A model generated the notes under the pieces. The model did no database searches. It was not told where the DNA came from and worked only from the letters and a program-made list of their open reading frames with translations. 64,000 bases of DNA from a virus (taxonomy: Duplodnaviria > Caudoviricetes). The DNA lies in the IMG/VR virus record IMGVR_UViG_2561511128_000006, positions 8,418 to 72,417 of that record; one strand, given 5' to 3'. The position numbers were made by a program, and so were the translations under genes. This document shows, piece after piece, positions 1 through 64,000 of this stretch. Each line of letters starts with the position of its first letter. Position 1 is the first letter of the stretch.

Positions 1-652
1 GCGTTCGGTCATCGTAAGCAGTCGCCCCTCTTCGCGTGAGACAAGGGAACACATGCCGCGTTTTCCGTCCCTGCGAAGTATCCCTGCGCAAGCCTTGGGG
101 CTCAAAAAGTACCGCGACGGGAGGCCGCCAGTCTCCAAAATATCCGACAAGGAAGACTCGACGGCGACACTGGGGAACTCCGAAGAACTGAGCGTCCAGG
201 ATTCTGTAGGCAAGATGATACCCGCATTCAGCCAGCGCCTGGGCAAAGTAACCGAAGTCGATCCCGCCGTTCGTTGACAGGCATCCGGGAACGTTTTCCC
301 AAAAAATCCAGCGCGGTGTAATTTCACGAGCCAGGCGGATAAAGTCGAGGGCCAGTCCACTGCGCTCTCCGGAAAGTCCGGCTCTCTTTCCGGCGACGGA
401 GAAGTCCTGGCAGGGAGTCCCCCCGACCAGAAGGTCAACTGTTCCACGGTATTTTCTCCCGTCGATTTTTGTCATGTCACCGAGATTGGGCACGTCTGGG
501 TAGTGATGCGCAAGCACGGCACAAGGAAACCGTTCGACCTCTGAAAATGCGACTGGTTTCCATCCGAGCGGCCCCCACGCCACTGTCGCGGCTTCAATAC
601 CGGAACAAACTGAAAGATATCTCAATACTTCCCCCCACCGCGCGTTGTTCAT
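1..652 (-). CDS. C5 cytosine DNA methyltransferase (Dcm family), 3' end runs off the window
   Basis: Not in the ORF track; hand translation gives RYLSVCSGIEA (motif I), LLVGGTPCQDFS (IV), WENVPG (VI), QCRRRVF (VIII). Start is ATG 652 or TTG 625. Confidence 0.92.
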   Translation of the reverse strand, partial: MNNARWGEVLRYLSVCSGIEAATVAWGPLGWKPVAFSEVERFPCAVLAHHYPDVPNLGDMTKIDGRKYRGTVDLLVGGTPCQDFSVAGKRAGLSGERSGLALDFIRLAREITPRWIFWENVPGCLSTNGGIDFGYFAQALAECGYHLAYRILDAQFFGVPQCRRRVFLVGYFGDWRPPVAVLFEPQGLRRDTSQGRKTRHVFPCLTRRGATAYDDRT

Positions 653-715
653 GCAGCCACGCCCCTGCCGAAGATGTGGACGGACGAACGAACTCGTTAC
701 TCCCTCCCATTTGTA

Positions 716-802
716 TCACTCCCTTATGGGGCTAGTTGCCCAGATCAGCCAAAGAAAGAAGGCGACCCACATCCACGTGAGCCGCCTTTCCCATTTTGTC
801 AT
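716..802 (-). CDS. Small hydrophobic peptide (28 aa, MTKWERRLTWMWVAFFLWLIWATSPIRE)
   Basis: ATGA overlap with the stop of the upstream gene at 799; one TM-like stretch. Confidence 0.55.
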   Translation of the reverse strand: MTKWERRLTWMWVAFFLWLIWATSPIRE

Positions 803-999
803 TCCGCCTTTTCCGTCCATTTATCGCAGATTGCCAAAGTACCAGTCTTCCAGCCATTGAGCGTACAGCGGGAACCGTCAAAGTACGATGTACCGTAGTA
901 TCCCTTTTTCTCAATGCGCTCGACATGCTTGCAATTCGCGCAATTCTTTGTCGGCGCATGTTTCTGCCAGTTTACGCTATTTTTTGTGATTCTTGGCAT
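799..999 (-). CDS. Small Cys-containing phage protein
   Basis: CANC and distal Cys residues; fits operon packing; start trimmed to MPRITK. Confidence 0.6.
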   Translation of the reverse strand: MPRITKNSVNWQKHAPTKNCANCKHVERIEKKGYYGTSYFDGSRCTLNGWKTGTLAICDKWTEKAE

Positions 1000-1080
1000 A
1001 TCATCCCGCGTGGTGACGGATGCGCGGCCCACGGTTTGGGGTATGAAAAGCCCCGCCGGGGGAGGGCGGGGCGTGGGGTG

Positions 1081-1845
1081 CTACGCGATGACCTTCACGC
1101 CTTCGGGCAGGTTTTCAATCAGCCATGTGCGGATATTGGCGATGGCTTCCAGCTTCCACGCGCCGCCGTCGCATTCGATGAGTTTGCAGGCCAGCGGGCT
1201 GGACTGGAGCCGGAACACGACCTTGTGCGCTGGCTGCGCGACTTCCGCAAAGGTGCTGAACGGGAAGATAACCGCAGGGGACGGTACGGGCACTTCGGCC
1301 TTACGGGCCGCGCCTTGGCGGATGGAAACCTCCTGCGACACGCCGTCGTCCTGTACGCGGACTTCCGAGGTGTCCACAAGATTGCCGCTGATCTTGATGA
1401 GCGCGTCGAGATCGTCCGAGGGGACAAAGCAGGACTGGAGATAGGGGACGAACTCATCAGGCGAGGTCCAGCTTCCAAAACGATGGGCAGGGACGACTGC
1501 CTCAGCTTGCATGTACGTGTTGCGCTGCTTCCAGCCCCCAAAGGGGATGGACATGACTTTCACGGTCGTCACATCGCAGACGTGGACAAGGAGCTTTCCG
1601 AGGTCCAGCCCGTCTGGGTTCTGGTTGAGGTAATCCACCACGGCCTGCAAGGTGCCAACGCTGAGCGTCTCCTGTCCCGGTTTATACAGGGGTTTCCAAG
1701 TGTCCCTCTGGTCAGGCTTGTAGAAACATAGCCCGTCTTCCGTGACGTGAACGGGGAGAGCGGCCTTGGCCTTGACGTCAAGGGATTCGAGTTCCCGGCC
1801 TACGCCGATGAGGTGCCTGTCAGCTTCGAGGCGGTTGATTTCCAT
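1081..1845 (-). CDS. Conserved phage protein (DUF2303/YfdQ-like), partner of the upstream gene
   Basis: 254-aa ORF with GGAG RBS; typical partner of the 'replication terminator'-like family. Confidence 0.65.
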   Translation of the reverse strand: MEINRLEADRHLIGVGRELESLDVKAKAALPVHVTEDGLCFYKPDQRDTWKPLYKPGQETLSVGTLQAVVDYLNQNPDGLDLGKLLVHVCDVTTVKVMSIPFGGWKQRNTYMQAEAVVPAHRFGSWTSPDEFVPYLQSCFVPSDDLDALIKISGNLVDTSEVRVQDDGVSQEVSIRQGAARKAEVPVPSPAVIFPFSTFAEVAQPAHKVVFRLQSSPLACKLIECDGGAWKLEAIANIRTWLIENLPEGVKVIA

Positions 1846-1860
1846 GTGATTCTCCTTTGG

Positions 1861-2265
1861 TTACTGGTTGATGGGATGTTCCTCAGCCTTCTTGAACGGG
1901 GTTACGTTCACGGTCACGCTGCCGTTCCCCCTGAGTTCAGAGGGCATGGTGCCGTCAAAGCGGTACTGGTCGGGGTGGTTGTCGGTGAAGGACTCGAACA
2001 GCATGGGCGCGCCGTCGAGCTTGTCGAGCACGACCGGGATGGTCTGCGGCTCCTGCGGCTGGAGGTTGGTCGTCACGACCGCCTTGGATGCGATCAGCGT
2101 CCGGCTCTCGTCGGGCTTGAATGTGATCTTGAGGGTGACGGTACGGGGCTTGTCCGGCGGTGTGTTCACGTCCGCGATGTTGTCCGCGACCTTGGCAAGC
2201 GCGATGTTGACGGCTTCGACCACGCCGCCGTTGTTCATGGTTCGCATGTCGAGAGGGCTGCTCAT
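1861..2265 (-). CDS. Conserved phage protein (family often labelled 'replication terminator protein')
   Basis: NIADVNT-RTVTLKITFKPDESR pattern. Confidence 0.65.
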   Translation of the reverse strand: MSSPLDMRTMNNGGVVEAVNIALAKVADNIADVNTPPDKPRTVTLKITFKPDESRTLIASKAVVTTNLQPQEPQTIPVVLDKLDGAPMLFESFTDNHPDQYRFDGTMPSELRGNGSVTVNVTPFKKAEEHPINQ

Positions 2266-2320
2266 GGTTCTTTCTCCTTATGGTAAAAGAAAGGCCCGGT
2301 GGTGAGCCGGGCCGGGGTGG

Positions 2321-3373
2321 TTATTCGGCCCACGCCGGGCATCCGGCGCGCTGTTCGCAGTCGGAGCACGTCCAGTCGCTGACCTGCGTTTCGGTTTTCG
2401 GACAGGTGATCATGTTGGCGGCGGGGGCGGGCTGCGCTTCCGGCTGCTCGGATACTTCCGGGACGTCCTGTTGCGCACCGTTCCGCATGGCTTCGGCGGC
2501 AAGTTGCTTGGCCTTTTCGCACTGCGCTGTGGTCCAGTTGCGGGCGTAGGCGTTCACCAGTTTTTCGACGTCCTCAAGAGGGTTGCCCGTGGCCAGCCAT
2601 GCGTCCGCGGCTTCTTTGCGTCGGGCTTCCATTTCGGCGTTGGTGGGGCGGCTACGCTTGGACGGGGTATCCCTGTCCTGCGCTTCTTCCTTCATTTCCT
2701 GCACGGATACGCGATATGTCCCGTCTTCGGCGGGTTCGAGATCATACGTGTCCTGCACTTCTTCGGCGGTCTTCAAGCCCATGGCGATTTCCGGGGCGTA
2801 GGCCCGGACGAACCACGACGCCGCCCGGTAACGGAGCATCAGTTCCGGCATGGACTGCCACTTGCTCCCGTTCTTGCCGTACCATCCTTCCTTTTTTGCC
2901 AGTCCGATAGTGATGAGCGGTCCAGCCAGCTTTTCCCCTGTGGCGAGTTCGGTAGCCACGGCGCGGCATCCCCATTCATCCTTGCCTTCTTCGCCCTGAA
3001 ATTCGTAGCGGATGGACGTAAACCGTCCGCACTGGTTGAGGGTGGCGATCAGGAATTGTGCGGACCATGCGGGACGCCCGTGGACTACGTAGATGTTTTG
3101 CATGACCATAAGCGGATTGGCTCTCATACGAATGGCCATATCCATAGCTATGGTGCAATTCCCGACAGCTTCGTCTTCAGTTCCACATCCCTTTGCTTGA
3201 CCTTTTTCGTTTACGTATGGTTTTCTGAATTGATCGGGGGTAATCGGGGACTTTGCAAACATTTTTGCCATCCGCTGCAAGGCTTCAAAGCCTGCAACCG
3301 TGTCGAAACCAACAGCAATGGCAGGAGAGGTTTCAGGTTGGCGAAGGGTGGCTAGAGTAGTTGTCTGGCTCAT
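2321..3373 (-). CDS. RecT/Red-beta-like single-strand annealing protein
   Basis: GNC-IA-DMA-R--NPLMVMQNIYVVHGRPAWSAQF core; adjacent exonuclease. Confidence 0.75.
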   Translation of the reverse strand: MSQTTTLATLRQPETSPAIAVGFDTVAGFEALQRMAKMFAKSPITPDQFRKPYVNEKGQAKGCGTEDEAVGNCTIAMDMAIRMRANPLMVMQNIYVVHGRPAWSAQFLIATLNQCGRFTSIRYEFQGEEGKDEWGCRAVATELATGEKLAGPLITIGLAKKEGWYGKNGSKWQSMPELMLRYRAASWFVRAYAPEIAMGLKTAEEVQDTYDLEPAEDGTYRVSVQEMKEEAQDRDTPSKRSRPTNAEMEARRKEAADAWLATGNPLEDVEKLVNAYARNWTTAQCEKAKQLAAEAMRNGAQQDVPEVSEQPEAQPAPAANMITCPKTETQVSDWTCSDCEQRAGCPAWAE

Positions 3374-3376
3374 GGG

Positions 3377-4180
3377 TCATCGTCTCCATTTGCAGGTGTT
3401 GAAGATAGGGCAGTATTTTTCCCCGCACCCGTTGGAGCGGGGATTGCCGTAAAAGTTGCCGCTATGGATGAGGGTTGCGGCCATTTCGAGAAGACCGGGA
3501 AATTCTTCGTCGCCGATGAGGAGATCCCGCCCGCCGGAAATTGTCCCTGTGGCCACGCGCTGGCCCCTTTCCGTCTTGGCGACTTGCAGCCCGATGATCT
3601 GGGCCGGGGCTTCGATGCAAATGTCCGTGCTGTGCTCGGCCAGCAGTTCGTAGACGGCGAGTTGGGCGGCATGTCCCTGTGTCTTGCAGGTTCCGTCCGC
3701 GCCGACGGCGGATTTCCCGGTTTTGATGTCGGCAATCCCATAGCCGTCCTCCGTCCGCCTCACGCGGTCCACGGTTCCCGTTAGAGCGATGCCAAGATCC
3801 GCGATGTCCAGCCGTTCGCAGGTGGCCTCGACCGCCGCATAGGTTTGCCGGGGCGCGATGGTGGAGCAGTACAGGCGGTGCAGGGAGAGGGCGATACGCT
3901 CGGCTTCCGTGGGCTGGAGGTCGTCCCAAAGGACTTCTTCATCCGGCTTGTGGATGGCGTCTACAGCCGCGCCCGCCGCTTCGTCCGGGGTGATGCCCGT
4001 TCCGTTCATGCGCGAAGTGTCAAACAGCGCCGTGCTGGTGTGGACGGCGGTTCCGAGCCGTGCGGAACCGCTGGAAGGCGTCCGTAGTCCGCGGATGTTT
4101 TGGGCTTCCCATCGGGCCGGGCATTCAAACAGCCCGGCGAGGCTGGAAGCACGAATCAAAATCGGTTCCTTGATATTCAT
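3377..4180 (-). CDS. PD-(D/E)XK exonuclease (RecB/AddB-like, with Fe-S-type Cys)
   Basis: LTGTVDRV and IADIKTG motifs, N-terminal ECP and C-terminal C-x4-C-x5-C; start trimmed to MNIKEP. Confidence 0.85.
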   Translation of the reverse strand: MNIKEPILIRASSLAGLFECPARWEAQNIRGLRTPSSGSARLGTAVHTSTALFDTSRMNGTGITPDEAAGAAVDAIHKPDEEVLWDDLQPTEAERIALSLHRLYCSTIAPRQTYAAVEATCERLDIADLGIALTGTVDRVRRTEDGYGIADIKTGKSAVGADGTCKTQGHAAQLAVYELLAEHSTDICIEAPAQIIGLQVAKTERGQRVATGTISGGRDLLIGDEEFPGLLEMAATLIHSGNFYGNPRSNGCGEKYCPIFNTCKWRR

Positions 4181-4317
4181 CGTTCCGCCTCCACGCTCAG
4201 GGGTGCCATGTTGTTGAAGAGTTTTTGGTCTTCCCATTCGAAATAGCCCACGAGCAGGAAGCAGAGGACGATCAGGGCGACGCGCCACGCGACGGGGTAT
4301 TGCTCTATCCACTTCAT
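4177..4317 (-). CDS. Small membrane protein (46 aa)
   Basis: Hand translation MKWIEQYPVAWRVALIVLCFLLVGYFEWEDQKLFNNMAPLSVEAER; ATGA overlaps at both ends. Confidence 0.7.
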   Translation of the reverse strand: MKWIEQYPVAWRVALIVLCFLLVGYFEWEDQKLFNNMAPLSVEAER

Positions 4318-4607
4318 GCCGCGTCCCTCTTGCGTCCGGCTTCGACAACCGCGTCGAGTCTGGCGGATACGGCGTCAATGGCGACGTCGAGAAGTCCGCG
4401 GACTGTGGCGGGGTCGAACGTGACGATGTAGTCACGGATGCTTCCGTGAGCACAATGGGCGAGTTCGTTGCCATCGATGTCGTTCACGAACCCGAGGCCC
4501 TGCGGTTCAAAGATTGGAGTGATGCGGCAGGTCGCGGTGCGGAGATGCACCAGCCGGGAAAGTTCCGTTTCTAGCTCACGGGCGGTCATCCTGTTTAAAT
4601 GCTTCAT
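4314..4607 (-). CDS. Hypothetical phage protein
   Basis: GGAGAGAGG RBS before MKHLNR; translationally coupled to the next gene. Confidence 0.65.
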   Translation of the reverse strand: MKHLNRMTARELETELSRLVHLRTATCRITPIFEPQGLGFVNDIDGNELAHCAHGSIRDYIVTFDPATVRGLLDVAIDAVSARLDAVVEAGRKRDAA

Positions 4608-4641
4608 GGTTCCTCTCTCCTGCGTTGAAGTTCGGATTGGC

Positions 4642-4695
4642 GTCCCAATCCCGATGAAAAAGCCCCGATTTCTCGGGGCTTCTACGGGGCTAGGC
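4642..4695 (-). repeat. Intergenic element copy 1: GCCTAGCCCC + GC hairpin + T-tract + GGGATTGGGAC
   Basis: Direct sequence comparison with 5008-5058 and 5321-5377. Confidence 0.8.
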
Positions 4696-4980
4696 GACAG
4701 GAGTAGCCCGTTGGCGATGTTCGTTGCAGTATGCATAAATTGCCTTCTTACATGCAGCTTCTACGGATGCAGTGGCACACGACCGAGAAACGAGCTGAGC
4801 CTTTTCTGTCTCGTCAGTGATTTCGAATCGACTTACCTTGAGAAAGCCTTTGCGTCCCATATCGCAAGCGACATAGACGTTATATCCGGTACGTTGAGAC
4901 AGCTTGATTCCGTTGATCCGTGCCGCTTTAATGAAGACTTGGTATCCGTAACCAGTATCTCTGATTGCTGTAACTTCCAT
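4690..4980 (-). CDS. Hypothetical phage protein
   Basis: GGAGG RBS; stop codon lies inside the GCCTAG repeat. Confidence 0.65.
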   Translation of the reverse strand: MEVTAIRDTGYGYQVFIKAARINGIKLSQRTGYNVYVACDMGRKGFLKVSRFEITDETEKAQLVSRSCATASVEAACKKAIYAYCNEHRQRATPVA

Positions 4981-5007
4981 GTGTCCTCCATAATTGAAAT
5001 ACGATTT

Positions 5008-5058
5008 GTCCCAATCCCGTTTCCTGCCCCGGATTCCGGGGCAAGTGCGGGGCTAGGC
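5008..5058 (-). repeat. Intergenic element copy 2 (hairpin without T-tract)
   Basis: GCCTAGCCCC-GCACTT-GCCCCGGAATCCGGGGC...GGGATTGGGAC. Confidence 0.8.
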
Positions 5059-5061
5059 GCT

Positions 5062-5292
5062 TTACCAAGCGGGGTGCAGCGTTGCGGGGAAGTCGATGCC
5101 GGGGAGAACGCCGAAGTCTTCGCGTTCTGGCAAGACTGCGGGAATCTCGGAAATTCTCATGAGTATGGTCGAGGGCATACCCTCGCTGGCTACAGTCTCC
5201 GCGAAGTCTACCGCCTTCGTCTTCGTCTCGAACTCTTCAACTAATGGGCCGCTTTCCGAATGCGAAATTACGATGAACTGCATCATGGACAT
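5062..5292 (-). CDS. Hypothetical phage protein (76 aa)
   Basis: GAGGAG RBS before MSMMQFIVISH. Confidence 0.65.
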   Translation of the reverse strand: MSMMQFIVISHSESGPLVEEFETKTKAVDFAETVASEGMPSTILMRISEIPAVLPEREDFGVLPGIDFPATLHPAW

Positions 5293-5320
5293 TCTCCTCT
5301 GTTTTGAAATTCGTTCCGCA

Positions 5321-5377
5321 GTCCCGGAATCAATGAAAAAGCCCGGAGCATGTCCGGGCTTTTCGATGGGGCTAGGC
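5321..5377 (-). repeat. Intergenic element copy 3
   Basis: GCCTAGCCCC-ATCGAAAA-GCCCGGACATGCTCCGGGC-TTTTTCAT...CCGGGAC. Confidence 0.75.
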
Positions 5378-5410
5378 ACGAAAAAAGGCGGCTCCGAAGA
5401 ACCGCCCTTG

Positions 5411-5758
5411 TTATCTATTACCATTTTTCTTAAAGAAATATGTGGTAGTTACACTCATTAAGAGTCCGACAATAATGGTGAGTGCTAATTCTTTGAGTTT
5501 GGTCAGTTCGTTCTCACAAAGCCAACGGCAAGAACTAGGTCCAATCAAATGCCACATATATACTAACACAACGGAAAAACTTCCAAAAGCGGAAACAATC
5601 AAAAACCCCACACGAACCCAGTAAAACCACACTTCTTCTTTGAAGTGCATAGACCGACGCTTTTTCCCGTACTCATCCGGATCCGCTGAACTATCAGCGG
5701 TTTTTTCTTGTGCGTAACAATTTTCGTCTGTTGTGAGAGGGTCTCGGATGTCATCCAT
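5411..5758 (-). CDS. Two-TM membrane protein, candidate toxin partner of the Panacea antitoxin
   Basis: Two hydrophobic segments; overlaps the stop of the DUF4065 gene; AT-rich. Confidence 0.7.
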   Translation of the reverse strand: MDDIRDPLTTDENCYAQEKTADSSADPDEYGKKRRSMHFKEEVWFYWVRVGFLIVSAFGSFSVVLVYMWHLIGPSSCRWLCENELTKLKELALTIIVGLLMSVTTTYFFKKNGNR

Positions 5759-6224
5759 TCGCGGTAGCCTTGATCACATGTTCCTTGAAGTATTGTGCAA
5801 TTAGGTCATCTGGAATGAAGTTATTCATTCCCTTTCCTTCTCCATCAATACAGTTCACCACTGTATCCCAAGGTGAGCCCGGCTTATGGGTCCAATTAGA
5901 TAAGGCTACAGCAGTATACTTTCCAAAAACATCAATGACCTTGCTCAAAAAGTTCTTTAAATCGTCATCACAAGAGAAGTTAGGGCAATAATCTTCAAGA
6001 CTTCCCTTACCTTTGCTAATAAAGTTGAACACACGAGGATATACAGGGCCATACTGCCAGGCACGAGGATATTCGTCACAAAGACGTTCATTCCGGGAAG
6101 CAAGAACGCTTCCATAGCAACAATACAGAAGTTTTTGAATTTTTGTATTGTTGTAATAATATCCCTTTTCTCTGCAAAGTTGGGCAATGAAGGATGCAAC
6201 ATCAAGACTATTATATGGTGCCAT
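5751..6224 (-). CDS. Panacea (DUF4065/SocA/GepA-like) antitoxin-domain protein
   Basis: KIQKLLY, AWQYGPVYP, LSNWTH-PGSPW motifs. Confidence 0.88.
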   Translation of the reverse strand: MAPYNSLDVASFIAQLCREKGYYYNNTKIQKLLYCCYGSVLASRNERLCDEYPRAWQYGPVYPRVFNFISKGKGSLEDYCPNFSCDDDLKNFLSKVIDVFGKYTAVALSNWTHKPGSPWDTVVNCIDGEGKGMNNFIPDDLIAQYFKEHVIKATANG

Positions 6225-6301
6225 GTCCCTTTCCTCCTCCTTTGCAGACTCGACCTAACGGTCTGTTTCGAATCTGTTAAAATATTTTGATTGAGAAATG
6301 A

Positions 6302-6330
6302 AATATAACCTAATTTGTTGACTAGTGCAA
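6302..6330 (-). promoter_or_regulatory. Sigma70-type promoter for the Panacea operon
   Basis: TTGCAC-17 nt-TATATT on the minus strand. Confidence 0.7.
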
Positions 6331-6827
6331 TGAGATACCTAGGCTGTTTTTTTGTCAAAACCCGGCGGGGCCAATCCCCGCCGGGGTGGAATTTTATCCA
6401 TGCGGAAACCCGGACGCATGGTTCGGCGCAACGCGCATTGTCGCTGCGCCTCTCATGCGGGGCGGTGAATTGTCAGAAAGTCAACTGACCGCCCGGATGT
6501 AGAAATTCGTATTTCATCACGTTTCACGGCCCGATCTTTGTGTCGTAACCGTGGGCCCTGTTGGTCGGCTCGGCCCCCGTCGCTTCGGTGCGCTTTGCGC
6601 TTCGGCCTTCTTTTCAGCCGTTTTTCCGTCCCGCCGTCCCTTTGCGGCCTGTCTTCACATCACCAGTCTCACGGGCCTCTTTCGAGCTTTCCGGGCGGCC
6701 TCTTGCTCCGCCCACCGTATCCGCTACGGCCTTCATGCCGCCCAAACCGGCTTCCTTCTCACGGGGCATTCTGGCTACTTTCCGGCTAGGTGCCTGGCGT
6801 GTTCGCCTTCCCCGTTCGTTGTGAAGA

Positions 6828-6883
6828 CAATATATACGTATGCGAATTTTACGTCAATAAAAATTTCATATATGTATATATTG
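6828..6883 (-). promoter_or_regulatory. pL-like early leftward promoter with candidate operators
   Basis: TTGACG(6857-6852)-17-TATATT(6834-6829); inverted CAATATATACRTAT sites at about 6828-6841 and 6870-6883. Confidence 0.75.
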
Positions 6884-6978
6884 AATCAAAAAATACCGCC
6901 GACACCACGAAGGCTCGGCGGTCACGCCCCATAGGGCACAAAAAAGCCCCTCACGAGGAGGGGCAAAGGGAGGCTCCG

Positions 6979-7179
6979 TTAAGGTACTAATGGATTAATA
7001 TTCATATTAGATAGTTCGGTGATATTTTTATTTGTAAAATCAACTTGTTGAATAGGGTTTGTCTTGATGCCCATATTTTTTAAAATTAACATCATTTCAT
7101 GATGATGTTTCAATGCTGGATTGTTTTCTATATTTTTAAGTAATAATGACATTTTATAATGCTTTTTGTCGATTTTCAT
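6979..7179 (-). CDS. Small AT-rich protein coupled to the SDH-type protease
   Basis: TAATG overlap with the upstream gene; same AT-rich composition. Confidence 0.55.
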   Translation of the reverse strand: MKIDKKHYKMSLLLKNIENNPALKHHHEMMLILKNMGIKTNPIQQVDFTNKNITELSNMNINPLVP

Positions 7180-8060
7180 TAGAGTAAACTCCCATTAGTC
7201 ATTTCTCTAGTATGTAAAAATAATTGATAGTTATATTTTGATGAAAAGTCAATCGCAAGTCTATTATATTCTTTTACTAATCTATATAATTTAAGGTCGT
7301 CTGAATAATCTTCAATCTTTAGCTTTAGATCGTCTTGAAGAGTTTTTATTCCTATATGTCTTCCATGTATATGCCAATGAGCATTATCACCTAATATTCT
7401 AGCTATTTCTTCAGCTCTATGCTCTTTTTCTTTAAGTGTGACTTCGGTATCTGTTTTACTATGAATTGTCCAGTCTTTAAATTTATAATTTACGAGCCAT
7501 TTTTTTAATAGCGTTACGGTTATATTTCGTGCTTGTTGATAAAAATTTAAATCAGCAAGATTTAAATTTAAAGCCATTTGTAACTCTACTGGACTTATGG
7601 GGTTATTAGAATCTTTATTTAATGATTTTTTACATATTGCATCAAATTGATCTAAATACCCTTGTGCAGGAACCCATTGTCCATTAGACAATACTTGAGG
7701 ATCTATAGGGCCTAATGATGAGGCAAAATTCATATATATTTTGTCGCCAGACATGCAAAGAATAGTACCCGCTGAGTATGCATATTCATGTACAATGAAA
7801 TATACTTCATCATAGAACCTACGCATCACCTCAACCATTATCTCAGCCATTTCTACACTGCCGCCATTTGTTGTTAAATTGACAGCAAGAGATTTATGTT
7901 TTTTCTTTCTAGCTAATTTTTCAAATTCAGTGGTAAAGAATGTTCTGTGGTTAGGGTGAATACCACCATAAAACAAAAAAACATCAGACTGGAGATGTTC
8001 TTCTAGTTTAATACAATAATTATTCAAAGCTTCATATGCAACTTTATCAACTGGACCCAT
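7179..8060 (-). CDS. SDH-family ClpP/crotonase-fold serine protease
   Basis: LTTNGGS, AYSAGTILCMSGD (catalytic Ser context), SSLGPIDPQ, H-R-I motif; strongly AT-rich. Confidence 0.85.
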   Translation of the reverse strand: MGPVDKVAYEALNNYCIKLEEHLQSDVFLFYGGIHPNHRTFFTTEFEKLARKKKHKSLAVNLTTNGGSVEMAEIMVEVMRRFYDEVYFIVHEYAYSAGTILCMSGDKIYMNFASSLGPIDPQVLSNGQWVPAQGYLDQFDAICKKSLNKDSNNPISPVELQMALNLNLADLNFYQQARNITVTLLKKWLVNYKFKDWTIHSKTDTEVTLKEKEHRAEEIARILGDNAHWHIHGRHIGIKTLQDDLKLKIEDYSDDLKLYRLVKEYNRLAIDFSSKYNYQLFLHTREMTNGSLL

Positions 8061-8132
8061 TGCATCTCCCTCCTCCCCGCTCCGGCGGGGATTTTCATTT
8101 ACAGCTCACGTCACGCCACGCCCACACGGTAA

Positions 8133-8789
8133 CTAAACAAGCTGCCAAGTCCAAACGACTTTCCCAATAATGATGTTGTCGTATCCCTCATTAGAAACTT
8201 TCTGTGGTTTCCATCTGGGATTGTCTGAATGGAGGATAATATTACCATCCTCATCTTGCATAACTCTTTTAACAACCAAACCAAATGGGGGACGCTGTAC
8301 AAGGTAAATGCCGCCGTCCTCTAGTTCGTCGTCAAGAGGGATAACACCTACATAAGCCCCTTTTAAGATTGTAGGTTCCATACTGTCGCCAGTAACTTTA
8401 ACGGCACGAACATCGGGAAGATTATACTGAGGGAGAACAGGGATCATATTTTCTGGAGCGGTAGAAAAAAATTCAGCTGGTAGTCCGGCACCTGCTTCTT
8501 CAAAGACAGGTATCTCATGTAAGTTGTCCCCTGTTACGTTTTCAGTAGGAGAGTGACAGGCCATACGACGCATTACAGGATACCTTTCTTCATCCGGGAA
8601 AATCACCAATGCCCCCATAGCTGACAATATTTTTGATACCTTATCGAGCCCAAGTTGCTGGGCTTTGACCCCTAAAGCACGCGACAAGTTCGCCTGACTG
8701 ACGCCACATTTTTGAGCAAATGCAGCTATCTGGCGTTGATCTGAAATGTCCCTCAACCGAGCCATGAGTTTTTCTTCTAGTTCCATACG
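8133..8789 (-). CDS. cI: CI-like repressor (HTH + S24 autoproteolytic domain); exact start uncertain
   Basis: HTH GVSQANLSR; AGAG cleavage site; VTGDSMEP (Ser) and VKR (Lys); divergent from cro. Confidence 0.92.
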   Translation of the reverse strand, partial: RMELEEKLMARLRDISDQRQIAAFAQKCGVSQANLSRALGVKAQQLGLDKVSKILSAMGALVIFPDEERYPVMRRMACHSPTENVTGDNLHEIPVFEEAGAGLPAEFFSTAPENMIPVLPQYNLPDVRAVKVTGDSMEPTILKGAYVGVIPLDDELEDGGIYLVQRPPFGLVVKRVMQDEDGNIILHSDNPRWKPQKVSNEGYDNIIIGKVVWTWQLV

Positions 8790-8843
8790 TTCCTGCATAC
8801 GATACTGAGGACAAAAAGTCATCTTTCGTAAATGTAATTTTAC

Positions 8844-8872
8844 TTGCATATAGATACGTATATGTATATACT
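8844..8872 (+). promoter_or_regulatory. pR-like promoter, cro probably leaderless
   Basis: TTGCAT-17-TATACT, ATG 6 nt after the -10 box with no SD. Confidence 0.75.
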
Positions 8873-8878
8873 TACGCC

Positions 8879-9118
8879 ATGAACACCGAACTTTTCAGAA
8901 CTCACTTGCGCGAAAGAATGCAGATTACCCGGGCAACCCAGATAGAAGTCGAAGAAAAGACTGGAGTTTCTCAGGCGTCGATTTCGCGTTTTTTGTCAGG
9001 GGCAAGGATTAATTCTGACAACTTGTTCAAGTTATGGGAGTTCATTTACGAGGGGCAATTTCCAGCCGCTCCCAGCACTCCCACCGAACCCGAAGAGGTG
9101 AGTCATGGACTGGCCTGA
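8879..9118 (+). CDS. cro: Cro-like HTH protein
   Basis: TQIEVEEKTGVSQASISRF HTH; divergent from cI. Confidence 0.85.
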   Translation: MNTELFRTHLRERMQITRATQIEVEEKTGVSQASISRFLSGARINSDNLFKLWEFIYEGQFPAAPSTPTEPEEVSHGLA

Positions 9119-9182
9119 TATCGCCGCGAAGGTGGCCTTCTTCGCCCTCATGGGGTTTATTTTCTGGCTTGATCGTGACTAA
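9105..9182 (+). CDS. Small membrane peptide (25 aa, MDWPDIAAKVAFFALMGFIFWLDRD)
   Basis: GAGGTG RBS; overlaps the cro end; single TM. Confidence 0.55.
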   Translation: MDWPDIAAKVAFFALMGFIFWLDRD

Positions 9183-9376
9183 CCCCGCCGCGCACCGCCG
9201 GGCCACAGCCTCGGGCGTCGGGTACTCCGCGACGCGGTACGCCCTCCAGCGTATCCGGGGATCCCTATGGATCAGGATGCGGACACGCCAGACGGCACGG
9301 TGGCGAGTGATGAGCAGGTGAACGAAAGATTCCATGCCCCCATTAGAGCATGGGTATACACCAAGGAAAATGATCG

Positions 9377-9820
9377 ATGAATACCCAAGATTATAACACG
9401 TTGACGGAAGTTATCGAGGCCATGATCGATGAAGGCAAAAAGCCGATCAAGGCCATCGCCGCCGAGATCGGCAAGCCGTATCCGACTCTCAAGCGTGAGC
9501 TGAACCCGGCTGACGACGGCGCGAAGCTCGGAGCGGACGCACTACTCGGCATTATGGCCTCCTGTGGCTCAATCGCGCCCTTGGAATGGCTGGCGGACAG
9601 GCCCGGTTATGTCGTGAAGCCCAAGGAATGGGCAGAGCCAGACAAGCCGACTTGGGAAGGAGAATCCGTGGACGATACCATATGCTGCGGGAAGATGGTC
9701 ATGCTCATGCAGGAAAAAGCGCATCCGTCCATCGTCTCCAAGGCTGCGGAAGAATGGAAGGACGAGATAGACCAGACGAACACTCGGTATAGGCGAGATT
9801 ACAACCAAGCGAGGCAGTAA
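9377..9820 (+). CDS. Phage regulatory CII-like (CP76 family) protein
   Basis: IAAEIGKPYPTLKRELNP...KLG pattern; position after cro. Confidence 0.75.
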   Translation: MNTQDYNTLTEVIEAMIDEGKKPIKAIAAEIGKPYPTLKRELNPADDGAKLGADALLGIMASCGSIAPLEWLADRPGYVVKPKEWAEPDKPTWEGESVDDTICCGKMVMLMQEKAHPSIVSKAAEEWKDEIDQTNTRYRRDYNQARQ

Positions 9821-9821
9821 A

Positions 9822-10220
9822 ATGCCGATCCTGATTTGCCAACAGTGCGGTCGGATGTTTGAAGTGAAACGGTACTTTGCCGAAACCGCAAAGTACTGCT
9901 CAAAAGAGTGCAAGGATAAGGCCGCACAGACGCGAGGGCCTCAAAAGTGCAAGTGCTGCGGAAAAGAATTTCCAGCGAAAGGGAATGCAGCTTTTTGCGA
10001 CAAAGTTTGTGGGTATGCTTTCAGAGCCGGGGTGAGCCGCGAAGAATGGCTTGAAGCTCATCCACAGAGCAATCAGTCAACACTTTTCAAGCGTAAGTGC
10101 CATGACTGCGGGAAGCCCACAAACAACTACAGGTGTTCAGCTTGTTGGGAAAAGCTCCGCAGCGAATCTGAAACGGGTGGTATCCCGGAATACCAGGTTA
10201 TGGGGCAGGCATGGGTATAA
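9822..10220 (+). CDS. Cys-rich zinc-finger protein
   Basis: Repeated CxxC / YCSxxC motifs. Confidence 0.7.
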   Translation: MPILICQQCGRMFEVKRYFAETAKYCSKECKDKAAQTRGPQKCKCCGKEFPAKGNAAFCDKVCGYAFRAGVSREEWLEAHPQSNQSTLFKRKCHDCGKPTNNYRCSACWEKLRSESETGGIPEYQVMGQAWV

Positions 10221-10420
10221 TAGGCCCGTGCCGTTTGGGTCGGCTTCACCGTGATAGGCGGCGCGTCCTGTGTTTTGCGGACTGGTCGAAAGAGTACGGA
10301 GTCCCGGCGTGGACGTCTCGAAACGGGTTCGTCAAAGACGTGAACTTCTGCCGCCTGTACTGCGAGAAGAGGCCGGATATGGTAGTTCAACGTTTAACCA
10401 AGGAGTTTTTCTATGAATGA
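10211..10420 (+). CDS. Hypothetical phage protein
   Basis: Overlap-coupled ORF in the early right operon. Confidence 0.55.
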   Translation: MGIIGPCRLGRLHRDRRRVLCFADWSKEYGVPAWTSRNGFVKDVNFCRLYCEKRPDMVVQRLTKEFFYE

Positions 10421-10661
10421 AGGTTTCATTGAAGCATTGCGTCAGGCGCTTCCCCCTACCTTTTCCCGACAGGTTGCGGCGGAAGCCCTCAAGGGCATCT
10501 ACTCTGCCGGGCGGTTGTGTACTCTCGACTCCATGGGGAAGGGGCCGGGCGGGGTGCGGCTTGGGCGTTGTGTGGCTTATGAGCGCGAATCCTTCCTGTC
10601 ATGGCTGGAGGGACGGATCAACACGCCTTCCGGCAATAAGCGGCTGGGAGGGTGCGCCTGA
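10413..10661 (+). CDS. Xis/AlpA-like winged-helix protein
   Basis: GKGP-GVRLGRCVAYERESFLSWL wing motif. Confidence 0.7.
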   Translation: MNEGFIEALRQALPPTFSRQVAAEALKGIYSAGRLCTLDSMGKGPGGVRLGRCVAYERESFLSWLEGRINTPSGNKRLGGCA

Positions 10662-10867
10662 TGCTCAGAAACACGAAAAGCCGGGGGGTGGAATCCCCGG
10701 CTCTCCAGAAAAAGGTATTTGTCTTAGCAGGACAGGAAAACGATAACATCCCCGCCTCTGCCCTGCAAGGTTTTTCGTCCTGATGATGGGCGCTAGCCTT
10801 GAGGCAAAAGAAAAGGCCCGATGCGGGAACACCGGGCCAAACATAAAACCAACTCAATGGATGAATT

Positions 10868-11062
10868 ATGATGGAATCTTCGCAGAAAGTCAATGATGAG
10901 ATTATGGACTCTTTGAGAGAGATAGACAGATTGTGCCGTGTAAGAACGTACCTCATTGAGAGAAATGCCAGCATCTCCAATATCGATGACATCAACTCTA
11001 GAATTAAGATAGAGCATAACAAAATTGTCGAGTTGGAGGGGGCAAGCCATGAGAGCGCGTGA
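10868..11062 (+). CDS. Hypothetical coiled-coil protein
   Basis: ORF overlapping the start of the replication gene. Confidence 0.5.
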   Translation: MMESSQKVNDEIMDSLREIDRLCRVRTYLIERNASISNIDDINSRIKIEHNKIVELEGASHESA

Positions 11063-11936
11063 TATAAAGCCCGGTTTCTTCAAGAATGATCAGCTTGCCG
11101 ATTGTTCTACGGCTGCACGTCTTCTTTTCCCCGGCCTCTGGATGATGGCGGATAGGGAAGGCCGTCTAGAAAATCGCCCCAAGAAAATCAAAGGCGAAAT
11201 TTTTCCTTTTGACAATGTAGACGTCGCCTCTCTTCTGGGAGAACTGGAATCTTCGGGACTGATTCGTTTTTACGAGGTGAATGGGCAGAACCTTATCTGG
11301 ATTCCTCAGTTCAAGAGACACCAAAGTCCCCACAAAAACGAGAAATGTAGCGAACTTCCCGCACATCCTGACGACTTTGCAGCGCATGAATCATCACCAA
11401 AACACGACAATTACGGTGTTGCTCCCGAAAAGGATCGAAGTGCTCCCGTAATTTCTGGTCAAATCCCCCTGACTCCCTCTTCTCTGACTCCCTCTTCTCT
11501 CTCTCCGAGAGAAGATACTACCCCTGACGGGGTAGTTGTCGACGCCGAAGCCGCCGACGCCTCCCAGCCCGGCGAAAAGCGGCAGGACCATGCCTCGCCA
11601 GCCTGCCCCTATGACGCCATTGTCGGCCTGTATCACGAGGCTTTCCCGGAGCATCCCCGAGTTGCAATCGTGAACGCAAAGCGCAAGGGGGCAATGAAGG
11701 CCAGATGGACAGAGACCGGAGAGAGGCTGCGAATGCTGAACAGGGACACCTCCGCCGCCGAAAGGCTGGATTACTTTCGGCGGCTGTTTGCAAGGGCTTC
11801 CCGGTCTGATTTTCTCACTGGCAAAAAGGCTTTTCGAGATGGGACAGTGTACCGGGTGGATTTCGACAAGCTCATGTCCCCAAGCGGATTTATGGGCGTG
11901 ATTGAAGGCAAGTACGACAATCGGGAGGTGGCTTGA
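11049..11936 (+). CDS. Phage replication initiator / replisome organiser
   Basis: MRARDIKPGFF...ARLLFPGLW...DREGRL N-terminus; followed by DnaB. Confidence 0.82.
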   Translation: MRARDIKPGFFKNDQLADCSTAARLLFPGLWMMADREGRLENRPKKIKGEIFPFDNVDVASLLGELESSGLIRFYEVNGQNLIWIPQFKRHQSPHKNEKCSELPAHPDDFAAHESSPKHDNYGVAPEKDRSAPVISGQIPLTPSSLTPSSLSPREDTTPDGVVVDAEAADASQPGEKRQDHASPACPYDAIVGLYHEAFPEHPRVAIVNAKRKGAMKARWTETGERLRMLNRDTSAAERLDYFRRLFARASRSDFLTGKKAFRDGTVYRVDFDKLMSPSGFMGVIEGKYDNREVA

Positions 11937-11937
11937 A

Positions 11938-13347
11938 ATGGCAGTTCAGACGCTTGAACGCGGCATCATGGCCCGCAGGCAGAACGCTCCCGCGCCAAAG
12001 CCCGTCATGGCCTCGGAAGCCCGTGCACAGCTTGAGTCCAGCGTTATTGCCGCGACTCTCTCGGGCATGAACCGGGATACCCATTTGCTTGGGGATGTAC
12101 TCGATATCTGCCCCGCAGGTTGTTTTGTAACGCCAGAAGCTGCGCCGCTTGCCGTGGCTCTCGATTTGCTCCGTCAGTCCGGTCAACGTCCCAATCTCAC
12201 CGCGTTGGCAACGCAGATGCAATCGCGTTGGGCGAAAGATCCTGAACTTTGGCCCGCCCCGGATATGGCGCGCATGGCTGAACTTTCTACGTCCGCGTGG
12301 GGGCTGAAAGGCCATGCCGAGAGTTTGGCCCGAAAGCTTGCCGATGAACATCGCCGGGCGGAACTCCATGCCGGATTGCTCGAAATTGCTGCGGAAGCAT
12401 CGGTTTACGGCGTGGACTCCGAATACATCGCTGACCGTGCCCGAAAGCTTGTTGAAGCTTCGGGAGGGATTCAGGAAGCCGTAACTATGTCGAACCTCAT
12501 GGGCCGCATTCGGGCAAAGCTCGATAATCCGCAATCGCTGCGCAAGGTTCAGACTCCGTGGAAAAGCTTGAACAGCGTTTTGCGTGGGGGATTCATGCCG
12601 GGGGAATTGATCGTCCTTGCCGCTCGTCCCGGACTTGGAAAGACGGCTTTAGCCGCAAATGTGGCGTTGGGTGCCGCATGGCGCGGAATGGGTGTGCTCT
12701 TTGTCTCATGCGAGATGAGCGACGAAAGCCTTGGGCATCGTCTCATCTCCCGCGTAGGGCGTATCGACGGACGGTTTTTCCGTGAAGGGATGGGCGTCAC
12801 GCCGCAGATCCGTGGAGCCATTGACGCCGCCATAGGGCAGCTTGAAGCCCTTCCCTTGTCCATCGTGGAAAAGTCAACTGTGCCCATGTGCCCCCGCGAA
12901 GTCCGCAGGCTGGCGCGGGGCATCAAGGATTTAGGGCTCATCGTAGTGGACTATCTCCAGCTTTTGCATCCTGACGAGAAAAGCACCAGCAGAGAACGAG
13001 AAGTTGCGGAGATGTCACGCTCCTTTAAGCAAATGGCCCTTGATCTGCAAGTTCCTGTACTCCTGCTTTCTCAGCTTAACCGCTCAAGCGAAGAAGGCAA
13101 GCGGGAACCCCGTGTTTCCGATCTCCGAGAATCTGGAGCGATTGAGCAGGACGCGGACATCATCCTTTTGCTGCACACCCGCGATCTGGACAGGGCTAAT
13201 GCCAGACCAGACGTGAAATGCATAGTCGGGAAATCCCGCAGTACGGGAACAGGCGCATCGTTCTTGCGTTTCGAAAAAGCTTTTTCTGAGTTTACCGAGG
13301 GTGAAGCATGGGCCGGACGTCCTGCGGTACAGGAAAACGATTTGTGA
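11938..13347 (+). CDS. dnaB: DnaB-like replicative helicase
   Basis: AARPGLGKT Walker A, VVDYLQL, LSQLNR, DLRESGAIEQDAD. Confidence 0.95.
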   Translation: MAVQTLERGIMARRQNAPAPKPVMASEARAQLESSVIAATLSGMNRDTHLLGDVLDICPAGCFVTPEAAPLAVALDLLRQSGQRPNLTALATQMQSRWAKDPELWPAPDMARMAELSTSAWGLKGHAESLARKLADEHRRAELHAGLLEIAAEASVYGVDSEYIADRARKLVEASGGIQEAVTMSNLMGRIRAKLDNPQSLRKVQTPWKSLNSVLRGGFMPGELIVLAARPGLGKTALAANVALGAAWRGMGVLFVSCEMSDESLGHRLISRVGRIDGRFFREGMGVTPQIRGAIDAAIGQLEALPLSIVEKSTVPMCPREVRRLARGIKDLGLIVVDYLQLLHPDEKSTSREREVAEMSRSFKQMALDLQVPVLLLSQLNRSSEEGKREPRVSDLRESGAIEQDADIILLLHTRDLDRANARPDVKCIVGKSRSTGTGASFLRFEKAFSEFTEGEAWAGRPAVQENDL

Positions 13348-13418
13348 TGTGCCCACGGTACTGTGAAATCTTCGGCCCCGGAGCGTGTGCAGGGGTGTTT
13401 GACGAAAAGGAGTGTGTG

Positions 13419-13838
13419 ATGAGCACGTACAGGGAAGAATCGTTGCCGGAAACACTGCAAGACATGTCCGACCGTTTCGGAAAGCCCTTTGTCCGGCACA
13501 TGATTGAACGCTTCGCGGGTATAACTCTTATTATTCCCGCCAAAAGCCGGAAGACGCGGCTAGCTCGGGAATTGTGCACCTTCTTGGGGCAGGATGCCCT
13601 TTCCGACTTTCTGCACACCTATGGCGGTACGAGAATCTATATCCCCACTTTGCGCCGGGCGAAGATCCGCGCACGGGACATGGACATCAACGCCGAGCGG
13701 GACGAGTTGGCTCGCAAGGGGCTGAGTGAAAGAGCGCTTGTCGCCAGGCTCGCCACGCTGCACGGGCTTTCCGAACGGCAGGTGTGGCGCATTTTAAAAC
13801 AGCCGAGAACCTCGGACAACAGGGAGGCGGCGTCATGA
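13419..13838 (+). CDS. Mor/C-family transcription activator 1
   Basis: FAGITLIIP and YGGTRIYIP repeats; C-terminal LSERQVWRILK HTH; AAGGAG RBS. Confidence 0.85.
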   Translation: MSTYREESLPETLQDMSDRFGKPFVRHMIERFAGITLIIPAKSRKTRLARELCTFLGQDALSDFLHTYGGTRIYIPTLRRAKIRARDMDINAERDELARKGLSERALVARLATLHGLSERQVWRILKQPRTSDNREAAS

Positions 13839-14266
13839 CGGTCTTACGCTTCACCTTGTCCTGCACGCCCACGGCACAGGCCCGAGTCCGCCACGCCGTC
13901 CGCTGCGGGCACAGCGTGGCCTACAAGTCCGCCGGGCAGAAGAGCGCGGAAGCCGTGCTTGACGATCTCCTTTCTGCGCGCGCCCCGAAAAAGCCTCTAG
14001 AAGGACCTCTCGTGCTCGAATTTGTCGCGGGGATGCCGATTCCCGCATCGACCCCGAAAAAACAACGAGAGGCTATGTTGCGCGGCGAAATCGCCCACAC
14101 GAAGAAACCGGACTTAGACAACATGGCAAAGCAGCTCAAAGACGCCATGTCGCGCACCGGGTTCTGGGGCGACGACAGGCAGGTGGTGTCCCTGCGTTGC
14201 TCGAAATGCTACGCAGCAGTCCCGCATTGGGAGGTAGCCGTGTACACACAGGAGGAAGCGCAATGA
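13835..14266 (+). CDS. rusA: RusA Holliday junction resolvase
   Basis: KKPDLDNMAK...DAM...WGDDRQVV. Confidence 0.92.
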   Translation: MTVLRFTLSCTPTAQARVRHAVRCGHSVAYKSAGQKSAEAVLDDLLSARAPKKPLEGPLVLEFVAGMPIPASTPKKQREAMLRGEIAHTKKPDLDNMAKQLKDAMSRTGFWGDDRQVVSLRCSKCYAAVPHWEVAVYTQEEAQ

Positions 14267-14445
14267 ATGAACGGAAATTGCTGCTCGGCTGGAAGGCCAT
14301 CACAGCCTACACCGGAGTTAGCCGCCTCCTCATGATCCGCTACGCCTACCCCGTCCACGACTGCGACAGGGCAACTCATCACGGGTACGGCGTCTGTGCC
14401 TATACCGACGAGCTTGACGCCCACAAGGAGGCTACCAGTGCATAA
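14263..14445 (+). CDS. Small HTH-like protein
   Basis: LLGWKAITAYTGVS pattern; ATGA overlap. Confidence 0.6.
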   Translation: MNERKLLLGWKAITAYTGVSRLLMIRYAYPVHDCDRATHHGYGVCAYTDELDAHKEATSA

Positions 14446-14698
14446 CATCGACATCACGATACTTGGTGAACAGGCTCTTGCGGCACTCATGCAGCGGCTG
14501 TCGGAAGCACGCGGGAAGCACCCTGTTTTCGCGGAGGGCAAATACCATGCGCTCGGCGTTATCGGGGAGGAGTACCGTGAGCTTGTATACGCCGTTGAGC
14601 ATGAAACTCCGGAGCGTATCCGCGACGAAGCCCTCGATGTAGCTGTGACCGCACTGCGGCTATGGCTTGGGGAACACAAGGTTGGTGCTCATGAGTGA
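14438..14698 (+). CDS. MazG-like NTP pyrophosphohydrolase-fold protein
   Basis: EExxE...IRDEALDVA acidic motif; AAGGAGG RBS with GTG start. Confidence 0.55.
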   Translation: MHNIDITILGEQALAALMQRLSEARGKHPVFAEGKYHALGVIGEEYRELVYAVEHETPERIRDEALDVAVTALRLWLGEHKVGAHE

Positions 14699-15059
14699 CG
14701 TGTGGGTGAGCCAGTTCGAACTGTCAGAGGCCATCGGTGACGTGGGGGCGGTCATCCTCTGCGCACAGTGCGGTGGACGTTCATACTTTATCCCCCGGAA
14801 GCCCACAGGTTTTCTTCTGGAGTTGCTTGGTCGGCAGCGTATGGCGGCACTCTGTACAGAATTTTGGGGGATGCAGATCGTCGTGCCCAACCTGCGCCGT
14901 GGTGAACCGTTCAAAGGACGTATCCTGTCCCGTCTGGAAGCAGGGGAGAAGCCGGACGCCATCGCCGAAGCCCTTGGCGTGACCACCAGGTACGTCCGTC
15001 GGCTCAAAAAGCAGCTTTGCGGGAACCCGGAACCACAGCAGCAATATCGGCTGTTGTAG
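14691..15059 (+). CDS. Mor/C-family transcription activator 2
   Basis: CGGRSYFIP and WGMQIVVP repeats; AIAEALGVTTRYVRR HTH. Confidence 0.8.
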   Translation: MSDVWVSQFELSEAIGDVGAVILCAQCGGRSYFIPRKPTGFLLELLGRQRMAALCTEFWGMQIVVPNLRRGEPFKGRILSRLEAGEKPDAIAEALGVTTRYVRRLKKQLCGNPEPQQQYRLL

Positions 15060-15103
15060 AATCTTGTTCACGGTGTCCTCCCCCTATTCTCTTGTGCGAG
15101 AGT
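15059..15103 (+). promoter_or_regulatory. Late-promoter motif copy 1 (AATCTTGTTCACGGT)
   Basis: Shared with 4 other sites; upstream of the endolysin. Confidence 0.7.
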
Positions 15104-15124
15104 GGACGCAGGAGGATATTTTTT

Positions 15125-15511
15125 ATGGCTGTTCTTCCCTTGCGTCACTTCTCCCCGGTCGAGTTCCGCTGCAAGTGCGGGTGCGGCGCGGGCATGGAGA
15201 AGATGGACGCCGATCTGCTCCAGATGCTCGATGAGGCCCGTGATCTGGCGGGTATCCCGTTCCCCCTTTCTTCCGCCTACCGCTGCCCGAAGCACAACAA
15301 GGCGGTCGGCGGCGTGCCCACCTCCGCGCACACTCGCGGCTACGCCGTGGATATCCGCTGCGTGGATTCCCATTCCCGTTTCGCCATGCTGCAAGCCCTG
15401 CTTGAGGCCGGGTTCCGGCGCGTCGAGCTGGCTCCGACGTGGATCCATGTGGACAACGACCCCGACAAGCCGCGCGACGTGGCCTTTTACCAGCATGGAG
15501 GCAAGTACTGA
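15125..15511 (+). CDS. Endolysin, peptidase M15A family
   Basis: FRCKCGC, SAYRCPKHN..VGG...SAH..G.AVD, WIHVD. Confidence 0.92.
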   Translation: MAVLPLRHFSPVEFRCKCGCGAGMEKMDADLLQMLDEARDLAGIPFPLSSAYRCPKHNKAVGGVPTSAHTRGYAVDIRCVDSHSRFAMLQALLEAGFRRVELAPTWIHVDNDPDKPRDVAFYQHGGKY

Positions 15512-15801
15512 TGGAAGCGACCGTGATTGATTTCATCCTTTCGACCTTGATGAGCCTTTCCGCGCAGTATCCCGATGCGGCGTGGCTCGTGACCGCCCTG
15601 AGCGTGGTCATGACCGTGTGCGGCCTGTGCGCCGTGGCCACCGCATGGATGCCCGTCCCCAAGGAAAAGAACGGGCTTTATGCCGTCTTCTACCGCTGGG
15701 CCCATGCCCTTGCCGCACACTTCGGGCAGAACAAGGGCGCGGTGGCGGACGGCAAGTCCGAAACCGTGAAGGCCGAAGTCAAGGCCGTGACGGGGAAGTG
15801 A
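15511..15801 (+). CDS. Putative holin
   Basis: Hydrophobic segments, charged C-terminus, follows the endolysin. Confidence 0.65.
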   Translation: MEATVIDFILSTLMSLSAQYPDAAWLVTALSVVMTVCGLCAVATAWMPVPKEKNGLYAVFYRWAHALAAHFGQNKGAVADGKSETVKAEVKAVTGK

Positions 15802-16121
15802 TGTGCGGGCCGTCCTTGAGTTCCTTTCATCGCTCGCCGGGATCCTTAAGCTGTGGCTGCGTCAACGGTACGGCGAACGCCGCGAGGCTGATCGCGCTGC
15901 TGTTCGTGATGACGCTGGCGGCGAGTGGGTGCAGCACAGTGGCGGAACCGACCGCCGCGACAAGCCTGGCTCCGCTGACGCCGGGGGCCGTCGTGACGGG
16001 TGAGTGGTCCTACACCTACCGGGGCGAGACGTTCACCGAGCCCGGCGAGTGGGTGCACCTGCCCGCAGGCGAGGCCGGGAACCTGCTCCTGTGGATCAAG
16101 GGCGTTGAGGCTGGAAGCTGA
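15801..16121 (+). CDS. Putative o-spanin-like lipoprotein (start uncertain)
   Basis: RLIALLFVMTLAASG-C lipobox in an overlapping frame. Confidence 0.55.
   Translation: MCGPSLSSFHRSPGSLSCGCVNGTANAARLIALLFVMTLAASGCSTVAEPTAATSLAPLTPGAVVTGEWSYTYRGETFTEPGEWVHLPAGEAGNLLLWIKGVEAGS
15803..16003 (+). CDS. Putative i-spanin-like protein
   Basis: N-terminal hydrophobic anchor then charged tail; overlaps a lipoprotein ORF. Confidence 0.55.
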   Translation: MRAVLEFLSSLAGILKLWLRQRYGERREADRAAVRDDAGGEWVQHSGGTDRRDKPGSADAGGRRDG

Positions 16122-16393
16122 TGGAGCATACACTGGACCATGAATCCCGGCTTTCCCGCATTGAGGCATTGCTCGAAGCGCTCAACCAGCGGCTTGACGA
16201 CGCGATACTCACGCAACTCCGCGATCATGGAAAACGCATTCGGGATCTTGAGGATCATATCTCGGTTATGGCCGAGACGTGCGCGCGGGAACGCGGGGAG
16301 CGGCAGGGCAGCAGGGCAACGGCCATCGCCATCATAACCGCCCTCTCGGGAGTTGGCGGTTGCATCGGTGCCATTGTGGGCCGGATGTTTTGA
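16121..16393 (+). CDS. Coiled-coil protein with C-terminal TM
   Basis: RIRDLE coiled coil, hydrophobic C-terminus; common in lysis regions. Confidence 0.65.
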   Translation: MEHTLDHESRLSRIEALLEALNQRLDDAILTQLRDHGKRIRDLEDHISVMAETCARERGERQGSRATAIAIITALSGVGGCIGAIVGRMF

Positions 16394-16410
16394 GAATGCC
16401 CTGTGCATGA

Positions 16411-16872
16411 ATGGACACCTATGCGCTCCAGCGTCAGCTTCTTCAGGCAGAACTTCCTCCAACGGAAAAGCTTGTAGGTATGGTGCTCGCCATACACATG
16501 GACAAGCGGACCGGAAAAATCCGCGTGCGGCAGGAAACCGTCGCGCAGGAGTGTGGCGTGTCTGCGCGAACAGTGCGCAGGGCCATTGCTGCGCTCGTAT
16601 CCTCCGGAGTGTTCGTCTCCGTGGCAACCGGACGCTCCTCGGTTTTGGTTGCTGGTTCTGGAAAGAGTACTGGAAGAGTGGACCGGCCACCGGTGTCCTA
16701 TCAGACCGGTCACGGGTGTCCGCAATTGAAGCGGAAAAGGGCCCCTTGGGAGTATGATTTGGCGCACAGTACGAGGCCCGAGGAAGAGGAGAAACGAGGG
16801 CATGAAAGTTTTTTGAGAGAACAGGAAGAACGCAGGCCAAACGGGGGGTGCGACGATGGCGGCACGATTTGA
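16411..16872 (+). CDS. HTH-domain protein
   Basis: RQETVAQECGVSARTVRRAIAAL. Confidence 0.7.
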   Translation: MDTYALQRQLLQAELPPTEKLVGMVLAIHMDKRTGKIRVRQETVAQECGVSARTVRRAIAALVSSGVFVSVATGRSSVLVAGSGKSTGRVDRPPVSYQTGHGCPQLKRKRAPWEYDLAHSTRPEEEEKRGHESFLREQEERRPNGGCDDGGTI

Positions 16873-17395
16873 TTGGGAATCCATCCGGGCCGAGTACGAA
16901 GTAGGGGCGAGCCAGTCCGATCTGTCCAAGCGGTACGGTGTGAGCCGGACGGCCATCCAAAAGCGCATCCGGGCCGAAGGCTGGGTGCAGGATATTTCCG
17001 GCACCGTGAACCGCATGGCAGAGGCCAAGGTTGCGGGCGTGGTTGCAGGCTGCAACCCTCAAAAAAAGGCCGAAGCCTTGGACCGCGCCGCCGAAGCCAA
17101 GGCCGCTGTCATCACCCGCCACCAGCGGGAGTGGGATCGGCATCAGTCCATTATGGATGAGGCGTTGTCCGAAGGCAGCTTCGACAAGGCCAAGCTCGCC
17201 AAGATCACCGCCGAGACGATCAAGATCCGGCAGGAGGGAGAGCGCAAGGCGTGGGGCATCGTGGACAAAGCTGCGTTGGATCATACTTCATCCGACGGTT
17301 CGCTGTCTCAGCGTCCGGTGGATCTCTCGCATCTCTCTCCGGACGAGTTGCTTCGCCTGACAAAGGAAGCCTTCAAAACGCCGGATCATGAGTAG
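16856..17395 (+). CDS. terS: Terminase small subunit
   Basis: DWESIRAEY...LSKRYGVSRTAIQKR..EGW N-terminal HTH; precedes terL. Confidence 0.85.
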   Translation: MAARFDWESIRAEYEVGASQSDLSKRYGVSRTAIQKRIRAEGWVQDISGTVNRMAEAKVAGVVAGCNPQKKAEALDRAAEAKAAVITRHQREWDRHQSIMDEALSEGSFDKAKLAKITAETIKIRQEGERKAWGIVDKAALDHTSSDGSLSQRPVDLSHLSPDELLRLTKEAFKTPDHE

Positions 17396-18851
17396 CCCAG
17401 CCATCCTTTCCGATATCCGGAAGGCGTTGGCCCGGAGCTGTCTCGCGGCCTTCGTGCGCTACACCATGCCCGGCTACCGCATGGGATGGGTGCATGAGGA
17501 AATCTGTTCCGAGCTAGACGCCTTCCTTGCCGATGTCGTAGCCGGGCGTTCCCCGCGCCTCATGCTGACCATGCCGCCCCGCCACGGGAAAAGCGAGCTC
17601 GCCTCCCGACGTTTCCCGGCTTACGCCTTGGGCCGTTATCCTGATCTATCCGTCATTTCAACGAGCTACGCCGCCGACCTGTCCTCGCGCATGAACCGCG
17701 ACGTCCAGCGTGTCATCGACAGTCCGGAATACCGGGAACTCTTTCCCGGCACGGCGCTGTACGGCAAGAACATCCGCACCGTGGGGAACGGTTCCTACCT
17801 CCGCAATTCAGATATATTCGAGGTAGTGGGGCACGCTGGATGCTACCGTTCCGCTGGCGTGGGCGGCGGCATCACGGGCATGGGCGGGCATATCGTCATC
17901 GTCGACGACCCATTCAAAGACCGGGCATCCGCCGATTCCCCGACCATCCGCCAGAACGTCTGGGACTGGTACACGTCCACGCTGTACACGCGCCTCGCGC
18001 CCGGCGGGGGGGTTCTCATTATCAATACGCGCTGGCACATGGCCGACCTTTCCGGGCGGCTGCTTGAGGCCGCCGCACGGGGGGAGGGCGACCACTGGCG
18101 TGTGGTGGACTTCCCCGCCATCGCCACGGCGGACGAGCCACATCGTAAGGCCGGGGAAGCCCTGCACCCGGAACGTTACCCGCTGAGCCAGCTCCTTGCC
18201 ATTAAGAAAGCCCTCGGCACACGCGACTGGGAGGCCCTGTACCAGCAGCGGCCTACGCCCGACGGCGGCGCCATTTTCAAATCCGAGTGGTTGCGCTTCT
18301 GGCTCCCCAAAGATCTGCCAGAGCAGTTCGACCAGCTCCTTATCTCGTGGGATATGACGTTCAAGGACGGCGACGATACCGACTTTGTTGTGGGGCAGGT
18401 GTGGGGCCGCAAGGGGGCCGACCGCTACCTCCTCGATCAGGTCCGGCGGCGCATGGGATTTACGGATACGGTCGCCGCGTTCCGGGCGCTCGCCGCTAAA
18501 TGGCCCGGCGCAGCCCGTAAGCTGGTGGAGGATAAGGCCAACGGCCCGGCGGTTATCGACGCGCTGAAACATGCTGTGCCTGGTATCATCCCCGTGGAGC
18601 CGGACGGCAGCAAGACGGCCCGGGCCCATGCCGTGACCACGTTCTTCGAGGCCGGGAACGTCCTGCTCCCGCACCCTGAGCATTGCCCGTGGGCGCGGGA
18701 GTACGTCGCGGAACTGACACAGTTCCCCGGTGCGCCCCACGACGACCAAGTGGACGCCACAACACAGGCGCTGCGTGATTTCGATACCAAGCGGCCCATG
18801 TGCATCAACCCCGCCATCCTCAATCATCCACGTATGGGAAGGAGAATATAA
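17388..18851 (+). CDS. terL: Terminase large subunit
   Basis: MPPRHGKS Walker A, VIVDDP Walker B, SWD, VEDKANG, HDDQVDA nuclease motifs. Confidence 0.95.
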   Translation: MSSPAILSDIRKALARSCLAAFVRYTMPGYRMGWVHEEICSELDAFLADVVAGRSPRLMLTMPPRHGKSELASRRFPAYALGRYPDLSVISTSYAADLSSRMNRDVQRVIDSPEYRELFPGTALYGKNIRTVGNGSYLRNSDIFEVVGHAGCYRSAGVGGGITGMGGHIVIVDDPFKDRASADSPTIRQNVWDWYTSTLYTRLAPGGGVLIINTRWHMADLSGRLLEAAARGEGDHWRVVDFPAIATADEPHRKAGEALHPERYPLSQLLAIKKALGTRDWEALYQQRPTPDGGAIFKSEWLRFWLPKDLPEQFDQLLISWDMTFKDGDDTDFVVGQVWGRKGADRYLLDQVRRRMGFTDTVAAFRALAAKWPGAARKLVEDKANGPAVIDALKHAVPGIIPVEPDGSKTARAHAVTTFFEAGNVLLPHPEHCPWAREYVAELTQFPGAPHDDQVDATTQALRDFDTKRPMCINPAILNHPRMGRRI

Positions 18852-18865
18852 ATGAATGTAAAGAG

Positions 18866-19612
18866 TTAGAGTCCTGCTTCTTGACATCTTTCCTTCACAA
18901 AAGGGTTCTCGTTACCTTGTAGTCTTTCAATACGTCTGGCCCGCGTGCATTCCCACGCATCAACCGGATACATCTTGTCCCATGCGTCCATGAGCTGCGT
19001 CTGCTGGCGGCTCATGCGGTAGCGCGGGGCATAGGCGTCGGCCATATACTTGTAGGTCCGGGCAATCTGTCCCCTCGCTCTGATAGGCGGCTCGGCCCTG
19101 CGGTCGGCGATCTTCATCCCGCAGCTTCCGAAGTCCGGCTCCTCGCCCGGCAACATCTGAAAGTTGTAGTTCTGGCGTAGGGCATTCACCGCGCCGATGG
19201 CCGGATACAGATTGTACAGGTCAGCCTGCATGAGCCTGTATTCCCGGCTGACCTTCTCGGCGCACTTGCGGCCTTTGAACGCCTTTCCCCTGTTGTCCAC
19301 GCACTGCGCGTCGCCCTCGCGCCACTCCGCGAACGCCTGCCCGAAGTTCTCGGCGGGGACCACGTGTTCCCATTCCACCTTCCCGGCCCGCTTCTCGTGC
19401 TTCGCGGCAGTAAAACCCTCCGGCAGGGTGACGTTCTTCTTCTCGTCGAACGCCGCCCCGCAGTAGAGCGTGATCCGATGGTCATAATAGACCTGCCGTT
19501 CCAGCGTCTTCTTGGCCTTGCTGAACGAATCGTTCCATTCGTTGCCCGCGGCCTGCGCCTCGGACGTCATAACCAGCGCGGCCAGCAGAAACACCATGAT
19601 GCTTTTGTACAT
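18866..19612 (-). CDS. Secreted endonuclease I (EndA/Vvn/Dns family)
   Basis: Signal peptide, TLYCG, VEWEHVVPA, DLYNLYPAIGAVN, RGQIARTYKYM, GNENPF. Confidence 0.93.
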   Translation of the reverse strand: MYKSIMVFLLAALVMTSEAQAAGNEWNDSFSKAKKTLERQVYYDHRITLYCGAAFDEKKNVTLPEGFTAAKHEKRAGKVEWEHVVPAENFGQAFAEWREGDAQCVDNRGKAFKGRKCAEKVSREYRLMQADLYNLYPAIGAVNALRQNYNFQMLPGEEPDFGSCGMKIADRRAEPPIRARGQIARTYKYMADAYAPRYRMSRQQTQLMDAWDKMYPVDAWECTRARRIERLQGNENPFVKERCQEAGL

Positions 19613-19637
19613 GCGGATACCTCCCTAAAGGTATCCA

Positions 19638-19666
19638 TGTATATAGATTAATCTATATTGATACAA
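19638..19666 (-). promoter_or_regulatory. Promoter of the endonuclease I moron, overlapped by an 18-bp palindrome
   Basis: TTGTAT-17-TATACA; ATATAGATTAATCTATAT at 19641-19658. Confidence 0.6.
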
Positions 19667-19696
19667 TATGAAAGGTGTCCCACAGCCAAGCCCCCC

Positions 19697-19740
19697 GAAC
19701 CTTGTTCACGGTGTGTTTTCTTTTTGGCTCGTAGCATTAT
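19697..19740 (+). promoter_or_regulatory. Late-promoter motif copy 2
   Basis: GAACCTTGTTCACGGT then CATTAT 22 nt later; upstream of the portal. Confidence 0.75.
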
Positions 19741-19746
19741 GGGCAC

Positions 19747-21933
19747 ATGAGCAAGAAGCGCACTTATCGACACGCCACCTCCATACCTCAAGTGCAACCG
19801 TCGCGCCGTCTGAATCTCTCCCCGGACGTGCGCGGCGGCCTTGCTCAGCCTTTGCCGCCTACGCCCGACGACATCAGCAGGCTGTACGGCCCAGCGAAGA
19901 CGCTCGGCGCGCCCGAAGAGGTGCAGCTTGCGATGGATGCGCGGCTTGCGGATTCCGGCGTCTATTCCCTGCTTCAACACTCGCTTGAGCTCGGATTCGG
20001 GATTGCCCCTCAATTCATGGGGTACGGCGTCCTCCAGAATCTTGCCCAGAACGGATTGATCCGTGCCTGTGTCGAGACGGTATCGGACGATATGACTCGA
20101 GCGTGGATTGAGTTCAAGCGCGAAGGGGAGGGCGGCGACGAATCATTGCTCACCGACCTTGCGCAGGCGTGCAAGAGGTTCGCACTGCAACGCCTTTTCC
20201 ATGAGGCGACCGAGCTTGTGGGGTACGAGGGCGGGGCCTTCCTTTTCATCGACACCGGAGCAGTCGGGGAAGAGCTGGAACGCCCGCTGAACGTCAGCCC
20301 GTATTCCGCCGAACTCAGGCCCGGCGGCGTGCTGCGCTTCGTCGTCATCGACCCCGTGAACGTCTTCCCCGGAGACTACAACAGCCTTTCGCCGCTTGAG
20401 CCGGACTACTTCCGCCCGCGCTGGTGGTGGGTGCTCGGGCAGCGGGTGCACGCCTCGCGCCTCATCCGATTGGTTGCGAACGAATGCCCGGTGCTGCTGC
20501 GGCCCGCCTACAATTTTTTGGGCATCCCGCAGGCGCAGATCCTCTGGGATTACGTCCTGCATTTTCAGGAATGCCGCGCCGCCGAAGCCCGGCTACTGAC
20601 CAAGTTTTCGCTGACCGTCTTCAAGACGAAGATGGAAGACATCCTGTACTCAGCCGGGGGCACCGCTCAGATCGATACCCGCATCCGGTACATGATTCAG
20701 ACCATGACCAATGACGGCGTGCTTGCCGTCGACAAAGAATCGGAAGACGTGGTCAAGCTGGAAACCCCGCTTTCAGGCGTGACCGACATCGTGCGCCAGT
20801 CCCTTGAAATCCTCGCCGCCCTGAACCGCACTCCGGCGGTCAAGCTGCTTGGCATCAGCCCGTCAGGGTTCAATGCCACGGGCGAATCGGACATCCGCAA
20901 CTACTACGACCATATTACGAGCCAGCAGGAGAAAGTCCTGCGCGACGGCATCAAGAAGGCGCTCGACTGTATCCAGCTCTACCTGCGCGGAACCATCGAC
21001 CCTTCCGTGACTTTTGACTTCGCGCCCCTCGGCGAAGAGGATAGGGCGGCCCTTGCGACGCTCCAGAAGACCAAGGCCGACACCATCGCCGTCTACATGG
21101 ATCGGGACATCATCTCTCAGGAAGAAGCCCGGCAATCCCTTGCCAGTGACCCGGACAGCGGCTTCTCCGACATCGACCCGGCGGAAGTGCCGCAGGGCAA
21201 TGGAATGCCTGATGCCCTGCCGGAAGCCGGGGAAGAGGGCTTGATGCCCGACATCGACGATGTGGACAAGGCCGGGGCCGTCTACGACGCCGCGTGGGAC
21301 GAGGATGTCTGGCGTACCGCCGAGAACGGCAAACGGTATCAGATCGACACTGAAACCGGAGAGATCAAGAAGGGGAACGTGGGGCAGAAGTCATGGAATT
21401 CCGAACAAAAGCAGCACGAACGCAGGGATCGTATGGAAGATGCTCTGCGGGAAATAGCCAATGGGCGTCCGGAATCAACGATACCGCATCTCCGAAAGGA
21501 TCTTGAACGCTATGGGGGCACAAACGACGTCACTATTGTCAAGGGAGATGCAAGGAAAGGTCTTGTCCATATTGCTGACCGACATGGACACGCGGCTGTT
21601 GCCCATGTGCTGGAAGCTGTCGCCAACGGGGAAATAGATAGGTTCGTTCCGGGAAAGCAGACTGTACATATCCGCAAAGACGGCTATGAGGCCGTGCTCT
21701 CTCTTGAGGAGAACGGTAGGAAAAAAACATGGTTATTGACTGGATTTGATCTTCCCGGAGCGGGACAAAAAAAGAGGCCCACGGGTGACAGCGGCAAGGT
21801 TTGTACAAGACACGCTTCTACGCAGGCCGGGCCTATTCTTAGTCGTCCCGACATGGGAGCCGTAAGCCTCTTTAAAGACAGGATACTCCATCTCATGGAG
21901 CAAGTAAAGCCGGTGGAGATCCCGCGTGGCTAA
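19747..21933 (+). CDS. Portal protein (DUF1073-type) with C-terminal PBECR-like nuclease extension
   Basis: Position after terL, DUF1073-like core (G.SP.GFNATGESD..NYYD); extra ~215 aa with KGLVHIADRH and KTWLLTGFD. Confidence 0.88.
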   Translation: MSKKRTYRHATSIPQVQPSRRLNLSPDVRGGLAQPLPPTPDDISRLYGPAKTLGAPEEVQLAMDARLADSGVYSLLQHSLELGFGIAPQFMGYGVLQNLAQNGLIRACVETVSDDMTRAWIEFKREGEGGDESLLTDLAQACKRFALQRLFHEATELVGYEGGAFLFIDTGAVGEELERPLNVSPYSAELRPGGVLRFVVIDPVNVFPGDYNSLSPLEPDYFRPRWWWVLGQRVHASRLIRLVANECPVLLRPAYNFLGIPQAQILWDYVLHFQECRAAEARLLTKFSLTVFKTKMEDILYSAGGTAQIDTRIRYMIQTMTNDGVLAVDKESEDVVKLETPLSGVTDIVRQSLEILAALNRTPAVKLLGISPSGFNATGESDIRNYYDHITSQQEKVLRDGIKKALDCIQLYLRGTIDPSVTFDFAPLGEEDRAALATLQKTKADTIAVYMDRDIISQEEARQSLASDPDSGFSDIDPAEVPQGNGMPDALPEAGEEGLMPDIDDVDKAGAVYDAAWDEDVWRTAENGKRYQIDTETGEIKKGNVGQKSWNSEQKQHERRDRMEDALREIANGRPESTIPHLRKDLERYGGTNDVTIVKGDARKGLVHIADRHGHAAVAHVLEAVANGEIDRFVPGKQTVHIRKDGYEAVLSLEENGRKKTWLLTGFDLPGAGQKKRPTGDSGKVCTRHASTQAGPILSRPDMGAVSLFKDRILHLMEQVKPVEIPRG

Positions 21934-22708
21934 AACCCTTCGAGCCATCAAGCCCAACGCGGGCATCCGGGCGAAATACCGCAAACGGCTGGTGTCCCTC
22001 CTCGACGAAATGCAGCGTTCCGTCGTGTGGTGGATACGCGCTGAGTATCGGCAGCAGGAAACTCGGATAGCACAAGATGCATCCCCGGCGAGTGACCTGC
22101 AAAACCGCCTCAAGCGCCTGTTCCGGTACTGGACGAAGCGGTGGAGGGAAAGCGCGGAGAGTTTTGCACGGGAGTTCGTGGGCAGTACGAGGCGGCGCAC
22201 GGAAGCCAGCATGAGGCAGGCCCTCAAAGATGCGGGCTTCACGGTGAGGATGGAGGGAAGCAGGGCCATGAGCGACGTGGCGCGGGCCCTCTTCGAGGAA
22301 AATGTCAATCTCATCAAATCCATTCCGCAGCACTATTTCACGGAAGTGACGGGGCTAGTACAGCGTTCCGCCAGCATGGGCCGGGACGTGGAGTTCCTCG
22401 CCGACGAACTGCACAAGCGGTACGAGATCACCCGGCGCCGGGCAGAATTCATTGCCCGCGACCAGTCCAATAAGGCGACCGAGGCCCTTAAGCGGGTACA
22501 GGACAAGGAACTCGGCATCACCGAAGGCATCTGGGTACATGTGCCGGGAAAGAAAACGAGCCGCCATACCCACCAGCTCATGAATGGGAAAAAGTTCGTC
22601 ATCACGGAAGGTCTTTACGACTCTGACGTGAAGCGCAAAGTGCTTTGCGGTGAGCTTCCGGGGTGCCAATGCACGTACCGGGCCGTTATTCCTGAATTTG
22701 GAGACTAG
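21926..22708 (+). CDS. MuF/SPP1 gp7-like head morphogenesis protein
   Basis: RAEFIARDQSNK, W.H...R..H, PGCQC motifs. Confidence 0.88.
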   Translation: MAKTLRAIKPNAGIRAKYRKRLVSLLDEMQRSVVWWIRAEYRQQETRIAQDASPASDLQNRLKRLFRYWTKRWRESAESFAREFVGSTRRRTEASMRQALKDAGFTVRMEGSRAMSDVARALFEENVNLIKSIPQHYFTEVTGLVQRSASMGRDVEFLADELHKRYEITRRRAEFIARDQSNKATEALKRVQDKELGITEGIWVHVPGKKTSRHTHQLMNGKKFVITEGLYDSDVKRKVLCGELPGCQCTYRAVIPEFGD

Positions 22709-24424
<1,716 letters not shown>

Positions 24425-24434
24425 GAGGCACACC

Positions 24435-25073
24435 ATGCCTTTGCAGTCCCAAGTCAATCTTTCCGTCGCTCCCGGCGTTGCGGGCGATAAAGCGACGCCC
24501 GACCAGAGCATCTACACCCCGCTCAACCCTCTGGCGGCGGTGGCCCTCCCTGTGGGGCGCTTCGTCTTCCCTGTCGTGGATTCCGGCGTGATCGACAACA
24601 CGCGGGCCACCAACGTCGCGGGCACCGCCACAGCCGTGCTCGGCTTCGTGGAGCGCGTCATCAACTACGTGAACTATGAACTGCTTTCTGACGGCACCCT
24701 GACTGTCCCGGCAGGCTCGAACCTCACCGCGGCTGTGAAGGGCGACTATTGGGCCGTTTCAACGACCAAGGCCACGGTGGGGCAGGCCGTCCTTGCCTCC
24801 ACCGCTGACGGTTCAATCAGCACCGGGACCCCCGACGGGACGCACCTCGATACGGGGTGGGTCGTCAAGACGCCAGGTGAAATCGGGGAACCGATCATCA
24901 TCAGCAATTGGGGACAGGCCGCAGCGTCGGGATCCGGCGGCGACACCTCGAACCTGATGCAGAAAGATTTCAGCAACGCCACCGGAGCGCTCGGCGTGGC
25001 CAACGGCGGAACTGGCGCAACCACTGCGGAACAGGCCCGCACCAACCTCGGCGCAGCCGCCGCCGGAGCGTAG
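24435..25073 (+). CDS. Head decoration / minor capsid protein
   Basis: Position before the MCP; GGAGG RBS; C-terminal GVANGGTGATTAEQARTNLG motif. Confidence 0.75.
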   Translation: MPLQSQVNLSVAPGVAGDKATPDQSIYTPLNPLAAVALPVGRFVFPVVDSGVIDNTRATNVAGTATAVLGFVERVINYVNYELLSDGTLTVPAGSNLTAAVKGDYWAVSTTKATVGQAVLASTADGSISTGTPDGTHLDTGWVVKTPGEIGEPIIISNWGQAAASGSGGDTSNLMQKDFSNATGALGVANGGTGATTAEQARTNLGAAAAGA

Positions 25074-25083
25074 GAGGTACTAC

Positions 25084-26097
25084 ATGAATCCGACTTTTGA
25101 ACAGGCCAAGCGCTACGGCTTTATCTTCCCGGGCGCCCGCATGTGGGCAACCCCGGAGAACCGCGCCCGCATTGCGCAGGACGCCGCGCTCATCACTACT
25201 CCGAACACGACCGTCCCCGCCGAGCTTCTGGCGTATATCGACCCGATGGTCATCGAAATCCTGACCGCGCCCCGGCGCGCCCGCGAAATCTTCGGCGAAG
25301 AGAAGAAGGGCGACTGGACGACCCCGTACATGAAGTGGCGCGTCGACGAAATGACCGGAAAGACCGAGCCGTATTCCGACTATGCCAACGGCACGACTTC
25401 GGGCGTGAACTCCGAATGGCAGACCCGCGTGCAGTACGTCTTCCAGACGTCCATCACCTACGGCGACTTTGAAGTGGACATGTCGAGCACGGCGAAAGTC
25501 AACCTCGCTGCCTCCAAGCAGCGCGCGGCGGCCAACGTCATCGACATCGACCAGAACCGTTTCTACCTGCTCGGCGTCGCCGGGAAGGAAATCTACGGTA
25601 TCCTCAACGATCCGAACCTCCCTGCTGCGATCACCGCAGGGGCCACGGGCACGGGCGGCTCCACGAAATGGGCCGACAAGACCACGGTGCAGATCTACAA
25701 TGACGTCCTCGCCCTGTTCGCGCAGCTTTCCGAGCAGTCCAGCGGCCTCATTGACAAGGACACGCCCCTCAAGCTCTGCCTCTCCCCCGAACTGGCCGTT
25801 CGCCTCGGCGCGGCTACCGATTTCAACGTGTCCGTGCTGGATATGTTGAAGCGGTACTTCACCCGCATTGACATCGTGACCGTCCCCGAGCTGCACAGCA
25901 TGACCGCCGGGGAAACCATGTTCCTCATCGCCCCCGAAGTGAACGGGCAGCGATCCGGCACGCTGGCCTTCGGAGAAAAGATGCGTGCCGGACGCGTCGT
26001 GCCCGACCTGTCCAGCTTCCGCCAGAAGTTCGTCGGCACCACCTACGGCGGTATCGTGCTCATGCCCTTTGCCTTTGCCCAAATGACTGGAGCCTAG
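25084..26097 (+). CDS. Major capsid protein (DUF2184-type)
   Basis: 337 aa, YGILNDPN motif, position in the head module. Confidence 0.88.
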   Translation: MNPTFEQAKRYGFIFPGARMWATPENRARIAQDAALITTPNTTVPAELLAYIDPMVIEILTAPRRAREIFGEEKKGDWTTPYMKWRVDEMTGKTEPYSDYANGTTSGVNSEWQTRVQYVFQTSITYGDFEVDMSSTAKVNLAASKQRAAANVIDIDQNRFYLLGVAGKEIYGILNDPNLPAAITAGATGTGGSTKWADKTTVQIYNDVLALFAQLSEQSSGLIDKDTPLKLCLSPELAVRLGAATDFNVSVLDMLKRYFTRIDIVTVPELHSMTAGETMFLIAPEVNGQRSGTLAFGEKMRAGRVVPDLSSFRQKFVGTTYGGIVLMPFAFAQMTGA

Positions 26098-26118
26098 TCC
26101 CATCCTTCCCTCCATGCG

Positions 26119-26158
26119 AAAGCCCCAACCGCCTGTTTAACGGTTGGGGCTTCTTTGC
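26119..26158 (+). terminator. Rho-independent terminator after the MCP
   Basis: GCCCCAACCG/CGGTTGGGGC stem + TTCTTT. Confidence 0.75.
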
Positions 26159-26314
26159 ATCTTTGGGCTCTGCTCAGTAATGATAACTTCTGTCCTCTAC
26201 ATGCAAAAAGTAAGCAGAAATGCGCCTCGGTGTTCTGATAGTCGTTCTTTGACAAGGGAATAGGGAAAGGATAGAAAACCGCTGTGGGGCACTCTCCTGA
26301 AAGGAGGGTACTCC

Positions 26315-26401
26315 ATGCGACACTTCCTCCGGGACGTCGCTGTCCAAGTGATTGGCGGCGTCATTGTGGCTGTGGTGATTCGGTTCATGCTGAACCAATA
26401 A
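26315..26401 (+). CDS. Candidate type I TA toxin peptide (28 aa, MRHFLRDVAVQVIGGVIVAVVIRFMLNQ)
   Basis: AAAGGAGGG RBS able to pair with upstream CTCCT; single TM; structured 3' UTR. Confidence 0.75.
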   Translation: MRHFLRDVAVQVIGGVIVAVVIRFMLNQ

Positions 26402-26479
26402 CGCAGTTGCCCCGGTAGGAGGTGCGAACTCCAACCGGGGCGCAAACTTGAGATGATCAATCTCGGGAGGGTGTCCCAC

Positions 26480-26520
26480 GGGGCGGCAGGTGTGTCACCA
26501 CTTGCCGCCCTTCCTTTTTT
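26480..26520 (+). terminator. Terminator of the candidate toxin mRNA
   Basis: GGGCGGCAGG/ACTTGCCGCCC stem + TTCCTTTTTT. Confidence 0.7.
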
Positions 26521-26551
26521 CAATAGCCATTCCCGTGCTCGGGGTCAAGGG

Positions 26552-27478
26552 CTATCCTAGCATCAACCTGTTCGCGGTCTTCGCGGCACGGATGGCCGCT
26601 CTCATTTCCGAGATTCCCGCGTCAATCCACGTCTGGGCGTTGTACGAGTTGGACTGTAGGATGCCGAGAAGCGGATCCTTCGAGATGTTCTGCTGGGAAC
26701 ATACCCGGTTCAGCAGTTCGGGATAAGTGCTCTCCTTGACGCGCAAGAGCTCGTTGACGAATCGGTGGAGCCGGGAGCGGGTTTCCCCCGCGAATTCGAT
26801 CCATTCCTCTTCGAGGCGGTCGAGGGCCGCGATGCGGGCGGCGTAGACGCTGGAGGCGGGAAGCGCAGGGTACGGAATCGCGGATTCCGCCGTGGGTATG
26901 GCATTGATGGCGCGGACACGGACGGAAAGCAGGAACTCGCGGGCCTCGGGCATAAGCCGGGCCGGGAGCTGACTGTATTCCGCGATGCGGAAGTGGCGGT
27001 TGTGCTTCGCCCATATCTCGGCGCGGGCCTTGCCCTGCACGGCGGCGGGGTATGTCGAGAGCTTGGCGTCTACGATGAGCTTGAGCTCGGCACGTTCCGC
27101 CGCACTGATCAGCTCGTCGTTGAGCGTCACAGGCTGTTCAACGGGCACCCTGTCGCCGTACTGCTCGATGACGTCCAGCACCCACTTGCGGAATGCCTTT
27201 GCTACCGGAGTCCGGGCGAACATGGCGAGGAGGTGGCAGCCGCGAAGTGAGAAGATGCGGGCGCGACCCTCAGCCCCGTTTTGGGGCTGTGCGGTAATTT
27301 CAACTAGTTGCGTCATGTCTGGCGTGAATTCATCGGCGTTATTTCGGTAAAGACGCGAAACTTGATTTTCGCGTCCATACCCAAGAGCTCGTGCGAGTTC
27401 TGTAGCGCGAATCCAAGGCTGATTGCCGCGAGTTATGGGGGAGAAAGTGAAATCGTTGAAGCAAAGAGAATGAGACAT
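26552..27478 (-). CDS. BRO-N-domain antirepressor (copy A)
   Basis: ELARALGY...RIFSLRGCHLLAMFARTPVAKAFRKWVLDV; AGGAG RBS before MSHSLCF. Confidence 0.88.
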   Translation of the reverse strand: MSHSLCFNDFTFSPITRGNQPWIRATELARALGYGRENQVSRLYRNNADEFTPDMTQLVEITAQPQNGAEGRARIFSLRGCHLLAMFARTPVAKAFRKWVLDVIEQYGDRVPVEQPVTLNDELISAAERAELKLIVDAKLSTYPAAVQGKARAEIWAKHNRHFRIAEYSQLPARLMPEAREFLLSVRVRAINAIPTAESAIPYPALPASSVYAARIAALDRLEEEWIEFAGETRSRLHRFVNELLRVKESTYPELLNRVCSQQNISKDPLLGILQSNSYNAQTWIDAGISEMRAAIRAAKTANRLMLG

Positions 27479-27521
27479 AACCAACTCCTACTGTTAAGAG
27501 TTGGCATCGCCGATGAATGAC

Positions 27522-27603
27522 GATGCCGGGTGTTCATCACCGCCAGTAGGAGCGGCTCCCTGCCTTTAGCTTACGCTTGGACATATCAGGGACACCCGGC
27601 ATC
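27522..27603 (-). ncRNA. C4-like antisense RNA (copy A), about 82 nt
   Basis: 12-bp closing stem GATGCCGGGTGT/ACACCCGGCATC; loop CCTACTG and segment GTGATGAAC complementary to flanking targets. Confidence 0.72.
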
Positions 27604-27835
27604 AGGAAGATGCAAGTATAGCAGAAAACCAAAGTCAAAAAGAGTCTTGACTTCGGCAAAAGGGCACAAAAAGAGCCATACTATCGGGTGGCGTTGTCCG
27701 CCTACTGTTGGTGTGATGAGCACCGTAGAAAAAAGACAGCACAAAACGCGAAAAATGTAAAGAGAAAAGCAGTGGCGTTGCCCGCATCTGGATGTTCTTC
27801 ATCTGCATTGGCGGACAACGCCACGTTGGAAAGTT

Positions 27836-28906
27836 TTACTTGTTATCGTATTTCAAGGCCGTAGCCCGGATTCGATCCGCAAAGGGGATAATATCTTCCA
27901 GTTTTTCGATGTCTTCCTTTGCGTCCTTATTCTCCCCATCAAACAGTCCGACCCTCCACTGTTTTCCGTTGAAATACAGGCGGCACAGAGGCTTGAGCCT
28001 GTTGTCGTCAAGAAGGATGGAGCAGTAGCTGATGCTGTCCCGCATGGCTACGCGCCCCGGATCAACGGTGCCCATCAGAAGCGATTTGACAAGGTAATAC
28101 GCCTCTTTTTCTTCCTCGGTGGTGACTATACGCGAATCCTGCTCTTTTCCTTGTGGGGTATCTTCGGACTCTATCTCTACAATTTCCGGTTTCTGCTGCG
28201 TCATGGCATTTTTCAATCGGTCGTTGATGCGGTCGTTGATGAACTGGTCAAGCGCAGCGGTAAGGATTGGAGTGAAGCGATCCAGAACGTTTTGCGTGAT
28301 ACGCCCATCATACGTCTGTCCGATGAAAAAGCGTGCGAAATCTTCGTGGGGCGTTTCCATTTGTTCGGACATGAGGCGTTTGAACTCTCGGTTGTACTTG
28401 AGTTCGTTTGCCGCGCTCATGCAGGCATCCCGATCAAACTTGCCTTTTGCCAACTTGCGCAGTTCCGGGAGCAACATTTCATCCATATCGTCAAGGACGA
28501 ACTCCATATAGGGCTTGCTGTCCATTTTGTTGGCTGTTTCAAGATCGGAATAGAACCGGTAACGGTTGCCGTCCGTCAGGATGGCAATGGGGGCTTCCGT
28601 CCCGTGGAAGTAAAGCTGTAGCTGGTTGCAGTGCTTCATGTCGAGAGACGTGCCCAAAGCCTTGCACTCCAGAAGAAGGATAGGCTTGCCGTCCACAAGA
28701 ATCGCATAGTCCACGCGGGCGTCCTTATATTCGCCGATGGGGGCTGAAAATTCGGGCACGACTTCCGCAGGGTTGAAAACGTCGTATCCCAGGGCCGCGA
28801 TGAAAGGCATCACCAAGGCGTTTTTCGTGGCCTCTTCGGTCTTGAGGCTATCTCCCAGATTCTTTACCTTTTTCGACAATTCAGCAATTCTTTCCGAAAA
28901 ATCCAT
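27836..28906 (-). CDS. HsdR N-terminal-like PD-(D/E)XK nuclease-domain protein
   Basis: EEATKNAL..PF..ALGYDVFNP.EV.PE, RVDYAI, LLECK, ILTDG; no helicase motifs. Confidence 0.85.
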   Translation of the reverse strand: MDFSERIAELSKKVKNLGDSLKTEEATKNALVMPFIAALGYDVFNPAEVVPEFSAPIGEYKDARVDYAILVDGKPILLLECKALGTSLDMKHCNQLQLYFHGTEAPIAILTDGNRYRFYSDLETANKMDSKPYMEFVLDDMDEMLLPELRKLAKGKFDRDACMSAANELKYNREFKRLMSEQMETPHEDFARFFIGQTYDGRITQNVLDRFTPILTAALDQFINDRINDRLKNAMTQQKPEIVEIESEDTPQGKEQDSRIVTTEEEKEAYYLVKSLLMGTVDPGRVAMRDSISYCSILLDDNRLKPLCRLYFNGKQWRVGLFDGENKDAKEDIEKLEDIIPFADRIRATALKYDNK

Positions 28907-28938
28907 TGCACTCCCCCTTAAAAAATCATGTATTGAGG

Positions 28939-29931
28939 TTATTTCTGTAACTCTTTTAGATAATTGGGAACATATTCATGGACAGACTCTTTTCCGGGAA
29001 TTTTCATTGAGATCATATCCCCTTTTTGTCCTTTTCCATAAGCGCGGGCCGTAACAATTTTTACGGCTCCATTCGCATCAAAAAAGTTTTCCAACGCACG
29101 GATACCCGAATTTGAAATTCTGCGGGTATCCATTTCGTTAAGAGGACTGGGGAAAACCAAAGCTATTGCGCACCAATTCTTTGAATTTTTTTCAAAAACC
29201 AGTTTATAGCCCCCAAGTTTGGAGTACGTAGGTAAGGATTTCTTTATGAAAGTCTCAATGTCTTTCTGCGTCCATGTATAATTGTATTCGGGGGCCTTTG
29301 GTCGGCACTCTTCGTGCCCAATGCGCCAGAAGGTATCGGCTTGCTCCCAGTCTTTGACTGTTTTAATTTTTTCACAGTCAGGGCTTAAGTTTTTTGCTCT
29401 ATTTGTGGAATTGGTATTTTGGGGCGCGATTCCTTCTGGGTGCCTTGAGTTGAGCCATGCCCCTGCAACTACCAAGCAAACGAATAGAACCAGTAATTTT
29501 TTTGCTTTGCTTGGCTTTTTTTTGTTTTGCTGTGCAAATGGGGTTGGTTTTCCACGCTCTTGGGCCAATTGTTCATCAAAAAGGTGTGCGCGGATAACCT
29601 CCATCATGGGGCTATTCACCTTTGCCAATGCCTTATTTCCATTTTTGAACTCAATAATGACGGTAGACTCAGTCGTCTTGCCTCCAGCTACCGCACCCGC
29701 AACCGCTCCGATGCCTCCAAGCAAGACGCCGCCGACAAGTGCGCCTCCCAAAGTTCCGCCGAGCTTTTTGACCGATTCTTCATTGGCTACTTCGCAAGAG
29801 GCAATACTGGAAAGAAAAAGTTCCTTTGCTCCAAACATTTTTGAAGAGCAACGCAACTGGTTTTTATTTTTAATGTAAATATATTCTTCTTTCCCGTAGT
29901 CCCCTGCCAGAAATTTGATGTAGGTAGCCAT
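28939..29931 (-). CDS. AT-rich membrane-anchored accessory protein
   Basis: Gly-rich GGALVGG segment, central TM after a basic patch, periplasmic-type C-terminus. Confidence 0.75.
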   Translation of the reverse strand: MATYIKFLAGDYGKEEYIYIKNKNQLRCSSKMFGAKELFLSSIASCEVANEESVKKLGGTLGGALVGGVLLGGIGAVAGAVAGGKTTESTVIIEFKNGNKALAKVNSPMMEVIRAHLFDEQLAQERGKPTPFAQQNKKKPSKAKKLLVLFVCLVVAGAWLNSRHPEGIAPQNTNSTNRAKNLSPDCEKIKTVKDWEQADTFWRIGHEECRPKAPEYNYTWTQKDIETFIKKSLPTYSKLGGYKLVFEKNSKNWCAIALVFPSPLNEMDTRRISNSGIRALENFFDANGAVKIVTARAYGKGQKGDMISMKIPGKESVHEYVPNYLKELQK

Positions 29932-30005
29932 ACATCATCCCCCTTATTATAGATGAGGCTATCATGGCATAGGCCGTTCCAAAAATCCACCGCCGCCGCC
30001 CTCCG

Positions 30006-30027
30006 CCCCGAAAGGGGCTTTTCCTTT
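30006..30027 (+). terminator. Hairpin terminator
   Basis: GCCCC-GAAA-GGGGC-TTTTCCTTT. Confidence 0.65.
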
Positions 30028-30035
30028 GCCTGTAC

Positions 30036-30080
30036 GAACCTTGTTCACGGTATCTGCCCCGTTGTCCTGCGGGCTATCCT
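30036..30080 (+). promoter_or_regulatory. Late-promoter motif copy 3
   Basis: GAACCTTGTTCACGGT then TATCCT 23 nt later. Confidence 0.72.
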
Positions 30081-30118
30081 TTTTCAATGTGCTGTATTGG
30101 CACGTAAGGAGGTAGCGC

Positions 30119-30391
30119 ATGAACGCAATGGAACTGAAAAGGGGATTTCATCTTGCGGTTGAAGATTCCCGCATCATCCCCACCGGGAACGGGGTGTTTA
30201 TCGAATATGACGGTTTCTTGAGCAAAAAGATGGAGGGGCTGAGGGCACTCCTCATTCAATGTTACCCCGACGCGGCAACACGTTTTCCAGAAGCGTTTGC
30301 ACATCGCTATTCTCAGGATGAAATTGCAGAGCATAGTCGTCGGTTACGCGAGCAACGAACAGAAAAGACAGGTTTCCGAGAACCCTGCTGA
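30119..30391 (+). CDS. Hypothetical protein
   Basis: AAGGAGG RBS directly after motif copy 3. Confidence 0.6.
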   Translation: MNAMELKRGFHLAVEDSRIIPTGNGVFIEYDGFLSKKMEGLRALLIQCYPDAATRFPEAFAHRYSQDEIAEHSRRLREQRTEKTGFREPC

Positions 30392-30545
30392 GGTCGCTCT
30401 GGATCTGCTGTGCATGAGGCCCGGAGAGGAGCAGAAATAAGCCGGGGCGGATCGGAATATACCCGGCTCCATACATGCGGTTGAGCTCCTCCCTTTCATT
30501 GGAGGCTTCGCCGGGCTGTTTTTCATAAGCTACAAGATAGGACAT
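30252..30545 (-). CDS. Small protein, possible ferredoxin-like (Cas2/VapD-type) fold
   Basis: GGGAGGGG RBS; MSYLVAYE N-terminal strand; overlaps the opposite-strand ORF. Confidence 0.5.
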   Translation of the reverse strand: MSYLVAYEKQPGEASNEREELNRMYGAGYIPIRPGLFLLLSGPHAQQIQSDLSRVLGNLSFLFVARVTDDYALQFHPENSDVQTLLENVLPRRGNIE

Positions 30546-30635
30546 ATTCCCCTCCCTGTTTTTCCCAAACCGGCACACAATGGAGGGGATGTCAAGAATG
30601 ATTTCAGGGCATCATCCTGAAAAAGGAAGGTCCGC

Positions 30636-30833
30636 ATGTACGTTGAAAATACCAATTATTGGGTTGAGGTTGTGTTGCGGCAGTTAAAGGGGTTTGTCCC
30701 CAAGGGCGAGCCTGTCCATTTTCACATTTGTTTTTCCATGGTGGGGGGGGAACCCACGATAGATTTCACGGCTGTTCAGGTTTTTGATGAGGAAGATCAA
30801 CTACAACCTCAAACCGAACCCGCGATGTGCTAG
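30636..30833 (+). CDS. Hypothetical protein
   Basis: AAGGAAGG RBS. Confidence 0.45.
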   Translation: MYVENTNYWVEVVLRQLKGFVPKGEPVHFHICFSMVGGEPTIDFTAVQVFDEEDQLQPQTEPAMC

Positions 30834-31131
30834 AATCGGATGTTTCCCGGTGCCCATCCGCCTTCAGACTCGCGGCAATCACGGCCACGCCAAAACCGCC
30901 TCCAGCCTTGCCAGACTTGCTGGCCGTAATGGCAATATCAAAAGCCACGGTCTGCAATTGGGTTTGGGAATGAAACGCTTCGGGGTTCTTGATCCGTTCA
31001 GGGCCATTTTCTTTAGCATGGTAGTACGGATTAATGAGCGCCCCAGAGCCCCGCAACCGCGTCTGCGCGCCGTGGATGCCCTCGGCAATCTGGCACAGCG
31101 TTTCTTCTACAAAGCTCTTCAAGTCCATCAT
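30766..31131 (-). CDS. Trypco2-like small beta-rich protein
   Basis: MDLKSFVEETL...VAFDIAITA...GGGFGV...SRVRFEV pattern. Confidence 0.6.
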   Translation of the reverse strand: MMDLKSFVEETLCQIAEGIHGAQTRLRGSGALINPYYHAKENGPERIKNPEAFHSQTQLQTVAFDIAITASKSGKAGGGFGVAVIAASLKADGHRETSDSSTSRVRFEVVVDLPHQKPEQP

Positions 31132-31211
31132 TATGGCGGCTCCTTGCTTTCCGAGTAGGACGCCATAACGCATGTCCCATGTCAAGCGCCAGAGGTGAGA
31201 GAGCTTTTCCC

Positions 31212-31255
31212 GAACCTTGTTCACGGTGTGCCCCCACGCCGCCATGCGGCATCAT
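31212..31255 (+). promoter_or_regulatory. Late-promoter motif copy 4
   Basis: GAACCTTGTTCACGGT then CATCAT 22 nt later. Confidence 0.75.
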
Positions 31256-31281
31256 CTCCAAAACACTATGGAGGTGCAGCG

Positions 31282-32070
31282 ATGGAAAATTCCCCCCTGG
31301 CTCTTTTTGAACATGAAAAATTCGGTTCCCTTCGCGTCGTCAGAAGTGATCAGGGGGCCCAGTGGTTCGTGGCGAAAGACGTGTGCGGGTGTCTCGGGCT
31401 GGATACCAGTAACCTTTCAAAAATGTTGGATGAAGACGAGCTTTCGACCTACCCCGTACAGTATACGGATCAGGTCAGGAATCTTTCCGTCGTATCCGAA
31501 CCGGGCCTGTATTCCCTCATCCTGCGTTCCCGCAAGCCCGAAGCCAAGGCGTTCAAGCGGTGGGTGACGCATGAGGTCATCCCCTCCATCCGCAAGACGG
31601 GCGGCTACCTGATAGCCAAGCCGGACGATACCCCCGAAGCCATCCTTGCCCGCGCCGTGCTGGTCGCGCAGGACACCATCAGGCGCATCGAAGCCGAGCG
31701 CGACGAGGCAATCCGCACCAAGGCCGAAATTGGTTCACGCCGCGAGGCCACCGCAATGGCAACCGCCTCCGCAGCCGTACGCAAGGCTGCGGCTCTTGAG
31801 AACGAACTTGGGCGGGGCAGGGACTACAAGTCCGTGAAGGGCATCCCGTGGTTCCTTGACGTCTTCGCAGATACGCCAGCCGCGTACTCCGTCGCAGGAC
31901 GCAAGCTTTCCGATATGTCCCGCCGTATGGATTACGAAATCCGGGAAATCGAGGACAGCCGTTTCGGGAGCGTGAAGGCGTACCACGTCGACGTGATCGA
32001 AGCCTTCCGGCTGGCCCTGAAAAACGACCTGAACATGCTGGGCAAGTACCGCCTTCGCCGTGCCGCATAG
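31282..32070 (+). CDS. BRO-N antirepressor-like protein (second family in prophage 1)
   Basis: FGSLRVV..WFVAKDVC..LG, SEPGLYSLILRSRKPEAKAFKRWVTHEVIPSIRKTGGY. Confidence 0.92.
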   Translation: MENSPLALFEHEKFGSLRVVRSDQGAQWFVAKDVCGCLGLDTSNLSKMLDEDELSTYPVQYTDQVRNLSVVSEPGLYSLILRSRKPEAKAFKRWVTHEVIPSIRKTGGYLIAKPDDTPEAILARAVLVAQDTIRRIEAERDEAIRTKAEIGSRREATAMATASAAVRKAAALENELGRGRDYKSVKGIPWFLDVFADTPAAYSVAGRKLSDMSRRMDYEIREIEDSRFGSVKAYHVDVIEAFRLALKNDLNMLGKYRLRRAA

Positions 32071-32072
32071 CC

Positions 32073-32116
32073 GAACTTTGTTCACGGTGATTTCGTCCCG
32101 GCTCTTTTGCCATGAT
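32073..32116 (+). promoter_or_regulatory. Late-promoter motif copy 5
   Basis: GAACTTTGTTCACGGT then CATGAT 22 nt later; re-starts the neck/tail operon. Confidence 0.75.
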
Positions 32117-32144
32117 GACCAAAACAACGGAGGGATACAGAGAT

Positions 32145-32558
32145 ATGGCCAGACCCAAAAAGAATACCGCCCCGGAAACAACGCAGGCGACGAAGACGGA
32201 TACCGTGATGGTCGCCTTGAACCGGACGACCGGGATCACGTTCCCCATGCCCGACGGACGCAAGGTGCTCATCGAAGGCAACGCCGCCAGCCTGCGCGGA
32301 AAGGAAAAGGGCGTGCTGCCCGTGGGCGCGTTTGGGCTGACGCGGGTGAACGCCGACGATTGGGCATACATTGAAAAGACCTATGGTCCGCACATGGAAA
32401 TCTTCAAGTCCGGGCTCATCTTCGCGCAGGCGCGCAAGGCCGACGCCGTGGACGAGGCCGACGAAAGGGCGGAACTGCGCAACGGGCTGGAGCCCGTGGA
32501 TGTGGAGAACGACCCCAAGGCGCAGACCGAACCGCTCCAGAGCAAGGCGGGGTTCTAA
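32145..32558 (+). CDS. Virion structural/assembly protein
   Basis: GGAGGG RBS; first gene of the neck/tail operon. Confidence 0.7.
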   Translation: MARPKKNTAPETTQATKTDTVMVALNRTTGITFPMPDGRKVLIEGNAASLRGKEKGVLPVGAFGLTRVNADDWAYIEKTYGPHMEIFKSGLIFAQARKADAVDEADERAELRNGLEPVDVENDPKAQTEPLQSKAGF

Positions 32559-32561
32559 ACC

Positions 32562-32993
32562 GTGGCTGTTGTTGTCTTTGCCCCGCAGGAGTTCCGGGAG
32601 GCCTACCCGTGCTTCGTCGATCCGAAGACCGGGCAGCCCCTCCTGACCGATGCACAGCTTCGGCAGGCATTCGACGTCGCCTGTCTGCTCTTGGACAACA
32701 CAAACTCATCCCCGGTTCCTTATGATCCGGCCCACGGCGTCATGATCCGCAAGACGCTGCTGTATCTCCTCGTCTGCCATCTGGCGACGCTGGCCTTGTG
32801 GCCGATGGGGCAGGCCGGGCCAGTGGCCTCGGCGACGGAAGGAACTGTCAGCATCAGCTTCTCCGTGCCCCAGGACACCGGGAAAGCCTTTTACGCGCAG
32901 ACGCCGTGCGGACAGACGTTTTGGCAGGCCATCCAGCCCTATGCCGTAGGCGGGCGCTACTATGCCGCCCGGTATTGGCATCCGTGGGGGTAA
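32562..32993 (+). CDS. DUF4054 head-tail connector
   Basis: FREAYP.F, LLVCHLATL, ASATEGTVSIS, QTPCGQ.FW. Confidence 0.85.
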   Translation: MAVVVFAPQEFREAYPCFVDPKTGQPLLTDAQLRQAFDVACLLLDNTNSSPVPYDPAHGVMIRKTLLYLLVCHLATLALWPMGQAGPVASATEGTVSISFSVPQDTGKAFYAQTPCGQTFWQAIQPYAVGGRYYAARYWHPWG

Positions 32994-33556
32994 TGGTGTC
33001 CGGAGAACTCGAAAAGCTGCTCAAGCGGTACATTACCCCCGATATCGTCGTGAAGGCCGGGGTGCTCGAAAATGCGACGCGGGGCGAAGGTGGTACCCCA
33101 GTCGCGGAGTATGCGGCGTACAACGAATACGGCGCAACAATCGAAATCCCTGAGCGGACGCAAACCTTGTACTTCAAGCGGAAGCGTGACGGCAGCGTCG
33201 GGAATCGGTTCGTGAAGAAGGGCAAAAGTGATTTTGCGCAGGATGCGTCGGTCAAAGCCCACACCGTCACCATCCCCTCCCGGCCTTTCCTGCGCTCGAC
33301 GCTCGATGCCAAGGCAGACGCATGGTGTGATAACCTTGCGGAAGCATTGGAAGCCGGACGGACTCCGAAAGAGGCGATGCGGCTTGTGGGACGCCGCATG
33401 GCAGACGACATTCAGGCAACGATCAAGAGCAATATGCCCCCGGACAACGCCGAATCCACCAAGCGCCGCAAGAACGCCAAGGGCGCGGGAAAGGGGACGC
33501 TCATCGATTCCGGAAGCCTGCTCAAGTCCATCGATTACGAGGTAGTCAAAAGATGA
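32993..33556 (+). CDS. Neck protein (gp10-like)
   Basis: AAYNEYG, IPSRPFLR, LIDSGSLLKSI. Confidence 0.8.
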   Translation: MVSGELEKLLKRYITPDIVVKAGVLENATRGEGGTPVAEYAAYNEYGATIEIPERTQTLYFKRKRDGSVGNRFVKKGKSDFAQDASVKAHTVTIPSRPFLRSTLDAKADAWCDNLAEALEAGRTPKEAMRLVGRRMADDIQATIKSNMPPDNAESTKRRKNAKGAGKGTLIDSGSLLKSIDYEVVKR

Positions 33557-33984
33557 ATCTCCATGAACTTGTGCGTCCGCTTATCGGCATCGTGAACCCT
33601 TTTCAGTCGGTCGTGATTCTCGTCTCCACAGGCTTCACCGTAAACGCGCAGTATGAGCAGGTCCCGGCATGGGCCCCTGCCGTGGAAGTCATGGCGCAGC
33701 CGCAGCCTGTCGCCGACAAAACGCTGCAATTCCTCGTGCAGCAGCGCCAGAACACGATCTGGCACGACTTTTATCTTTCAGGGGACTGGTCGGCCCTTGA
33801 TCGTCCGGCGGAGCAGGGCGGCGATCTTCTCTACTGGGATGGCGCCGAGTGGCAGGTAGATCAGGTTCTGGAGCGCTGGAATCCCACGGCGGGCTGGACG
33901 AAAATCCGGTGCGTGAAACTCAGGGAAATCGCGCCGCCGGAAGTCGGGGCCACGGAACCGCCCAAAGGGGGAGACGATGAGTGA
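33553..33984 (+). CDS. Head-tail adaptor/closure protein
   Basis: Synteny; GGDLL.W...W.V motif. Confidence 0.7.
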   Translation: MNLHELVRPLIGIVNPFQSVVILVSTGFTVNAQYEQVPAWAPAVEVMAQPQPVADKTLQFLVQQRQNTIWHDFYLSGDWSALDRPAEQGGDLLYWDGAEWQVDQVLERWNPTAGWTKIRCVKLREIAPPEVGATEPPKGGDDE

Positions 33985-34462
33985 CGGCATCCTCGTGCAG
34001 GCCCTCGGCGATTTTTGTAAGCGTTACCTCGGCGATTCCGCCGTCGTGGTGCGCGGCTACGTCAACCGTGTGAGCAAGCCGAAGACCAAAAGCTACGTGC
34101 TCGTCACCCCGATGACCATGACGCGCCTCTCGACGAACCTGCACCAGACCGAGTGCGGCGGGGAGGCCATCGTGCAGCCGCAGCGCCGCCGTGTCCAGCT
34201 TGACGTCTACGGCCCGACCGCCGCCGACCGTGCCCAGACGCTCGCAACGCTCCTGCGCGACGGCGTCGGGTGCCGCTTCCTGCAAACGTACGGGATTGCC
34301 CCCCTGTACGTCGAAGACCCGCAGGACATGACACAGGCGGAGGGGGACGAGCAGTACAACCCCCGCTTCATGCTCAATGTGCTGATTCAGGCGAACCGCG
34401 TTGAACACGTTGAGATGGATACTTTTACCGACGCGGAACTTTCCGTGCATCCGCTGGCATAG
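33977..34462 (+). CDS. Tail terminator-like protein
   Basis: Synteny before the sheath; VQLDVYG motif. Confidence 0.7.
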   Translation: MSDGILVQALGDFCKRYLGDSAVVVRGYVNRVSKPKTKSYVLVTPMTMTRLSTNLHQTECGGEAIVQPQRRRVQLDVYGPTAADRAQTLATLLRDGVGCRFLQTYGIAPLYVEDPQDMTQAEGDEQYNPRFMLNVLIQANRVEHVEMDTFTDAELSVHPLA

Positions 34463-34477
34463 CAAAAGGAGGGCGCA

Positions 34478-35983
34478 ATGAGCGTCAATGCCGACAAACT
34501 GGTTCAAATCATCCCCCGCATCATCGAGGGCGGCACGCCGGGCCTGACCTTCGCCGGGCTCCTGCTTTCGCAGTCCGAGCTTTTGCCCGCAGGCCGGGTC
34601 GTGCAGTTCGCCAGCGCGCAGGCTGTGGCGAATTATTTCGGCTCGCTTTCGGAAGAGGCAAGCATGGCTTCCATGTACTTTTCCGGCTATGTGAACACGA
34701 CGAGCCTCCCGGACAAGATCTTCTTTGCCCGGTACAACGGCGAGGCCGTGGGCGCATGGCTGCGCGGCGCGAAGTATACGGGCAATCTCGCCGCGTTGCA
34801 GGCCGTCACCAACGGCGCGATGGTTATTTCCATCGACAACACGCCGCACACGCTTTCCTCCGTGGATTTGTCCGCTGCAACCAGCTTCTCGCAGGTTGCG
34901 GAGGCGATCCAGACCGCGCTCACGACGGCGGGCGCGACCGGGGCGAAGGTGACGTACTCCAGCCAGACTGGGGCGTTCCAGATCGACAGCCCGACGACCG
35001 GGGCAAGTTCCGCCGTGGCCTTTCCGACGCCGCCGGAAGCCGGGACCGACCTCGGCGCACTGCTTCTGCTCACCGAACAGTCCGGTGCCGTCCAGTCCGT
35101 AGGCATGGCTGGCCAGACGCTCCCCGACTGCATGACCAACGTGCTCCTGTACGCCCGCGATTGGGTGACGTTCTCCACGGTATGGGAGCCCGAGCTTGAC
35201 GACAAGATCGCGCTCGCCCAGTGGTGCGCCGGATATGACACCCGTTTCGCCTATGTGATGTGGGATACCGACAACGCCGCGCAGGTCGCGGGCTCCACCG
35301 CCTCGGCGGGGTATCAGATTGCCAAGGTGCTCGAACTCGACGGGACGGTTCCCGTGTTCAACACGCCTGAACTCGCCGCGTGGGTCATGGGCACGGCGGC
35401 CTCCATCAACTTTGAAGAGACGAACGGACGGCTCACCTTCGCATTCAAGCAGGGCGAAGGGCTTGCCGTAACCTGCGACAACGACGAGAACTATGATGCG
35501 CTGATCGCCAATGGCTACAACTGCTATGCGGACTTCGCCACGGCCTCCAGCCAGTTCAAGTTTTTCCAGAATGGGCAGGTTTCCGGCAAATGGGGCTGGC
35601 TCGACACCTACCTTGACGCCATCGCCATCAAAAACGGCCTCCAGCTTAACCTCCTTGATCTGTTCAAGGCCGTAAAGTGCATCCCCTACAACGAGAGCGG
35701 CTACGGCATGATCCGCACGGCATGTCTCGACACCATCACGCGGTTTCTCGACTTCGGGGCTATCCGCACGGGCGTGACCCTCTCGAACACCCAAAAGGTG
35801 CAGCTCCTCGCGGAAATCGGGCTGGACGTTTCCCAGACGCTCGAAACGCAGGGCTGGTACATGCAGGTCAAGGACCCCGGCGCGACCGTGCGCGGACAGC
35901 GCCAGTCCCCCGAATGCAAATTCTACTACATGGACGGCGGCAGCGTGCAGCAAATCGTCATGCCCGCCACGGCCATTCAGTGA
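34478..35983 (+). CDS. Tail sheath protein (DUF3383)
   Basis: 501 aa; V.YFG..S.EA, IPYNESG motifs; synteny. Confidence 0.88.
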   Translation: MSVNADKLVQIIPRIIEGGTPGLTFAGLLLSQSELLPAGRVVQFASAQAVANYFGSLSEEASMASMYFSGYVNTTSLPDKIFFARYNGEAVGAWLRGAKYTGNLAALQAVTNGAMVISIDNTPHTLSSVDLSAATSFSQVAEAIQTALTTAGATGAKVTYSSQTGAFQIDSPTTGASSAVAFPTPPEAGTDLGALLLLTEQSGAVQSVGMAGQTLPDCMTNVLLYARDWVTFSTVWEPELDDKIALAQWCAGYDTRFAYVMWDTDNAAQVAGSTASAGYQIAKVLELDGTVPVFNTPELAAWVMGTAASINFEETNGRLTFAFKQGEGLAVTCDNDENYDALIANGYNCYADFATASSQFKFFQNGQVSGKWGWLDTYLDAIAIKNGLQLNLLDLFKAVKCIPYNESGYGMIRTACLDTITRFLDFGAIRTGVTLSNTQKVQLLAEIGLDVSQTLETQGWYMQVKDPGATVRGQRQSPECKFYYMDGGSVQQIVMPATAIQ

Positions 35984-35994
35984 TGAGGTAAAAC

Positions 35995-36444
35995 ATGGCT
36001 GACAACTTCGGCAACATGACGATTACAGCGGCAAATTGCACGCTTTTCCTGACGGTTCCCGGGCTCTACGACAGTCCCGTGCAGATCGAGGGGTTCAGCA
36101 CCGACGCGATGGTCAGCGTCGCCACGAATACCCCAGTCGTCGCGGAAAAGGGCGTTGACGGGCATACCTCCTTTGGGTGGGTTCCGACAAACAAGGAAGT
36201 CACAATCACTCTCGCGGCGGACAGTCCGAGCCGCCAGATCATGGAAGACTGGGCGACGTATCAGGAAACCGCCCGGGAAGTGATGCTCTGCAATGCCGAG
36301 TTCGCCATGCCGAGCATCAACCGGAAGATCACCGGAAAACGGGGCGGCCTCACCTCCGTGCAGTCCAGCCCCAACGCCGCTCAGACCTTGCAGGCGAGCG
36401 CCTTCGTCATCACCTTTGACCAGTGGACCGCGAGTCCGCTTTAA
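35995..36444 (+). CDS. Tail tube protein
   Basis: 149 aa after the sheath; GVDG...G, TITLAADSPS. Confidence 0.8.
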   Translation: MADNFGNMTITAANCTLFLTVPGLYDSPVQIEGFSTDAMVSVATNTPVVAEKGVDGHTSFGWVPTNKEVTITLAADSPSRQIMEDWATYQETAREVMLCNAEFAMPSINRKITGKRGGLTSVQSSPNAAQTLQASAFVITFDQWTASPL

Positions 36445-36459
36445 ACCGTGGAGGCCGTC

Positions 36460-36957
36460 ATGCTCAACGAAAAGATCATTGCCATCGACAAGGGCCGCGA
36501 CGCCGGGAAGACCTTCAAGGTCAAGGAAATGCCCGTCACCAAGCTGGAAAAATGGGCCGCCCGTGCGCTGCTCGCCGTCTTCGGTTCCGAGATGCCCGCC
36601 GACATCCGAACGCTTTCAGCGTCATCGAACACCGCCGCGCTGCTTTCCGCCGGGCTCCGGGGGCTCTCAGGGCTCCGGTGGGAACAGGCCGAACCACTCT
36701 ATGACGAGCTTCTCGGGCAGATCTACCGCGTCCCGAACCCCCACAAGCCCGATGATGCCATCAGGCTCACCCCGCAAAACCTCGACGCCCATGTCGAGGA
36801 TGTGGGCACGATCTACCGCCTGCGTTGGGAGGCTATCGCCGTCTGTCTGGATTTTTTGCATGGCGGCGAGGGCTTGACCTCCCGCCTGTCGCAGATCCTC
36901 AACCTCTCGGGCTCCGGGACTACGCAAACCTCCCCGGATGCGTCGGCATCCCGGTAA
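36460..36957 (+). CDS. Tail assembly chaperone (G)
   Basis: Position between tube and tape measure; slippery T TTT TTG at 36852-36858. Confidence 0.8.
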   Translation: MLNEKIIAIDKGRDAGKTFKVKEMPVTKLEKWAARALLAVFGSEMPADIRTLSASSNTAALLSAGLRGLSGLRWEQAEPLYDELLGQIYRVPNPHKPDDAIRLTPQNLDAHVEDVGTIYRLRWEAIAVCLDFLHGGEGLTSRLSQILNLSGSGTTQTSPDASASR

Positions 36958-37088
36958 GCCGGAACCTCGCGACGTTGCACGAAATGCAAACAGTGTACGG
37001 CCTGTCCGATGCCTACGAGCTGATGGAAATCATCGCCGTGGACGGACATAACCAACGCCTCTGGAGCAGATTCAATGAACGCAGGTGA
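36852..37088 (+). other. -1 programmed frameshift extension (G-T)
   Basis: Slippage at T6G enters the open frame 36825-37088, which ends at the tape measure start. Confidence 0.72.
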
Positions 37089-38877
37089 ACTCGTCGTCAG
37101 CCTCTTGCTGAAAGCAGGTGATTTTAAAGCGCAGGTGCAGGCCGCACAGGAGCGGCTGGACGGCGTGCAGGCCGCAGCCGTTGACGCGGGGCGCGCGACA
37201 TATGACGCAGGTGCCAAAGGTGCCCAAGGGCTTGACCAGTCTGCCGATGCCGCCTCTTCGTTGCAGGCCGCCTTTGAGGAAGCCGTGCAAAAAGGCCGCG
37301 AAATCAGCGAGGTTACGAAAGAGTATCAGCGGATGCGCGAGGAGCTTATCCGCACCGGAGCGGCAAAAGAACGTCTTGAGGCCCTTGATGCCGCCGCGAA
37401 AAGATTGGGCGTTTCGCTGAAAGACGCAGCGGACACCGGCGCACTCAGCTTTGAAAATCTTAAAGGAACACTCACGAAGGTTCTTGGGGTGATTGGTGGT
37501 GTTGCCTTTATCAAAAGCCAATTCGCGGAGTTTACCGAAGCAGCCCTTGAAGTGGATACGGCGAGCAAGACTCTGGGGATGGACATCAAAGAGTTCCAAG
37601 GCTGGCAGAATGCAGCGGAAAAAGTCGGGCTTGAGACGCGAGATCTGGTTCAGCTTTTCGGTGACGTCAGCGACCGGATGTATGACGCCGTTCTCCATGA
37701 CTCCGGTCCGTTCAAGGATGCCGTTGACGATATTGGAATCTCGCTCAAAGGCGTTAAAGAAGGGGCCACTTCATCCGCGGATATACTTTTGCAATTTGCC
37801 AGAGCTGTAGAAAAAATGCCGAAAGACAAAGCGCACGGCCTTCTCACTCAGTACAGCTTCGATCCTGAAAGCATCAAACTCATTATGATGGGGGAAAAAG
37901 AGCTTGAAAAGCTGATCAAAACGGGAAAGGAGAAAGTTAGGTTTGACAAGCAAGATATTGAGAACGCGAAGAAGCAGAAAGAAGCCCAGCAGCGTCTCAA
38001 AAATGCATGGGAGGCTATCTCAGCTCTTTTTTCCAGTATAGTGTCTCCAGCTATTACGCTCTTGACAGAGTTACTTGGCGACCTCCTCGGGTGGGTGAAA
38101 GAAAACAAGCAGTTCGTGATCCTCTTTTTTACTGGGCTGGCCGGGGTCATCACGACGCTCATGCTCCCGGCCCTGACCGCGATGGCGACTGCGGCATGGG
38201 CTGCGATTGCCCCGTTTGCGCCGTTGATTGCAATCGTAGGTGCGGTTGCGCTGGTTATCGATGATCTCATCACTTACATCCAAGGCGGTGAGTCCGCTTT
38301 TGGAGATTTTTGGAAGATGTTCGGTGAAGGGGACGAGCTTGGGGCGCGGTTCAAGTCTCTATGGGAAGGCATCAAAAGTATCCTTGCAAGCGTGGGCGCC
38401 GCGCTGAAAGCCGTTGCGAAATTCTTCATCCTTATCTTTTCGTTGACTGGACAGGGTGTCGTCAAGGCAGTCGAAGGAATCTGGAAAGGTGTCACCAAGC
38501 TTTATGATGTACTTAGATCGATGTTAGATTGGGTAGCAAAAAAACTCTACAACCTGCTTCCAGATTGGATCAAAAAATGGCTCGGCGGTGATGAATCTTC
38601 GCGCCCGGAAGAAGAAAAGACAGAGGCCAAGCTCGGCGGCGTTGCCGATTCGATGCGGGTTGGTGATGCGCGTCCGTCTATTCTGCCGCCGCAGGTGCGC
38701 GCGGGTGATGCGCGCCCGGAAAGCGTGAGCAACGTCAACAACTCAAGTCGGCAAACGGTATTCAACAATGATATTGAAATCGTCACGCAGGCGACGGACG
38801 GTCAAGGCCTTGCACAAGAGCTAGACCGGACATGGCGCAATCAAACCGCGCAGGCAGACAGCGCATTCGGGTACTGA
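37075..38877 (+). CDS. Tape measure protein
   Basis: 600 aa, Ala/helical, Trp-Phe periodic repeats; synteny. Confidence 0.88.
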   Translation: MNAGELVVSLLLKAGDFKAQVQAAQERLDGVQAAAVDAGRATYDAGAKGAQGLDQSADAASSLQAAFEEAVQKGREISEVTKEYQRMREELIRTGAAKERLEALDAAAKRLGVSLKDAADTGALSFENLKGTLTKVLGVIGGVAFIKSQFAEFTEAALEVDTASKTLGMDIKEFQGWQNAAEKVGLETRDLVQLFGDVSDRMYDAVLHDSGPFKDAVDDIGISLKGVKEGATSSADILLQFARAVEKMPKDKAHGLLTQYSFDPESIKLIMMGEKELEKLIKTGKEKVRFDKQDIENAKKQKEAQQRLKNAWEAISALFSSIVSPAITLLTELLGDLLGWVKENKQFVILFFTGLAGVITTLMLPALTAMATAAWAAIAPFAPLIAIVGAVALVIDDLITYIQGGESAFGDFWKMFGEGDELGARFKSLWEGIKSILASVGAALKAVAKFFILIFSLTGQGVVKAVEGIWKGVTKLYDVLRSMLDWVAKKLYNLLPDWIKKWLGGDESSRPEEEKTEAKLGGVADSMRVGDARPSILPPQVRAGDARPESVSNVNNSSRQTVFNNDIEIVTQATDGQGLAQELDRTWRNQTAQADSAFGY

Positions 38878-38878
38878 C

Positions 38879-39436
38879 ATGGCATTCGGCTCGCTCCCGC
38901 CGGGACAGCCCGGAAACTGGTCGATTTTCGATAAAGACGGCGCCAAGGCCCTCGACTTCGACACGTTCTTTTCCTGCTCGATCAAGTCCGAGAACAAAAT
39001 CAGCTCCAACCCTGTCGAGAAAGGGAGTTTCGCGGATTACAACAAAATCGCTTCTCCCACGGCGGTGTCGGTCGTGATGGGCCGCACGGGGAAGAGCGAC
39101 GAGCTTGCGGCTTTTCTGGAGGCGCTGGACAAGCTGGCGGAAAGCACCGACCTCGTGAGCATCGTCACCCCGGAAAAAACGTTTCTCGACTACAACCTTG
39201 TCTCCTACGACTACGACCGCAAGGCCGAAAACGGTGTGGACAGGCTGCTTGTGGGGATCATGCTGCAAGAGATCCGGCAGGTCGAGCCGCAGTACAGCAA
39301 CGAAACCATAAAGCCGATCAGCAAGGCGCAGGCCAAAAATCCGACTGATGCCAGTACGACGGATGCAGGGAAACAGCAGGGGCAGACGACGCAAAAAAGC
39401 ACACTGAAAAAGCTGGGCGAGGGGATTTTCGGATGA
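38879..39436 (+). CDS. Baseplate / tube-initiator protein
   Basis: SNPVEKGSF.DYNK motif; follows the TMP. Confidence 0.75.
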   Translation: MAFGSLPPGQPGNWSIFDKDGAKALDFDTFFSCSIKSENKISSNPVEKGSFADYNKIASPTAVSVVMGRTGKSDELAAFLEALDKLAESTDLVSIVTPEKTFLDYNLVSYDYDRKAENGVDRLLVGIMLQEIRQVEPQYSNETIKPISKAQAKNPTDASTTDAGKQQGQTTQKSTLKKLGEGIFG

Positions 39437-39735
39437 TGACCGTACCGCTCCGGCATGAGCCGAACCAGAGCCTCCAGATTGTGCTTGGGGAACAGAACTG
39501 CACCCTCCGGTTTATCTCCCGAGGCGTGAACCTGTACTGCGACCTTGCCATTGACCAGACGGTCATCTGGTCTGGGTTCATCTGCCGTAACCTCGTCGGC
39601 TTGAAGCTGTACGACTATCTCGCCTTCCGGGGGCAGCTCTACTTTGTCGATATGCAAAAGGAAGAGGATCCGCACTGGTCGGGCCTCGGCGACCGATTCC
39701 AGCTCGTTTATGTCGAAGAAGGGGAAACGCTGTGA
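39433..39735 (+). CDS. Small baseplate protein
   Basis: PNQSLQIVL...C.L pattern; synteny. Confidence 0.72.
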   Translation: MMTVPLRHEPNQSLQIVLGEQNCTLRFISRGVNLYCDLAIDQTVIWSGFICRNLVGLKLYDYLAFRGQLYFVDMQKEEDPHWSGLGDRFQLVYVEEGETL

Positions 39736-40634
39736 ACACGAGCTTCACCAAAAAGCTGCTTGAAGCGCACATCACGCTCGCCGAGGGCGGCTTCAACACG
39801 GCTACCGGGCAAGGTGCGAATACCAAGATCATCCGGCTCGGAATGGATGTGGACATACAGAAGCCCGGCGGGAAAGAGAAGAACAAGGCCAAAGTCCGTA
39901 TCTTCAACCTGCCCCTTGCCGATATGGAGACGCTGACGACGCTGGCGTTCAAGCCGTTGCAGGCGTCGAAAAACCGCATTGCCGTGTACGCGGGCGATGA
40001 AGAGCACGGGATGTCTCTTGCGTTCTCCGGCGATATCGTGAGCGCCGTTCCGAACTTCAATTCCGCCCCTGATCCCTCTTTCGATATTGAGTGCATCACG
40101 GGATACGTCGCCAGCATCACGCCCGTGCCGCCGTTGACGGCGCAGGGTGCGCAGGACGTTGCCACGCTCATGCAGGGGCTCGCGAAGCAAATGGGGCTCG
40201 CTTTCGTCAACAGGGGCGTGTCCGTTTCCCTTCGCAATGTCGCCCTCGTCGGGGGTCCGATGGAGCAGGCGCAGCAGCTTGCCCACGATGCCCGCATCGA
40301 TCTTATCGTGGACGATGGCGAGATGGTCATCTCCCCTCTTGCGACGCTTCGCAGCGATGACGGCGGCTCGACTCCCGTCTGGTCCGCGAAAAGTGGCATG
40401 ATTGGCTATCCGAGCTTCGACAACGAAGGCGTGACGGTGAAAGGCATCTACGAGTCGAAGCTCCAGCTTGGCGGCCCGGTGCGCATTGAGAGCATCGTCC
40501 CCCGAGCTTCCGGCCTCTGGCAGATCGTGAGCCTGAGCCACAAATTGCAGGCCGGCTACCCCGGCGCAACGCAGTGGGTAAGCCAGATCAAGGCAAGCTA
40601 TCCCGGCGCGAAGCCGAAGAAGGACAAGAAATAA
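39732..40634 (+). CDS. Baseplate hub protein
   Basis: VRIFNL, AFSGDI, SGMIGYP motifs. Confidence 0.8.
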   Translation: MNTSFTKKLLEAHITLAEGGFNTATGQGANTKIIRLGMDVDIQKPGGKEKNKAKVRIFNLPLADMETLTTLAFKPLQASKNRIAVYAGDEEHGMSLAFSGDIVSAVPNFNSAPDPSFDIECITGYVASITPVPPLTAQGAQDVATLMQGLAKQMGLAFVNRGVSVSLRNVALVGGPMEQAQQLAHDARIDLIVDDGEMVISPLATLRSDDGGSTPVWSAKSGMIGYPSFDNEGVTVKGIYESKLQLGGPVRIESIVPRASGLWQIVSLSHKLQAGYPGATQWVSQIKASYPGAKPKKDKK

Positions 40635-41356
40635 TGCAGGGACAACGCGGCCTCTCGACAAATTCCAGCGAGTACAACGCGCAGGACTTCATGATCAGCC
40701 AGATGCTCGGGCGCATCGCAACGGCGGAACCCGTGCGCGTGGTCGCCGTATCCGGTCCGGGTGTCTCTCCGGTAGGCTTCGTCGACGTGCAACCCCTCGT
40801 CAACTTGGTGACGGGCGAACAGAAGGCGCAGGAGCAGAGCGTGCTCTTCAAGCTCCCGTACTTGCGTATCCAGGGCGGGAAAAACGCTCTCGTCATCGAC
40901 CCGCAGCCGGGCGACATCGGCCTCGCCGTCTACGCCATGCGTGACACGGAATCGCTCAAAGAGAGCCGGGGAGTGGATGGGACCGTCAATCCGGGGTCAG
41001 CCCGCGCCATGAACAAAGGCGACGGCTTCTATCTCGGAGGCTTCTTAAACGCCGCGCCGGAACGCTATGTGCTGGTCAACGACGAGGGCGTCACCATCGA
41101 AGGAGTGGCCAAACTGACGATGCACGGGGAAACTTCCGTCCTGACGGCGGAAAATGGCCTCACCATCAACGCCGACGTGCGCATCAACGGATCCTTGACG
41201 TGGACGGGCACGGCGCAGGGTGATGGCGGCCCGGCCCGGTTCTCCGGCGGACTCACGAACGCGGGAGGGACGGTTGAGAGCAACGGTAAGGTCTTGGAAA
41301 ACCATGTTCATACCGGGGTCGAGCCCGGTTCCGGCATATCCGGACAACCACAGTAA
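40634..41356 (+). CDS. Baseplate spike (Gp138/gpV-like)
   Basis: VDVQPL, PGDIGL, C-terminal HVHTGV metal-binding tip. Confidence 0.87.
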   Translation: MQGQRGLSTNSSEYNAQDFMISQMLGRIATAEPVRVVAVSGPGVSPVGFVDVQPLVNLVTGEQKAQEQSVLFKLPYLRIQGGKNALVIDPQPGDIGLAVYAMRDTESLKESRGVDGTVNPGSARAMNKGDGFYLGGFLNAAPERYVLVNDEGVTIEGVAKLTMHGETSVLTAENGLTINADVRINGSLTWTGTAQGDGGPARFSGGLTNAGGTVESNGKVLENHVHTGVEPGSGISGQPQ

Positions 41357-41367
41357 TGGAGGGTGTT

Positions 41368-42141
41368 ATGCCTGATTTTCAGTACCAGCCCCCGACAGGG
41401 CCGCTTTCCGGAAGCGAATTCGAGAGACAATCCACACGGTTCTTTCAGCAAGTGCAGGGAGCCGCAGACACAGCACAGTCTACCGCAATAGCTGCACAGA
41501 TCACTGCAAACGAGGCGATCGAGCGAGCTCAAGCCTCAAACCTTGTCGACGGAAAGACCACGCAGGCCGACACGGGCGGCGTGATCACCGTGAAAGATGT
41601 GGCGATTGGTGGGGATCTCGGGGATCTGGCGAGCGCGCGGGGACAGATTGGTAATTCCAAAACACAGGGGTCGCACGATTTTTCATCCGGGATGCTCAGT
41701 GAAAAACCGGGCATGTACACAGCAATGAACTTTGGTTCCACAAACGTTCCGTTCACTGGGCCTTTTGCAGAAATGATCTTGGGGACGCCTACATACAGAG
41801 GGTCCCTTTTGATAACTTCTGGACGTCATAGTTTCCCCCGCGCCGCTATCAGTGCTATCGATATGGGAGAGGGGGGAGGATTCAGCGGATACACTCGCCT
41901 TATTACCGAACAGCAAATCGGCGACGGACTCACAAACACCAACGGGATCATCTCCGTGCCTGAGTATGACGGCGCGACGGCATCGACCGCCGGAACGTCT
42001 GGCCTCGTACCGCCCGCAGCCGCCGGGCAAGCCAACTACGTGCTCTGTGGCGATGGAGAATGGCGGGACATAGCGACGCTTGTCGCCGCTGCGCAGGCTC
42101 GGCTTGCCGAATCTGTAAAAGCGGAAGAAGGGGCTTTATGA
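41368..42141 (+). CDS. Fibre-like structural protein with divergent central segment
   Basis: VDGKT..DTGGVITV and GATAS.AG..GLVP.P.AG fibre motifs. Confidence 0.65.
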   Translation: MPDFQYQPPTGPLSGSEFERQSTRFFQQVQGAADTAQSTAIAAQITANEAIERAQASNLVDGKTTQADTGGVITVKDVAIGGDLGDLASARGQIGNSKTQGSHDFSSGMLSEKPGMYTAMNFGSTNVPFTGPFAEMILGTPTYRGSLLITSGRHSFPRAAISAIDMGEGGGFSGYTRLITEQQIGDGLTNTNGIISVPEYDGATASTAGTSGLVPPAAAGQANYVLCGDGEWRDIATLVAAAQARLAESVKAEEGAL

Positions 42142-42572
42142 ATTTCCGAGCGGTTCTGAATATCCGCGCGCTGTCTAATATTCGTGATGAAGTGCAAGCA
42201 ACTGCCGAAGTGGTAGATTCGGGGCTCCTATCATTACGTCTTAATGGACAGTGGGATTTGACGCTCTCCGTAGGGGGCAATCTTGCTTCGGCAGGGGGGA
42301 CTATGCGCATCGTGCAGGATGTCGCATCGTATGTACACACATTCCAAGGAGAACCGTACTACGCGCAGCAAGACGGAATCCCGTACTTCATGCGCGAGCT
42401 TGGTTCCCTCCCTCCCGCCGAGCTCGTGCGGGCGCGCTCGAATGCCCGTGCGCTTGAAGTCCCCGGCGTAGCGCAGGCTGATACGCAGCTTTCTCGGCTT
42501 GAAAAACGCATCTTGAGCGGGACGATCCGCATCACCACGGAAACGGGGGAAACCGCAGATGTCGCAGTCTAG
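42138..42572 (+). CDS. Baseplate wedge (gp25-like)
   Basis: F.GE.YY...GIPY motif; precedes the baseplate J-like gene. Confidence 0.75.
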   Translation: MNFRAVLNIRALSNIRDEVQATAEVVDSGLLSLRLNGQWDLTLSVGGNLASAGGTMRIVQDVASYVHTFQGEPYYAQQDGIPYFMRELGSLPPAELVRARSNARALEVPGVAQADTQLSRLEKRILSGTIRITTETGETADVAV

Positions 42573-43812
42573 CATCGATTTTACCGAAAACGGCCCGGTC
42601 GTCCCCGATACCGCGACCGTTCGGGACACTGTCGAAACGAATTGGCAGGCGGCATTCGACAATCGGCTGAACCCGGATCCGGCTACGCCGCAGGGACAGC
42701 TCATTGCCTCAGAAACGGCTATCGTGCAGGACAAGAACAGCCAACTTTTGTTCCTCGCGAATATGTTCAACCCCGAGACTGCGGAGGGTATCTATCAAGA
42801 CGCGCTCGCCAAAATCTACTTCCTGACCAGGCAGCCTGCACGCTCCACAGTTGTTCCGTGTGTCTGTACGGGGCTTCCCGGTACAGTCATTCCCGGCATC
42901 GGCAGCGACGCCCCGGCGCTCGCGAAAGATGCGGACGGGAATGTTTTGATCTGCCAGACAGGAGGCACGATCCCGCAGTCCGGCAGCATCGTTTTGGAGT
43001 TCGCCTGTCAGGTTCCGGGGCCGATTGAAATCCGGCAGGGAACCGTGACTACGATTGTACGTACCATCCCCGGGTGGGATACGATCACAAACGCCGATGG
43101 GATCACCGGACAAAACGTCGAGAGCCGGGCCGCGTTCGAGTCCCGGCGCTACGCCAGCGTCGCGAAGAACGCCCGGAGCGTCGCCGCCGCCGTCTATGCC
43201 AACGTCGGCGATCTGGATGGCGTGCTTGATGTCTGTGTGCGCGAGAACAAAACCAGCGCGCCGCTTGAAGTGCAGGGCGTTACGCTCAAGCCGCACTCAA
43301 TCTATGTGGCGGTCGTCGGCAGCGCGACGGATAGTGATATTGCTGAGGCCATTTACGCCCGTTGTTCAGCCGGATGTGATTACAACGGCAACACCAGCGT
43401 CACTGTGACCGATCCGGTAACCGGAGCGGTCGAGACGGTACTCTTTGAGCGCCCGGAATCGCTCCCGGTGGGCATTCAGGTGACTATCCGCAAAAATGCC
43501 TCAATGCCGAGCAACGTCGAAGAACTCATCAAAACCGCCGTTGTCGCCGAATTCTACGGAGAAACCGCTGATGCCTGCGGAAATACGGGCCAGCGCGTTC
43601 ATATCGGGGATACGGTGTATGCAAGCCGCTTTTATTCCGCCGTGCTCGGAACGGGCGTCACCGACTTGGTGAGTATCGAAATCGCGGCGCCCGTCGGTGA
43701 AGGTTCGCCAACGTGGGGCGACTACATCACCATTAATATAGATGAAGCCCCCACGCTCGTCTCCGACAACGTCACGGTGAACATTTTTGAGGCGAGGCCA
43801 GGCCGTGGATAA
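42559..43812 (+). CDS. Baseplate J-like protein
   Basis: TPQGQL, NMFNP..A.G..QD.L, VPGPI..G, ESRAAF..RR. Confidence 0.88.
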   Translation: MSQSSIDFTENGPVVPDTATVRDTVETNWQAAFDNRLNPDPATPQGQLIASETAIVQDKNSQLLFLANMFNPETAEGIYQDALAKIYFLTRQPARSTVVPCVCTGLPGTVIPGIGSDAPALAKDADGNVLICQTGGTIPQSGSIVLEFACQVPGPIEIRQGTVTTIVRTIPGWDTITNADGITGQNVESRAAFESRRYASVAKNARSVAAAVYANVGDLDGVLDVCVRENKTSAPLEVQGVTLKPHSIYVAVVGSATDSDIAEAIYARCSAGCDYNGNTSVTVTDPVTGAVETVLFERPESLPVGIQVTIRKNASMPSNVEELIKTAVVAEFYGETADACGNTGQRVHIGDTVYASRFYSAVLGTGVTDLVSIEIAAPVGEGSPTWGDYITINIDEAPTLVSDNVTVNIFEARPGRG

Positions 43813-44470
43813 CTGGCGCGAAACGATACTTTCGCAGTACGACAACTCTGAACGGTTGCTGGCGCTCATCGAATCGATGAATACCGCCATTGAGCCCACG
43901 GCTGATATTGCGGCGTTCTATGAGGCCGTCTTTGACCCTGAAACGGCGGTCGGATGGGGGCTTGACGTGTGGGGGCACATCGTTGCCATTCCGCGCACGA
44001 TTTCAGTGGATGCAACGGGCATCAAACCGTTCGGTTTTGCGGGGGCAAACCTCAGCAACTTCGGGCACGGCCCGTTTGCATATGAGAGCAAATCGAACAC
44101 GTTCATACTTCAAGATAACGCATATCATCTTTTGATCTGGATGAAAGCAGCTTCGAACATCACCGACGGCAGCCTCCTAGATTTGAACAAGATCGTTCAT
44201 TGGCTTTTCTCGGATCGCGGTCATATTGCCGTCGTGCATGTCGGAACGATGAAAATACGCTACGTTATCGGCTTCAAGCTCCAGCCATACGAGCGTGCGC
44301 TTCTCCTGCGCGATGACGTTCCCCCAAAGCCTGCGGGCGTCGGCTATGACGTCTATCAAGTCATCCCGAAACATACCTTCGGTTTCGCCGGATCCGGCGG
44401 TCAGAATTTCAACAACGGCGTTTTTCAGCCGTATGGAGGCCCTGTAGATGCCTATTCCCTCGACTCCTAG
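43805..44470 (+). CDS. DUF2612 baseplate protein
   Basis: ILSQY.NS.RL, TA.GWGLD.WG.IV, PKPAGV. Confidence 0.85.
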   Translation: MDNWRETILSQYDNSERLLALIESMNTAIEPTADIAAFYEAVFDPETAVGWGLDVWGHIVAIPRTISVDATGIKPFGFAGANLSNFGHGPFAYESKSNTFILQDNAYHLLIWMKAASNITDGSLLDLNKIVHWLFSDRGHIAVVHVGTMKIRYVIGFKLQPYERALLLRDDVPPKPAGVGYDVYQVIPKHTFGFAGSGGQNFNNGVFQPYGGPVDAYSLDS

Positions 44471-45734
44471 CATCATGCCCAACGTCTTGGGATATGCAGC
44501 GGATACCGTGCAGATCCCTGAGACGACCCCGACAGGTCAAGGTATTCCTTCTTTCCGGGATCTCTTTCCGTTCATCACGCAGGTCGACCCGGACGCGGGC
44601 GGCGTCATGGTTGAAAGAGCGTGGATGAACGCGCTTTTCAACTTGCTTGGTCAACACGCCTTTTTCCAACAATCCGGATGCGTCTACCCGTGGCAAGCTA
44701 CGCTGAACTATATCGCAGGCTCTCATGTTAAAGGAAGTGATGATGTCGAGTACATCGCGTTGCAACCTTCCGGGCCAGATGTATCGGGAACTGGAGCAAA
44801 AGACCCTGCACAGCAAGCAAACCGCGCGTACTGGGTTTCGCTTGCATCTTTTGTCTCCGGCGACTTTGTTCCAGATTCGCGGCGGGTCATCGCCGGAACG
44901 GGGCTCACTGGCGGCGGGCCGCTCTCCGCTGACGTGACTCTCGCGGCGAAGCTGACCGACAGCGTGAGCTCGACAGATTCGACGACGGCTGCATCGGCAA
45001 CTGCTGTCAAGACTGCATACGATGCCGCACAGTCCAAATTGCCCCTGTCCGGCGGGACGGTGACCGGCAATCTTTCGATCAAGAATATGCTTGATACCAT
45101 CGGGACTGCGCCAGCTACGGAGCAAGAACTTGGGCTGTACAATCTCGATAAAAATGGCAATATCATGGGAGGCCATGATTTTGTACATAGTACGGGGAAC
45201 CTTAAAGTTTCTCAGATGTATGCTCGAAACAGTAACGGGTTGATCTCTTCGCTTGGCGTTTACGTCTCAGAAGACGGAATGCGGTATACGTTGTCGTCAC
45301 ACGATTTAGTCTTGACGAGCGATGTCAGAATTAGTCGGTTATTTGCTGATAATGTTAGACTGATAGTCTTTTCCGGAAATGTCTCCAATGCTGGCTATGC
45401 TATGCGTTACTCTCCGGACACCGGAGAACTCTATCTTGACGGTAGGGCGGTTCACGGAAAGGCAGATACTGCTGGGAACGCTGATACTGCAAACTATGCA
45501 AACAGCGCAGGGTCAGCTCTGATAGCCGCTCCAGCCGTGCAATGGGTCGTCAATCTCTCAGGTCCGCAAATCACCGTGCCGTCCGGTGGTACATATAATG
45601 TCGTGTGTATCTGCTTCAACGACAGTGGCGGCAAAGGCGCTGTGAAGCACTACCCCAATACTGCCGGGGGCACAGTCATCCAGAACGCACCCACAGACTA
45701 CATGGTCGCCGGGCTTTGTGCTCGTGTTGCATAA
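44448..45734 (+). CDS. Tail fibre protein
   Basis: GTGLTGGG, SVSSTDSTTAAS..AVK.AYD, LPLSGGTVTG fibre motifs. Confidence 0.88.
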   Translation: MPIPSTPSIMPNVLGYAADTVQIPETTPTGQGIPSFRDLFPFITQVDPDAGGVMVERAWMNALFNLLGQHAFFQQSGCVYPWQATLNYIAGSHVKGSDDVEYIALQPSGPDVSGTGAKDPAQQANRAYWVSLASFVSGDFVPDSRRVIAGTGLTGGGPLSADVTLAAKLTDSVSSTDSTTAASATAVKTAYDAAQSKLPLSGGTVTGNLSIKNMLDTIGTAPATEQELGLYNLDKNGNIMGGHDFVHSTGNLKVSQMYARNSNGLISSLGVYVSEDGMRYTLSSHDLVLTSDVRISRLFADNVRLIVFSGNVSNAGYAMRYSPDTGELYLDGRAVHGKADTAGNADTANYANSAGSALIAAPAVQWVVNLSGPQITVPSGGTYNVVCICFNDSGGKGAVKHYPNTAGGTVIQNAPTDYMVAGLCARVA

Positions 45735-45746
45735 AAAGAGGGTAAA

Positions 45747-46148
45747 ATGATTGATTTTTCGCATATTATCCACCGAACCGTTGACGATTCATACGTTATT
45801 ACAAAGAACGGGAAACTATACCACGTCTATCCCTATGCCGCCGAGTTCGCGGAGGAATGGGACGCCGTGTTCGCCTACGCCGAGGCGCATCCCGAATGCG
45901 TGACTGAGGAACAGCCGTACACGCCGCCCATACCGACGACCGAAGAACTCGCGGCTAGCGTACGCGCCGAGCGTGATAGGCGCATTACCGCAACCGATTA
46001 CCTTGTCATGCTGGACTATCCTCTTGATACTGACAAGCTTGAAGAGATCAAGGTCTATCGGCAAGCGCTCCGCGATTTGCCGCAACAGCCGGGATTTCCG
46101 TGGAATGGGCCGGATGATCCGGCGTGTCCGTGGCCTGTAGAGCCGTGA
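45747..46148 (+). CDS. Tail fibre assembly chaperone
   Basis: VRAERDRRI..TDY...DYP...YRQALRDLPQQPGFP. Confidence 0.87.
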   Translation: MIDFSHIIHRTVDDSYVITKNGKLYHVYPYAAEFAEEWDAVFAYAEAHPECVTEEQPYTPPIPTTEELAASVRAERDRRITATDYLVMLDYPLDTDKLEEIKVYRQALRDLPQQPGFPWNGPDDPACPWPVEP

Positions 46149-46200
46149 TTTGCAAAAATCGTAGGCATGGCTAGACTCTTTAGAAACAAGGAGGAAGGTC

Positions 46201-46431
46201 ATGCCACTACCCATGCCCGAAGAAGAGGAAAACTTGCGTTGCCCACACGGTGAGCGCGTTCAAGCCCTGATGCTGTGTTCTCTGGATTGTGCCGTGTCGG
46301 GGGCACATCCCGACAGAAAGGCAAAAGCCGATGGTCGGTTCATCATCACGCCGTGGTGGTGCCTGAACAAATGCAGGTGGCTGCCTGAGCACCGGGATGA
46401 GATCCGATTCGTGGCGAAAAAGCCGGATTGA
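46201..46431 (+). CDS. Small Cys-containing hypothetical protein
   Basis: AAGGAGG RBS. Confidence 0.6.
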   Translation: MPLPMPEEEENLRCPHGERVQALMLCSLDCAVSGAHPDRKAKADGRFIITPWWCLNKCRWLPEHRDEIRFVAKKPD

Positions 46432-46494
46432 AGACACAAAAAATCCCCCTCCCATGTTCTGCCCCTGATGAGGCATATTATGAGAGGGGGATTT

Positions 46495-46518
46495 TCTATA
46501 CGTGATTCTATGCGTGAT
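46495..46518. repeat. Tandem 12-bp repeat, candidate integrase arm site of prophage 1
   Basis: TCTATACGTGAT TCTATGCGTGAT about 90 bp from the att core. Confidence 0.55.
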
Positions 46519-46609
46519 TTACTTTGTGTAGATGTTTGGTGTATACCAGTTTGTACCGTAATATCCTTTGTTTTTAGCTAAATGCGTATGTATAGATACC
46601 CATGCACAA

Positions 46610-46668
46610 GATTGGAAATCGTGTGTACTCAAAAGGTACCGGGAGTTCGAATCTCCCCCTCTCCGCCA
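46610..46668 (+). pseudogene. 3' fragment of tRNA-Ser(GGA), att junction (attR of prophage 1 / left end of prophage 2)
   Basis: TTGGAAA anticodon loop, long variable arm, GTTCGAATC T-loop, CTCTCCGCCA end; 5' half and left anticodon stem missing. Confidence 0.9.
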
Positions 46669-46682
46669 TTAGAAGTAATTTC

Positions 46683-46728
46683 AAGTGCCGCCAAGCATCA
46701 TTAAGTGCTTGGCGGCACTTCTTTTTTG
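46683..46728 (+). terminator. Long hairpin terminator after the tRNA fragment
   Basis: AAGTGCCGCCAAGCA/TGCTTGGCGGCACTT + CTTTTTTG. Confidence 0.75.
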
Positions 46729-46795
46729 CCCCTTTCAGGGGCTTTTTTCGTGTTGCCGAATGCCGTTGAGTGAAGTTGACAGCCGCGATTTTTTT

Positions 46796-46842
46796 GGGGC
46801 AACAATAGGGGCAACTATCTACTATACCCATGGAGTTGCCCC
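46796..46842. repeat. GGGGCAAC x2 direct + 1 inverted, candidate arm-type sites of integrase 2
   Basis: 46796-46803, 46808-46815, GTTGCCCC 46835-46842. Confidence 0.6.
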
Positions 46843-46843
46843 A

Positions 46844-48022
46844 ATGCCTCTGACAGATACGCGGATCAAAGCAGCCAAGCCCACGGATAAGGTCTACAAG
46901 ATTTATGATGCCGAAGGGTTGTACATTGAAGTCCCGCCGAACGGCAGCAAGCGGTGGCGGTTCAAATACAGGATAAACGGCAAAGAAAAACGGATCAGCC
47001 TCGGTATCTATCCCGAGATTGGTTTAAAGGATGCGCGGGAAAAACGTGATGAAGCCCGAAGGCAGGTTGCGGCGGGCCGGGACCCCAGCGTCATAAAAAA
47101 CAAGACTGCATATGCGGAGAAAACCTTTCAGCACATAGCCGACGAATGGGTTGCGCTTCATCGGGCAACATGGGCTCCGCGTCATACGGAAACGGTCGAG
47201 CAAAGGCTGAGAAGCTACATTTATCCGGAACTTGGCAATGTCCCTTTGAAGGACATTACCCCGATTGAAGTCCTGAGCGTGATCAAGGCGATTGAAAAGA
47301 GGGGAGCTTTGGAGGCGGCCCGCAGGACACTCGCGATCTGCTCGCAGGTTTTTCGATATGGAGTCGCTTCGGCACTTATCCCCAGTGACCCCTGTCGGGA
47401 CCTTAGGGGAGCACTTGCGCCACGGGAAGAGGGGCATTTTCCGGCATTGGTGGATCGGGATGGCGCAACGGCAGTGATGCGGGCGATCCATCATTATAAA
47501 GGATCGGCTGTTGTCCGATTGGCGTTGCGTGTGCAGGCTCTGACCTTCGTACGCCCCGGCGAGTTGCGGTGGGCGAAGTGGCCGGAGTTCGATATGGCGG
47601 GTGCGCTCTGGGTGATTCCCGCAGAGCGCATGAAGATGAAGCGGGAACACTGGGTTCCCTTGTCAAGGCAGGTATTGGAGATTCTGGAGGAGCTGCATGA
47701 GATCACAGGTCATCGGGAGTACCTGTTCCCGTCGATGCGGGCGAGAAAGGATGTGCCCATTTCTGAGAACACGCTCAACGCAGCACTCAAGAGTTTGGGC
47801 TTTGACGGCATCCATGTGGCGCACGGTTTTCGGGCGATGGCTTCAAGCCTTCTGAATGAAATGGGCTGGCGCCCGGATGTCATCGAGCGCCAGCTTTCGC
47901 ATGTTGAAGAAAACAAGGTGCGTGCAGCGTACAACCGGGCGGAGTACATTACCGAGCGCCGCCAAATGATGCAGGCTTGGTCTGATTTTCTCGTTGGGTT
48001 GGCTTCCACTTCCCCGCAATAA
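46844..48022 (+). CDS. int: Tyrosine integrase, P4/IntA-like with arm-binding domain
   Basis: MPLTDTRIK..KP..K.YK..D..GLY; R(PGEL), HGFR, QLSH, AYN catalytic motifs. Confidence 0.96.
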   Translation: MPLTDTRIKAAKPTDKVYKIYDAEGLYIEVPPNGSKRWRFKYRINGKEKRISLGIYPEIGLKDAREKRDEARRQVAAGRDPSVIKNKTAYAEKTFQHIADEWVALHRATWAPRHTETVEQRLRSYIYPELGNVPLKDITPIEVLSVIKAIEKRGALEAARRTLAICSQVFRYGVASALIPSDPCRDLRGALAPREEGHFPALVDRDGATAVMRAIHHYKGSAVVRLALRVQALTFVRPGELRWAKWPEFDMAGALWVIPAERMKMKREHWVPLSRQVLEILEELHEITGHREYLFPSMRARKDVPISENTLNAALKSLGFDGIHVAHGFRAMASSLLNEMGWRPDVIERQLSHVEENKVRAAYNRAEYITERRQMMQAWSDFLVGLASTSPQ

Positions 48023-48176
48023 AAGCGTTGATGTCAGATTCCCTCCAGAACCGGCACCGCCCCTTCTTTTGGGATTGCGGTGCCCTTCCTTCCTGTGACC
48101 ACTTCCGCCACGTTGAGGAAACCACGCCTACACGACCGATGAAATCCTTGAGCTTCAAAAGGCGATCTTCTGCCAT
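47949..48176 (-). CDS. AlpA/Xis-like excisionase
   Basis: LLKL...GV..STW...EGR.P...GR...WRESDI; convergent overlap with int. Confidence 0.8.
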   Translation of the reverse strand: MAEDRLLKLKDFIGRVGVVSSTWRKWSQEGRAPQSQKKGRCRFWRESDINAFIAGKWKPTQRENQTKPASFGGAR

Positions 48177-48250
48177 ATCAAGTCGTCTCCAGATGAAGCA
48201 AGCTCATGCACGCTCCGTCTTGTGAAGGTAAAAGAGGGCATGAACTCCAA

Positions 48251-48643
48251 TTACAGCCCCATGACACCGGGAACGCCGACCCGGTGGAAGGTATTCATGA
48301 GCAGAGCATCCATCACGTCCGCGACATCTCCGGCGTCGACGTCGGTTGAACATTGGCCAGCTGCGTGCATGATGCTTTTGAACGATACCAGAGGGGAAAG
48401 GGCTCCTTCCAGTTCGTCCCGCCGCATGGATACAGTATCCGCCGCCGCTTTTTGCAGGTTCGCGATCCGGCGCGCTTCGTTGCCAGCGGCATAGGCGACA
48501 TTCCATGCAGGGGATTCTCCTGGGATGGCATTGGGCTTTTCCATTTTTAGCGCATCCATCTCTTCATCAGCGAGCCGTTCGGCCATCGTCACGATCCGGC
48601 TTGCTCCGTCAAGGGAATGGGTTTCCAGAGTGCTTTTGTGCAT
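48251..48643 (-). CDS. Hypothetical phage protein
   Basis: AAGGA RBS; helical ORF upstream of xis. Confidence 0.6.
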   Translation of the reverse strand: MHKSTLETHSLDGASRIVTMAERLADEEMDALKMEKPNAIPGESPAWNVAYAAGNEARRIANLQKAAADTVSMRRDELEGALSPLVSFKSIMHAAGQCSTDVDAGDVADVMDALLMNTFHRVGVPGVMGL

Positions 48644-48979
48644 GGCGGCTGTCCTTTGCTTGAGTGGTGAAAATCGTCAATCCCTGACCTCATTCCCTGC
48701 CGTCGCTTGCTTTCCCGCTCCCGTGGGCTTGCGGCTTGCCGTGCTTGGTACTTGTTGAGGCTGCGTTTGCGGCACTTCAAGGCTACTATTCCGGTCCGGG
48801 GACGCGTACTTTTCGACTCGTGCCGTTTGGCAAAATCAATATTGCCAAATGTCAAAATTAAAAGCAAGTAAAAATTGACAAAAAGAAAAATTACACAGAA
48901 TCCTCACCTTGCAATATTGACAAACAGCACAAACGAAAGGGCCTGAAACCGGAAGGTATCGGCCCTTTCGTTTTAACGG

Positions 48980-49864
48980 TTATGCGAGCTTGCGCAGTGC
49001 GAGCGCGGCCTGGAGCGATGACTGCGCCAGCCCGAGGCTGTACCAGGCGGCGTTGATGTGGTGTTTGATGGCCTTCTCGACTTCAAACGGAACCGAGCCG
49101 ATGCCGCTCAGTTCCCTGCGCACGGTGATATGCGTCCAGTTTTCAGTACCGTCGAGGGCGAAGAGGGCTTTTTCGATGTCGGCGAACAGGCGTTCCGTGG
49201 CGGGGAGGCCGGGGAGCCTTTGGGGAACGGGGCGGCGGGTGACGACTTCCGGCACGGTGGACAGGGTGTCCAGAATGTTCCGCCATGCGTCCGTCTGGCG
49301 GGCAGCGTAGCTCTGGGAGAGGAAGATGATCCCCTCGCGGGAAACCATATACTGCGGGCAGCGCTGGCCCTTGGCGTCTACATAGTTCCCCCTGACGAAA
49401 GCGTCCCGTTGCGGGCAGACGGCGGCGGCGCGGCTTATGGCGTCGAGCACGGTGGAGTGGCGCTTATGCAGCTCTCCGGCGATGGTGCGGGAGGAGATGC
49501 GGGAGAGGGTGCCTGTGGGTGGCGTCTGGGCATCGACGGGCACCCTGTCGCCGTACCGTTCGATGACGTCGAGAACCCACTTGCGGAACGCCTTGGCGAC
49601 GGGTGTCCGGGCGAACATGGCGAGGAGGTGGCAGCCGCGGAGGGAGAAGATGCGGGTCATGACGGGAATTCCCGTGGTACTCGAATTGATGACCACGCTC
49701 ATATCATTGGAAAATTCATCTTCATTGCGGCGGTAAATATTGGCAACCGCCTTTTCGGAAGAATATCCCAAGGCACGGGCAAGTTCAGAAGACTTGAACC
49801 AAGGCTGGTTGTCGCGGGTGACGGGGGAGAAGGTGAACTCATTGAAGCAGAGGGCTTGTGACAT
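48980..49864 (-). CDS. BRO-N + Rha-domain antirepressor (copy B)
   Basis: N-terminus paralogous to 26552-27478; SSR.IA...KRH..VL..I and YVD.KG...PQY...R.G Rha motifs. Confidence 0.88.
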   Translation of the reverse strand: MSQALCFNEFTFSPVTRDNQPWFKSSELARALGYSSEKAVANIYRRNEDEFSNDMSVVINSSTTGIPVMTRIFSLRGCHLLAMFARTPVAKAFRKWVLDVIERYGDRVPVDAQTPPTGTLSRISSRTIAGELHKRHSTVLDAISRAAAVCPQRDAFVRGNYVDAKGQRCPQYMVSREGIIFLSQSYAARQTDAWRNILDTLSTVPEVVTRRPVPQRLPGLPATERLFADIEKALFALDGTENWTHITVRRELSGIGSVPFEVEKAIKHHINAAWYSLGLAQSSLQAALALRKLA

Positions 49865-49914
49865 GATGCAACTCCTACGGATAAAAAAGAGTTGGCATCG
49901 CCTACGAATAGCGA

Positions 49915-49994
49915 ATGCCGGGTGTTCGTAACCGCCCGTAGGTGCGGCTCCCTGCCTTTAGCTTACGCTTGGACATATCAGGGACACCCGGCAT
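49915..49994 (-). ncRNA. C4-like antisense RNA (copy B), about 80 nt
   Basis: Closing stem ATGCCGGGTGT/ACACCCGGCAT; loop CCTACGG and segment GTTACGAAC. Confidence 0.72.
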
Positions 49995-50165
49995 CAAGAG
50001 GATGCAAGTATAGCAGGAAACCAAAGTCAAAAAGAATCTTGACTTTGTCAAAAAGGCACAAAAAGAGCCATACTATCGGGTGGCGTTGTCCGCCTACGGG
50101 AAAAGGTGTTACGAGCACCGTAACCAGACAACGCCACAAAAATGGGGTAATGTCAAGGGTAAATA

Positions 50166-51062
50166 TCAACTGCAATATGGAATAGAAGATCTGGATACAG
50201 TTATCTTGTCTAGATTGAATCCATTGTGCACAAGAAAATATTTAAGTTCATCTTCTTTTATTGTACAACATGGTCCTAGTATAATTTCATGGATAGATTC
50301 TTCTAGGTACTTAAATTCAAAATATGGAATTAAATTATCTTGAGTTGCATAGAATTTCAAATCTCCTATTTCTTGATATGTATCACTATGTTCTTCGTCA
50401 GCCCATGTACAATTTTTGTAATTATTTATATCATTTTTGTATGTATCATTTATTATTTTATTAATACTTGTTCCGTATTTCATACTTTTAATACCTAGCG
50501 GTATAAATACTATTCTTGATTCTTCTTCCTCTATGAATCCATTGTGTTTTAATAGCGATGCTTCTTTTATTATATTTATTATATTTATGTAATATGATTC
50601 TAATATTGTTGGTTTAGAAAAATTTTTATATATATCATTAATTATAACATTGATATCATGTTTATTTTTGTCAATATAGCTTTCATTGTCATAACAAACT
50701 TTTTCATAGAATAAATTATGGTATTTTAAATTAAATTTAAATCCTATTGATATGCCTCTTCCATCGTTACCGTATGCTCTCCATTGACTAAGCTTATCTC
50801 CTTTTTTAGAAAAACAAGATATAAAAACATCTGTTTTTAAAAAATAATCAATTACAATATTTTTATTTATTCTCTTTATATTTGTTTGTTTAGTGTCTTC
50901 CTTGTATAAAATATCTATTTTTTTCTCTATATAATCTAATAATAATTTCAATTCTTTTTTGTCATTCTGGTGATAGGCTGATGTAAGGCGTAGTTTTTTA
51001 CTTTCGATAATTTTTTGAAAAACATCAATACTTCTATACTGATACATAGTTTCATTTTTCAT
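50166..51062 (-). CDS. DUF2971-family protein
   Basis: LRLT...NDKKE, FISCFS...DKLSQWRAY...GISIGF, K...F.EEEESR, IILGP; extremely AT-rich. Confidence 0.85.
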   Translation of the reverse strand: MKNETMYQYRSIDVFQKIIESKKLRLTSAYHQNDKKELKLLLDYIEKKIDILYKEDTKQTNIKRINKNIVIDYFLKTDVFISCFSKKGDKLSQWRAYGNDGRGISIGFKFNLKYHNLFYEKVCYDNESYIDKNKHDINVIINDIYKNFSKPTILESYYINIINIIKEASLLKHNGFIEEEESRIVFIPLGIKSMKYGTSINKIINDTYKNDINNYKNCTWADEEHSDTYQEIGDLKFYATQDNLIPYFEFKYLEESIHEIILGPCCTIKEDELKYFLVHNGFNLDKITVSRSSIPYCS

Positions 51063-51078
51063 TTTACTTACTCAATGT

Positions 51079-51339
51079 TTAATAATGATACCGACATTGC
51101 AACACGATCAACGTGTCACTTCGCTCATCCAGTTTATAGGCGAGGCGCTCTTCCTGATTGATACGGCGCGACCAGCATCCGGCAAGATCGAAGCGTAGCG
51201 GCTCCGGCTTGCCGAGTCCTTTAAAAGGGGAACACAGCGCGTCATGCAAAAGTTCGTTGATGCGTTTTACCGTGCGCTTGTCGATATGTTGCCAGTATAG
51301 ATAGTCTTCCCACGCCTGCGGCGTCCATGTGAGCCGCAT
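51079..51339 (-). CDS. yoeB: YoeB/Txe toxin
   Basis: AWEDYLYWQ..DK, PFKGLGKPEPL...LAGCWSRRIN.E.RL.Y, RYHY. Confidence 0.95.
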   Translation of the reverse strand: MRLTWTPQAWEDYLYWQHIDKRTVKRINELLHDALCSPFKGLGKPEPLRFDLAGCWSRRINQEERLAYKLDERSDTLIVLQCRYHY

Positions 51340-51593
51340 CAGTCCACCATCTCATGCGCCGTAGTTGCGCCGGTATTGGCGGCGCTCAGAGAGTCCCGCA
51401 GGCGAGAGGCATTGGCTGGCGAGCGCAACAGATAGGCGGTTTCCATGATGCTGTTGTAATCCTCCAGAGACATCATGACCACGGAAGGCGACTTCTGGCG
51501 GGTGATGATGACCGCTTCGTGATGGTCGCAGACTCGGTTCATAGTGTCTGCAAGGTTCTGGCGGGCTTTGGAATAGGTAATGGCCTGAGACAT
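51339..51593 (-). CDS. yefM: YefM/Phd antitoxin
   Basis: TYSKARQNL...V.D...VIITR...VMMSLEDYNSI.ET.YLLRSPANA. Confidence 0.95.
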   Translation of the reverse strand: MSQAITYSKARQNLADTMNRVCDHHEAVIITRQKSPSVVMMSLEDYNSIMETAYLLRSPANASRLRDSLSAANTGATTAHEMVD

Positions 51594-51609
51594 GGCAATC
51601 TCCTATTTT

Positions 51610-51644
51610 TGTACAAATATATGTACGTAACAAGGGCAGGTCAA
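51610..51644 (-). promoter_or_regulatory. yefM-yoeB promoter/operator
   Basis: TTGACC-17-TATATT flanked by TGTACA (51610) and TGTACG (51622) cores 12 bp apart. Confidence 0.75.
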
Positions 51645-51793
51645 GCCAAATAAAAGGCGATAGGGTAGTGGGAAAGTCAAGGCGGCGGGGGACGAAAAAG
51701 CCACTCACGGTGGAAGGGCTTGGGGGAGTTTTCAAATTTGAAGTATACGGATACTCTGTTTTTAAGACAAAACTTATAGAAGAGGGATTGAAC

Positions 51794-53353
51794 ATGGATT
51801 TACATTCGTTGGTAAAAGATTTCAGTACCACGCCATTCCTCTTTGTGGGGTCTGGTTTTTCACGGAGATATTACGATCTTCCCGACTGGGAAGGGCTTTT
51901 GAAGATTTTTGTCCAAAGATTAAGTGGTGATGAATTCGCCTTCAACAAGTATACAAGTACGGCTGAAAGCCTCATCAACTCCGGAAGAGAAGGAGTTCGA
52001 CTTGCCGTTGTAGCAGGACTTGTCATGCAGGATTTTGACAAACGCTGGTATGAGGAGCCATCTTTCAGACAGGTGAAAGATGACTATAAGCCGTTTGTAA
52101 AGAACGGTCAGTCACCATTCAAGGTGGAGATAGCCCAATATATTGATGAGCATTCAATTCCTGTGGAGAACATGCGTGATGAGTTGGCAAAACTAAAGGA
52201 ACTTTCCAACCGTAGTTTGGCTGGTATCATTACCACGAATTATGATCGCCTTCTTGAGGTGGAAACGGAAGGCTATAAATCCTTTGTAGGGCAAGAAGAA
52301 CTTATTTTTTCGGCACTTCAGGGTTGGGCGGAAATATACAAAATACATGGTTCCGTTACCGATCCAAGCACTATTCTTATTACTGACAAAGATTATAGAG
52401 AATTTAAGGAGTTCAGCCCTTATCTTACAGCAAAACTCATGACGATATTTATGGAATATCCTATCATATTTATGGGGTATTCCTTGACTGATCCCAATAT
52501 CCGCATCATATTGGAAGATCTCGGAAAATGCTTATCAAAGAAAAATCTCGAAAAGCTTCAGAGTCGTTTTATTTATGTTGAGCATAAAAGGGGACAGGAG
52601 GATGTGGAGCTTTTTGAACATTCTGTAGCAATCGGTGATGACCATATCCATATGACTGGAATCAGAACAGATAATTTTATGGCGATTTATGAAGCCCTTG
52701 GGGATAAGCGGGCTTCTCTTCCTGCCAAGCTTATTCGTATGTTCAAGCAAGAATTCTACACTTTTGCATTAACTAATGAACCTACGGCTAGAATGCGTGT
52801 GGCTGCTATTGATGACGAAAGGGTAGGGGATGAAGAACTTGTACTTGGAATTGGAAAGTCTTCAGAGTTTGCCTTAAAGGGGCTGTCCGGAATGACGTCA
52901 AGAGAATGGTATCAACATGTCGTTCTGCATGATCTGGAGTTTACTGCCGATGATATTTTAACATATGCTTTCCCGTCCCTATATAGAGCTAATAATGTAT
53001 TACCATTGAATATGTTGCTAAAAGAAGCTGCGGGAAATTATCCAGAGTGTATAGAATGTAGATGTACAAATTTTGATGATATAATTAATGGAAGACATAA
53101 AAAAAATAGAAATAGAAAACATATACCTGCAAGAAGTGTTAACGGAATTGTTGAAACATTCCATAATGATACGCATAAAATTATATACGAAATACCTTAT
53201 CTCAATGAATCTGAAATAGATGTGGATGAGTTAGAGAACTACCTGATAAACTTTTTCCGCCAAAGGGGGGCTTACGACAACCTAAACAGCAATGAAAGAT
53301 CGGATATGAATAGGTTGGTGCGGATATTCGATTACTTGAAATATGGCAGATGA
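51794..53353 (+). CDS. SIR2-like domain protein (candidate NADase)
   Basis: PFLFVGSGFSRRY...W, IITTNYD, IYKIHGS, IIFMGYSLTD; AT-rich. Confidence 0.9.
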   Translation: MDLHSLVKDFSTTPFLFVGSGFSRRYYDLPDWEGLLKIFVQRLSGDEFAFNKYTSTAESLINSGREGVRLAVVAGLVMQDFDKRWYEEPSFRQVKDDYKPFVKNGQSPFKVEIAQYIDEHSIPVENMRDELAKLKELSNRSLAGIITTNYDRLLEVETEGYKSFVGQEELIFSALQGWAEIYKIHGSVTDPSTILITDKDYREFKEFSPYLTAKLMTIFMEYPIIFMGYSLTDPNIRIILEDLGKCLSKKNLEKLQSRFIYVEHKRGQEDVELFEHSVAIGDDHIHMTGIRTDNFMAIYEALGDKRASLPAKLIRMFKQEFYTFALTNEPTARMRVAAIDDERVGDEELVLGIGKSSEFALKGLSGMTSREWYQHVVLHDLEFTADDILTYAFPSLYRANNVLPLNMLLKEAAGNYPECIECRCTNFDDIINGRHKKNRNRKHIPARSVNGIVETFHNDTHKIIYEIPYLNESEIDVDELENYLINFFRQRGAYDNLNSNERSDMNRLVRIFDYLKYGR

Positions 53354-53356
53354 AAC

Positions 53357-53409
53357 AAAAAGCCTTGGCTTAGTGGATAATTATTATCCACAAAGAGCCA
53401 AGGCTTTTT
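53357..53409. terminator. Bidirectional terminator between SIR2 and cI
   Basis: AAAAAGCCTTGGCT...AGCCAAGGCTTTTT with an internal palindrome. Confidence 0.7.
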
Positions 53410-53598
53410 GTATAAAAAAGCGGGGCATTTGGGGTACAACAAATACGCAGTCCACTCTGACAGCAGACACCTCGTAACGCGTACCTTTTTGAATAGAATA
53501 GATGGAAATGGAGTTTTGTCAACTGCGGGCGCTGATGCCGATAGTGGTAATCTCTTTGAATAGTTATTTTTATTGTGTTGTCATGAGGTGCACTGTTT

Positions 53599-54216
53599 CT
53601 ATAGCACCCTTCCAAACCACCGCACCCGTCCGTAGACACGGAAAGCTTCAAGGTCGGGACCTTCCACCGCTACGTCCGCGAAATCGCGGTTTTCCGAGCG
53701 CAGAAGCCAGCCGCGGGCCGTGCGCTGGAGACGCTTGACCAAAAGCTCCTCACCGAGGCCAACGAGAAAGATTTTGCCGTCGCTCGGTTCCTTGACCGAC
53801 TGATCCACGAGTATGGTGTCCTTGTGGCGGATGAGCGGTTCCATGCTGTTGCCTATGACGTCGAGCATGACGGATTCCTTGGAGTGGATGCCCACGCGGT
53901 TCAGGAAGTCGCGGCGGAAGGCGTAATACCCGAGTACTTCGTCGGACGTGATCAGGGACGAACCCGCTCCGGCCCGTGCGGTCACCTTCGGAACCATGTC
54001 ATACCCCTCGAGACGTTCACCATGTTCCGGGACGTCAATTCCCATGAGATCAAGGGCTTTTCCCAGTTCGTTGAGCGTAGGTGTGCGATCCCCGAGAAGC
54101 CAGCGGCGCAGCGTGTGCGGGTTGATGCCAAAGTAGGATCCGGCAGCCGTTACATTGCCGTTGAACTCGCGTTCGACGTAATTTTTCAAAATGTGGAGGA
54201 TTTTTTCTGCGTACAT
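53599..54216 (-). CDS. cI: CI-like repressor of prophage 2 (HTH + S24)
   Basis: GINPHTLRRW HTH, ARAGAG, VIGNSMEP, LVKR. Confidence 0.92.
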   Translation of the reverse strand: MYAEKILHILKNYVEREFNGNVTAAGSYFGINPHTLRRWLLGDRTPTLNELGKALDLMGIDVPEHGERLEGYDMVPKVTARAGAGSSLITSDEVLGYYAFRRDFLNRVGIHSKESVMLDVIGNSMEPLIRHKDTILVDQSVKEPSDGKIFLVGLGEELLVKRLQRTARGWLLRSENRDFADVAVEGPDLEAFRVYGRVRWFGRVL

Positions 54217-54236
54217 GGGATAATTGTATGGAAACA

Positions 54237-54303
54237 ATTGACATATGTCAATTTGACTAAGAGAGATTTTTGTCTTGCATTTAGTTTGACAATAGTCAAT
54301 AAT
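54237..54303. promoter_or_regulatory. Prophage 2 switch region: two TTGAC-N4-GTCAA operators and pR
   Basis: ATTGACATATGTCAAT (54237-54252), TTGACAATAGTCAA (54286-54299); TTGCAT-17-AATAAT. Confidence 0.72.
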
Positions 54304-54311
54304 CTTGACTT

Positions 54312-54542
54312 ATGAACACACTCGCATTGCTCATCAATCAGATGGGGCTGACCCCGGCGGAAGCCGCCAGGCGGACGGGCATCGCTTATGCCACCGTGTG
54401 GCGGCACTGTAACGGGACACGCGCCATCTCGGCTGAGGACGCCGTCAGGTACGAGCGGGGGCTTGGCATCAGCCGCCATTTGCTCCGGCCGGATCTGTGG
54501 GCCACTCCGGTGTCGTCCGTAAACGCAGGAGGGCACCCATGA
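54312..54542 (+). CDS. cro: Cro-like HTH protein
   Basis: TPAEAARRTGIAYATVWR; LRPDLW C-terminus. Confidence 0.85.
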   Translation: MNTLALLINQMGLTPAEAARRTGIAYATVWRHCNGTRAISAEDAVRYERGLGISRHLLRPDLWATPVSSVNAGGHP

Positions 54543-55378
54543 ACGGTTTTCGCATCATTACCGCCGATGAGCGGATGGAGGAGCAGGGCGGCATCAAGGG
54601 CGTCATCTTCGGCCCGGCGAAGATCGGCAAGACTTCCCTTTTGTGGACGCTTGACCCGGAGACGACGCTGTTCCTCGACCTTGAGGCGGGCGGGCTGTCC
54701 GTACGGGGCTGGGGCGGCGACTCGCTCGAAATCCGGGACTGGGAGACGGCTCGGGACGTGGCCTGTTTTCTCGGCGGGCCAAACCCCGCCATGCGTCCGG
54801 ACCAGCCGTATAGTCAGGCTCATTACGATTATGTGCTTGGGCAGTATGGCGATCCCGCCACGACGGAAAAATACCGGACTCTCTTCATCGACTCCATCAC
54901 CGTGGCCTCGAGGCTGTGTTTCCAGTGGGCATCGGGCCAGCCGGAAGCTTTCAGCGAGAAGACGGGAAAGCCGGATTCCCGCGGGGCGTACGGACTGCTC
55001 GGAAAGGAGATGATCCGTTGGGTGACGCAGCTTCAGTATATCCGTGGGCGCAACGTCTGGTTCGTAGGCCTGCTGGACGCCAAACGGGACGACTTCAACC
55101 GTGAGTTTTTCGAACCGCAGATTGAGGGAGCCAAGACCGGACTGGAACTCCCCGGCATTGTGGATCAAGTCGTCACCATGACCGAATTGAGGACGGACGA
55201 CGGGGCGCCGTACAGGGCGTTTGTCTGTTCCCGGCCCAACCCGTGGAACTATCCGGCCGGAGACCGGTCCGGCAAACTGGACATGATCGAACAGCCTCAC
55301 CTTGGCGGGCTGATGGAGAAAATCCACCGGGGCGAACGCAAGGCTATTTCTTCTTACACCTATAATCTGAAAGGATAA
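54539..55378 (+). CDS. Sak4-like AAA ATPase recombinase
   Basis: IFGPAKIGKT Walker A, FLDLEAG, FIDSIT; followed by an SSB-like gene. Confidence 0.87.
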   Translation: MNGFRIITADERMEEQGGIKGVIFGPAKIGKTSLLWTLDPETTLFLDLEAGGLSVRGWGGDSLEIRDWETARDVACFLGGPNPAMRPDQPYSQAHYDYVLGQYGDPATTEKYRTLFIDSITVASRLCFQWASGQPEAFSEKTGKPDSRGAYGLLGKEMIRWVTQLQYIRGRNVWFVGLLDAKRDDFNREFFEPQIEGAKTGLELPGIVDQVVTMTELRTDDGAPYRAFVCSRPNPWNYPAGDRSGKLDMIEQPHLGGLMEKIHRGERKAISSYTYNLKG

Positions 55379-55381
55379 GTC

Positions 55382-55975
55382 ATGAGCTACGATTTCAACG
55401 GCGCCGACAGGCAGTCTTCTGGTTTCGACCCGATCCCCGCGGGCACCATCGTCCCGTTGACCATGAGCATCCGGCCCGGTGGCGCCGGCGATGGAGGCTG
55501 GTTCAAGCAATCGCAGTCGTCCGACGCGCTGATGCTGGACTGTGAATTCGTCGTTTCCGAGGGTCCGTACGCCAAGCGGAAGATTTGGCAGTTTTTGATC
55601 GTTTCCGGCGGCAAGCTGAATGAACGCGGCGAATCCACAGCCGGCAACATCACGCGGGCTACTCTGCGCGCCATTCTGGAAAGTGCACGGGGTATTCGTC
55701 CCGACGATATGGGAGAGTCCGCACAGGCCGCGCGCCGCATCGACGGCTGGCAGGATTTTTGCGGGCTGACGTTCATTGCCAAGCTCGGCGTCGAGAAGGA
55801 CAAGACCGGGCAATATGCCGACAAGAACCGTATCCATACGGTGATCACGCCGGATATGAAGGAGTACAGCCAGCCGCAGGCGACCTCCAGCTCCGGGTGG
55901 AGTGCGCAACAGGAGCCCGCCCGTCCTTCTGCACCCGCTCCGTCCCCTACCCCCGTTCCCGCTTGGGCGAGGTAG
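55382..55975 (+). CDS. Phage ssDNA-binding protein (DUF669-like)
   Basis: IPAG, CEF.V.EG.YAKRKIW, Pro-rich C-tail. Confidence 0.78.
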   Translation: MSYDFNGADRQSSGFDPIPAGTIVPLTMSIRPGGAGDGGWFKQSQSSDALMLDCEFVVSEGPYAKRKIWQFLIVSGGKLNERGESTAGNITRATLRAILESARGIRPDDMGESAQAARRIDGWQDFCGLTFIAKLGVEKDKTGQYADKNRIHTVITPDMKEYSQPQATSSSGWSAQQEPARPSAPAPSPTPVPAWAR

Positions 55976-55979
55976 AAAA

Positions 55980-57644
55980 ATGATCTTGCGGCCGTACCAG
56001 GAACAAATGGTTTCCAAGGCTGTCGCCGCGCTGAAAAAGCATGGCGACACCTTGGCGGTGGCGCCGACGGGCGCGGGCAAAACGGTGCTCCTGTCGGCGC
56101 TCGCCGGACGTGTCGGCGGAAAGCAGCTTATTCTCCAGCACCGTGACGAGTTGACCTTCCAGAATGCGAAAAAATATCGGGAGGTCAACCCGCGCGTCCG
56201 CGTCGGGATGTTCAACGCCGACATCAAAGACTGGAAAGGGGACGCCACGTTCGCCATGGTGCAGACGCTGTGCCGGGACAGGGCTCTGTCCACCATTCCC
56301 AAACTGGATCTGCTCGTCATCGACGAGGCGCATCACGCCGTGGCCCCGAGCTACCGCAAGGTCGTGGACGCCGTGCGGGATAAAAACCCGGACTGCCGGA
56401 TTTTTGGGGTCACGGCCACGCCCGCGCGGGGCGACGGGAAAGGTTTGCGCCATATCTTCAGCAATTGCTGCGATCAGCTTTCCCTGCACAGTCTCATCGC
56501 AATGGGTTTCCTCGTACGGCCCCGGACGTTCGTCTGTACGCTTGAAGGCACGGACGATCGGTTGGCGTCGTTGCGCAAGACCGCTTCCGGCGAATTCGAC
56601 ATGAACGAGGCCGAGGCCGTGTTGGATATGGAGGTGCACAATGCCGCCGTGGTGCGGGAGTGGAAAAAGCTCGCATCGGATAGAAAGACCATCGTGTTCG
56701 CCTCCACTGTGCGTCATGCCGAACACGCGGCGGAAGCCTTTCGCGCCGAGGGCGTGAATGCGGCGGTCGTGAGCGGCAAGACGTCATCTTTCGAGCGGGC
56801 CGCTCTGCTGCGGCGTTTCGACGAGGGCGACGTGCAGGTTCTGGTCAACGTCGCGGTGCTGACGGAGGGGTACGACTCTCAGCCGGTGAGCTGCGTCGTT
56901 CTGCTGCGCCCGTGCTCATTCAAGTCCACCATGCTCCAGATGATTGGGCGCGGGCTGCGCACCGTGGATCCGGCCCGCTATCCGGGGGTGGTGAAGACTG
57001 ATTGCGTCGTCATGGATTTCGGGCGGTCGTTAACGACGCATCGGGATCTGGAAAGCAAAGTGCGCATGGAGGACAAGCAGAAACCATGTCCCGAATGCGG
57101 TGCGGAAATCCCCTGCGGCGTCATGGAATGTCCGATTTGCGGCCATGTGTTCAAGGGGCCGGAGCGGGCCGCGCCTGGAGAAGTCGGTTCCGATGATCCG
57201 GAAGTCGTGTCCAATGTGGTCATGGAGGAAGTGGATATACTGACCGCTTCTCCGTTCCGTTGGTGCGACGTGTTCGGCTCCGGTCGGGTGATGCTGGCCA
57301 GCGGGTTTGAGGCATGGGGAGCGGTGTGCTCTGCGGATGGAGAACGGTGGCTTGCCTTGGGCAGATTGAAGGACGAGCGGGCTCTGCGGCGAATCATGGT
57401 GGGGGAACGGGTGCAGGCGTTGGCCGCCGCGGACGACTTTCTGCGCATGAACGAAAGCGACGACGCGGCGAAGAAGAATCGGCGCTGGCTCAACGACGCG
57501 GCCACGGCGAAGCAGTGGGAACTCCTGCAGCGGCTTGGCTACGGGCAGGAGGATATGTTCACGTTCACCAAATACAGCGCCGCCTGCACCCTGAATTTTT
57601 TCTGGAACAGGCAGGCCATTGAACGGGAGGTGCTTCATGCCTGA
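55980..57644 (+). CDS. SF2 DEAD/DEAH-like helicase
   Basis: LRPYQ, APTGAGKT, IDEAHH, TATP, QMIGRGLR, C-terminal CPEC/CPIC. Confidence 0.94.
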   Translation: MILRPYQEQMVSKAVAALKKHGDTLAVAPTGAGKTVLLSALAGRVGGKQLILQHRDELTFQNAKKYREVNPRVRVGMFNADIKDWKGDATFAMVQTLCRDRALSTIPKLDLLVIDEAHHAVAPSYRKVVDAVRDKNPDCRIFGVTATPARGDGKGLRHIFSNCCDQLSLHSLIAMGFLVRPRTFVCTLEGTDDRLASLRKTASGEFDMNEAEAVLDMEVHNAAVVREWKKLASDRKTIVFASTVRHAEHAAEAFRAEGVNAAVVSGKTSSFERAALLRRFDEGDVQVLVNVAVLTEGYDSQPVSCVVLLRPCSFKSTMLQMIGRGLRTVDPARYPGVVKTDCVVMDFGRSLTTHRDLESKVRMEDKQKPCPECGAEIPCGVMECPICGHVFKGPERAAPGEVGSDDPEVVSNVVMEEVDILTASPFRWCDVFGSGRVMLASGFEAWGAVCSADGERWLALGRLKDERALRRIMVGERVQALAAADDFLRMNESDDAAKKNRRWLNDAATAKQWELLQRLGYGQEDMFTFTKYSAACTLNFFWNRQAIEREVLHA

Positions 57645-57945
57645 TTTGGAGCTGCTTGCGTCCCGGCTCGGTTCGGCGGGGCTTTTGGAGAAAACTGTAT
57701 GCGGGTTCACCAAGCAAGAGGTGGATCTGCTGTGTAGAAGTGTGCTGGAAGCGTACGGTGAGCCTCTTTTGCCCGGAACGGGGGAAACCATGTTCTTTTG
57801 CCGATACGGCCAAAGGGTGGGCAAAGACTCCGTTCACTGCCGCGCCGACTTATACGCAGCCGGAGTGTTCACTATTCCGTCCGCGCTGTACGGCGTCTCG
57901 ATTTTCTATTGCCTGCATTACTGCAATGTTACGGCGAAAAGCTAG
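57637..57945 (+). CDS. Hypothetical protein
   Basis: GGAGG RBS; overlap-coupled. Confidence 0.55.
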   Translation: MPDLELLASRLGSAGLLEKTVCGFTKQEVDLLCRSVLEAYGEPLLPGTGETMFFCRYGQRVGKDSVHCRADLYAAGVFTIPSALYGVSIFYCLHYCNVTAKS

Positions 57946-58921
57946 GCGCGTTCCCTACGAACAGTACTTGAAGACCGGTCACTGGGGAGCCCGTCGGGAA
58001 AAAGCTCTCCGGCTTGCCGGGCGGCGTTGTCAGGAATGCGGCTCTGCTGAACGGTTGGAAGTCCACCATCTTTCGTATGATCGCCTTTTTCAGGAACGGG
58101 ACGGCGATCTCATTGTGTTATGCCGCCGGTGTCACGGAAAACGGCATGCGTATTTTAACGAGGTTGATCTCATGCACAAGCCGGAAGAGCCGCAGGGGCT
58201 GGATTTCAATCACAGGTTCAAGGGACGCCGGATTTCAATGCTTATTGACGCCGCCGTAAGGGCGGAGCGGGAGAAAGACGCGCCGCGCGATTATCTTGGA
58301 GCGTCGCGTATCGGCCACCACTGCCTGCGCGCGCTGCAATACGAATTTTTCAATACTCCAAAGGATGTTCCTTTCGAAGGGCGCATCTACCGTATCTTCC
58401 ACCGCGGGCATCATGGCGAGGACTGGATGGCGGAATGGCTGCGCATGGCTGGATTCGTCCTGCGGACGGTTGGGGTGGACGGGCGCCAGTTCGGCTTCTC
58501 CACCGGAAAGGGGCGCATCCGTGGGCATTGTGATGGCGTGTTCGTGGGCGGCCCTGAGGAACAAGGGCCGTACCCGCGCCTCTGGGAGTGCAAGGTGCTT
58601 GGCTCCAAGGGCTGGAACAAGCTGGACAAGCAGGGGTTGGAGAAGGCGTATCCCGAATATTTCGCGCAGGTGCAGTTGTACATGGCATACCTGAACCTGT
58701 CCGAAAATCCGACCCTGTTCACCGCCATGAACGCCGACACCATGGAAGTATACGATGAAAGCGTCCCTTTTGAACCTGGCAGGGCGCAGGAGCTTTCCGA
58801 CCGGGCCGTGACGGTGATTCGGGCGTGTGAGGCGGGGGAACTGCTTCCCCGCTGCGCAGCGGACGAAGATTGTTTTTCCTGCCGCTTTTGCGCGTATAGG
58901 ACAAGGTGCTGGCATGTTTGA
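57926..58921 (+). CDS. HNH domain fused in frame to a Cas4/RecB-like PD-(D/E)XK exonuclease (internal start possible at 58172)
   Basis: CQECG..LEVHHL.Y...LCRRCH then ASRIGHHC, GHCDG, WECK, QVQLYM, CFSCRFCAY..RC. Confidence 0.82.
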   Translation: MLRRKARRVPYEQYLKTGHWGARREKALRLAGRRCQECGSAERLEVHHLSYDRLFQERDGDLIVLCRRCHGKRHAYFNEVDLMHKPEEPQGLDFNHRFKGRRISMLIDAAVRAEREKDAPRDYLGASRIGHHCLRALQYEFFNTPKDVPFEGRIYRIFHRGHHGEDWMAEWLRMAGFVLRTVGVDGRQFGFSTGKGRIRGHCDGVFVGGPEEQGPYPRLWECKVLGSKGWNKLDKQGLEKAYPEYFAQVQLYMAYLNLSENPTLFTAMNADTMEVYDESVPFEPGRAQELSDRAVTVIRACEAGELLPRCAADEDCFSCRFCAYRTRCWHV

Positions 58922-61076
58922 TTTCGATTTCAATACGGCCTCGGTCATTACGCAGGAACCCGTGCGCCCCCCATTGCCCGCGTATGACGCCGTGGAACGA
59001 TTCCGCCAGGCAATGTTTGATGCCGGGCTGAGGCCGGATGAAATCGCGGACACGTCAGGTCTGGCGATGCCGGAACGCTGTCCCGTTGCGGACGACAGGC
59101 CGGGGAAGAAGTCCGGCTGGTACGTCTTTTACGGCGACGGCGTTTCGGCAGGCGCGTTCGGCAATTGGAAGACGGGCGAAGAATGGAAGTGGTCGGGCAA
59201 GAGCCAGTCCACCATGACATCGGCGGAACGCGAGCAGTTCGCTCAAAAAATGGCACGGGCCAAACGGGTCAGAGAAGCCCAGAAAGCGGAGAACGCCGCA
59301 CGGGCCCGGGAACGGGCCGAACGGGACTGGGAGAGAGCCGCTGAGGCTGTCACCCATCCCTATCTCGTCAGAAAGAAGGTTCCGTCCTTCGGCCTTAAGA
59401 TCCTGGCCGGGAAGCTGTTAGTACCGATGCGTGACGCACAAGGAACGCTGAGTTCCTTGCAGGAAATTTATGCCGACGGAGAAAAGAGTTTTCTTTTTGG
59501 CGGGGCGAAGCAGGGTCGGTTCTTCACCATCCCCGGCACGGGGAAGGTCGCCGTCTGCGAAGGCTACGCCACTGCGGCGAGCATACACATGGCGACGGGG
59601 TGGACGACAGTAGTTGCCTTTGATGCCGGGAACCTGCTTCCAGCGGCGCAGGCATGGAGAGAGGCCCACCCCGGCGACGCCCTTGTCATTTGCGGGGACG
59701 ATGATCGCTGGAAGGACAAGAATGCCGGGCGTGAGGCCGCTGAGGAGTGCGCCCGGGCGATGAATACGGTGGCCCTGTTTCCTGCGTTCGTCAATCCTGC
59801 GGGCAAACCTACCGACTGGAACGATCTCTGCTGCGCCGATGGCGTGGAGGAAGCGAGGCGTCAGCTTCTGTCCGGCGAGCGCGATACCCGGCACTTCCTA
59901 TTTCGGCTCGACACTGAGGGACCGTACCCCACGGCCCGCTATACTCGCCAGACGCCTCCGGAATTGAAATGGGCCTTCAGGGACATGGTGCTCATGGGTA
60001 GCCCCTTTGTGCTCTGTGGGGCGGGCGGCACGGGCAAGACCTCCATGAGCTTGCAGCTGGCGGCGTCGCTGGCCACGGGCCGGGCGTTGCTCGGGCCGGC
60101 GTTTACGCCGGGCGTGCGCGGCAGGACGCTGGTGTTGCTCTGCGAAGATCCGGAGGAACCTATCTGGCAGCGTACGCATCGGGTGGGGCAGGAACTTAGC
60201 GCCGAGGAATTGGATGCTTTCGACCGCATGGTCAACATCCAGATTTGCCTTGGTGAGGACATGCGGCTGGTGCGCGACGACCCGGCGCGGGGGCTGACGA
60301 CCACAGAAGCCTTCGATGCTCTGCTGGACGCCGCCAGGCGTATGCCGGATCTCGCCGCCGTCATTCTGGATCCGCTCAACCTCCTGCATGGTGCGGACGT
60401 GGAGCGCAACGAGGAGGCCGCGCAGTTCTTTTGCTCCAAATTAGCCCAGCTCGGCAGGGAAAGCGGCGCGGCTATCATCGTGGTCCACCATAGCGTCAAG
60501 AACGGCACGGGACGGGGCGATAAGTTCAATCTGGAAGAAGCGCTGCACGTGGACACCGTGCGCGGATCCGGGGCTATTGTGGCCGGGATGCGCGGGGCCT
60601 GCAATCTGGTGGTTCTGCCTCCTGGTGTGGCGAAAAAGCGGCTCAATCTTCCGGCGATGCCGCGCCCCGGCGAGTATCTGGCGGGCAAGGCCAGTAAGCT
60701 CAACTATGCGGCACAAGGGGATATGTTCTTCCTGCGCCGCGGGGAAAATGGCGTCCTGTACCCGGTGGCGCCCGCACGGAAAGAAGGGATCGCCCCGCCA
60801 GCGGACATTATGCCCCGCGTCTGCGCCAAGGTTGCGGATCTGGCGAAGGAAAGCCGCCACATCACTCGGCGCTCCTTCATTCGCGTGTATGATTCCGAAT
60901 GGGGTGTGTCACGAAGATTGCTTGACGACGCCATTGAGCGGGCGTTGTTCGAGGGTTGGCTGGAACTCTGGGAGACGGCGAACGAGTCGGGGAGGAAGAC
61001 CGTTTATCTGGTGCCGGGCGAGAACTACGATCCGCCGGAAGAGCGACCGTTCGACTTCAATCCGACCGGAGCCTGA
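58914..61076 (+). CDS. Toprim primase - AAA_25/RepA-like helicase fusion
   Basis: VCEGYATA, AFDAGNL, CGDDD, TDWND; GAGGTGKT, ILDP, VHH, RGS. Confidence 0.92.
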   Translation: MFDFDFNTASVITQEPVRPPLPAYDAVERFRQAMFDAGLRPDEIADTSGLAMPERCPVADDRPGKKSGWYVFYGDGVSAGAFGNWKTGEEWKWSGKSQSTMTSAEREQFAQKMARAKRVREAQKAENAARARERAERDWERAAEAVTHPYLVRKKVPSFGLKILAGKLLVPMRDAQGTLSSLQEIYADGEKSFLFGGAKQGRFFTIPGTGKVAVCEGYATAASIHMATGWTTVVAFDAGNLLPAAQAWREAHPGDALVICGDDDRWKDKNAGREAAEECARAMNTVALFPAFVNPAGKPTDWNDLCCADGVEEARRQLLSGERDTRHFLFRLDTEGPYPTARYTRQTPPELKWAFRDMVLMGSPFVLCGAGGTGKTSMSLQLAASLATGRALLGPAFTPGVRGRTLVLLCEDPEEPIWQRTHRVGQELSAEELDAFDRMVNIQICLGEDMRLVRDDPARGLTTTEAFDALLDAARRMPDLAAVILDPLNLLHGADVERNEEAAQFFCSKLAQLGRESGAAIIVVHHSVKNGTGRGDKFNLEEALHVDTVRGSGAIVAGMRGACNLVVLPPGVAKKRLNLPAMPRPGEYLAGKASKLNYAAQGDMFFLRRGENGVLYPVAPARKEGIAPPADIMPRVCAKVADLAKESRHITRRSFIRVYDSEWGVSRRLLDDAIERALFEGWLELWETANESGRKTVYLVPGENYDPPEERPFDFNPTGA

Positions 61077-61098
61077 CCCGGTAAAAAAGGGTCGGGAG

Positions 61099-61289
61099 AA
61101 GTGGCAAAGAGAAGTGGCAAGAAGTGGCAACAGGAGAAGCGGCAAAGTGGCAAGAAGCGGCAAAAAAGGGTTTGCCACTTCATAACATGTTGATTTGAAA
61201 GATTTTTGAGAAGTGGCAAAAAAGAGAAGCGGCAGAAAATGTTTGCCACTTCGTAAGTAGCTGATTTTATGAATGTGGCAAAGCGGCAA
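61099..61289. repeat. Cluster of about 12 AAG(T/C)GGCAA nonamers (2 inverted), candidate origin iterons
   Basis: Counted directly, immediately downstream of the primase-helicase. Confidence 0.8.
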
Positions 61290-61400
61290 AAGAGTCTCCC
61301 CTTTCAGGGGAGGGGTAAACCCCTCCTCCCCTGAAGGGAGGGAGGGGATTCTCCCCTGAAAGAGAAAGGGGCCGCGCGATGGTGAATCGAAAAAGGAGAC

Positions 61401-61736
61401 GTGCTATGTGTGAGTATGACGAAAAGATGGTGTTTCCCACGATTGATGACGACGGTGATGGGGGGGCGCAGGATGGTCGGCTATGAGGGCTATAGATTCC
61501 CGGAGATGAGCCTTGACGAGTTGGAGGCTTATTTCCTGCGGTGCATGAAAGGGGCGCAGTCTTTCGTGGATGAACAGGGCAGCGATGTTGACGACAGCAT
61601 ACTGAGTGTGCTTTCCACCGCCGGAAACGCCCTGATTGTGTGCCGGATGATGCGGCACAGCCTGACGGAGTATGAAAAGGATCAAGCACGGAGAAAACAC
61701 GTCCTCAGATTTGTCGGGAGAAAGGGGGAAGCATGA
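61401..61736 (+). CDS. Hypothetical protein
   Basis: AAAAGGAG RBS upstream. Confidence 0.55.
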   Translation: MLCVSMTKRWCFPRLMTTVMGGRRMVGYEGYRFPEMSLDELEAYFLRCMKGAQSFVDEQGSDVDDSILSVLSTAGNALIVCRMMRHSLTEYEKDQARRKHVLRFVGRKGEA

Positions 61737-61960
61737 GCCCGTTCGAGAGCGAGAACAGACCGGGGCGTCTCCGAAAATGCCCTCCCTGTCCGATATGCGG
61801 ACGAAATGAGATGCGTTGTTATGGCAAGCGTCGCCATGGCTCCATGGTTACGCGTTTCTACGGCTGCCAACACTGTCAATACACGGACGTGTGGGTCGAA
61901 TCCGCAGATGGGAGACATGGCTACTGGCGTAAACTGAGAAACAGTCCAACAAACCCTTGA
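61733..61960 (+). CDS. Ogr/Delta-like zinc-finger protein, candidate late activator
   Basis: CPICG...TRFYGCQHC; precedes the lysis operon. Confidence 0.6.
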   Translation: MSPFESENRPGRLRKCPPCPICGRNEMRCYGKRRHGSMVTRFYGCQHCQYTDVWVESADGRHGYWRKLRNSPTNP

Positions 61961-62013
61961 GCTTCACCCCCTTCTTCATGCTACGCTCCTGACCAAACTC
62001 AGGAGCGTTTTTC

Positions 62014-62376
62014 ATGCACTATACCGAAGCTCGTTGGTCCGGGAAATGGCCGAACTTCACCCCGAAGGAGATCGCCTGCAAATGCTGCGGGGAGATCGTC
62101 GTGGACGAGGCGAGCATGGACGCGCTCCAGCGGCTCCGCGACATGTGGGGCGAGCCCCTCGTCATCAACTGCGGTCACCGCTGCTTCAGACACAACAAGG
62201 AAGTGGGCGGGGTCGCGCATTCGCAGCATCTGACCCTCGCCTTTGATGTCCGTATGCCGAAAGAGCGGCATGAGGCATTCATCAAGCTGGCCCGTAAGTG
62301 CGGGTTCCGGGGCATCGGCCACCGCGACTACGAGAACTTCGTGCACCTCGATATGGGGCCGGAACGGGAGTGGTGA
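62014..62376 (+). CDS. Endolysin, peptidase M15A family
   Basis: EIACKCCG, NCGHRC..HN..VGG...SQH...AFD, FVHLD. Confidence 0.92.
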   Translation: MHYTEARWSGKWPNFTPKEIACKCCGEIVVDEASMDALQRLRDMWGEPLVINCGHRCFRHNKEVGGVAHSQHLTLAFDVRMPKERHEAFIKLARKCGFRGIGHRDYENFVHLDMGPEREW

Positions 62377-62714
62377 TGAATATCGAACGCATCGCCTGCT
62401 CCGTCTTTGCCTTGGCCTGCCTTGCTCTCGGCGTGTTTGCGTTCATCGTGACGGAGCAGCGGGATCTTGCCCGGCAAGACGCCGTAACATGGGAGGAAAG
62501 CGCAAAGCGAAACCGTGCCGCTCTCGAGGACATGACGGCGGCCCATGCCAAACTTCAAGAAAGCCTTGAAGAACGCGAAGGGAAGCTGGCGGCGTTGGAA
62601 CAGGATCGGGAACGGCAGCGCGTGAAGCTGCGGGAGGCTATGCGGAATGACAGGCAGACTGGCGATTGGGGCGGCACTGTGCTGCCTCCTGCCGTTGACG
62701 GGCTGCTCAGGTAA
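62376..62714 (+). CDS. i-spanin (Rz-like)
   Basis: N-terminal TM + coiled coil + LPPAV..LL end. Confidence 0.8.
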   Translation: MNIERIACSVFALACLALGVFAFIVTEQRDLARQDAVTWEESAKRNRAALEDMTAAHAKLQESLEEREGKLAALEQDRERQRVKLREAMRNDRQTGDWGGTVLPPAVDGLLR

Positions 62715-62904
62715 ACCGATGGCGACCATGCCCGTCATAATCCGGCAGGATGCCCCGGCGTACCTGACGGCGGAAACGCCCACCCCCCTGTGGAACGGCG
62801 TGACGAATGCCGATCTGCTCGGCTACGCGCTGGATCTGCGGCAGGCGCTCGGCGCGTGCAATGCGGACAAGGCGGCGATACGGGCCGCAGCCGGGAAGGA
62901 ATGA
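62647..62904 (+). CDS. o-spanin (Rz1-like lipoprotein)
   Basis: LLPLTG-C lipobox; TNADLL...ALG.CNADK.AI. Confidence 0.85.
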   Translation: MTGRLAIGAALCCLLPLTGCSGKPMATMPVIIRQDAPAYLTAETPTPLWNGVTNADLLGYALDLRQALGACNADKAAIRAAAGKE

Positions 62905-63407
62905 TGATGCAGCCGCCCGCCCCGATGGAGGGGCTTGCCTACTACACACAAAGCCTGCTGGCCCTGTGGCCTGAGAAGGCCGTCATAGGTTCGTGCGTCG
63001 CCGGCGTCGTCTCGCTGTTCGGCGGGGACGCCTATCTGTTGTGGATGCTTGGGGCCATGCTGGTGGCCGACTTTGCCTTTGGGCTGGCGGACGCCGTGCG
63101 GCGCAGGCATTTCCGTTGCCGGATGCTGGCGCACGGGGCGCTCAAGTTCCCGGCCTACTGCCTTTACTTGCTGATTGTCGGCGTGGTCAACGCCAGCCTT
63201 TCCCGGTCTTTTGGCGGGTTCGACATGCCGTTGCTGAACCTTTTCATTGCCTACCTGATCATCACGGACGCCGTATCCGTCATTGCCCACATGCAGCGGC
63301 TTGGCATCCCCGTGCCGGACCTGTTGCGGCGGGTGCTCCTTCGCAGCAAGCGGAAGGTGGAGCGGCGGGTGGATGAAGCCGTGGGCGGGGAAGACGATGC
63401 CCCCTAG
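62901..63407 (+). CDS. Phage holin (toxin secretion/lysis holin type)
   Basis: Three TM segments; SVIAH..RLGIPVP..L motif. Confidence 0.82.
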   Translation: MMMQPPAPMEGLAYYTQSLLALWPEKAVIGSCVAGVVSLFGGDAYLLWMLGAMLVADFAFGLADAVRRRHFRCRMLAHGALKFPAYCLYLLIVGVVNASLSRSFGGFDMPLLNLFIAYLIITDAVSVIAHMQRLGIPVPDLLRRVLLRSKRKVERRVDEAVGGEDDAP

Positions 63408-63783
63408 ACCGCTCAAGGTGTGCCGCCATGCCGGATGCCATGAGCTTACCCGTGATCCGTCCGGGTACTGCCCGAAGCACAAGGACGCGGCGGAAGCGCG
63501 GGCGAGGAAGTGGAAGGCCGAGCAGGACAGCCAGCGGGAGAGCGCATACCGGCGCGGGTACGGGGCTCGGTGGCGGAAGCTGCGGGCGCAGATCCTTATG
63601 GATGAACCGTTGTGCCGGGAGTGCCGCAAGGCCGGGCGCATCGTGCCGGCGACGGATGTTGACCACATCGTGGCCAGAGCCGACGGCGGGACGGATGACC
63701 GGAGCAACCTGCAACCCCTCTGTCATGCCTGCCACAGCCGCAAGACCGTCCGGGAGAACGGCGGGCGTGCGGTGACACGATGA
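63397..63783 (+). CDS. HNH endonuclease (packaging-associated)
   Basis: PLCREC...ATDVDHI...GG..D.SNLQPLC..CHSRKT. Confidence 0.92.
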   Translation: MPPRPLKVCRHAGCHELTRDPSGYCPKHKDAAEARARKWKAEQDSQRESAYRRGYGARWRKLRAQILMDEPLCRECRKAGRIVPATDVDHIVARADGGTDDRSNLQPLCHACHSRKTVRENGGRAVTR

Positions 63784-63878
63784 GGGGGGGATCAAATGTT
63801 TGGTGCTGCCACCGGAAGACCGCATAGGGCAGGTGGATTTTTGTTCATGCAAAATGGGGGGAGGGGGTCAACCGGGAT

Positions 63879-64000
63879 ATGGCGGGACGTAAGCCGTTGC
63901 CGACGCATTTGAAAATGGTTCGCGGGACGCTGCAGAAATGCCGGATGAACCCGGATGAGCCAACCCCGGACCCGGAAATCCCCGACGCGCCGCCGCACCT
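63879..64000 (+). CDS. terS: Terminase small subunit, P27 family (5' part)
   Basis: MAGRKPLPTHLK..RGT...R.N..EP; follows HNH and a putative cos region. Confidence 0.87.
   Translation, partial: MAGRKPLPTHLKMVRGTLQKCRMNPDEPTPDPEIPDAPPH

Follow-up and report, generated by a model that had tools for sequence, protein, structure and literature searches.

Does the long C-terminal extension of this phage portal protein belong to the portal itself, or is it cargo that the portal carries, and what could such cargo do? The question arises in a 64,000-nucleotide stretch of a Caudoviricetes prophage (the whole DNA analyzed, hereafter the window), where a gene on the plus strand (19747–21933) encodes a protein of 728 amino acids (aa). 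A match to the Pfam portal model PF06381 (Phage_portal_3, formerly DUF1073) covers aa 96–448 (E = 1.4e-80; 20032–21090, plus strand), the PHROGs match is the phrog_146 portal (E = 1e-98), and the gene lies between TerL (17388–18851) and a MuF-family gene. The core aligns to residues 107–507 of Pa193 gp19 and is homologous (E about 1e-33) to the solved portals Pa193 gp19 and E217 gp19 (PDB 9B41 and 8FVH), within a syntenic myovirus structural module. An acidic linker rich in Pro and Gly, read from the translation, follows at aa 470–513 (21154–21285, plus strand), and the reading frame then runs on for 215 aa (21286–21930) that include the strings DAAWDEDVWRTAENGKR, KGLVHIADRH and KKTWLLTGFD. 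The initial annotation had described this arrangement of DUF1073-like portal, acidic linker and about 215 further residues in frame, and the ORF, the PF06381 match and the quoted strings are all present.

The next gene (21926–22708, plus strand; PF04233, phrog_324) encodes a minor head protein of the MuF family and starts with GTG at 21926, overlapping the portal stop codon (21931–21933). Neither the ORF list nor the sequence at the overlap holds an ORF between the two genes, in agreement with the earlier statement that no adjacent immunity ORF follows the portal.

Two genes might have been joined by loss of a stop codon or by a frameshift, and two A7 runs do lie within the extension. However, an independent 52.8 kb IMG/VR contig agrees with this DNA over 1001 nt, from the linker through the C-terminal domain to the MuF start, except for a single substitution, and the portal-plus-domain architecture recurs at 58–87% identity in nine further protein clusters of other metagenomes. 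Protein homology also continues in frame through both A7 runs up to a conserved motif near the C terminus. Because the independent contig and the nine clusters share the architecture, we consider the fusion real, as first proposed, and rejected an assembly artifact, which has next to no chance of being the explanation.

DNA context was read from genome loci (L003 and L011), and comparison with a related prophage places the boundaries of the extension precisely. Homology at the DNA level with a prophage of Bilophila sp. (L003) ends exactly at 21387 and returns at 21927, at the MuF start, with no DNA homology to that prophage across 21388–21926. The GC content of the intervening segment is 52.6% (50% at third codon positions, GC3) versus 61.6% for the portal core (GC3, 77%), and GC3 falls from about 80% to 50% at the same boundary, so that the cassette stands out by its foreign base composition. 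Just upstream lies a 34-aa junction motif (aa 514–547, 21286–21387, plus strand; W-x-T-x-x-N-G ... G-E-I-x-K-G-N-V-G-Q), which AlphaFold models as a three-strand beta-meander (strands at residues 8–11, 17–20 and 27–30, counted from the start of the 215-aa extension) and which is 96–100% identical in sister portals bearing other cargo. These sister portals, 94–96% identical over aa 1–500, carry LPD3, canonical PBECR1 or nothing beyond the same junction; across portals at this level of identity, the unrelated domains LPD3, LPD13, NUDIX and canonical PBECR1 have been swapped. The last 181 residues of the portal protein (aa 548–728, 21388–21930, plus strand) are thus an exchangeable cargo cassette, a variable C-terminal domain exchanged by recombination on a conserved carrier; the junction motif is its 5′ recombination boundary and the MuF gene start its 3′ boundary. 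The initial annotation had proposed variable C termini among close relatives as a check for polymorphic cargo and placed the domain at aa 514–728; the cargo assignment stands for aa 548–728, from 21388 onwards, whereas the first 34 residues (21286–21387) belong to the junction motif common to the sister portals.

The cassette is not confined to portals. It is also inserted behind the protease domain of DUF2213 proteins, and a syntenic prophage has it in the baseplate module as a stand-alone gene of 252 aa, flanked by the hub (E217 gp41-like) and the spike. The junction motif precedes the cassette in these protease–scaffold fusions and stand-alone genes as well. A tblastn search of 50,697 phage records recovered portal cores only, with query coverage to aa 529 at most; the cargo part is unmatched in that collection, a difference from the portals of Pa193 and E217, and no isolated phage with the cassette was found in it.

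What the cassette encodes was not apparent from standard profile searches. The C-terminal 215 aa gave no usable match in Pfam (no PBECR match even at E ≤ 1), NCBIfam, PHROGs or PDB sequences, the sole matches being at noise level (phrog_15582, E = 0.04; an epimerase, E = 0.54), and the protein falls below the gathering score of the Pfam PBECR1 model (PF18809). A phmmer search of 1.84 billion representatives returned 235 homologues of the domain, many of them within polyvalent-type proteins of 1000–5750 aa together with ART-PolyVal and LPD3. Pfam PBECR1 is matched by 24 of 69 homologues at E ≤ 0.1, and in short homologues this match covers the aligned region; among ten homologues scanned singly, P0184 alone exceeds the PF18809 gathering score (27.6 bits). 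Profile–profile comparison of 108 family cores with four PBECR1 domains above the Pfam threshold (hhalign) yielded a probability of 97.4% (E = 1.4e-11, 78 columns), compared with 0.5% for an LPD3 control and at most 0.9% for ten column-shuffled PBECR1 alignments. Against MuF_C of P0024, which represents another PBECR branch and was used as one sequence, hhalign detected nothing (0.2%), so the relationship seen here is to PBECR1.

The residues expected of such a domain are also conserved. The predicted catalytic histidine, His608 (codon 21568–21570, plus strand, checked), corresponds to His in 63 of 68 homologues and aligns in hhalign with the PBECR1 histidine (G-x-x-H-I). At the conserved alcoholic residue Thr665 (codon 21739–21741, plus strand, checked; W-L-L-T-G), 51 of 67 homologues have Thr and 12 have Ser; the residue aligns with the PBECR1 threonine (W-x-V-T). 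The G-L-HI--RH and W-LT-F patterns from which a nuclease domain had originally been called mark the family's conserved His and Thr. At aa 638, the window's protein has Gln where 49 of 69 family members have the consensus Lys.

Structure prediction points in the same direction. According to recent work (bioRxiv 10.64898/2026.08.28.747851), the colicin-like BECR group combines a pre-helix, a helix and strands beta1–4, and PBECRs add strands before the pre-helix. The AlphaFold model of the domain (mean pLDDT 83.7, about 96 over the core) has this topology, with extra strands, a pre-helix, a helix and then four strands: in domain numbering, strands 63–66 and 82–85, helices 92–100 and 102–114, and strands 116–121, 126–131, 134–142 and 145–155. 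His608 lies in helix 92–100, the pre-helix, and Thr665 in the last strand. The best Foldseek match is the CdiA-CT toxin 7m5f_C (E = 7.9e-4), with RelE-type toxins next, and all of the top 15 VIA-align matches are BECR or RelE/ParE-fold toxins. Fold-match Z-scores for these BECR toxins are just 4–5.8 (5.8 for 7m5f_C and 5i4q_A, 5.1 for BrnT, 5.0 for RelE and 4.1 for colicin D), modest values at which VIA-align may reflect a common arrangement only. The BFVD matches comprise polyvalent, nuclease and MuF-C proteins of phages.

Taken from sequence profiles and the predicted model, the core of the cassette (aa 573–670, 21463–21756, plus strand) is a divergent PBECR1-type BECR domain, which upholds the PBECR-type assignment made before any database search. 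The 235 representative clusters constitute a large PBECR1-related subfamily that current Pfam models miss, which matters for the annotation of gut prophages.

How does this locus compare with known systems? Fusions of PBECR1 to portal and MuF proteins, with injection predicted, were described computationally by Iyer, Burroughs, Anand, de Souza and Aravind in 2017, who found PBECR domains in up to 26% of polyvalent proteins (PMC5512222). [quoted passage not shown] It differs in that the window's protein is too divergent for the Pfam model, that this subfamily has an extra long N-terminal helix (aa 553–571, ahead of the BECR core), and that about 35 residues past the last strand comes a conserved tail of roughly 14 aa (T-Q-x-x-P-T-F-S-R-x-x-L-G-A).

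The polymorphic MuF toxins that temperate phages encode (Jamet et al. 2017, PMC5576092) likewise use a packaging-module head protein as carrier, with a variable C-terminal effector recombined among prophages. Here, however, the carrier is the portal (12 copies), the prophage's own MuF protein is short and free of cargo, and no small ORF follows. The toxins that best match the model core, namely CdiA-CT (7m5f chain C and 5i4q chain A), BrnT, RelE and colicin D, align over 68–88 residues but at just 6–18% identity; they are delivered by CDI, toxin–antitoxin or colicin systems, all with cognate immunity proteins or antitoxins. A portal with an exchangeable RNase-like domain is therefore a new example of a kind that earlier work had predicted for the head proteins of phages and not a new system.

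The PBECR1 family comprises BECR-fold domains of phage polyvalent proteins that are predicted to act as metal-independent endoRNases, and from its sequence and modeled fold the domain is predicted to be one of these. To our knowledge, no PBECR domain has been shown biochemically to be an RNase, and we found no biochemical characterization of PBECR domains of any kind. The literature, too, predicts RNase activity for PBECR domains, and it regards the MuF-C copy of phage Mu itself as inactive (PMC5512222).

We think it probable that the cassette is an RNase-like cargo on the inward-facing end of the portal barrel, delivered in the virion, freed and injected. In Pa193, the C-terminal barrel of the portal ends at residue 528 and residues 529–765 lack density (PMC11456595); the portals of Pa193 and E217 thus also have a long C-terminal extension past the barrel that is unseen in cryo-EM. 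The cassette sits behind the junction motif, where the inward-facing C-terminal barrel of the portal ends, and twelve copies of it would be present per procapsid, facing the capsid interior. As the portal stays in the capsid upon ejection, delivery requires cleavage; the adjacent assemblin-type prohead protease, or some other event, may release the domain, which would then exit with the DNA and cut host or defense-related RNA early in infection. An immunity gene would not be needed, presumably because expression is confined to the late phase, when the cell is already committed to lysis.

The candidate processing enzyme is the product of the gene after MuF (22712–24424, plus strand; PF09979), a prohead protease–scaffold fusion with a DUF2213 N-terminal domain and an acidic coiled C-terminal region. 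It is homologous to the Pa193 scaffolding protein gp24, its family is named 'head maturation protease' in PHROGs, and its AlphaFold model (pLDDT 88) matches the herpesvirus assemblin and T4 gp21 proteases. Residues H83, S135 and H165 are invariant.

Two other roles for the domain have to be weighed against injected cargo. It could be a nucleic-acid-binding or structural module inside the capsid that never leaves the portal and might, for instance, grip the DNA end packaged last or assist in retention or release, with no enzyme injected. Such a role would fit the facts that portals are not ejected and that in Pbunavirus portals, too, about 237 C-terminal residues are invisible in the virion; the Lys-to-Gln change at aa 638 and the PBECR-type MuF-C domain of phage Mu, judged inactive and possibly RNA-binding, would be in keeping with it. 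Yet it leaves unexplained why LPD3, LPD13, NUDIX and canonical PBECR1 domains are swapped freely on nearly identical portals and why the cassette is also found as part of scaffold proteins, as a neighbor of the spike and within polyvalent proteins of up to 5700 aa, and catalytic-type His and Thr/Ser residues are retained in >90% of homologues. We therefore regard a purely structural or binding role as unlikely.

The second possibility, an interbacterial polymorphic toxin of the MuF type, would escape at lysis, either alongside virions or attached to them, and kill competitors, with lysogen immunity encoded elsewhere. A conserved N-terminal carrier with a variable C-terminal domain is indeed the layout of polymorphic toxins, CDI toxins are the best structural matches, and the LPD3 cassette of the Bilophila prophage comes with an extra 128-aa ORF ahead of MuF. 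No immunity gene lies directly downstream of the toxin domain at either the portal or the stand-alone copy, however: no ORF follows the domain in the window, and the spike gene begins 5 nt after the stand-alone copy. The family occurs mainly within polyvalent proteins without immunity partners, and the portal C terminus points to the capsid interior and not outward, which together make an interbacterial toxin distinctly improbable.

If the cassette is injected cargo, the locus would bear on effectors prepacked in phage capsids that act before phage gene expression, a class that is well predicted and barely tested and of which PBECR domains rank among the commonest predicted members. It offers a compact test case, with one small domain on a 12-copy carrier, the catalytic candidates H608 and T665 and an exact cassette boundary; near-isogenic natural portals with other cargo are possible controls, and an identifiable prohead protease adjoins.

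A broader extension of the cargo reading, which we consider doubtful, is that the junction beta-meander and the cassette form a position-independent cargo system, used at the portal C terminus, in the protease–scaffold protein and beside the spike. The junction, and perhaps the tail motif, would then be packaging or processing signals for the assemblin-type protease, and a free RNase would be injected against RNA-based host defense. The tail motif (aa 692–705, 21820–21861, plus strand; T-Q-x-x-P-[TI]-[FL]-S-R-x-x-[LM]-G-A) appears from conservation to be specific to this subfamily, since it was not found in P0028, the one canonical-PBECR1 portal examined. It is predicted to be disordered (AlphaFold pLDDT 51–55) and occurs in 93 of 184 fetched proteins, giant polyvalent proteins among them, as one copy per protein placed right after the BECR domain.

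The 728-amino-acid (aa) ORF at 19747–21933 (plus strand) is called a portal by PHROGs as well as Pfam (Phage_portal_3, PF06381, formerly DUF1073; aa 96–448, E = 1.4e-80). The large terminase gene (17388–18851) lies upstream, a MuF-family gene (21926–22708) lies downstream, and an Endonuclease_1 gene (18866–19612, minus strand; PF04231, E = 1.7e-29), encoding a secreted protein with a signal-peptide-like N-terminus, runs antisense between terminase and portal. As described in the initial annotation, which also quoted sequence strings that are all present, the portal ORF continues for a further 215 aa in the same frame after an acidic linker (aa 470–513). These comprise a 34-aa junction motif (aa 514–547; 21286–21387) and a cargo cassette (aa 548–728; 21388–21930). 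An immunity gene next to the domain had been reported absent, and this holds: the sequence places the GTG start of MuF (21926) across the portal stop codon (21931–21933), and there is therefore no space for a downstream ORF. We rejected an assembly artefact, named by the annotation as a possible refutation, because a 52.8-kb IMG/VR viral contig is identical over 1001 nt of linker, domain and MuF start bar one substitution, and a portal with the same domain recurs in nine further clusters of proteins drawn from independent metagenomes (58–87% domain identity). Two A7 homopolymer runs within the cassette (21713–21719 and 21764–21770) are potential slippage sites; the frame is intact.

Searches of NCBIfam, PDB sequences and Pfam (E ≤ 1) with the 215-aa piece by itself gave no match. 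When 1.84 billion representatives were scanned in full with phmmer, 235 homologues emerged (146 at E ≤ 1e-10), many of them within proteins of 1000–5750 aa. Three of the four giant homologues scanned contain ART-PolyVal and/or LPD3, hallmark domains of 'polyvalent proteins' (Iyer et al. 2017, PMC5512222), and in all four the stretch homologous to the window fell outside every Pfam model. Among shorter homologues, 24 of 69 matched PBECR1 (PF18809), a family of phage BECR-fold predicted RNases, at E ≤ 0.1 (best 3.3e-13), and the match overlies the stretch aligned to the window. Comparison by hhalign of 108 family cores (cut at aa 573–670) with four PBECR1 domains passing the Pfam threshold gave a probability of 97.4% (E = 1.4e-11, 78 columns), pairing the motif G-L-x-H-I-x-x-R with G-x-x-H-I-I-E-R and W-L-L-T-G with W-M-V-T-A; control comparisons with the same query reached 0.5% for LPD3 and 0.9% or less for ten column-shuffled PBECR1 alignments.

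An AlphaFold2 model of the domain, built with a 69-sequence alignment, had a mean pLDDT of 83.7 (~96 over residues 40–155, counting from aa 514). It places three short strands in the junction (residues 8–30), followed by a long helix (40–58), two short strands (63–66 and 82–85), a short helix carrying His95 (H608 of the protein; 92–100), another helix (102–114) and four strands with Thr152 (T665) in the last (116–155). The colicin-like BECR layout consists of a pre-helix, a helix and beta1–4, with extra leading strands in PBECRs (bioRxiv 10.64898/2026.08.28.747851), and the predicted model agrees with it, leading strands included. The His/Thr configuration (H608, T665) is the one that defines five of six PBECR families (PMC5512222). 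In PDB, Foldseek ranked CdiA-CT from Serratia marcescens BWH57 (7m5f_C, E = 7.9e-4) first and then RelE, HigB, YoeB, ParE and RegB; BFVD matches were polyvalent, 'nuclease' and MuF-C proteins of uncultured phages. VIA-align, run independently of Foldseek on 48,161 chains, gave as its top matches CdiA-CT (7m5f_C and 5i4q_A, both Z 5.8), BrnT (Z 5.1), RelE (Z 5.0) and colicin D (Z 4.1), all modest values given the tool's warning that Z < 8 may be generic; the 15 best matches were without exception BECR or RelE/ParE-fold toxins. Since Z is modest, the fold call rests on the structure and profile match combined, not on Z alone; taken together, these support the PBECR-type nuclease domain originally proposed.

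Nearly invariant in homologues are G600, G605, H608 (63/68), I609, G628, L651, L653, W662 (68/68) and G666, while position 665 is Thr or Ser in 63/67 and position 612 Arg or Lys in 62/69. The window's copy retains all of these; at aa 638, Gln replaces the Lys found in most homologues. About 35 residues past the last strand lies a tail motif, T-Q-x-x-P-[TI]-[FL]-S-R-x-x-[LM]-G-A (aa 692–705), whose conservation is strong (P in 45/49 and R in 43/48, for instance) even though disorder is predicted. It occurs directly after the domain, once per protein, in 93 of 184 fetched proteins, giants included, and was not found in P0028, the canonical-PBECR1 portal examined. The domain belongs to a large PBECR1-related subfamily missed by Pfam and having its own tail motif. 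A further short motif, H-P-R-D-x-x-G-[KR]-F, with a Gly-rich stretch after it, lies shortly before the domain in many homologues of the stand-alone or polyvalent kind (P0048, P0053, P0089, P0104, P0137, P0167 and others). Relaxed versions of the junction motif (W-I-T-[IV]-N-G-x-H-I) are likewise frequent, and both look like generic module prefixes.

The C-terminal domain of the portal is exchangeable cargo. Four sister portals (P0027, P0028, P0029 and P0030) are 94–96% identical to the window's over aa 1–500 and 96–100% identical over 48 aa containing the junction motif, with similarity absent beyond. P0027 (scanned) and P0029 (precomputed Pfam hit) end in LPD3, P0028 ends in canonical PBECR1, and P0030 (551 aa, possibly truncated) has nothing after the junction, so that C-termini in close relatives proved variable when compared as the annotation had suggested; LPD13 or NUDIX occurs on more distant portals. 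DNA identity to L003, a prophage in an uncultured Bilophila sp. genome with an LPD3-type portal 96% identical to P0027, is 90.7% from 19696 to 21387, breaks at exactly the final junction codon (Gln547) and restarts at 21927, the MuF start. GC3, which is 83% across the junction and 77% for the portal core, is down to 50% in the cassette, a drop suggesting that the cassette was recently acquired from lower-GC DNA. The LPD3-type cassette of L003 also includes, between portal and MuF, an extra 128-aa ORF (6723–7109, MGYG-HGUT-01277), lacking in the window, that may be a partner of LPD3; in addition, the protease-scaffold gene and the greater part of MuF are lost from L003 by a deletion (window 22079–24240).

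The same cassette occupies other virion genes. In P0007–P0010 and P0017 it is inserted with its junction motif just behind the DUF2213 domain (54–67% identity). In L011, the syntenic prophage of G058, another genome of the same family, the portal (577 aa) is without cargo, the DUF2213 protein carries LPD3, and a 252-aa stand-alone gene (16520–17278, G058:C20; 69% identical), consisting of junction motif and PBECR1-like domain, lies between an E217-gp41-like baseplate hub and a spike with a GpV apex motif. This placement recalls effector genes beside spike genes in contractile injection systems. In the window, hub (39735–40604) and spike (40646–41350) are adjacent with nothing wedged between. 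At neither the portal locus nor the stand-alone copy does an ORF follow the domain directly.

Among solved structures, the portals of Pseudomonas phages E217 and Pa193 are homologues of the portal core (E ~1e-33), with query 89–495 aligned on chain 107–507 and the junction motif beginning right behind the barrel. The barrel (crown) end of portals faces the capsid interior, and because the junction directly follows it, twelve cargo copies would sit above the portal channel, enclosed by the head. The Pa193 model stops at residue 528, the end of the C-terminal barrel, and residues 529–765 are without density (PMC11456595). The gene next after MuF (22712–24424) encodes a DUF2213 protein whose families PHROGs labels 'head maturation protease' and whose N-domain (window 22712–23290) shows homology to its counterpart in Pa193 gp24, a scaffolding protein. 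An AlphaFold model of this N-domain (pLDDT 88.3) has Foldseek matches among the assemblin proteases of herpesviruses (1o6e_B, E = 3e-4, probability 1.0) and to T4 gp21 prohead protease, and across 54 sequences H83, S135 and H165 never vary. Assemblins use a Ser-His-His set of this kind. Fold match and invariant residues together predict that the DUF2213 protein makes a prohead protease available in the procapsid, which we infer might cut the portal at its linker, junction or tail. As a whole, the gene encodes a fusion of protease and scaffold; its homologue Pa193 gp24 was published just as a 'putative scaffolding protein'. A single profile, phrog_30637 (1119 positions), is matched by the window's portal (profile 2–301) and its DUF2213 protein (736–915), and therefore phages with one fused portal-to-protease polyprotein exist.

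Polyvalent proteins act as effectors that are synthesised late and travel into the next host (PMC5512222). The lack of an immunity ORF fits this logic; it is not what a self-protected interbacterial toxin would be expected to show. The initial observation is thus confirmed and its interpretation, a predicted RNase-like cargo on the portal, supported, with RNase activity, processing and injection remaining predictions. The domain is a new, divergent example of a kind already described by Iyer et al. (PMC5512222), in whose text a search did not find the word 'linker'. Beyond that text, our analysis adds the Pfam-missed subfamily and its tail motif, cassette boundaries to the exact base, the junction motif and the use of one cassette at three alternative virion positions.

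The cargo domain is present once in the 4.63-Mb, 198-contig bacterial genome whose contig C12 includes the window. Bilophila sp. is the source of the sister locus, and the neighbouring genes have named relatives in Desulfovibrio and Mailhella; the host therefore probably belongs to the Desulfovibrionaceae. Compared with the syntenic prophage of G058, the window also carries an insertion of ~6 kb (26100–32150) that separates the major capsid gene from the neck and tail genes and is lower in GC (down to 47%); most of its ORFs lie on the minus strand, making a cargo or moron island probable.

What the first reader, a model, noticed from the sequence alone, without database searches (positions are those of the whole stretch)
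27481..27830. C4-like antisense-RNA switch controlling the antirepressor of prophage 1
Seen (minus strand): an extended -10 TGCTATACT (about 27615-27623) precedes an ~82-nt element closed by a 12-bp stem. Its hairpin loop CCTACTG (27544-27550) is complementary to CAGTAGG both upstream (27701-27707) and at the antirepressor SD (27487-27493, CAGTAGGAG). Its segment GTGATGAAC (27532-27540) is complementary to CTCATCAC upstream (27713-27720) and TTCATC downstream (27512-27517). Known: P1/P7 C4 and P4 CI RNAs are processed from the same transcript and pair with a/b targets upstream and downstream to silence antirepressor expression. Inference: a homologous or analogous RNA immunity system.
Basis: partly seen in the sequence, partly recalled or inferred. 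Interest (0 to 1): 0.75.

Follow-up and report, generated by a model that had tools for sequence, protein, structure and literature searches.

The report
C4-type immunity RNA guarding prophage antirepressor
A roughly 82-nt folded RNA gene in front of a prophage antirepressor gene carries two short segments that match the gene's ribosome-binding site and a second site upstream, and these matches change together in dozens of related phages, so it is very probably an RNA "immunity" switch of the phage P1 c4 type, in a form that current RNA databases do not recognise.

Summary
I found 87 related copies (52 distinct cores) in Desulfovibrio, Bilophila and Mailhella genomes and gut viral contigs. Compensatory changes support two of the RNA's hairpins. 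The hairpin-2 loop (b') and the 3' junction strand (a') change together with both an upstream site (a1/b1) and a downstream site (a2/b2, on the Shine-Dalgarno of an antirepressor gene). There are 36 loop types and 14 a' types. A match of 6 nt or more occurs in 88-95% of cognate pairs and 5-13% of non-cognate pairs. Topology and site order equal those of P1 c4.

By sequence the element is not a C4 member. Rfam C4, c4-a1b1, isrK and sRNA-Xcc1 do not hit it, and my model does not find P1 c4. It is a sister branch of sRNA-Xcc1 (RF02221). Canonical RF02221 copies in related genomes show the same site logic.

Differences from P1 are no icd-like leader ORF, a -10 element directly before the RNA, and two terminator-like hairpins after b1.

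Base pairing is shown. Action in trans, processing and immunity are inferred.

Verdict: real, and a new variant of a known kind. This scan has already noted sRNA-Xcc1 as a c4-like switch in many other genomes.

The parts
27772..27824 (-). Strong hairpin followed by a U-rich run (27771-27762). Likely the terminator of the upstream endonuclease-like gene, which would insulate the module.
   Evidence: Fold -31.7 kcal/mol. The upstream ORF 27836-28906 matches HSDR_N and phrog_4225.
27733..27761 (-). Candidate upstream promoter P_up. It has a -35 TTTACA (27761-27756), a 17-nt spacer ending in TGc, and a weak -10 TGTCTT (27738-27733). The predicted start is near 27726.
   Evidence: In relatives, conservation begins exactly at a TTGACA hexamer followed by a TGn and a variable weak -10. 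Promoter function is inferred.
27710..27724 (-). Small hairpin GGTG/CACC that presents target a1 (27719-27713) in its loop.
   Evidence: The flanks are invariant and the loop varies with a' in relatives. The hairpin appears in the MFE of the leader.
27701..27707 (-). Target b1, the complement of the hairpin-2 loop.
   Evidence: A cognate complement of 6 nt or more is present in 88% of combinations, against 6.6% for non-cognate.
27668..27702 (-). Small hairpin GGCG-loop-CGCC, then a weak terminator-like hairpin T1 (27692-27675) and a T-run (27674-27668). P1 has the same arrangement after its b1.
   Evidence: Conserved in nearly all relatives. The P1 sequence shows a similar hairpin, terminator and T-run, modelled by Rfam isrK. 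Terminator function is inferred.
27628..27657 (-). Second terminator-like hairpin T2, followed by a T-rich run.
   Evidence: A hairpin is present in most relatives in two different registers.
27615..27623 (-). Extended -10 element TGCTATACT (candidate P_int). The predicted start lies about 5 nt before the closing stem.
   Evidence: A strict TAnnnT hexamer lies 12-15 nt before the stem core in 30 of 54 distinct flanks (32 within the 10-24 nt searched), and near-variants such as TATAAG, TATAAA and CATAAT are visible in most of the rest. No -35 hexamer was found.
27522..27603 (-). The about 82-nt antisense RNA. Closing stem: 27603-27592 with 27533-27522. Hairpin 1: 27591-27558. Hairpin 2: 27556-27539, with b' (27552-27544) in its loop. 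The a' segment (27540-27533) spans the 3' arm end and the junction strand.
   Evidence: Fold. Compensatory changes occur in hairpin 1 (4 of 5 outer pairs) and hairpin 2 (3 of 5 pairs). Model R1 scores 94 bits here. It is not a tRNA.
27512..27517 (-). Target a2. It lies in the loop of a possible hairpin formed by the 3' strand of the closing stem and 27507-27501.
   Evidence: The alternative hairpin was seen.
27485..27493 (-). Target b2. Nine nt are complementary to the hairpin-2 loop and include the GGAG Shine-Dalgarno, 6 nt before the ATG.
   Evidence: A cognate complement of 6 nt or more is present in 93% of combinations, with a mean of 8.0 nt.
26552..27478 (-). Antirepressor gene (308 aa, Bro-N N-terminal domain), the regulated gene.
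   Evidence: Pfam Bro-N 3.2e-11. phrog_2127 anti-repressor 8.7e-41.
49914..49995 (-). Second copy of the RNA in the window. It has a different b' (CCTACGG) and a' (GTTACGA) and matching targets, and sits before a second Bro-N antirepressor (49864-48980).
   Evidence: (89 bits).
8133..8849 (-). CI-like repressor with a Peptidase_S24 domain, next to a divergent Cro-like HTH (8879-9118) and a CII-like gene (9377-9820). It is the presumed target of the antirepressor.
   Evidence: The link to the antirepressor is inferred.

Best explanation
This is a c4-type RNA immunity module (immI-like) of a temperate Desulfovibrionaceae phage.

An about 82-nt RNA is transcribed from the minus strand, probably from its own extended -10 promoter. 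It folds into a three-way junction. The junction exposes a 7-9 nt recognition sequence b' in the loop of hairpin 2, and a second sequence a' of 6-8 nt in the strand joining hairpin 2 to the closing stem.

b' pairs with the Shine-Dalgarno region (b2) of the antirepressor mRNA, and a' pairs with a2 a little upstream. Ribosomes therefore cannot initiate, no antirepressor is made, and the CI-like repressor elsewhere in the prophage stays active.

The same two sequences also match a1/b1 in a short leader further upstream. That leader has its own promoter-like element and ends in a weak terminator. This second site either attenuates transcripts entering the module or acts as a decoy for the RNA.

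Because the pairing depends only on the sequences of a' and b', they would also define the phage's immunity specificity. The three copies in this genome carry three different b' sequences.

Shown: the fold, and the pairing of a'/b' with both target pairs, through co-variation. Inferred: transcription start, processing, action in trans, translational block, and the immunity phenotype.
For: Anatomy at the stated coordinates.

Structure: the fold is stable. In 52 distinct sequences 95.8% of cells are paired, and 11 pairs carry changes on both sides, against slid controls of 2-5. RNAalifold independently predicts the closing stem, the outer stem of hairpin 1 and hairpin 2, but not the inner pairs of hairpin 1.

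Three-way co-variation: there are 36 loop types, 14 a' types and 42 combinations. Complements sit at fixed positions: b1 near -105 to -109 (a second group near -76), b2 at +32 to +44 on GGAG, a1 near -115 to -120, and a2 at +8 or +32. Matches of 6 nt or more occur in 88, 93, 90 and 95% of cognate pairs (b1, b2, a1, a2), against 6.6, 12.6, 7.8 and 4.8% of non-cognate pairs.

Regulated genes: they are antirepressor types in nearly all copies, namely Bro-N, Phage_pRha and ORF6N.

Comparison with P1: annotated P1 has the same site order, and b' and a' occupy the same structural positions.

Promoter: a -10-like hexamer is conserved just before the RNA.

Related RNA: members of the sister family sRNA-Xcc1 accumulate as a discrete RNA of about 88 nt in Xanthomonas (PMC2996969).

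Specificities: co-resident copies differ.

Context: a CI/Cro/CII-like region is present in the same prophage.
Against: There are no expression data for this organism.

Rfam C4, c4-a1b1, c4-2 and isrK give no hit. My model does not detect P1 c4. Homology with C4 is therefore unproven.

The focal copy has no U-run after the closing stem, so its 3' end would need processing. Otherwise the RNA stays attached to the ant mRNA and could act in cis.

The candidate promoter before the RNA lacks a -35 hexamer.

The closing-stem core was fixed by my search pattern, so it shows no variation by ascertainment.

Four of the 53 loci tabulated (L044, L047, L041, L010) lack one or more matching targets. At least two of them are rearranged.
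Confidence: 0.8

Rival explanations
1. The element is a purely cis-acting leader. It is never released. Its loop pairs with the Shine-Dalgarno region of the same transcript as an intramolecular translational lock, and a1/b1 provide an alternative partner that opens the lock on longer transcripts. It would not act as a trans-acting immunity factor.
For: RNA and targets lie on one transcription unit. The focal copy has no terminator-like U-run after the closing stem. Co-variation cannot tell cis pairing from trans pairing. Transcripts from the upstream promoter would carry a1/b1, the RNA and a2/b2 together.
Against: The RNA is a closed, very stable three-way junction with short exposed recognition loops, which is typical of kissing-type trans regulators. 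It has a conserved -10 element of its own. In 22 of 54 distinct flanks the closing stem is followed by a U-run, which would release a discrete RNA. The related sRNA-Xcc1 is a discrete 88-nt RNA (PMC2996969), and P1 c4 acts in trans (PMC12197685). The many orthogonal specificities, and the different ones in co-resident prophages, are what a trans-acting immunity factor predicts.
Confidence: 0.1
2. The RNA works mainly by transcription termination, like P4 CI RNA, rather than by blocking translation. Pairing at a1/b1 would favour terminator T1, and pairing at a2/b2 would provoke Rho-dependent termination inside ant.
For: Two terminator-like hairpins with T-runs follow b1 and are conserved. The same b1-hairpin-terminator arrangement exists in P1. 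In P1, by my own knowledge of the literature, the translational block of icd leads to Rho-dependent termination before ant.
Against: b2 always covers the GGAG of the regulated gene, which points to ribosome exclusion as the primary event. Folding of the focal leader did not show the switch between the small hairpin and T1 that I expected; T1 already forms in the unconstrained MFE. The two mechanisms are not exclusive.
Confidence: 0.07
3. It is a trans-acting host-directed small RNA, as proposed for sRNA-Xcc1 in Xanthomonas and Xylella, and the flanking complementarities are incidental.
For: The nearest Rfam family, sRNA-Xcc1, is described in the literature as a trans-acting, virulence-associated sRNA with many predicted targets (PMC2996969, PMC12189769).
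Against: Thirty-six loop types each match their own flanks at fixed positions, while non-cognate matches are rare. The same holds for canonical RF02221 copies. A conserved host target could not tolerate this much variation in the recognition loop.
Confidence: 0.02

Closest known systems
c4 antisense RNA and immI operon of phages P1/P7 (Rfam C4 RF01695 with c4-a1b1 RF03163, clan CL00128)
   Same: The RNA is a three-way junction of similar size (82 versus 77 nt). b' lies in the loop of the second hairpin and a' in the strand between that hairpin and the closing stem. The order is a1, b1, small hairpin plus terminator-like hairpin with T-run, RNA, a2, b2. b2 lies on a ribosome-binding site, and the final regulated gene is an antirepressor. 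Natural variants differ in a'/b'.
   Different: The covariance models do not cross-detect in either direction. There is no icd-like ORF, so b2 sits directly on the ant Shine-Dalgarno. Hairpin 1 is longer and has a conserved interior. The closing stem is 12 bp rather than about 17. An extra hairpin and a -10 element lie between b1 and the RNA, whereas both P1 promoters lie upstream of a1. There is no CCA-like 3' tail. The host is in Desulfovibrionaceae, not Enterobacteria.
sRNA-Xcc1 (Rfam RF02221)
   Same: It shares the same closing-stem sequence core, hairpin 2 and junction. The models cross-detect weakly: RF02221 gives 27-33 bits on some members, and R1 gives 35-50 bits on RF02221 members. 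Canonical RF02221 copies in the same bacterial family, and in this genome, sit before antirepressor-type genes and show the same a1/b1 and a2/b2 logic.
   Different: The window copies get no RF02221 hit even at E<=10. Relatives stay under the 53-bit cut-off. The interior of hairpin 1 differs between the two types (an ATGTCCA..AAAGG type against an AATACAA..GGGGAA type). The papers I found describe sRNA-Xcc1 as a trans-acting or virulence-linked sRNA, or as lying upstream of symE or ORF6N genes, and none describes it as a c4-type switch (PMC2996969, PMC12189769, 10.1101/2025.06.18.660453, 10.1101/2020.03.17.996009).
IsrK of Salmonella Gifsy-1 (Rfam RF01394)
   Same: It is a short leader carrying c4-type target sites and ending in a terminator, which exists as a short RNA and as a read-through form ahead of an antirepressor-containing operon (PMC4825925). 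On P1, the isrK model covers a1/b1 plus the terminator.
   Different: There is no RF01394 hit here. In Gifsy-1 the short form activates translation of the long form. Nothing here shows such an activity.
P4 CI RNA (own knowledge, not tested here)
   Same: It is a processed immunity RNA with complementary sites upstream and downstream on its own transcript.
   Different: P4 CI acts through premature transcription termination and controls replication genes. No sequence comparison was possible with the tools used.

Membership tests
Rfam C4 (RF01695) | Scores at or above the family's gathering threshold (45 bits) with the covariance model | tested here: not met
   No hit in the window at gathering, none at E<=10 in 27300-28000, and none in 16 related loci at E<=1. 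The positive control, P1 c4, scores 68.8 bits.
Rfam C4 (RF01695) | Three-way junction with b' in the hairpin-2 loop and a' in the 3' junction strand | tested here: met
   Structure with compensatory changes. Positions of the complementary segments, compared with the P1 alignment and annotation.
P1/P7 immI system | Target pairs a1/b1 upstream and a2/b2 downstream of the RNA on the same strand, with b2 on a ribosome-binding site | tested here: met
   Cognate matches 88-95%, non-cognate 5-13%.
P1/P7 immI system | A small leader ORF (icd) whose translation is the direct target and is coupled to ant | tested here: not met
   b2 is 6 nt before the ATG of the 308-aa Bro-N protein itself. No short ORF intervenes.
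P1/P7 immI system | Regulated gene is an antirepressor | tested here: met
   Bro-N and PHROG anti-repressor here. Bro-N, Phage_pRha and ORF6N in relatives. Antirepressor activity itself was not tested.
P1/P7 immI system | The RNA is excised from a longer precursor, with its 5' end made by RNase P, and acts in trans to give immunity | not testable with these tools
   This needs RNA mapping and genetics. A conserved -10 element directly before the RNA suggests a primary transcript with a leader of only about 5 nt.
Rfam c4-a1b1 (RF03163) / isrK (RF01394) | Leader matches the covariance model | tested here: not met
   No hit at E<=10. On P1 the models score 51 and 35 bits. The layout is nevertheless similar: a1 in a hairpin loop, then b1, a small hairpin, and a terminator with a T-run.
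Rfam sRNA-Xcc1 (RF02221) | Scores at or above the gathering threshold (53 bits) | tested here: not met
   No hit on the window copies. Some members of the same variant family score 27-33 bits. True RF02221 members elsewhere in this genome score 57-60 bits.
Rfam sRNA-Xcc1 (RF02221) | Shared fold and conserved closing stem, hairpin 2 and junction | tested here: met
   Alignment of 16 intermediate and canonical members to model R1. The difference is confined mainly to the interior of hairpin 1.

The most novel reading that the evidence does not exclude
The upstream half of the module is a second regulatory RNA. The leader from P_up carries a1 in a hairpin loop and b1 next to it, and stops at its own terminator T1. 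It would therefore be released as a decoy of about 60 nt that titrates the immunity RNA. Induction of the prophage would then be an RNA-against-RNA contest: a decoy, an antisense RNA, and the antirepressor mRNA. The same design would apply to the whole sRNA-Xcc1 superfamily, including the copies in Xanthomonas integron cassettes and the Xylella arrays now read as virulence sRNAs.
Probability: 0.25. Interest if true: 0.75.

Novelty: new variant of a known kind. Interest (0 to 1): 0.58.

Why it matters
It extends the P1 c4 type of RNA-based phage immunity to temperate phages of sulfate- and sulfite-reducing gut bacteria (Desulfovibrio, Bilophila, Mailhella). It does so in a sequence family that Rfam models miss.

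The family offers a natural library of at least 42 orthogonal two-part RNA recognition codes on one scaffold. That library is useful for studying how short kissing interactions achieve specificity, for predicting which gut prophages are mutually immune, and as parts for synthetic regulation.

Together with the canonical copies analysed here, it gives the orphan family sRNA-Xcc1 a concrete, testable mechanism: local control of the gene immediately downstream. This differs from the trans-acting virulence role discussed in the papers I could search.

Tried and rejected
- Rfam at gathering over the whole window, and at E<=10 locally: no C4, c4-2, c4-a1b1, isrK or sRNA-Xcc1 hit. The only local hit was a chance lncRNA match.
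- blastn of the 341-nt region against phage records and E. coli genomes: nothing.
- Reciprocal test with my model R1 against the P1 immI region: P1 c4 not found at E<=10. Common ancestry with C4 rests on layout only.
- tRNA or tmRNA: none.
- A long-range RNA stem enclosing a1/b1, between the motif at the -10 of P_up and the hairpin after b1. I rejected it as an RNA structure because its 5' arm lies in or before the predicted promoter, is not kept in G009a, G010 and G056, and in the focal copy sits inside the upstream gene's terminator. The repeated 15-nt motif remains unexplained.
- An antiterminator model, in which the small hairpin after b1 competes with terminator T1 and binding of the RNA frees T1. 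The MFE of the focal leader already forms T1 without the RNA, so it is not supported.
- Whole-RNA duplex folding against the targets was uninformative because it unfolds the RNA. Loop-only probes were used instead.
- A classical -35 hexamer for the promoter before the RNA: none at 16-18 nt spacing (own reading).
- Literature: no paper in the held library describes this RNA in Desulfovibrionaceae phages or links sRNA-Xcc1 to c4. Subscription papers are not covered.

Full report
OBSERVATION.
- The extended -10 TGCTATACT lies at 27623-27615.
- A perfect 12-bp closing stem pairs 27603-27592 with 27533-27522 and encloses about 82 nt.
- A hairpin loop carries CCTACTG at 27550-27544.
- Its complement lies upstream at 27707-27701. 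It also occurs as a 9-nt match at 27493-27485, which includes the GGAG 6 nt before the ATG at 27478.
- The segment at 27540-27532 is complementary to 27719-27713 upstream and to 27517-27512 downstream.
- The RNA folds at -41.8 kcal/mol with z = -3.8.
- The ORF that follows (308 aa) has a Bro-N domain and matches PHROG antirepressor families.
- ARAGORN finds no tRNA.

DATABASE STATUS. Rfam gives no hit at gathering thresholds anywhere in the window. At E<=10 in 27300-28000 it gives no C4, c4-a1b1, c4-2, isrK or sRNA-Xcc1 hit. As a positive control, the same search on the P1 immI region finds C4 at 68.8 bits, c4-a1b1 at 51 bits and isrK at 35 bits. blastn finds nothing in 50,697 phage records or in E. 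coli genomes.

RELATIVES.
- The window's genome has three copies: 27.5 kb and 49.9 kb in the window, and one on another contig. Four relatives' genomes carry more.
- A structural pattern taken from these copies retrieved 58 true matches in IMG/VR.
- It retrieved 20 true matches in the species-representative genomes. Seventeen carry titles naming Desulfovibrio, Bilophila, Mailhella or Desulfovibrionaceae. The other three are titled Lachnospiraceae, "Proteobacteria bacterium" and "uncultured bacterium". The remaining matches in that search had the wrong length and lacked the conserved hairpin-1 motif, and I took them for chance matches.
- A covariance model built from 52 distinct cores (R1) finds matches in 25 of 151 sampled genomes of the bacterial family, in 21 of 72 genera.

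STRUCTURE. On the 52-sequence alignment, 95.8% of cells form standard pairs. Eleven pairs carry changes on both sides, against 2-5 when the partners are slid. Four of five outer pairs of hairpin 1 and three of five pairs of hairpin 2 show compensatory changes. RNAalifold independently predicts the closing stem, the outer stem of hairpin 1 and hairpin 2, but not the inner pairs of hairpin 1. The core of the closing stem cannot vary in this set because my search pattern fixed it.

THE KEY RESULT: THREE-WAY CO-VARIATION. For each copy I extracted the hairpin-2 loop (b') and the segment from the end of hairpin 2 into the closing stem (a'). I then looked for their complements in the flanks.
- Complements sit at fixed places. 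b1 is about 105-109 nt before the stem core, or about 76 in a shorter subgroup. a1 is about 10 nt further upstream. b2 is 32-44 nt after the RNA and nearly always runs into GGAG. a2 is either 8 nt after the RNA or directly before b2.
- Among 66 parsed copies there are 36 different loops, 14 different a' segments and 42 combinations.
- Using one representative per combination, a complement of 6 nt or more is present at the expected place in 88% (b1), 93% (b2), 90% (a1) and 95% (a2) of cognate pairs. For non-cognate pairs the figures are 6.6%, 12.6%, 7.8% and 4.8%.
- a' and b' are shuffled independently. For example, the focal b' occurs with two different a'.
- The three copies in this genome have three different b'.
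- Four of the 53 loci tabulated lack one or more targets. In at least two of them the antirepressor has been lost and another module follows.

This shows that a' and b' pair with both target sets. It does not show whether they do so in cis or in trans.

REGULATED GENES. The first ORF after b2 is a Bro-N, Phage_pRha or ORF6N protein in nearly all copies. All three are antirepressor-type N-terminal domains. Rare exceptions are an ATP-dependent DNA ligase and small unknown ORFs. The module is thus a portable control cassette for antirepressors. The prophage also has a CI-like S24 repressor, a Cro-like gene and a CII-like gene at 8.1-9.8 kb, so it has two immunity regions, as P1 and P22 do.

COMPARISON WITH P1. 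In the annotated P1 record the order is promoters, a1, b1, C4 RNA, a2, b2, icd, ant. In the Rfam alignment of P1 c4, b' lies in the loop of the second hairpin and a' in the strand between that hairpin and the closing stem. The element here has exactly that topology and order. After b1, P1 has a small hairpin, then a terminator-like hairpin and a T-run, and so does this family. The differences are:
- no icd-like ORF;
- a longer hairpin 1 with a conserved interior;
- a shorter closing stem;
- an additional hairpin (27657-27628) and a -10 element between b1 and the RNA;
- no model cross-detection in either direction.

It works like c4, but it fails the sequence-family test for C4.

NEAREST SEQUENCE FAMILY. 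Some members of the family score 27-33 bits on Rfam sRNA-Xcc1 (RF02221, cut-off 53). Conversely, R1 scores 35-50 bits on loci that reach 48-64 bits on RF02221. Aligned together, they share the closing stem, hairpin 2 and the junction. They differ mainly inside hairpin 1. The window's genome also holds three RF02221 hits above the cut-off and one just below. Canonical RF02221 copies show the same a1/b1 and a2/b2-on-SD logic.

The papers I could search describe sRNA-Xcc1 in several ways:
- as an 88-nt Northern-verified sRNA with many predicted trans targets (PMC2996969);
- as a possible virulence or vesicle cargo RNA (PMC12189769);
- as lying upstream of symE in integron cassettes (10.1101/2025.06.18.660453);
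- as lying upstream of an ORF6N gene in APSE phages (10.1101/2020.03.17.996009).

None describes a c4-type mechanism. Earlier notes of this scan reached the same reading for sRNA-Xcc1 in many other genomes. I reached it here from my own data before looking them up. Those notes are not independent evidence.

LEADER AND PROMOTERS (inferred).
- Sequence conservation among relatives begins exactly at a TTGACA hexamer (TTTACA in the focal copy, 27761-27756). A 17-nt spacer ending in TGn and a weak, variable -10 follow. This would start transcription just before an invariant GGTG...CACC hairpin that presents a1 in its loop.
- In the focal copy a strong terminator of the upstream gene precedes this, so the module is insulated.
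- A strict TAnnnT hexamer lies 12-15 nt before the stem core in 30 of 54 distinct flanks (32 within the 10-24 nt searched). Near-variants are visible in most of the others. No -35 hexamer accompanies it.
- In 22 of 54 flanks the closing stem is followed by a U-run that could end the RNA. The focal copy has none, so its 3' end would need processing.
- In the focal copy, the 3' strand of the closing stem can alternatively pair with 27507-27501, which places a2 in a loop.

MECHANISM PROPOSED. The RNA is made continuously in the lysogen. Its loop b' and strand a' bind b2/a2 on the ant mRNA and block initiation. The antirepressor stays off and the CI-like repressor holds the prophage. An incoming phage with the same a'/b' is silenced in the same way, while one with different a'/b' is not. 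The role of a1/b1 is open: attenuation at T1, or a decoy RNA. My specific antiterminator idea was not supported by folding.

VERDICT. The element is a real, conserved, co-varying RNA switch of the c4 kind. It belongs to an unrecognised branch next to sRNA-Xcc1 and is carried by Desulfovibrionaceae phages. I class it as a new variant of a known kind, of moderate to good interest.

Noticed in passing
window 27826-27812 and 27702-27688: The 15-nt motif of the small hairpin that follows b1 recurs as an exact reverse complement inside the terminator of the upstream gene. In most relatives this inverted copy overlaps the -10 region of the upstream promoter instead. It may be a protein operator pair or a recombination scar. 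It remains unexplained.
   Followed up: partly
window 48980-49995: The second copy of the module has a different a'/b' code and sits before a second Bro-N/Rha antirepressor. It lies next to an integrase (46685-48022), a DUF2971 gene, a YoeB/YefM toxin-antitoxin pair and a SIR2_2 protein (51668-53353), so it sits in a defence-gene neighbourhood.
   Followed up: partly
window 7179-8060: A ClpP/SDH-type serine protease gene lies directly downstream of the CI-like S24 repressor gene, in the position of an exclusion or moron gene.
   Followed up: no
G000 contig C29, 39092-39175 and 39702-39789 (L144, L145): Two canonical sRNA-Xcc1 (RF02221) elements lie 610 nt apart on the same contig as the third copy of the variant RNA. 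With one more hit over the cut-off and one just below it, this genome has seven RNAs of the superfamily.
   Followed up: partly
L021:1872-2197: A viral contig carrying the module has an array of six CRISPR-DR4-like repeats about 350 nt from the RNA (28.6-28.7 bits, below the 35-bit cut-off).
   Followed up: no
L110:5967-6957: In one Desulfovibrio genome the same RNA module, with matching b2, precedes an ATP-dependent DNA ligase gene instead of an antirepressor.
   Followed up: partly
L044:1293-1696 and L010:403-1352: These are tandem arrangements. A variant-type module has lost its antirepressor (in L010 an opposite-strand gene pair is inserted) and is followed by a complete RF02221-type module with its own a/b code, placed before an antirepressor-type gene (Rha-like by my reading in L010).
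   Followed up: yes

What the first reader, a model, noticed from the sequence alone, without database searches (positions are those of the whole stretch)
49869..50140. Second C4-like switch with fully compensatory changes: two RNA-encoded immunity specificities in one genome
Seen: this region aligns with 27481-27730, yet the recognition elements change in concert. Loop CCTACTG becomes CCTACGG (49936-49942), with both targets changed (49874-49880 at the SD; 50093-50099 upstream). Segment GTGATGAAC becomes GTTACGAAC (49924-49932), with both targets changed (49903-49908; 50108-50115). Six sites covary while the scaffold stays nearly constant. Known: P1 versus P7 heteroimmunity arises from such C4 loop/target differences. 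Inference: direct natural evidence of function, and of orthogonal antisense 'addresses' that stop one prophage's RNA from silencing the other's antirepressor. This is the strongest structural signal in the window.
Basis: partly seen in the sequence, partly recalled or inferred. Interest (0 to 1): 0.82.

Follow-up and report, generated by a model that had tools for sequence, protein, structure and literature searches.

The report
C4-type antisense RNA guarding antirepressor
Each of two neighbouring prophages in this gut sulfate-reducer genome carries a small antisense RNA, built like the phage P1 c4 immunity RNA, whose two recognition segments and all four of their target sites have changed together, so each prophage has its own RNA "address" for silencing its antirepressor gene; this is a known kind of switch in a lineage that the RNA databases do not yet capture.

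Summary
On the minus strand, 49862-50156 and 27476-27760 hold the same cassette. Its parts, in order, are a leader with two target boxes, an ~82-nt RNA (closing stem plus two hairpins), two more target boxes with the second on the Shine-Dalgarno sequence, and a Bro-N antirepressor gene.

The two RNAs differ at four bases, all inside the two recognition segments. Three of these changes are compensated at both cognate target boxes.

A third copy with a third loop address lies on another contig. At least three Rfam sRNA-Xcc1-class modules with the same layout are also present.

In 33 distinct homologues, all from Desulfovibrionaceae, I counted 31 addresses. All four target boxes match the cognate RNA in 23 of 33 modules, against 4 of 1056 non-cognate pairs.

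The topology matches the annotated P1 immI region, and P1 versus P7 shows the same compensatory pattern. No Rfam model (C4, c4-a1b1, sRNA-Xcc1) reaches its threshold on these copies.

Verdict: a real, divergent member of the C4/sRNA-Xcc1 antisense class. Full orthogonality of A and B is plausible but unproven, because RNA A keeps 7 bp on B's ribosome-binding site.

This scan has already reported c4-like/sRNA-Xcc1 modules on other genomes.

The parts
49912..49997 (-). Copy B: C4-like antisense RNA core. A 12-bp closing stem encloses hairpin 1 and hairpin 2.
   Evidence: Fold z = -4.0. CM R1 scores 102.3 bits. Covariation in 33 distinct homologues.
49936..49943 (-). Copy B loop recognition segment in the hairpin-2 loop.
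49924..49932 (-). Copy B single-stranded recognition segment 3' of hairpin 2.
49903..49908 (-). Copy B downstream target of the single-stranded segment (b2).
   Evidence: Exact 6-nt complement.
49872..49880 (-). Copy B downstream target of the loop segment (a2), overlapping the Shine-Dalgarno AGGAG. It sits in the loop and 3' arm of a local hairpin.
48980..49864 (-). Antirepressor B: Bro-N N-terminal domain plus a Rha-type domain.
   Evidence: Pfam PF02498 at 2.9e-13 and PF09669 at 7e-07.
50093..50100 (-). Copy B upstream target of the loop segment (a1).
   Evidence: 8-nt exact complement.
50108..50115 (-). Copy B upstream target of the single-stranded segment (b1), flanked by a conserved GGTG/CACC stem.
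50057..50093 (-). Copy B leader block shared with P1: a small hairpin, a CCGATA box and a T-run (terminator-like).
   Evidence: Collinear local alignment with the P1 leader; 8-18 of 2000 shuffles score as high.
50022..50047 (-). Copy B 12-13-bp inverted repeat. It is either an RNA hairpin (terminator-like) or an operator.
   Evidence: The motif occurs only at the two modules in the window. The scan flags it as terminator-like in copy A. It folds in the leader.
50007..50015 (-). Copy B extended -10-like box (TGCTATACT) just upstream of the RNA core.
   Evidence: Read from the sequence. The position is conserved in most homologues. The consensus scan does not call it.
50151..50156 (-). Copy B conserved TTGACA box upstream of the leader.
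   Evidence: Conserved in nearly all 33 homologues. No canonical -10 was found.
27520..27605 (-). Copy A: C4-like antisense RNA core. Loop segment at 27544-27552; single-stranded segment at 27532-27540.
   Evidence: CM R1 scores 105.4 bits. Alignment.
27485..27518 (-). Copy A downstream targets: b2 at 27513-27518 and a2/SD at 27485-27493.
27701..27719 (-). Copy A upstream targets: a1 at 27701-27707 and b1 at 27713-27719.
26552..27478 (-). Antirepressor A. Its Bro-N N-terminus is 66% identical to B over 114 aa; the C-terminal parts are unrelated.
8133..8849 (-). CI-type repressor of prophage 1, the presumed target of antirepressor A (inference).
   Evidence: PHROG 4 and PHROG 6201.
53599..54237 (-). 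CI-type repressor of prophage 2, the presumed target of antirepressor B (inference).
   Evidence: PHROG 4 and PHROG 6201. Only 31% identity to CI no. 1, over 85 aa.

Best explanation
Each cassette is a P1-c4-type antisense immunity module.

Proposed mechanism:
- A leader transcript on the minus strand contains an ~82-nt RNA that folds on its own into a closing stem, hairpin 1 and hairpin 2.
- Two exposed segments of this RNA pair with two boxes just downstream. The segments are the hairpin-2 loop and the single strand 3' of it.
- The loop-complementary box covers the Shine-Dalgarno sequence of the antirepressor gene. RNA binding therefore blocks ribosome entry and keeps the antirepressor off in the lysogen.
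- The same RNA would silence an incoming phage that carries the same address.
- The same two boxes are repeated in the upstream leader, displayed in small hairpins and followed by a T-run. They most likely act as a competing or decoy partner of the RNA.
- The address is set by about 7-9 plus 6-8 nucleotides. Prophages in one cell carry different addresses, so control of each antirepressor is largely private.

Shown here: fold, covariation, four-site cognate complementarity, SD overlap, P1-like topology, two separate prophages.

Inferred: trans action, translational block, decoy role of the upstream boxes, processing of the RNA, and degree of orthogonality.
For: Anatomy and fold:
- The RNA folds autonomously, alone and within the 271-nt leader, with z about -4.
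- In 33 distinct cores, 95.9% of cells pair, against 83.5% in shuffles and 35-51% in slid controls. Twelve of 22 pairs show changes on both sides, and 0 of 500 shuffles reach this.
- G-U pairs occur only on this strand.

Address matching:
- There are 31 different addresses among 33 modules.
- All four boxes match in 23 of 33 cognate cases, against 4 of 1056 non-cognate cases. Those four are two pairs of modules that share one address.
- For 30 of 33 RNAs, their own flanks are the best match.
- Within this genome, cognate loop duplexes are -10 to -16 kcal/mol, mostly stronger than non-cognate ones.

Link to P1:
- P1's annotated immI region has the same order and the same seed-to-box assignments.
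- P1 and P7 differ by compensatory changes at all six sites.
- The leader block after the upstream boxes aligns collinearly with P1.

Context:
- Eight of 10 sampled downstream genes are antirepressor-type: Bro-N, Rha, ORF6N or P22_AR_N.
- The two copies lie in two prophages with different CI repressors.

Background on c4 is taken from PMC12197685 (which cites Citron and Schuster 1990) and from PMC7313666 (c4 RNA upstream of Bro-N genes in APSE phages).
Against: - There are no expression data.
- No Rfam model reaches its gathering score on these copies. The best is sRNA-Xcc1 at 30.7 bits against a cut-off of 53.
- My covariance model does not find P1 c4 (6.2 bits).
- There is no icd-like leader ORF, so P1's coupling of translation to Rho termination cannot apply as such.
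- No canonical sigma-70 promoter is called on the RNA strand.
- The single-stranded segment discriminates poorly in duplex energies. RNA A keeps 7 contiguous pairs on B's SD box: -11.9 kcal/mol against -13.1 for B's own RNA.
- Ten of 33 modules lack one or more of the four matches at my thresholds.
Confidence: 0.85

Rival explanations
1. The cassette is a purely cis-acting leader switch. Within one transcript the recognition segments pair either with the upstream boxes (SD free, gene on) or with the downstream boxes (SD blocked, gene off). It would then be a riboregulator of one gene, not a diffusible immunity factor, and the different addresses would have no role between prophages.
For: All parts lie on one strand within about 290 nt. 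Both box pairs covary with the RNA, which a cis switch explains equally well. An own -10-like box and a hairpin between the leader and the RNA are present in only some homologues.
Against: In the predicted fold of the whole leader, the RNA domain folds by itself and pairs with neither box set. The homologous P1 RNA is known to act in trans (PMC12197685). A purely cis-acting element gives no reason for addresses to diversify to 31 of 33.
Confidence: 0.1
2. The repeated boxes are DNA sites for a sequence-specific protein, as direct and inverted copies of an operator. The apparent RNA complementarity would be a by-product.
For: The boxes are short repeats near promoter-like elements. A separate perfect inverted repeat lies in the leader.
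Against: The box sequences change freely between modules while the adjacent Bro-N domain stays similar, so no co-varying protein is at hand. The stems of the RNA show compensatory changes and G-U pairs that work only as RNA on this strand. One box always covers the SD.
Confidence: 0.02
3. It is a free-standing trans-acting sRNA of the sRNA-Xcc1 type that regulates host genes, such as virulence or stress genes, and only happens to lie next to antirepressor genes.
For: The nearest Rfam family is sRNA-Xcc1. The literature treats that family as a virulence-linked trans-acting sRNA (PMC2996969, PMC12189769).
Against: The best complement of each RNA is in its own flanks in 30 of 33 cases. Bona fide sRNA-Xcc1 hits in this genome have the same box layout in front of Rha-type genes.
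Confidence: 0.03

Closest known systems
c4 antisense RNA and the immI operon of phages P1 and P7 (Rfam C4 RF01695, leader motif c4-a1b1 RF03163)
   Same: The RNA has a closing stem with two hairpins. The hairpin-2 loop pairs with the box on the ribosome-binding site, and the 3' single strand pairs with the other box. Both boxes are duplicated upstream in the same order. All parts lie on one strand, followed by an antirepressor. Specificity changes arise through compensatory changes at six sites. The leader block after the upstream boxes is alignable.
   Different: There is no icd-like ORF between the boxes and the antirepressor. The antirepressor is a Bro-N/Rha type rather than Ant1/2. A-C and many homologues carry an extra hairpin and a -10-like box between the leader and the RNA. 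The host prophages are lambdoid with CI/S24 repressors in Desulfovibrionaceae. Both Rfam models fail to score these copies, and my model fails on P1.
sRNA-Xcc1 (Rfam RF02221; Xanthomonas integron cassettes, Xylella islands)
   Same: The three-helix architecture is the same. There is reciprocal weak similarity: RF02221 gives 30.7 bits on copy B, and my model gives 23-30 bits on RF02221 hits. True RF02221 hits in this genome have the same four-box layout upstream of Rha-type genes.
   Different: Scores are below the family's gathering cut-off of 53 bits, and none of 19 subfamily members passes. The sequence of hairpin 1 differs. The literature describes sRNA-Xcc1 as a virulence-linked trans sRNA, not as an immunity RNA.
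c4-family sRNA upstream of a Bro-N gene in APSE phages of Hamiltonella (PMC7313666)
   Same: c4-type recognition segments are complementary to the region upstream of a Bro-N domain gene, with no P1-type Ant.
   Different: Those RNAs score as Rfam C4 and are in Gammaproteobacteria. Multiple addresses within one genome were not described there.
CI RNA of satellite phage P4 (seqA / seqB / seqC)
   Same: A small RNA is cut from the leader, and its target sequence is repeated both upstream and downstream of it on the same transcript. It serves as the immunity factor. This comparison rests on my own knowledge.
   Different: P4 CI acts by premature transcription termination, not at an SD. I could not test any sequence or fold relationship here.
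IsrK of Gifsy-1 (Rfam RF01394)
   Same: A prophage sRNA of the C4-like class next to antirepressor/antiterminator genes (PMC12197685).
   Different: IsrK is reported to activate translation of a downstream ORF. Here the loop box covers the SD, which predicts repression.

Membership tests
P1/P7 c4 antisense RNA (immI) | Small RNA of about 77-90 nt with a closing stem that encloses two hairpins | tested here: met
   Folds. Covariation of all three helices in 33 homologues.
P1/P7 c4 antisense RNA (immI) | Two exposed segments complementary to two boxes downstream, one covering the ribosome-binding site of the first downstream ORF | tested here: met
   The same seed-to-box assignment as in annotated P1.
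P1/P7 c4 antisense RNA (immI) | The same two boxes repeated upstream of the RNA (a1, b1) | tested here: met
   The leader is alignable with P1.
P1/P7 c4 antisense RNA (immI) | Antirepressor gene controlled through a short upstream ORF (icd) by translational coupling | tested here: not met
   The SD box is followed directly by the Bro-N gene's start codon. There is no intervening ORF.
P1/P7 c4 antisense RNA (immI) | Score at or above the Rfam gathering threshold of RF01695 | tested here: not met
   No hit in the window. The best hit in the genome is 16.7 bits, elsewhere.
P1/P7 c4 antisense RNA (immI) | RNA released from the precursor by RNase P and acting in trans as the immunity factor | not testable with these tools
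   Needs RNA mapping and genetics.
c4-a1b1 leader motif (RF03163) | Score at or above the gathering threshold of 46.7 bits | tested here: not met
   No hit on the modules in E-value mode or in the genome-wide search.
sRNA-Xcc1 (RF02221) | Score at or above the gathering threshold of 53 bits | tested here: not met
   Copy B scores 30.7 bits at E = 0.003. Copy A has no hit. None of 19 homologues passes. Three other loci of the genome do pass.
sRNA-Xcc1 (RF02221) | Closing stem plus two hairpins, with a variable hairpin-2 loop | tested here: met
   cmscan alignment to the full model, positions 1-87. My model finds RF02221 loci at 23-30 bits.

The most novel reading that the evidence does not exclude
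The upstream boxes belong to a separately terminated decoy RNA that titrates the antisense RNA. Each prophage would then run a private three-part RNA circuit of decoy, repressor and target. A single cell would hold six or more such address-coded channels, and the C4 and sRNA-Xcc1 families would be one superfamily of mobile-element immunity RNAs. The dozens of natural addresses would form a ready-made set of orthogonal translational repressors.
Probability: 0.3. Interest if true: 0.7.

Novelty: new member of a known kind. Interest (0 to 1): 0.5.

Why it matters
- It extends the P1 c4 mechanism, studied in one pair of E. coli phages, to lambdoid prophages of gut Desulfovibrionaceae (probably Bilophila).
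- It supplies a large natural compensation experiment: 31 addresses on a near-constant scaffold, with both the downstream and the upstream boxes tracking the RNA.
- The upstream boxes have had only a "putative" role since P1 was annotated. Their covariation here shows that pairing with them is under selection.
- This subfamily sits between Rfam C4 and sRNA-Xcc1 and is captured by neither. Prophage immunity RNAs are therefore under-annotated, and sRNA-Xcc1 hits next to antirepressor genes deserve an immunity reading.
- In practice, such modules predict which co-resident or incoming phages can cross-silence one another.

Tried and rejected
Searches that gave nothing:
- Rfam at gathering thresholds gave no hit on the window or on 19 homologues. 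The only hit was a neighbouring sRNA-Xcc1-type element in L014.
- RF01695 and RF03163 searched genome-wide gave only noise away from the modules.
- blastn of copy B against 50,697 phage records gave no match.
- My covariance model run on the P1 immI region gave no hit, so the link to P1 rests on anatomy and on the leader alignment.

Promoters:
- The sigma-70 consensus scan calls no promoter on the RNA strand.
- The TTGACA box and the TGCTATACT box are therefore proposals from conservation only.

Readings considered and set aside:
- The 12-13-bp inverted repeat in the leader could be a DNA operator. G-U-compatible variants in homologues and the terminator-like call in copy A favour an RNA hairpin. 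This stays unresolved.
- A coding reading of the leader (65-aa ORF at 49978-50175) was rejected, because homologues differ there by indels that are not multiples of three.

Results that did not support a claim:
- The weakest sRNA-Xcc1-type locus, on contig C112 (48.5 bits), shows no cognate downstream box within 80 nt, so it is not counted as an intact module.
- Distinct addresses within a genome were seen in all 8 same-genome pairs. This is not evidence of selection for orthogonality, because random pairs are almost always distinct too.

Full report
**1. Observation**

The element is on the minus strand.

Between the antirepressor start codon and the far upstream box, copies A and B differ by 23 substitutions in 245 aligned positions.
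- Nine of these lie in the 44 nt of the six named sites (Fisher p = 0.01).
- All nine are compensatory. One loop change and two changes in the single-stranded segment are each matched at an upstream and a downstream box.
- Within the RNA core there are four differences, and all lie in the two recognition segments.
- The fourth difference (49943) is uncompensated and shortens B's loop duplex from 9 to 7 bp.

**2. Anatomy of copy B on the RNA strand**

| Part | Coordinates |
|---|---|
| Conserved TTGACA box | 50156-50151 |
| Box b1 | 50115-50108 |
| Box a1 | 50100-50093 |
| Small hairpin, CCGATA box and T-run | 50093-50057 |
| 12-13-bp hairpin / inverted repeat | 50047-50022 |
| TGCTATACT box | 50015-50007 |
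| RNA core | 49997-49912 |
| Box b2 | 49908-49903 |
| Box a2 on the AGGAG Shine-Dalgarno | 49880-49872 |
| Start codon of a Bro-N/Rha protein | 49864 |

The protein assignment is from Pfam.

The core folds into a 12-bp closing stem, hairpin 1 and hairpin 2, with z = -4.0. It keeps this fold inside the 271-nt leader. There, the SD box lies in the loop and 3' arm of its own hairpin, an arrangement suited to loop-loop contact.

**3. More copies in the same genome**

- A DNA search of the window's own assembly finds a third copy on another contig.
- It has the same single-stranded segment as A. Its loop address (CCTAGTT) is a third one, matched at both of its boxes.
- It also carries compensatory changes in hairpin 1.
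- The downstream gene is Rha-type.

The genome also has three hits above threshold, and one just below, to Rfam sRNA-Xcc1.
- Two of them lie in tandem upstream of genes whose products begin with Rha-like N-termini.
- The three above-threshold loci show the same layout of upstream boxes, RNA and SD box, each with its own address.

The genome therefore holds at least six intact modules.

**4. Homologues and statistics**

Collection of homologues:
- A BLAST search of 400 genomes of the same family found matches in 22.
- I built a covariance model from four cores. It recovered 24 strong hits in those loci.
- It recovered 25 more among 73 loci from a pattern scan of 185,579 species genomes.
- True hits carry almost only Desulfovibrio, Bilophila, Mailhella or Desulfovibrionaceae labels.
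- One Bilophila record matches the hit from a genome of the window's own genus in score and span. The host is therefore probably Bilophila (inference).
- A sample of 147 genomes from other families of the phylum gave no hit.

Intramolecular structure, on 33 distinct cores:
- 95.9% of cells pair, against 83.5% in shuffles and 35-51% in slid controls.
- Twelve of 22 pairs change on both sides.

Inter-segment test on the same 33 modules:
- There are 31 different addresses.
- All four boxes match the cognate RNA in 23 of 33 modules, against 4 of 1056 non-cognate combinations. Those four are two pairs of modules that share an address.
- 30 of 33 RNAs find their best match in their own flanks.

Downstream genes sampled:
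- Three are Bro-N, three Rha, one ORF6N and one P22 antirepressor N-domain.
- One is an ATP-dependent DNA ligase and one is unknown.

**5. Context**

The window holds two adjacent lambdoid prophages.

- **Prophage 1:** CI-type repressor (8133-8849), replication genes, terminase, portal, protease and capsid. Module A lies between the capsid and tail genes. The tail genes run to about 46 kb.
- **Prophage 2:** starts with an integrase (46685-48022). It continues with module B, a low-GC island (DUF2971, RelE-type toxin with antitoxin, SIR2-like), its own CI-type repressor (53599-54237), a Sak4-like protein, a helicase and a primase.

The two repressors share only 31% identity over 85 aa. The two antirepressors share the Bro-N N-terminus (66% identity) but have unrelated C-terminal parts.

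**6. Comparison with P1 and P7**

The annotated P1 record gives this order: C1 operator, two promoters, a1, b1, c4 (77 nt), a2, b2 on the icd ribosome-binding site, icd, ant.
- P1 c4 folds into a closing stem with two hairpins.
- Its hairpin-2 loop is complementary to b1 and b2. The single strand 3' of it is complementary to a1 and a2.

P1 and P7 differ by two bases in each recognition segment, with all four boxes compensating. The A/B pair (one compensated loop change plus two in the single strand) and the A/C pair (two in the loop, none in the single strand) are natural equivalents.

The leader just after the loop-complementary upstream box aligns collinearly with P1, including a shared GCGGACAAC, a CCGATA box and the T-run. 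Only 8-18 of 2000 shuffles score as high.

Differences from P1:
- There is no icd.
- The antirepressor is of a different type.
- Many homologues have an extra hairpin and a -10-like box before the RNA.
- No Rfam model passes its threshold. The nearest is sRNA-Xcc1 at 30.7 bits.

**7. Mechanism and its limits**

By homology of layout, the RNA most likely blocks translation of the antirepressor by pairing with the SD box. The second pairing site would add affinity and specificity. The upstream boxes most likely compete for the RNA.

Orthogonality is only partly supported by predicted duplex energies.

| RNA on target | Loop duplex (kcal/mol) | Cognate value (kcal/mol) |
|---|---|---|
| RNA B on A's SD box | -7.3 | -15.7 |
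| RNA A on B's SD box | -11.9 (7 contiguous pairs kept) | -13.1 |

Discrimination of A on B would therefore rest on two mismatches in the shorter second site. Expression, RNA ends, trans action and cross-immunity remain untested.

**8. Literature and earlier scan notes**

- Reviews describe c4 only for P1 and P7 (PMC12197685).
- Weinberg et al. listed c4 and c4-a1b1 motifs in Proteobacteria and phages (PMC2864571).
- An APSE study noted c4 segments matching the region upstream of a Bro-N gene (PMC7313666).
- Papers on sRNA-Xcc1 treat it as a virulence-linked sRNA. One lists tandem sRNA-Xcc1, C4 and isrK hits in Xylella without an immunity reading (PMC12189769).
- Earlier notes of this scan report c4-like/sRNA-Xcc1 modules on several other genomes, so the kind is not new to the scan.

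What this locus adds:
- a subfamily that no Rfam model captures;
- three near-isogenic scaffolds with different addresses in one genome;
- a 33-module covariation set that includes the upstream boxes.

Noticed in passing
L005:1380-1625 and L005:1990-2240 (own genome, contig C29, about 24 kb from copy C); L007:1380-1625 (contig C145): Bona fide Rfam sRNA-Xcc1 hits (57-60 bits) have the full c4-like layout: upstream boxes, RNA, and a box on the SD. Each has its own address. Two of them lie in tandem, upstream of genes whose products begin with Rha-like N-termini (read by eye, no Pfam run). This supports reading sRNA-Xcc1 as part of the c4 class.
   Followed up: partly
L019:618-1609: In one Desulfovibrionaceae homologue, the complete module sits in front of an ATP-dependent DNA ligase gene instead of an antirepressor. 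All four boxes are matched and the score is 95 bits.
   Followed up: partly
window 50166-53353: A low-GC island (38-43% against about 59%) lies between module B and the CI gene of prophage 2. It holds a DUF2971 protein, a RelE-type toxin with antitoxin, and a SIR2-like protein. It looks like a defence-gene hotspot.
   Followed up: partly
window 27771-27826: Just upstream of module A, right after the stop of the HSDR_N-domain gene, is a hairpin whose arms repeat the GTGGCGTTGTC / GACAACGCCAC arms that flank the upstream boxes in copies B and C. Copy A itself has a degraded 5' arm. It could be a displaced arm or a terminator built from the same repeat.
   Followed up: no
window 27836-29931: Two minus-strand genes with lower GC are inserted with module A between the capsid and tail modules of prophage 1. 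One is an HSDR_N-domain protein and the other matches no family. This is a moron-like block.
   Followed up: partly
window 18866-19612: An Endonuclease I (EndA-type) gene lies on the opposite strand between the terminase and portal genes of prophage 1.
   Followed up: partly
alignment of 33 leaders, e.g. window 50151-50156 and 27755-27760: A TTGACA box is conserved about 40 nt upstream of the first target box in nearly all homologues, but no canonical -10 follows at 16-18 nt. A conserved T-rich box ending in ATG or GTG follows instead. How the leader is transcribed is unexplained.
   Followed up: partly
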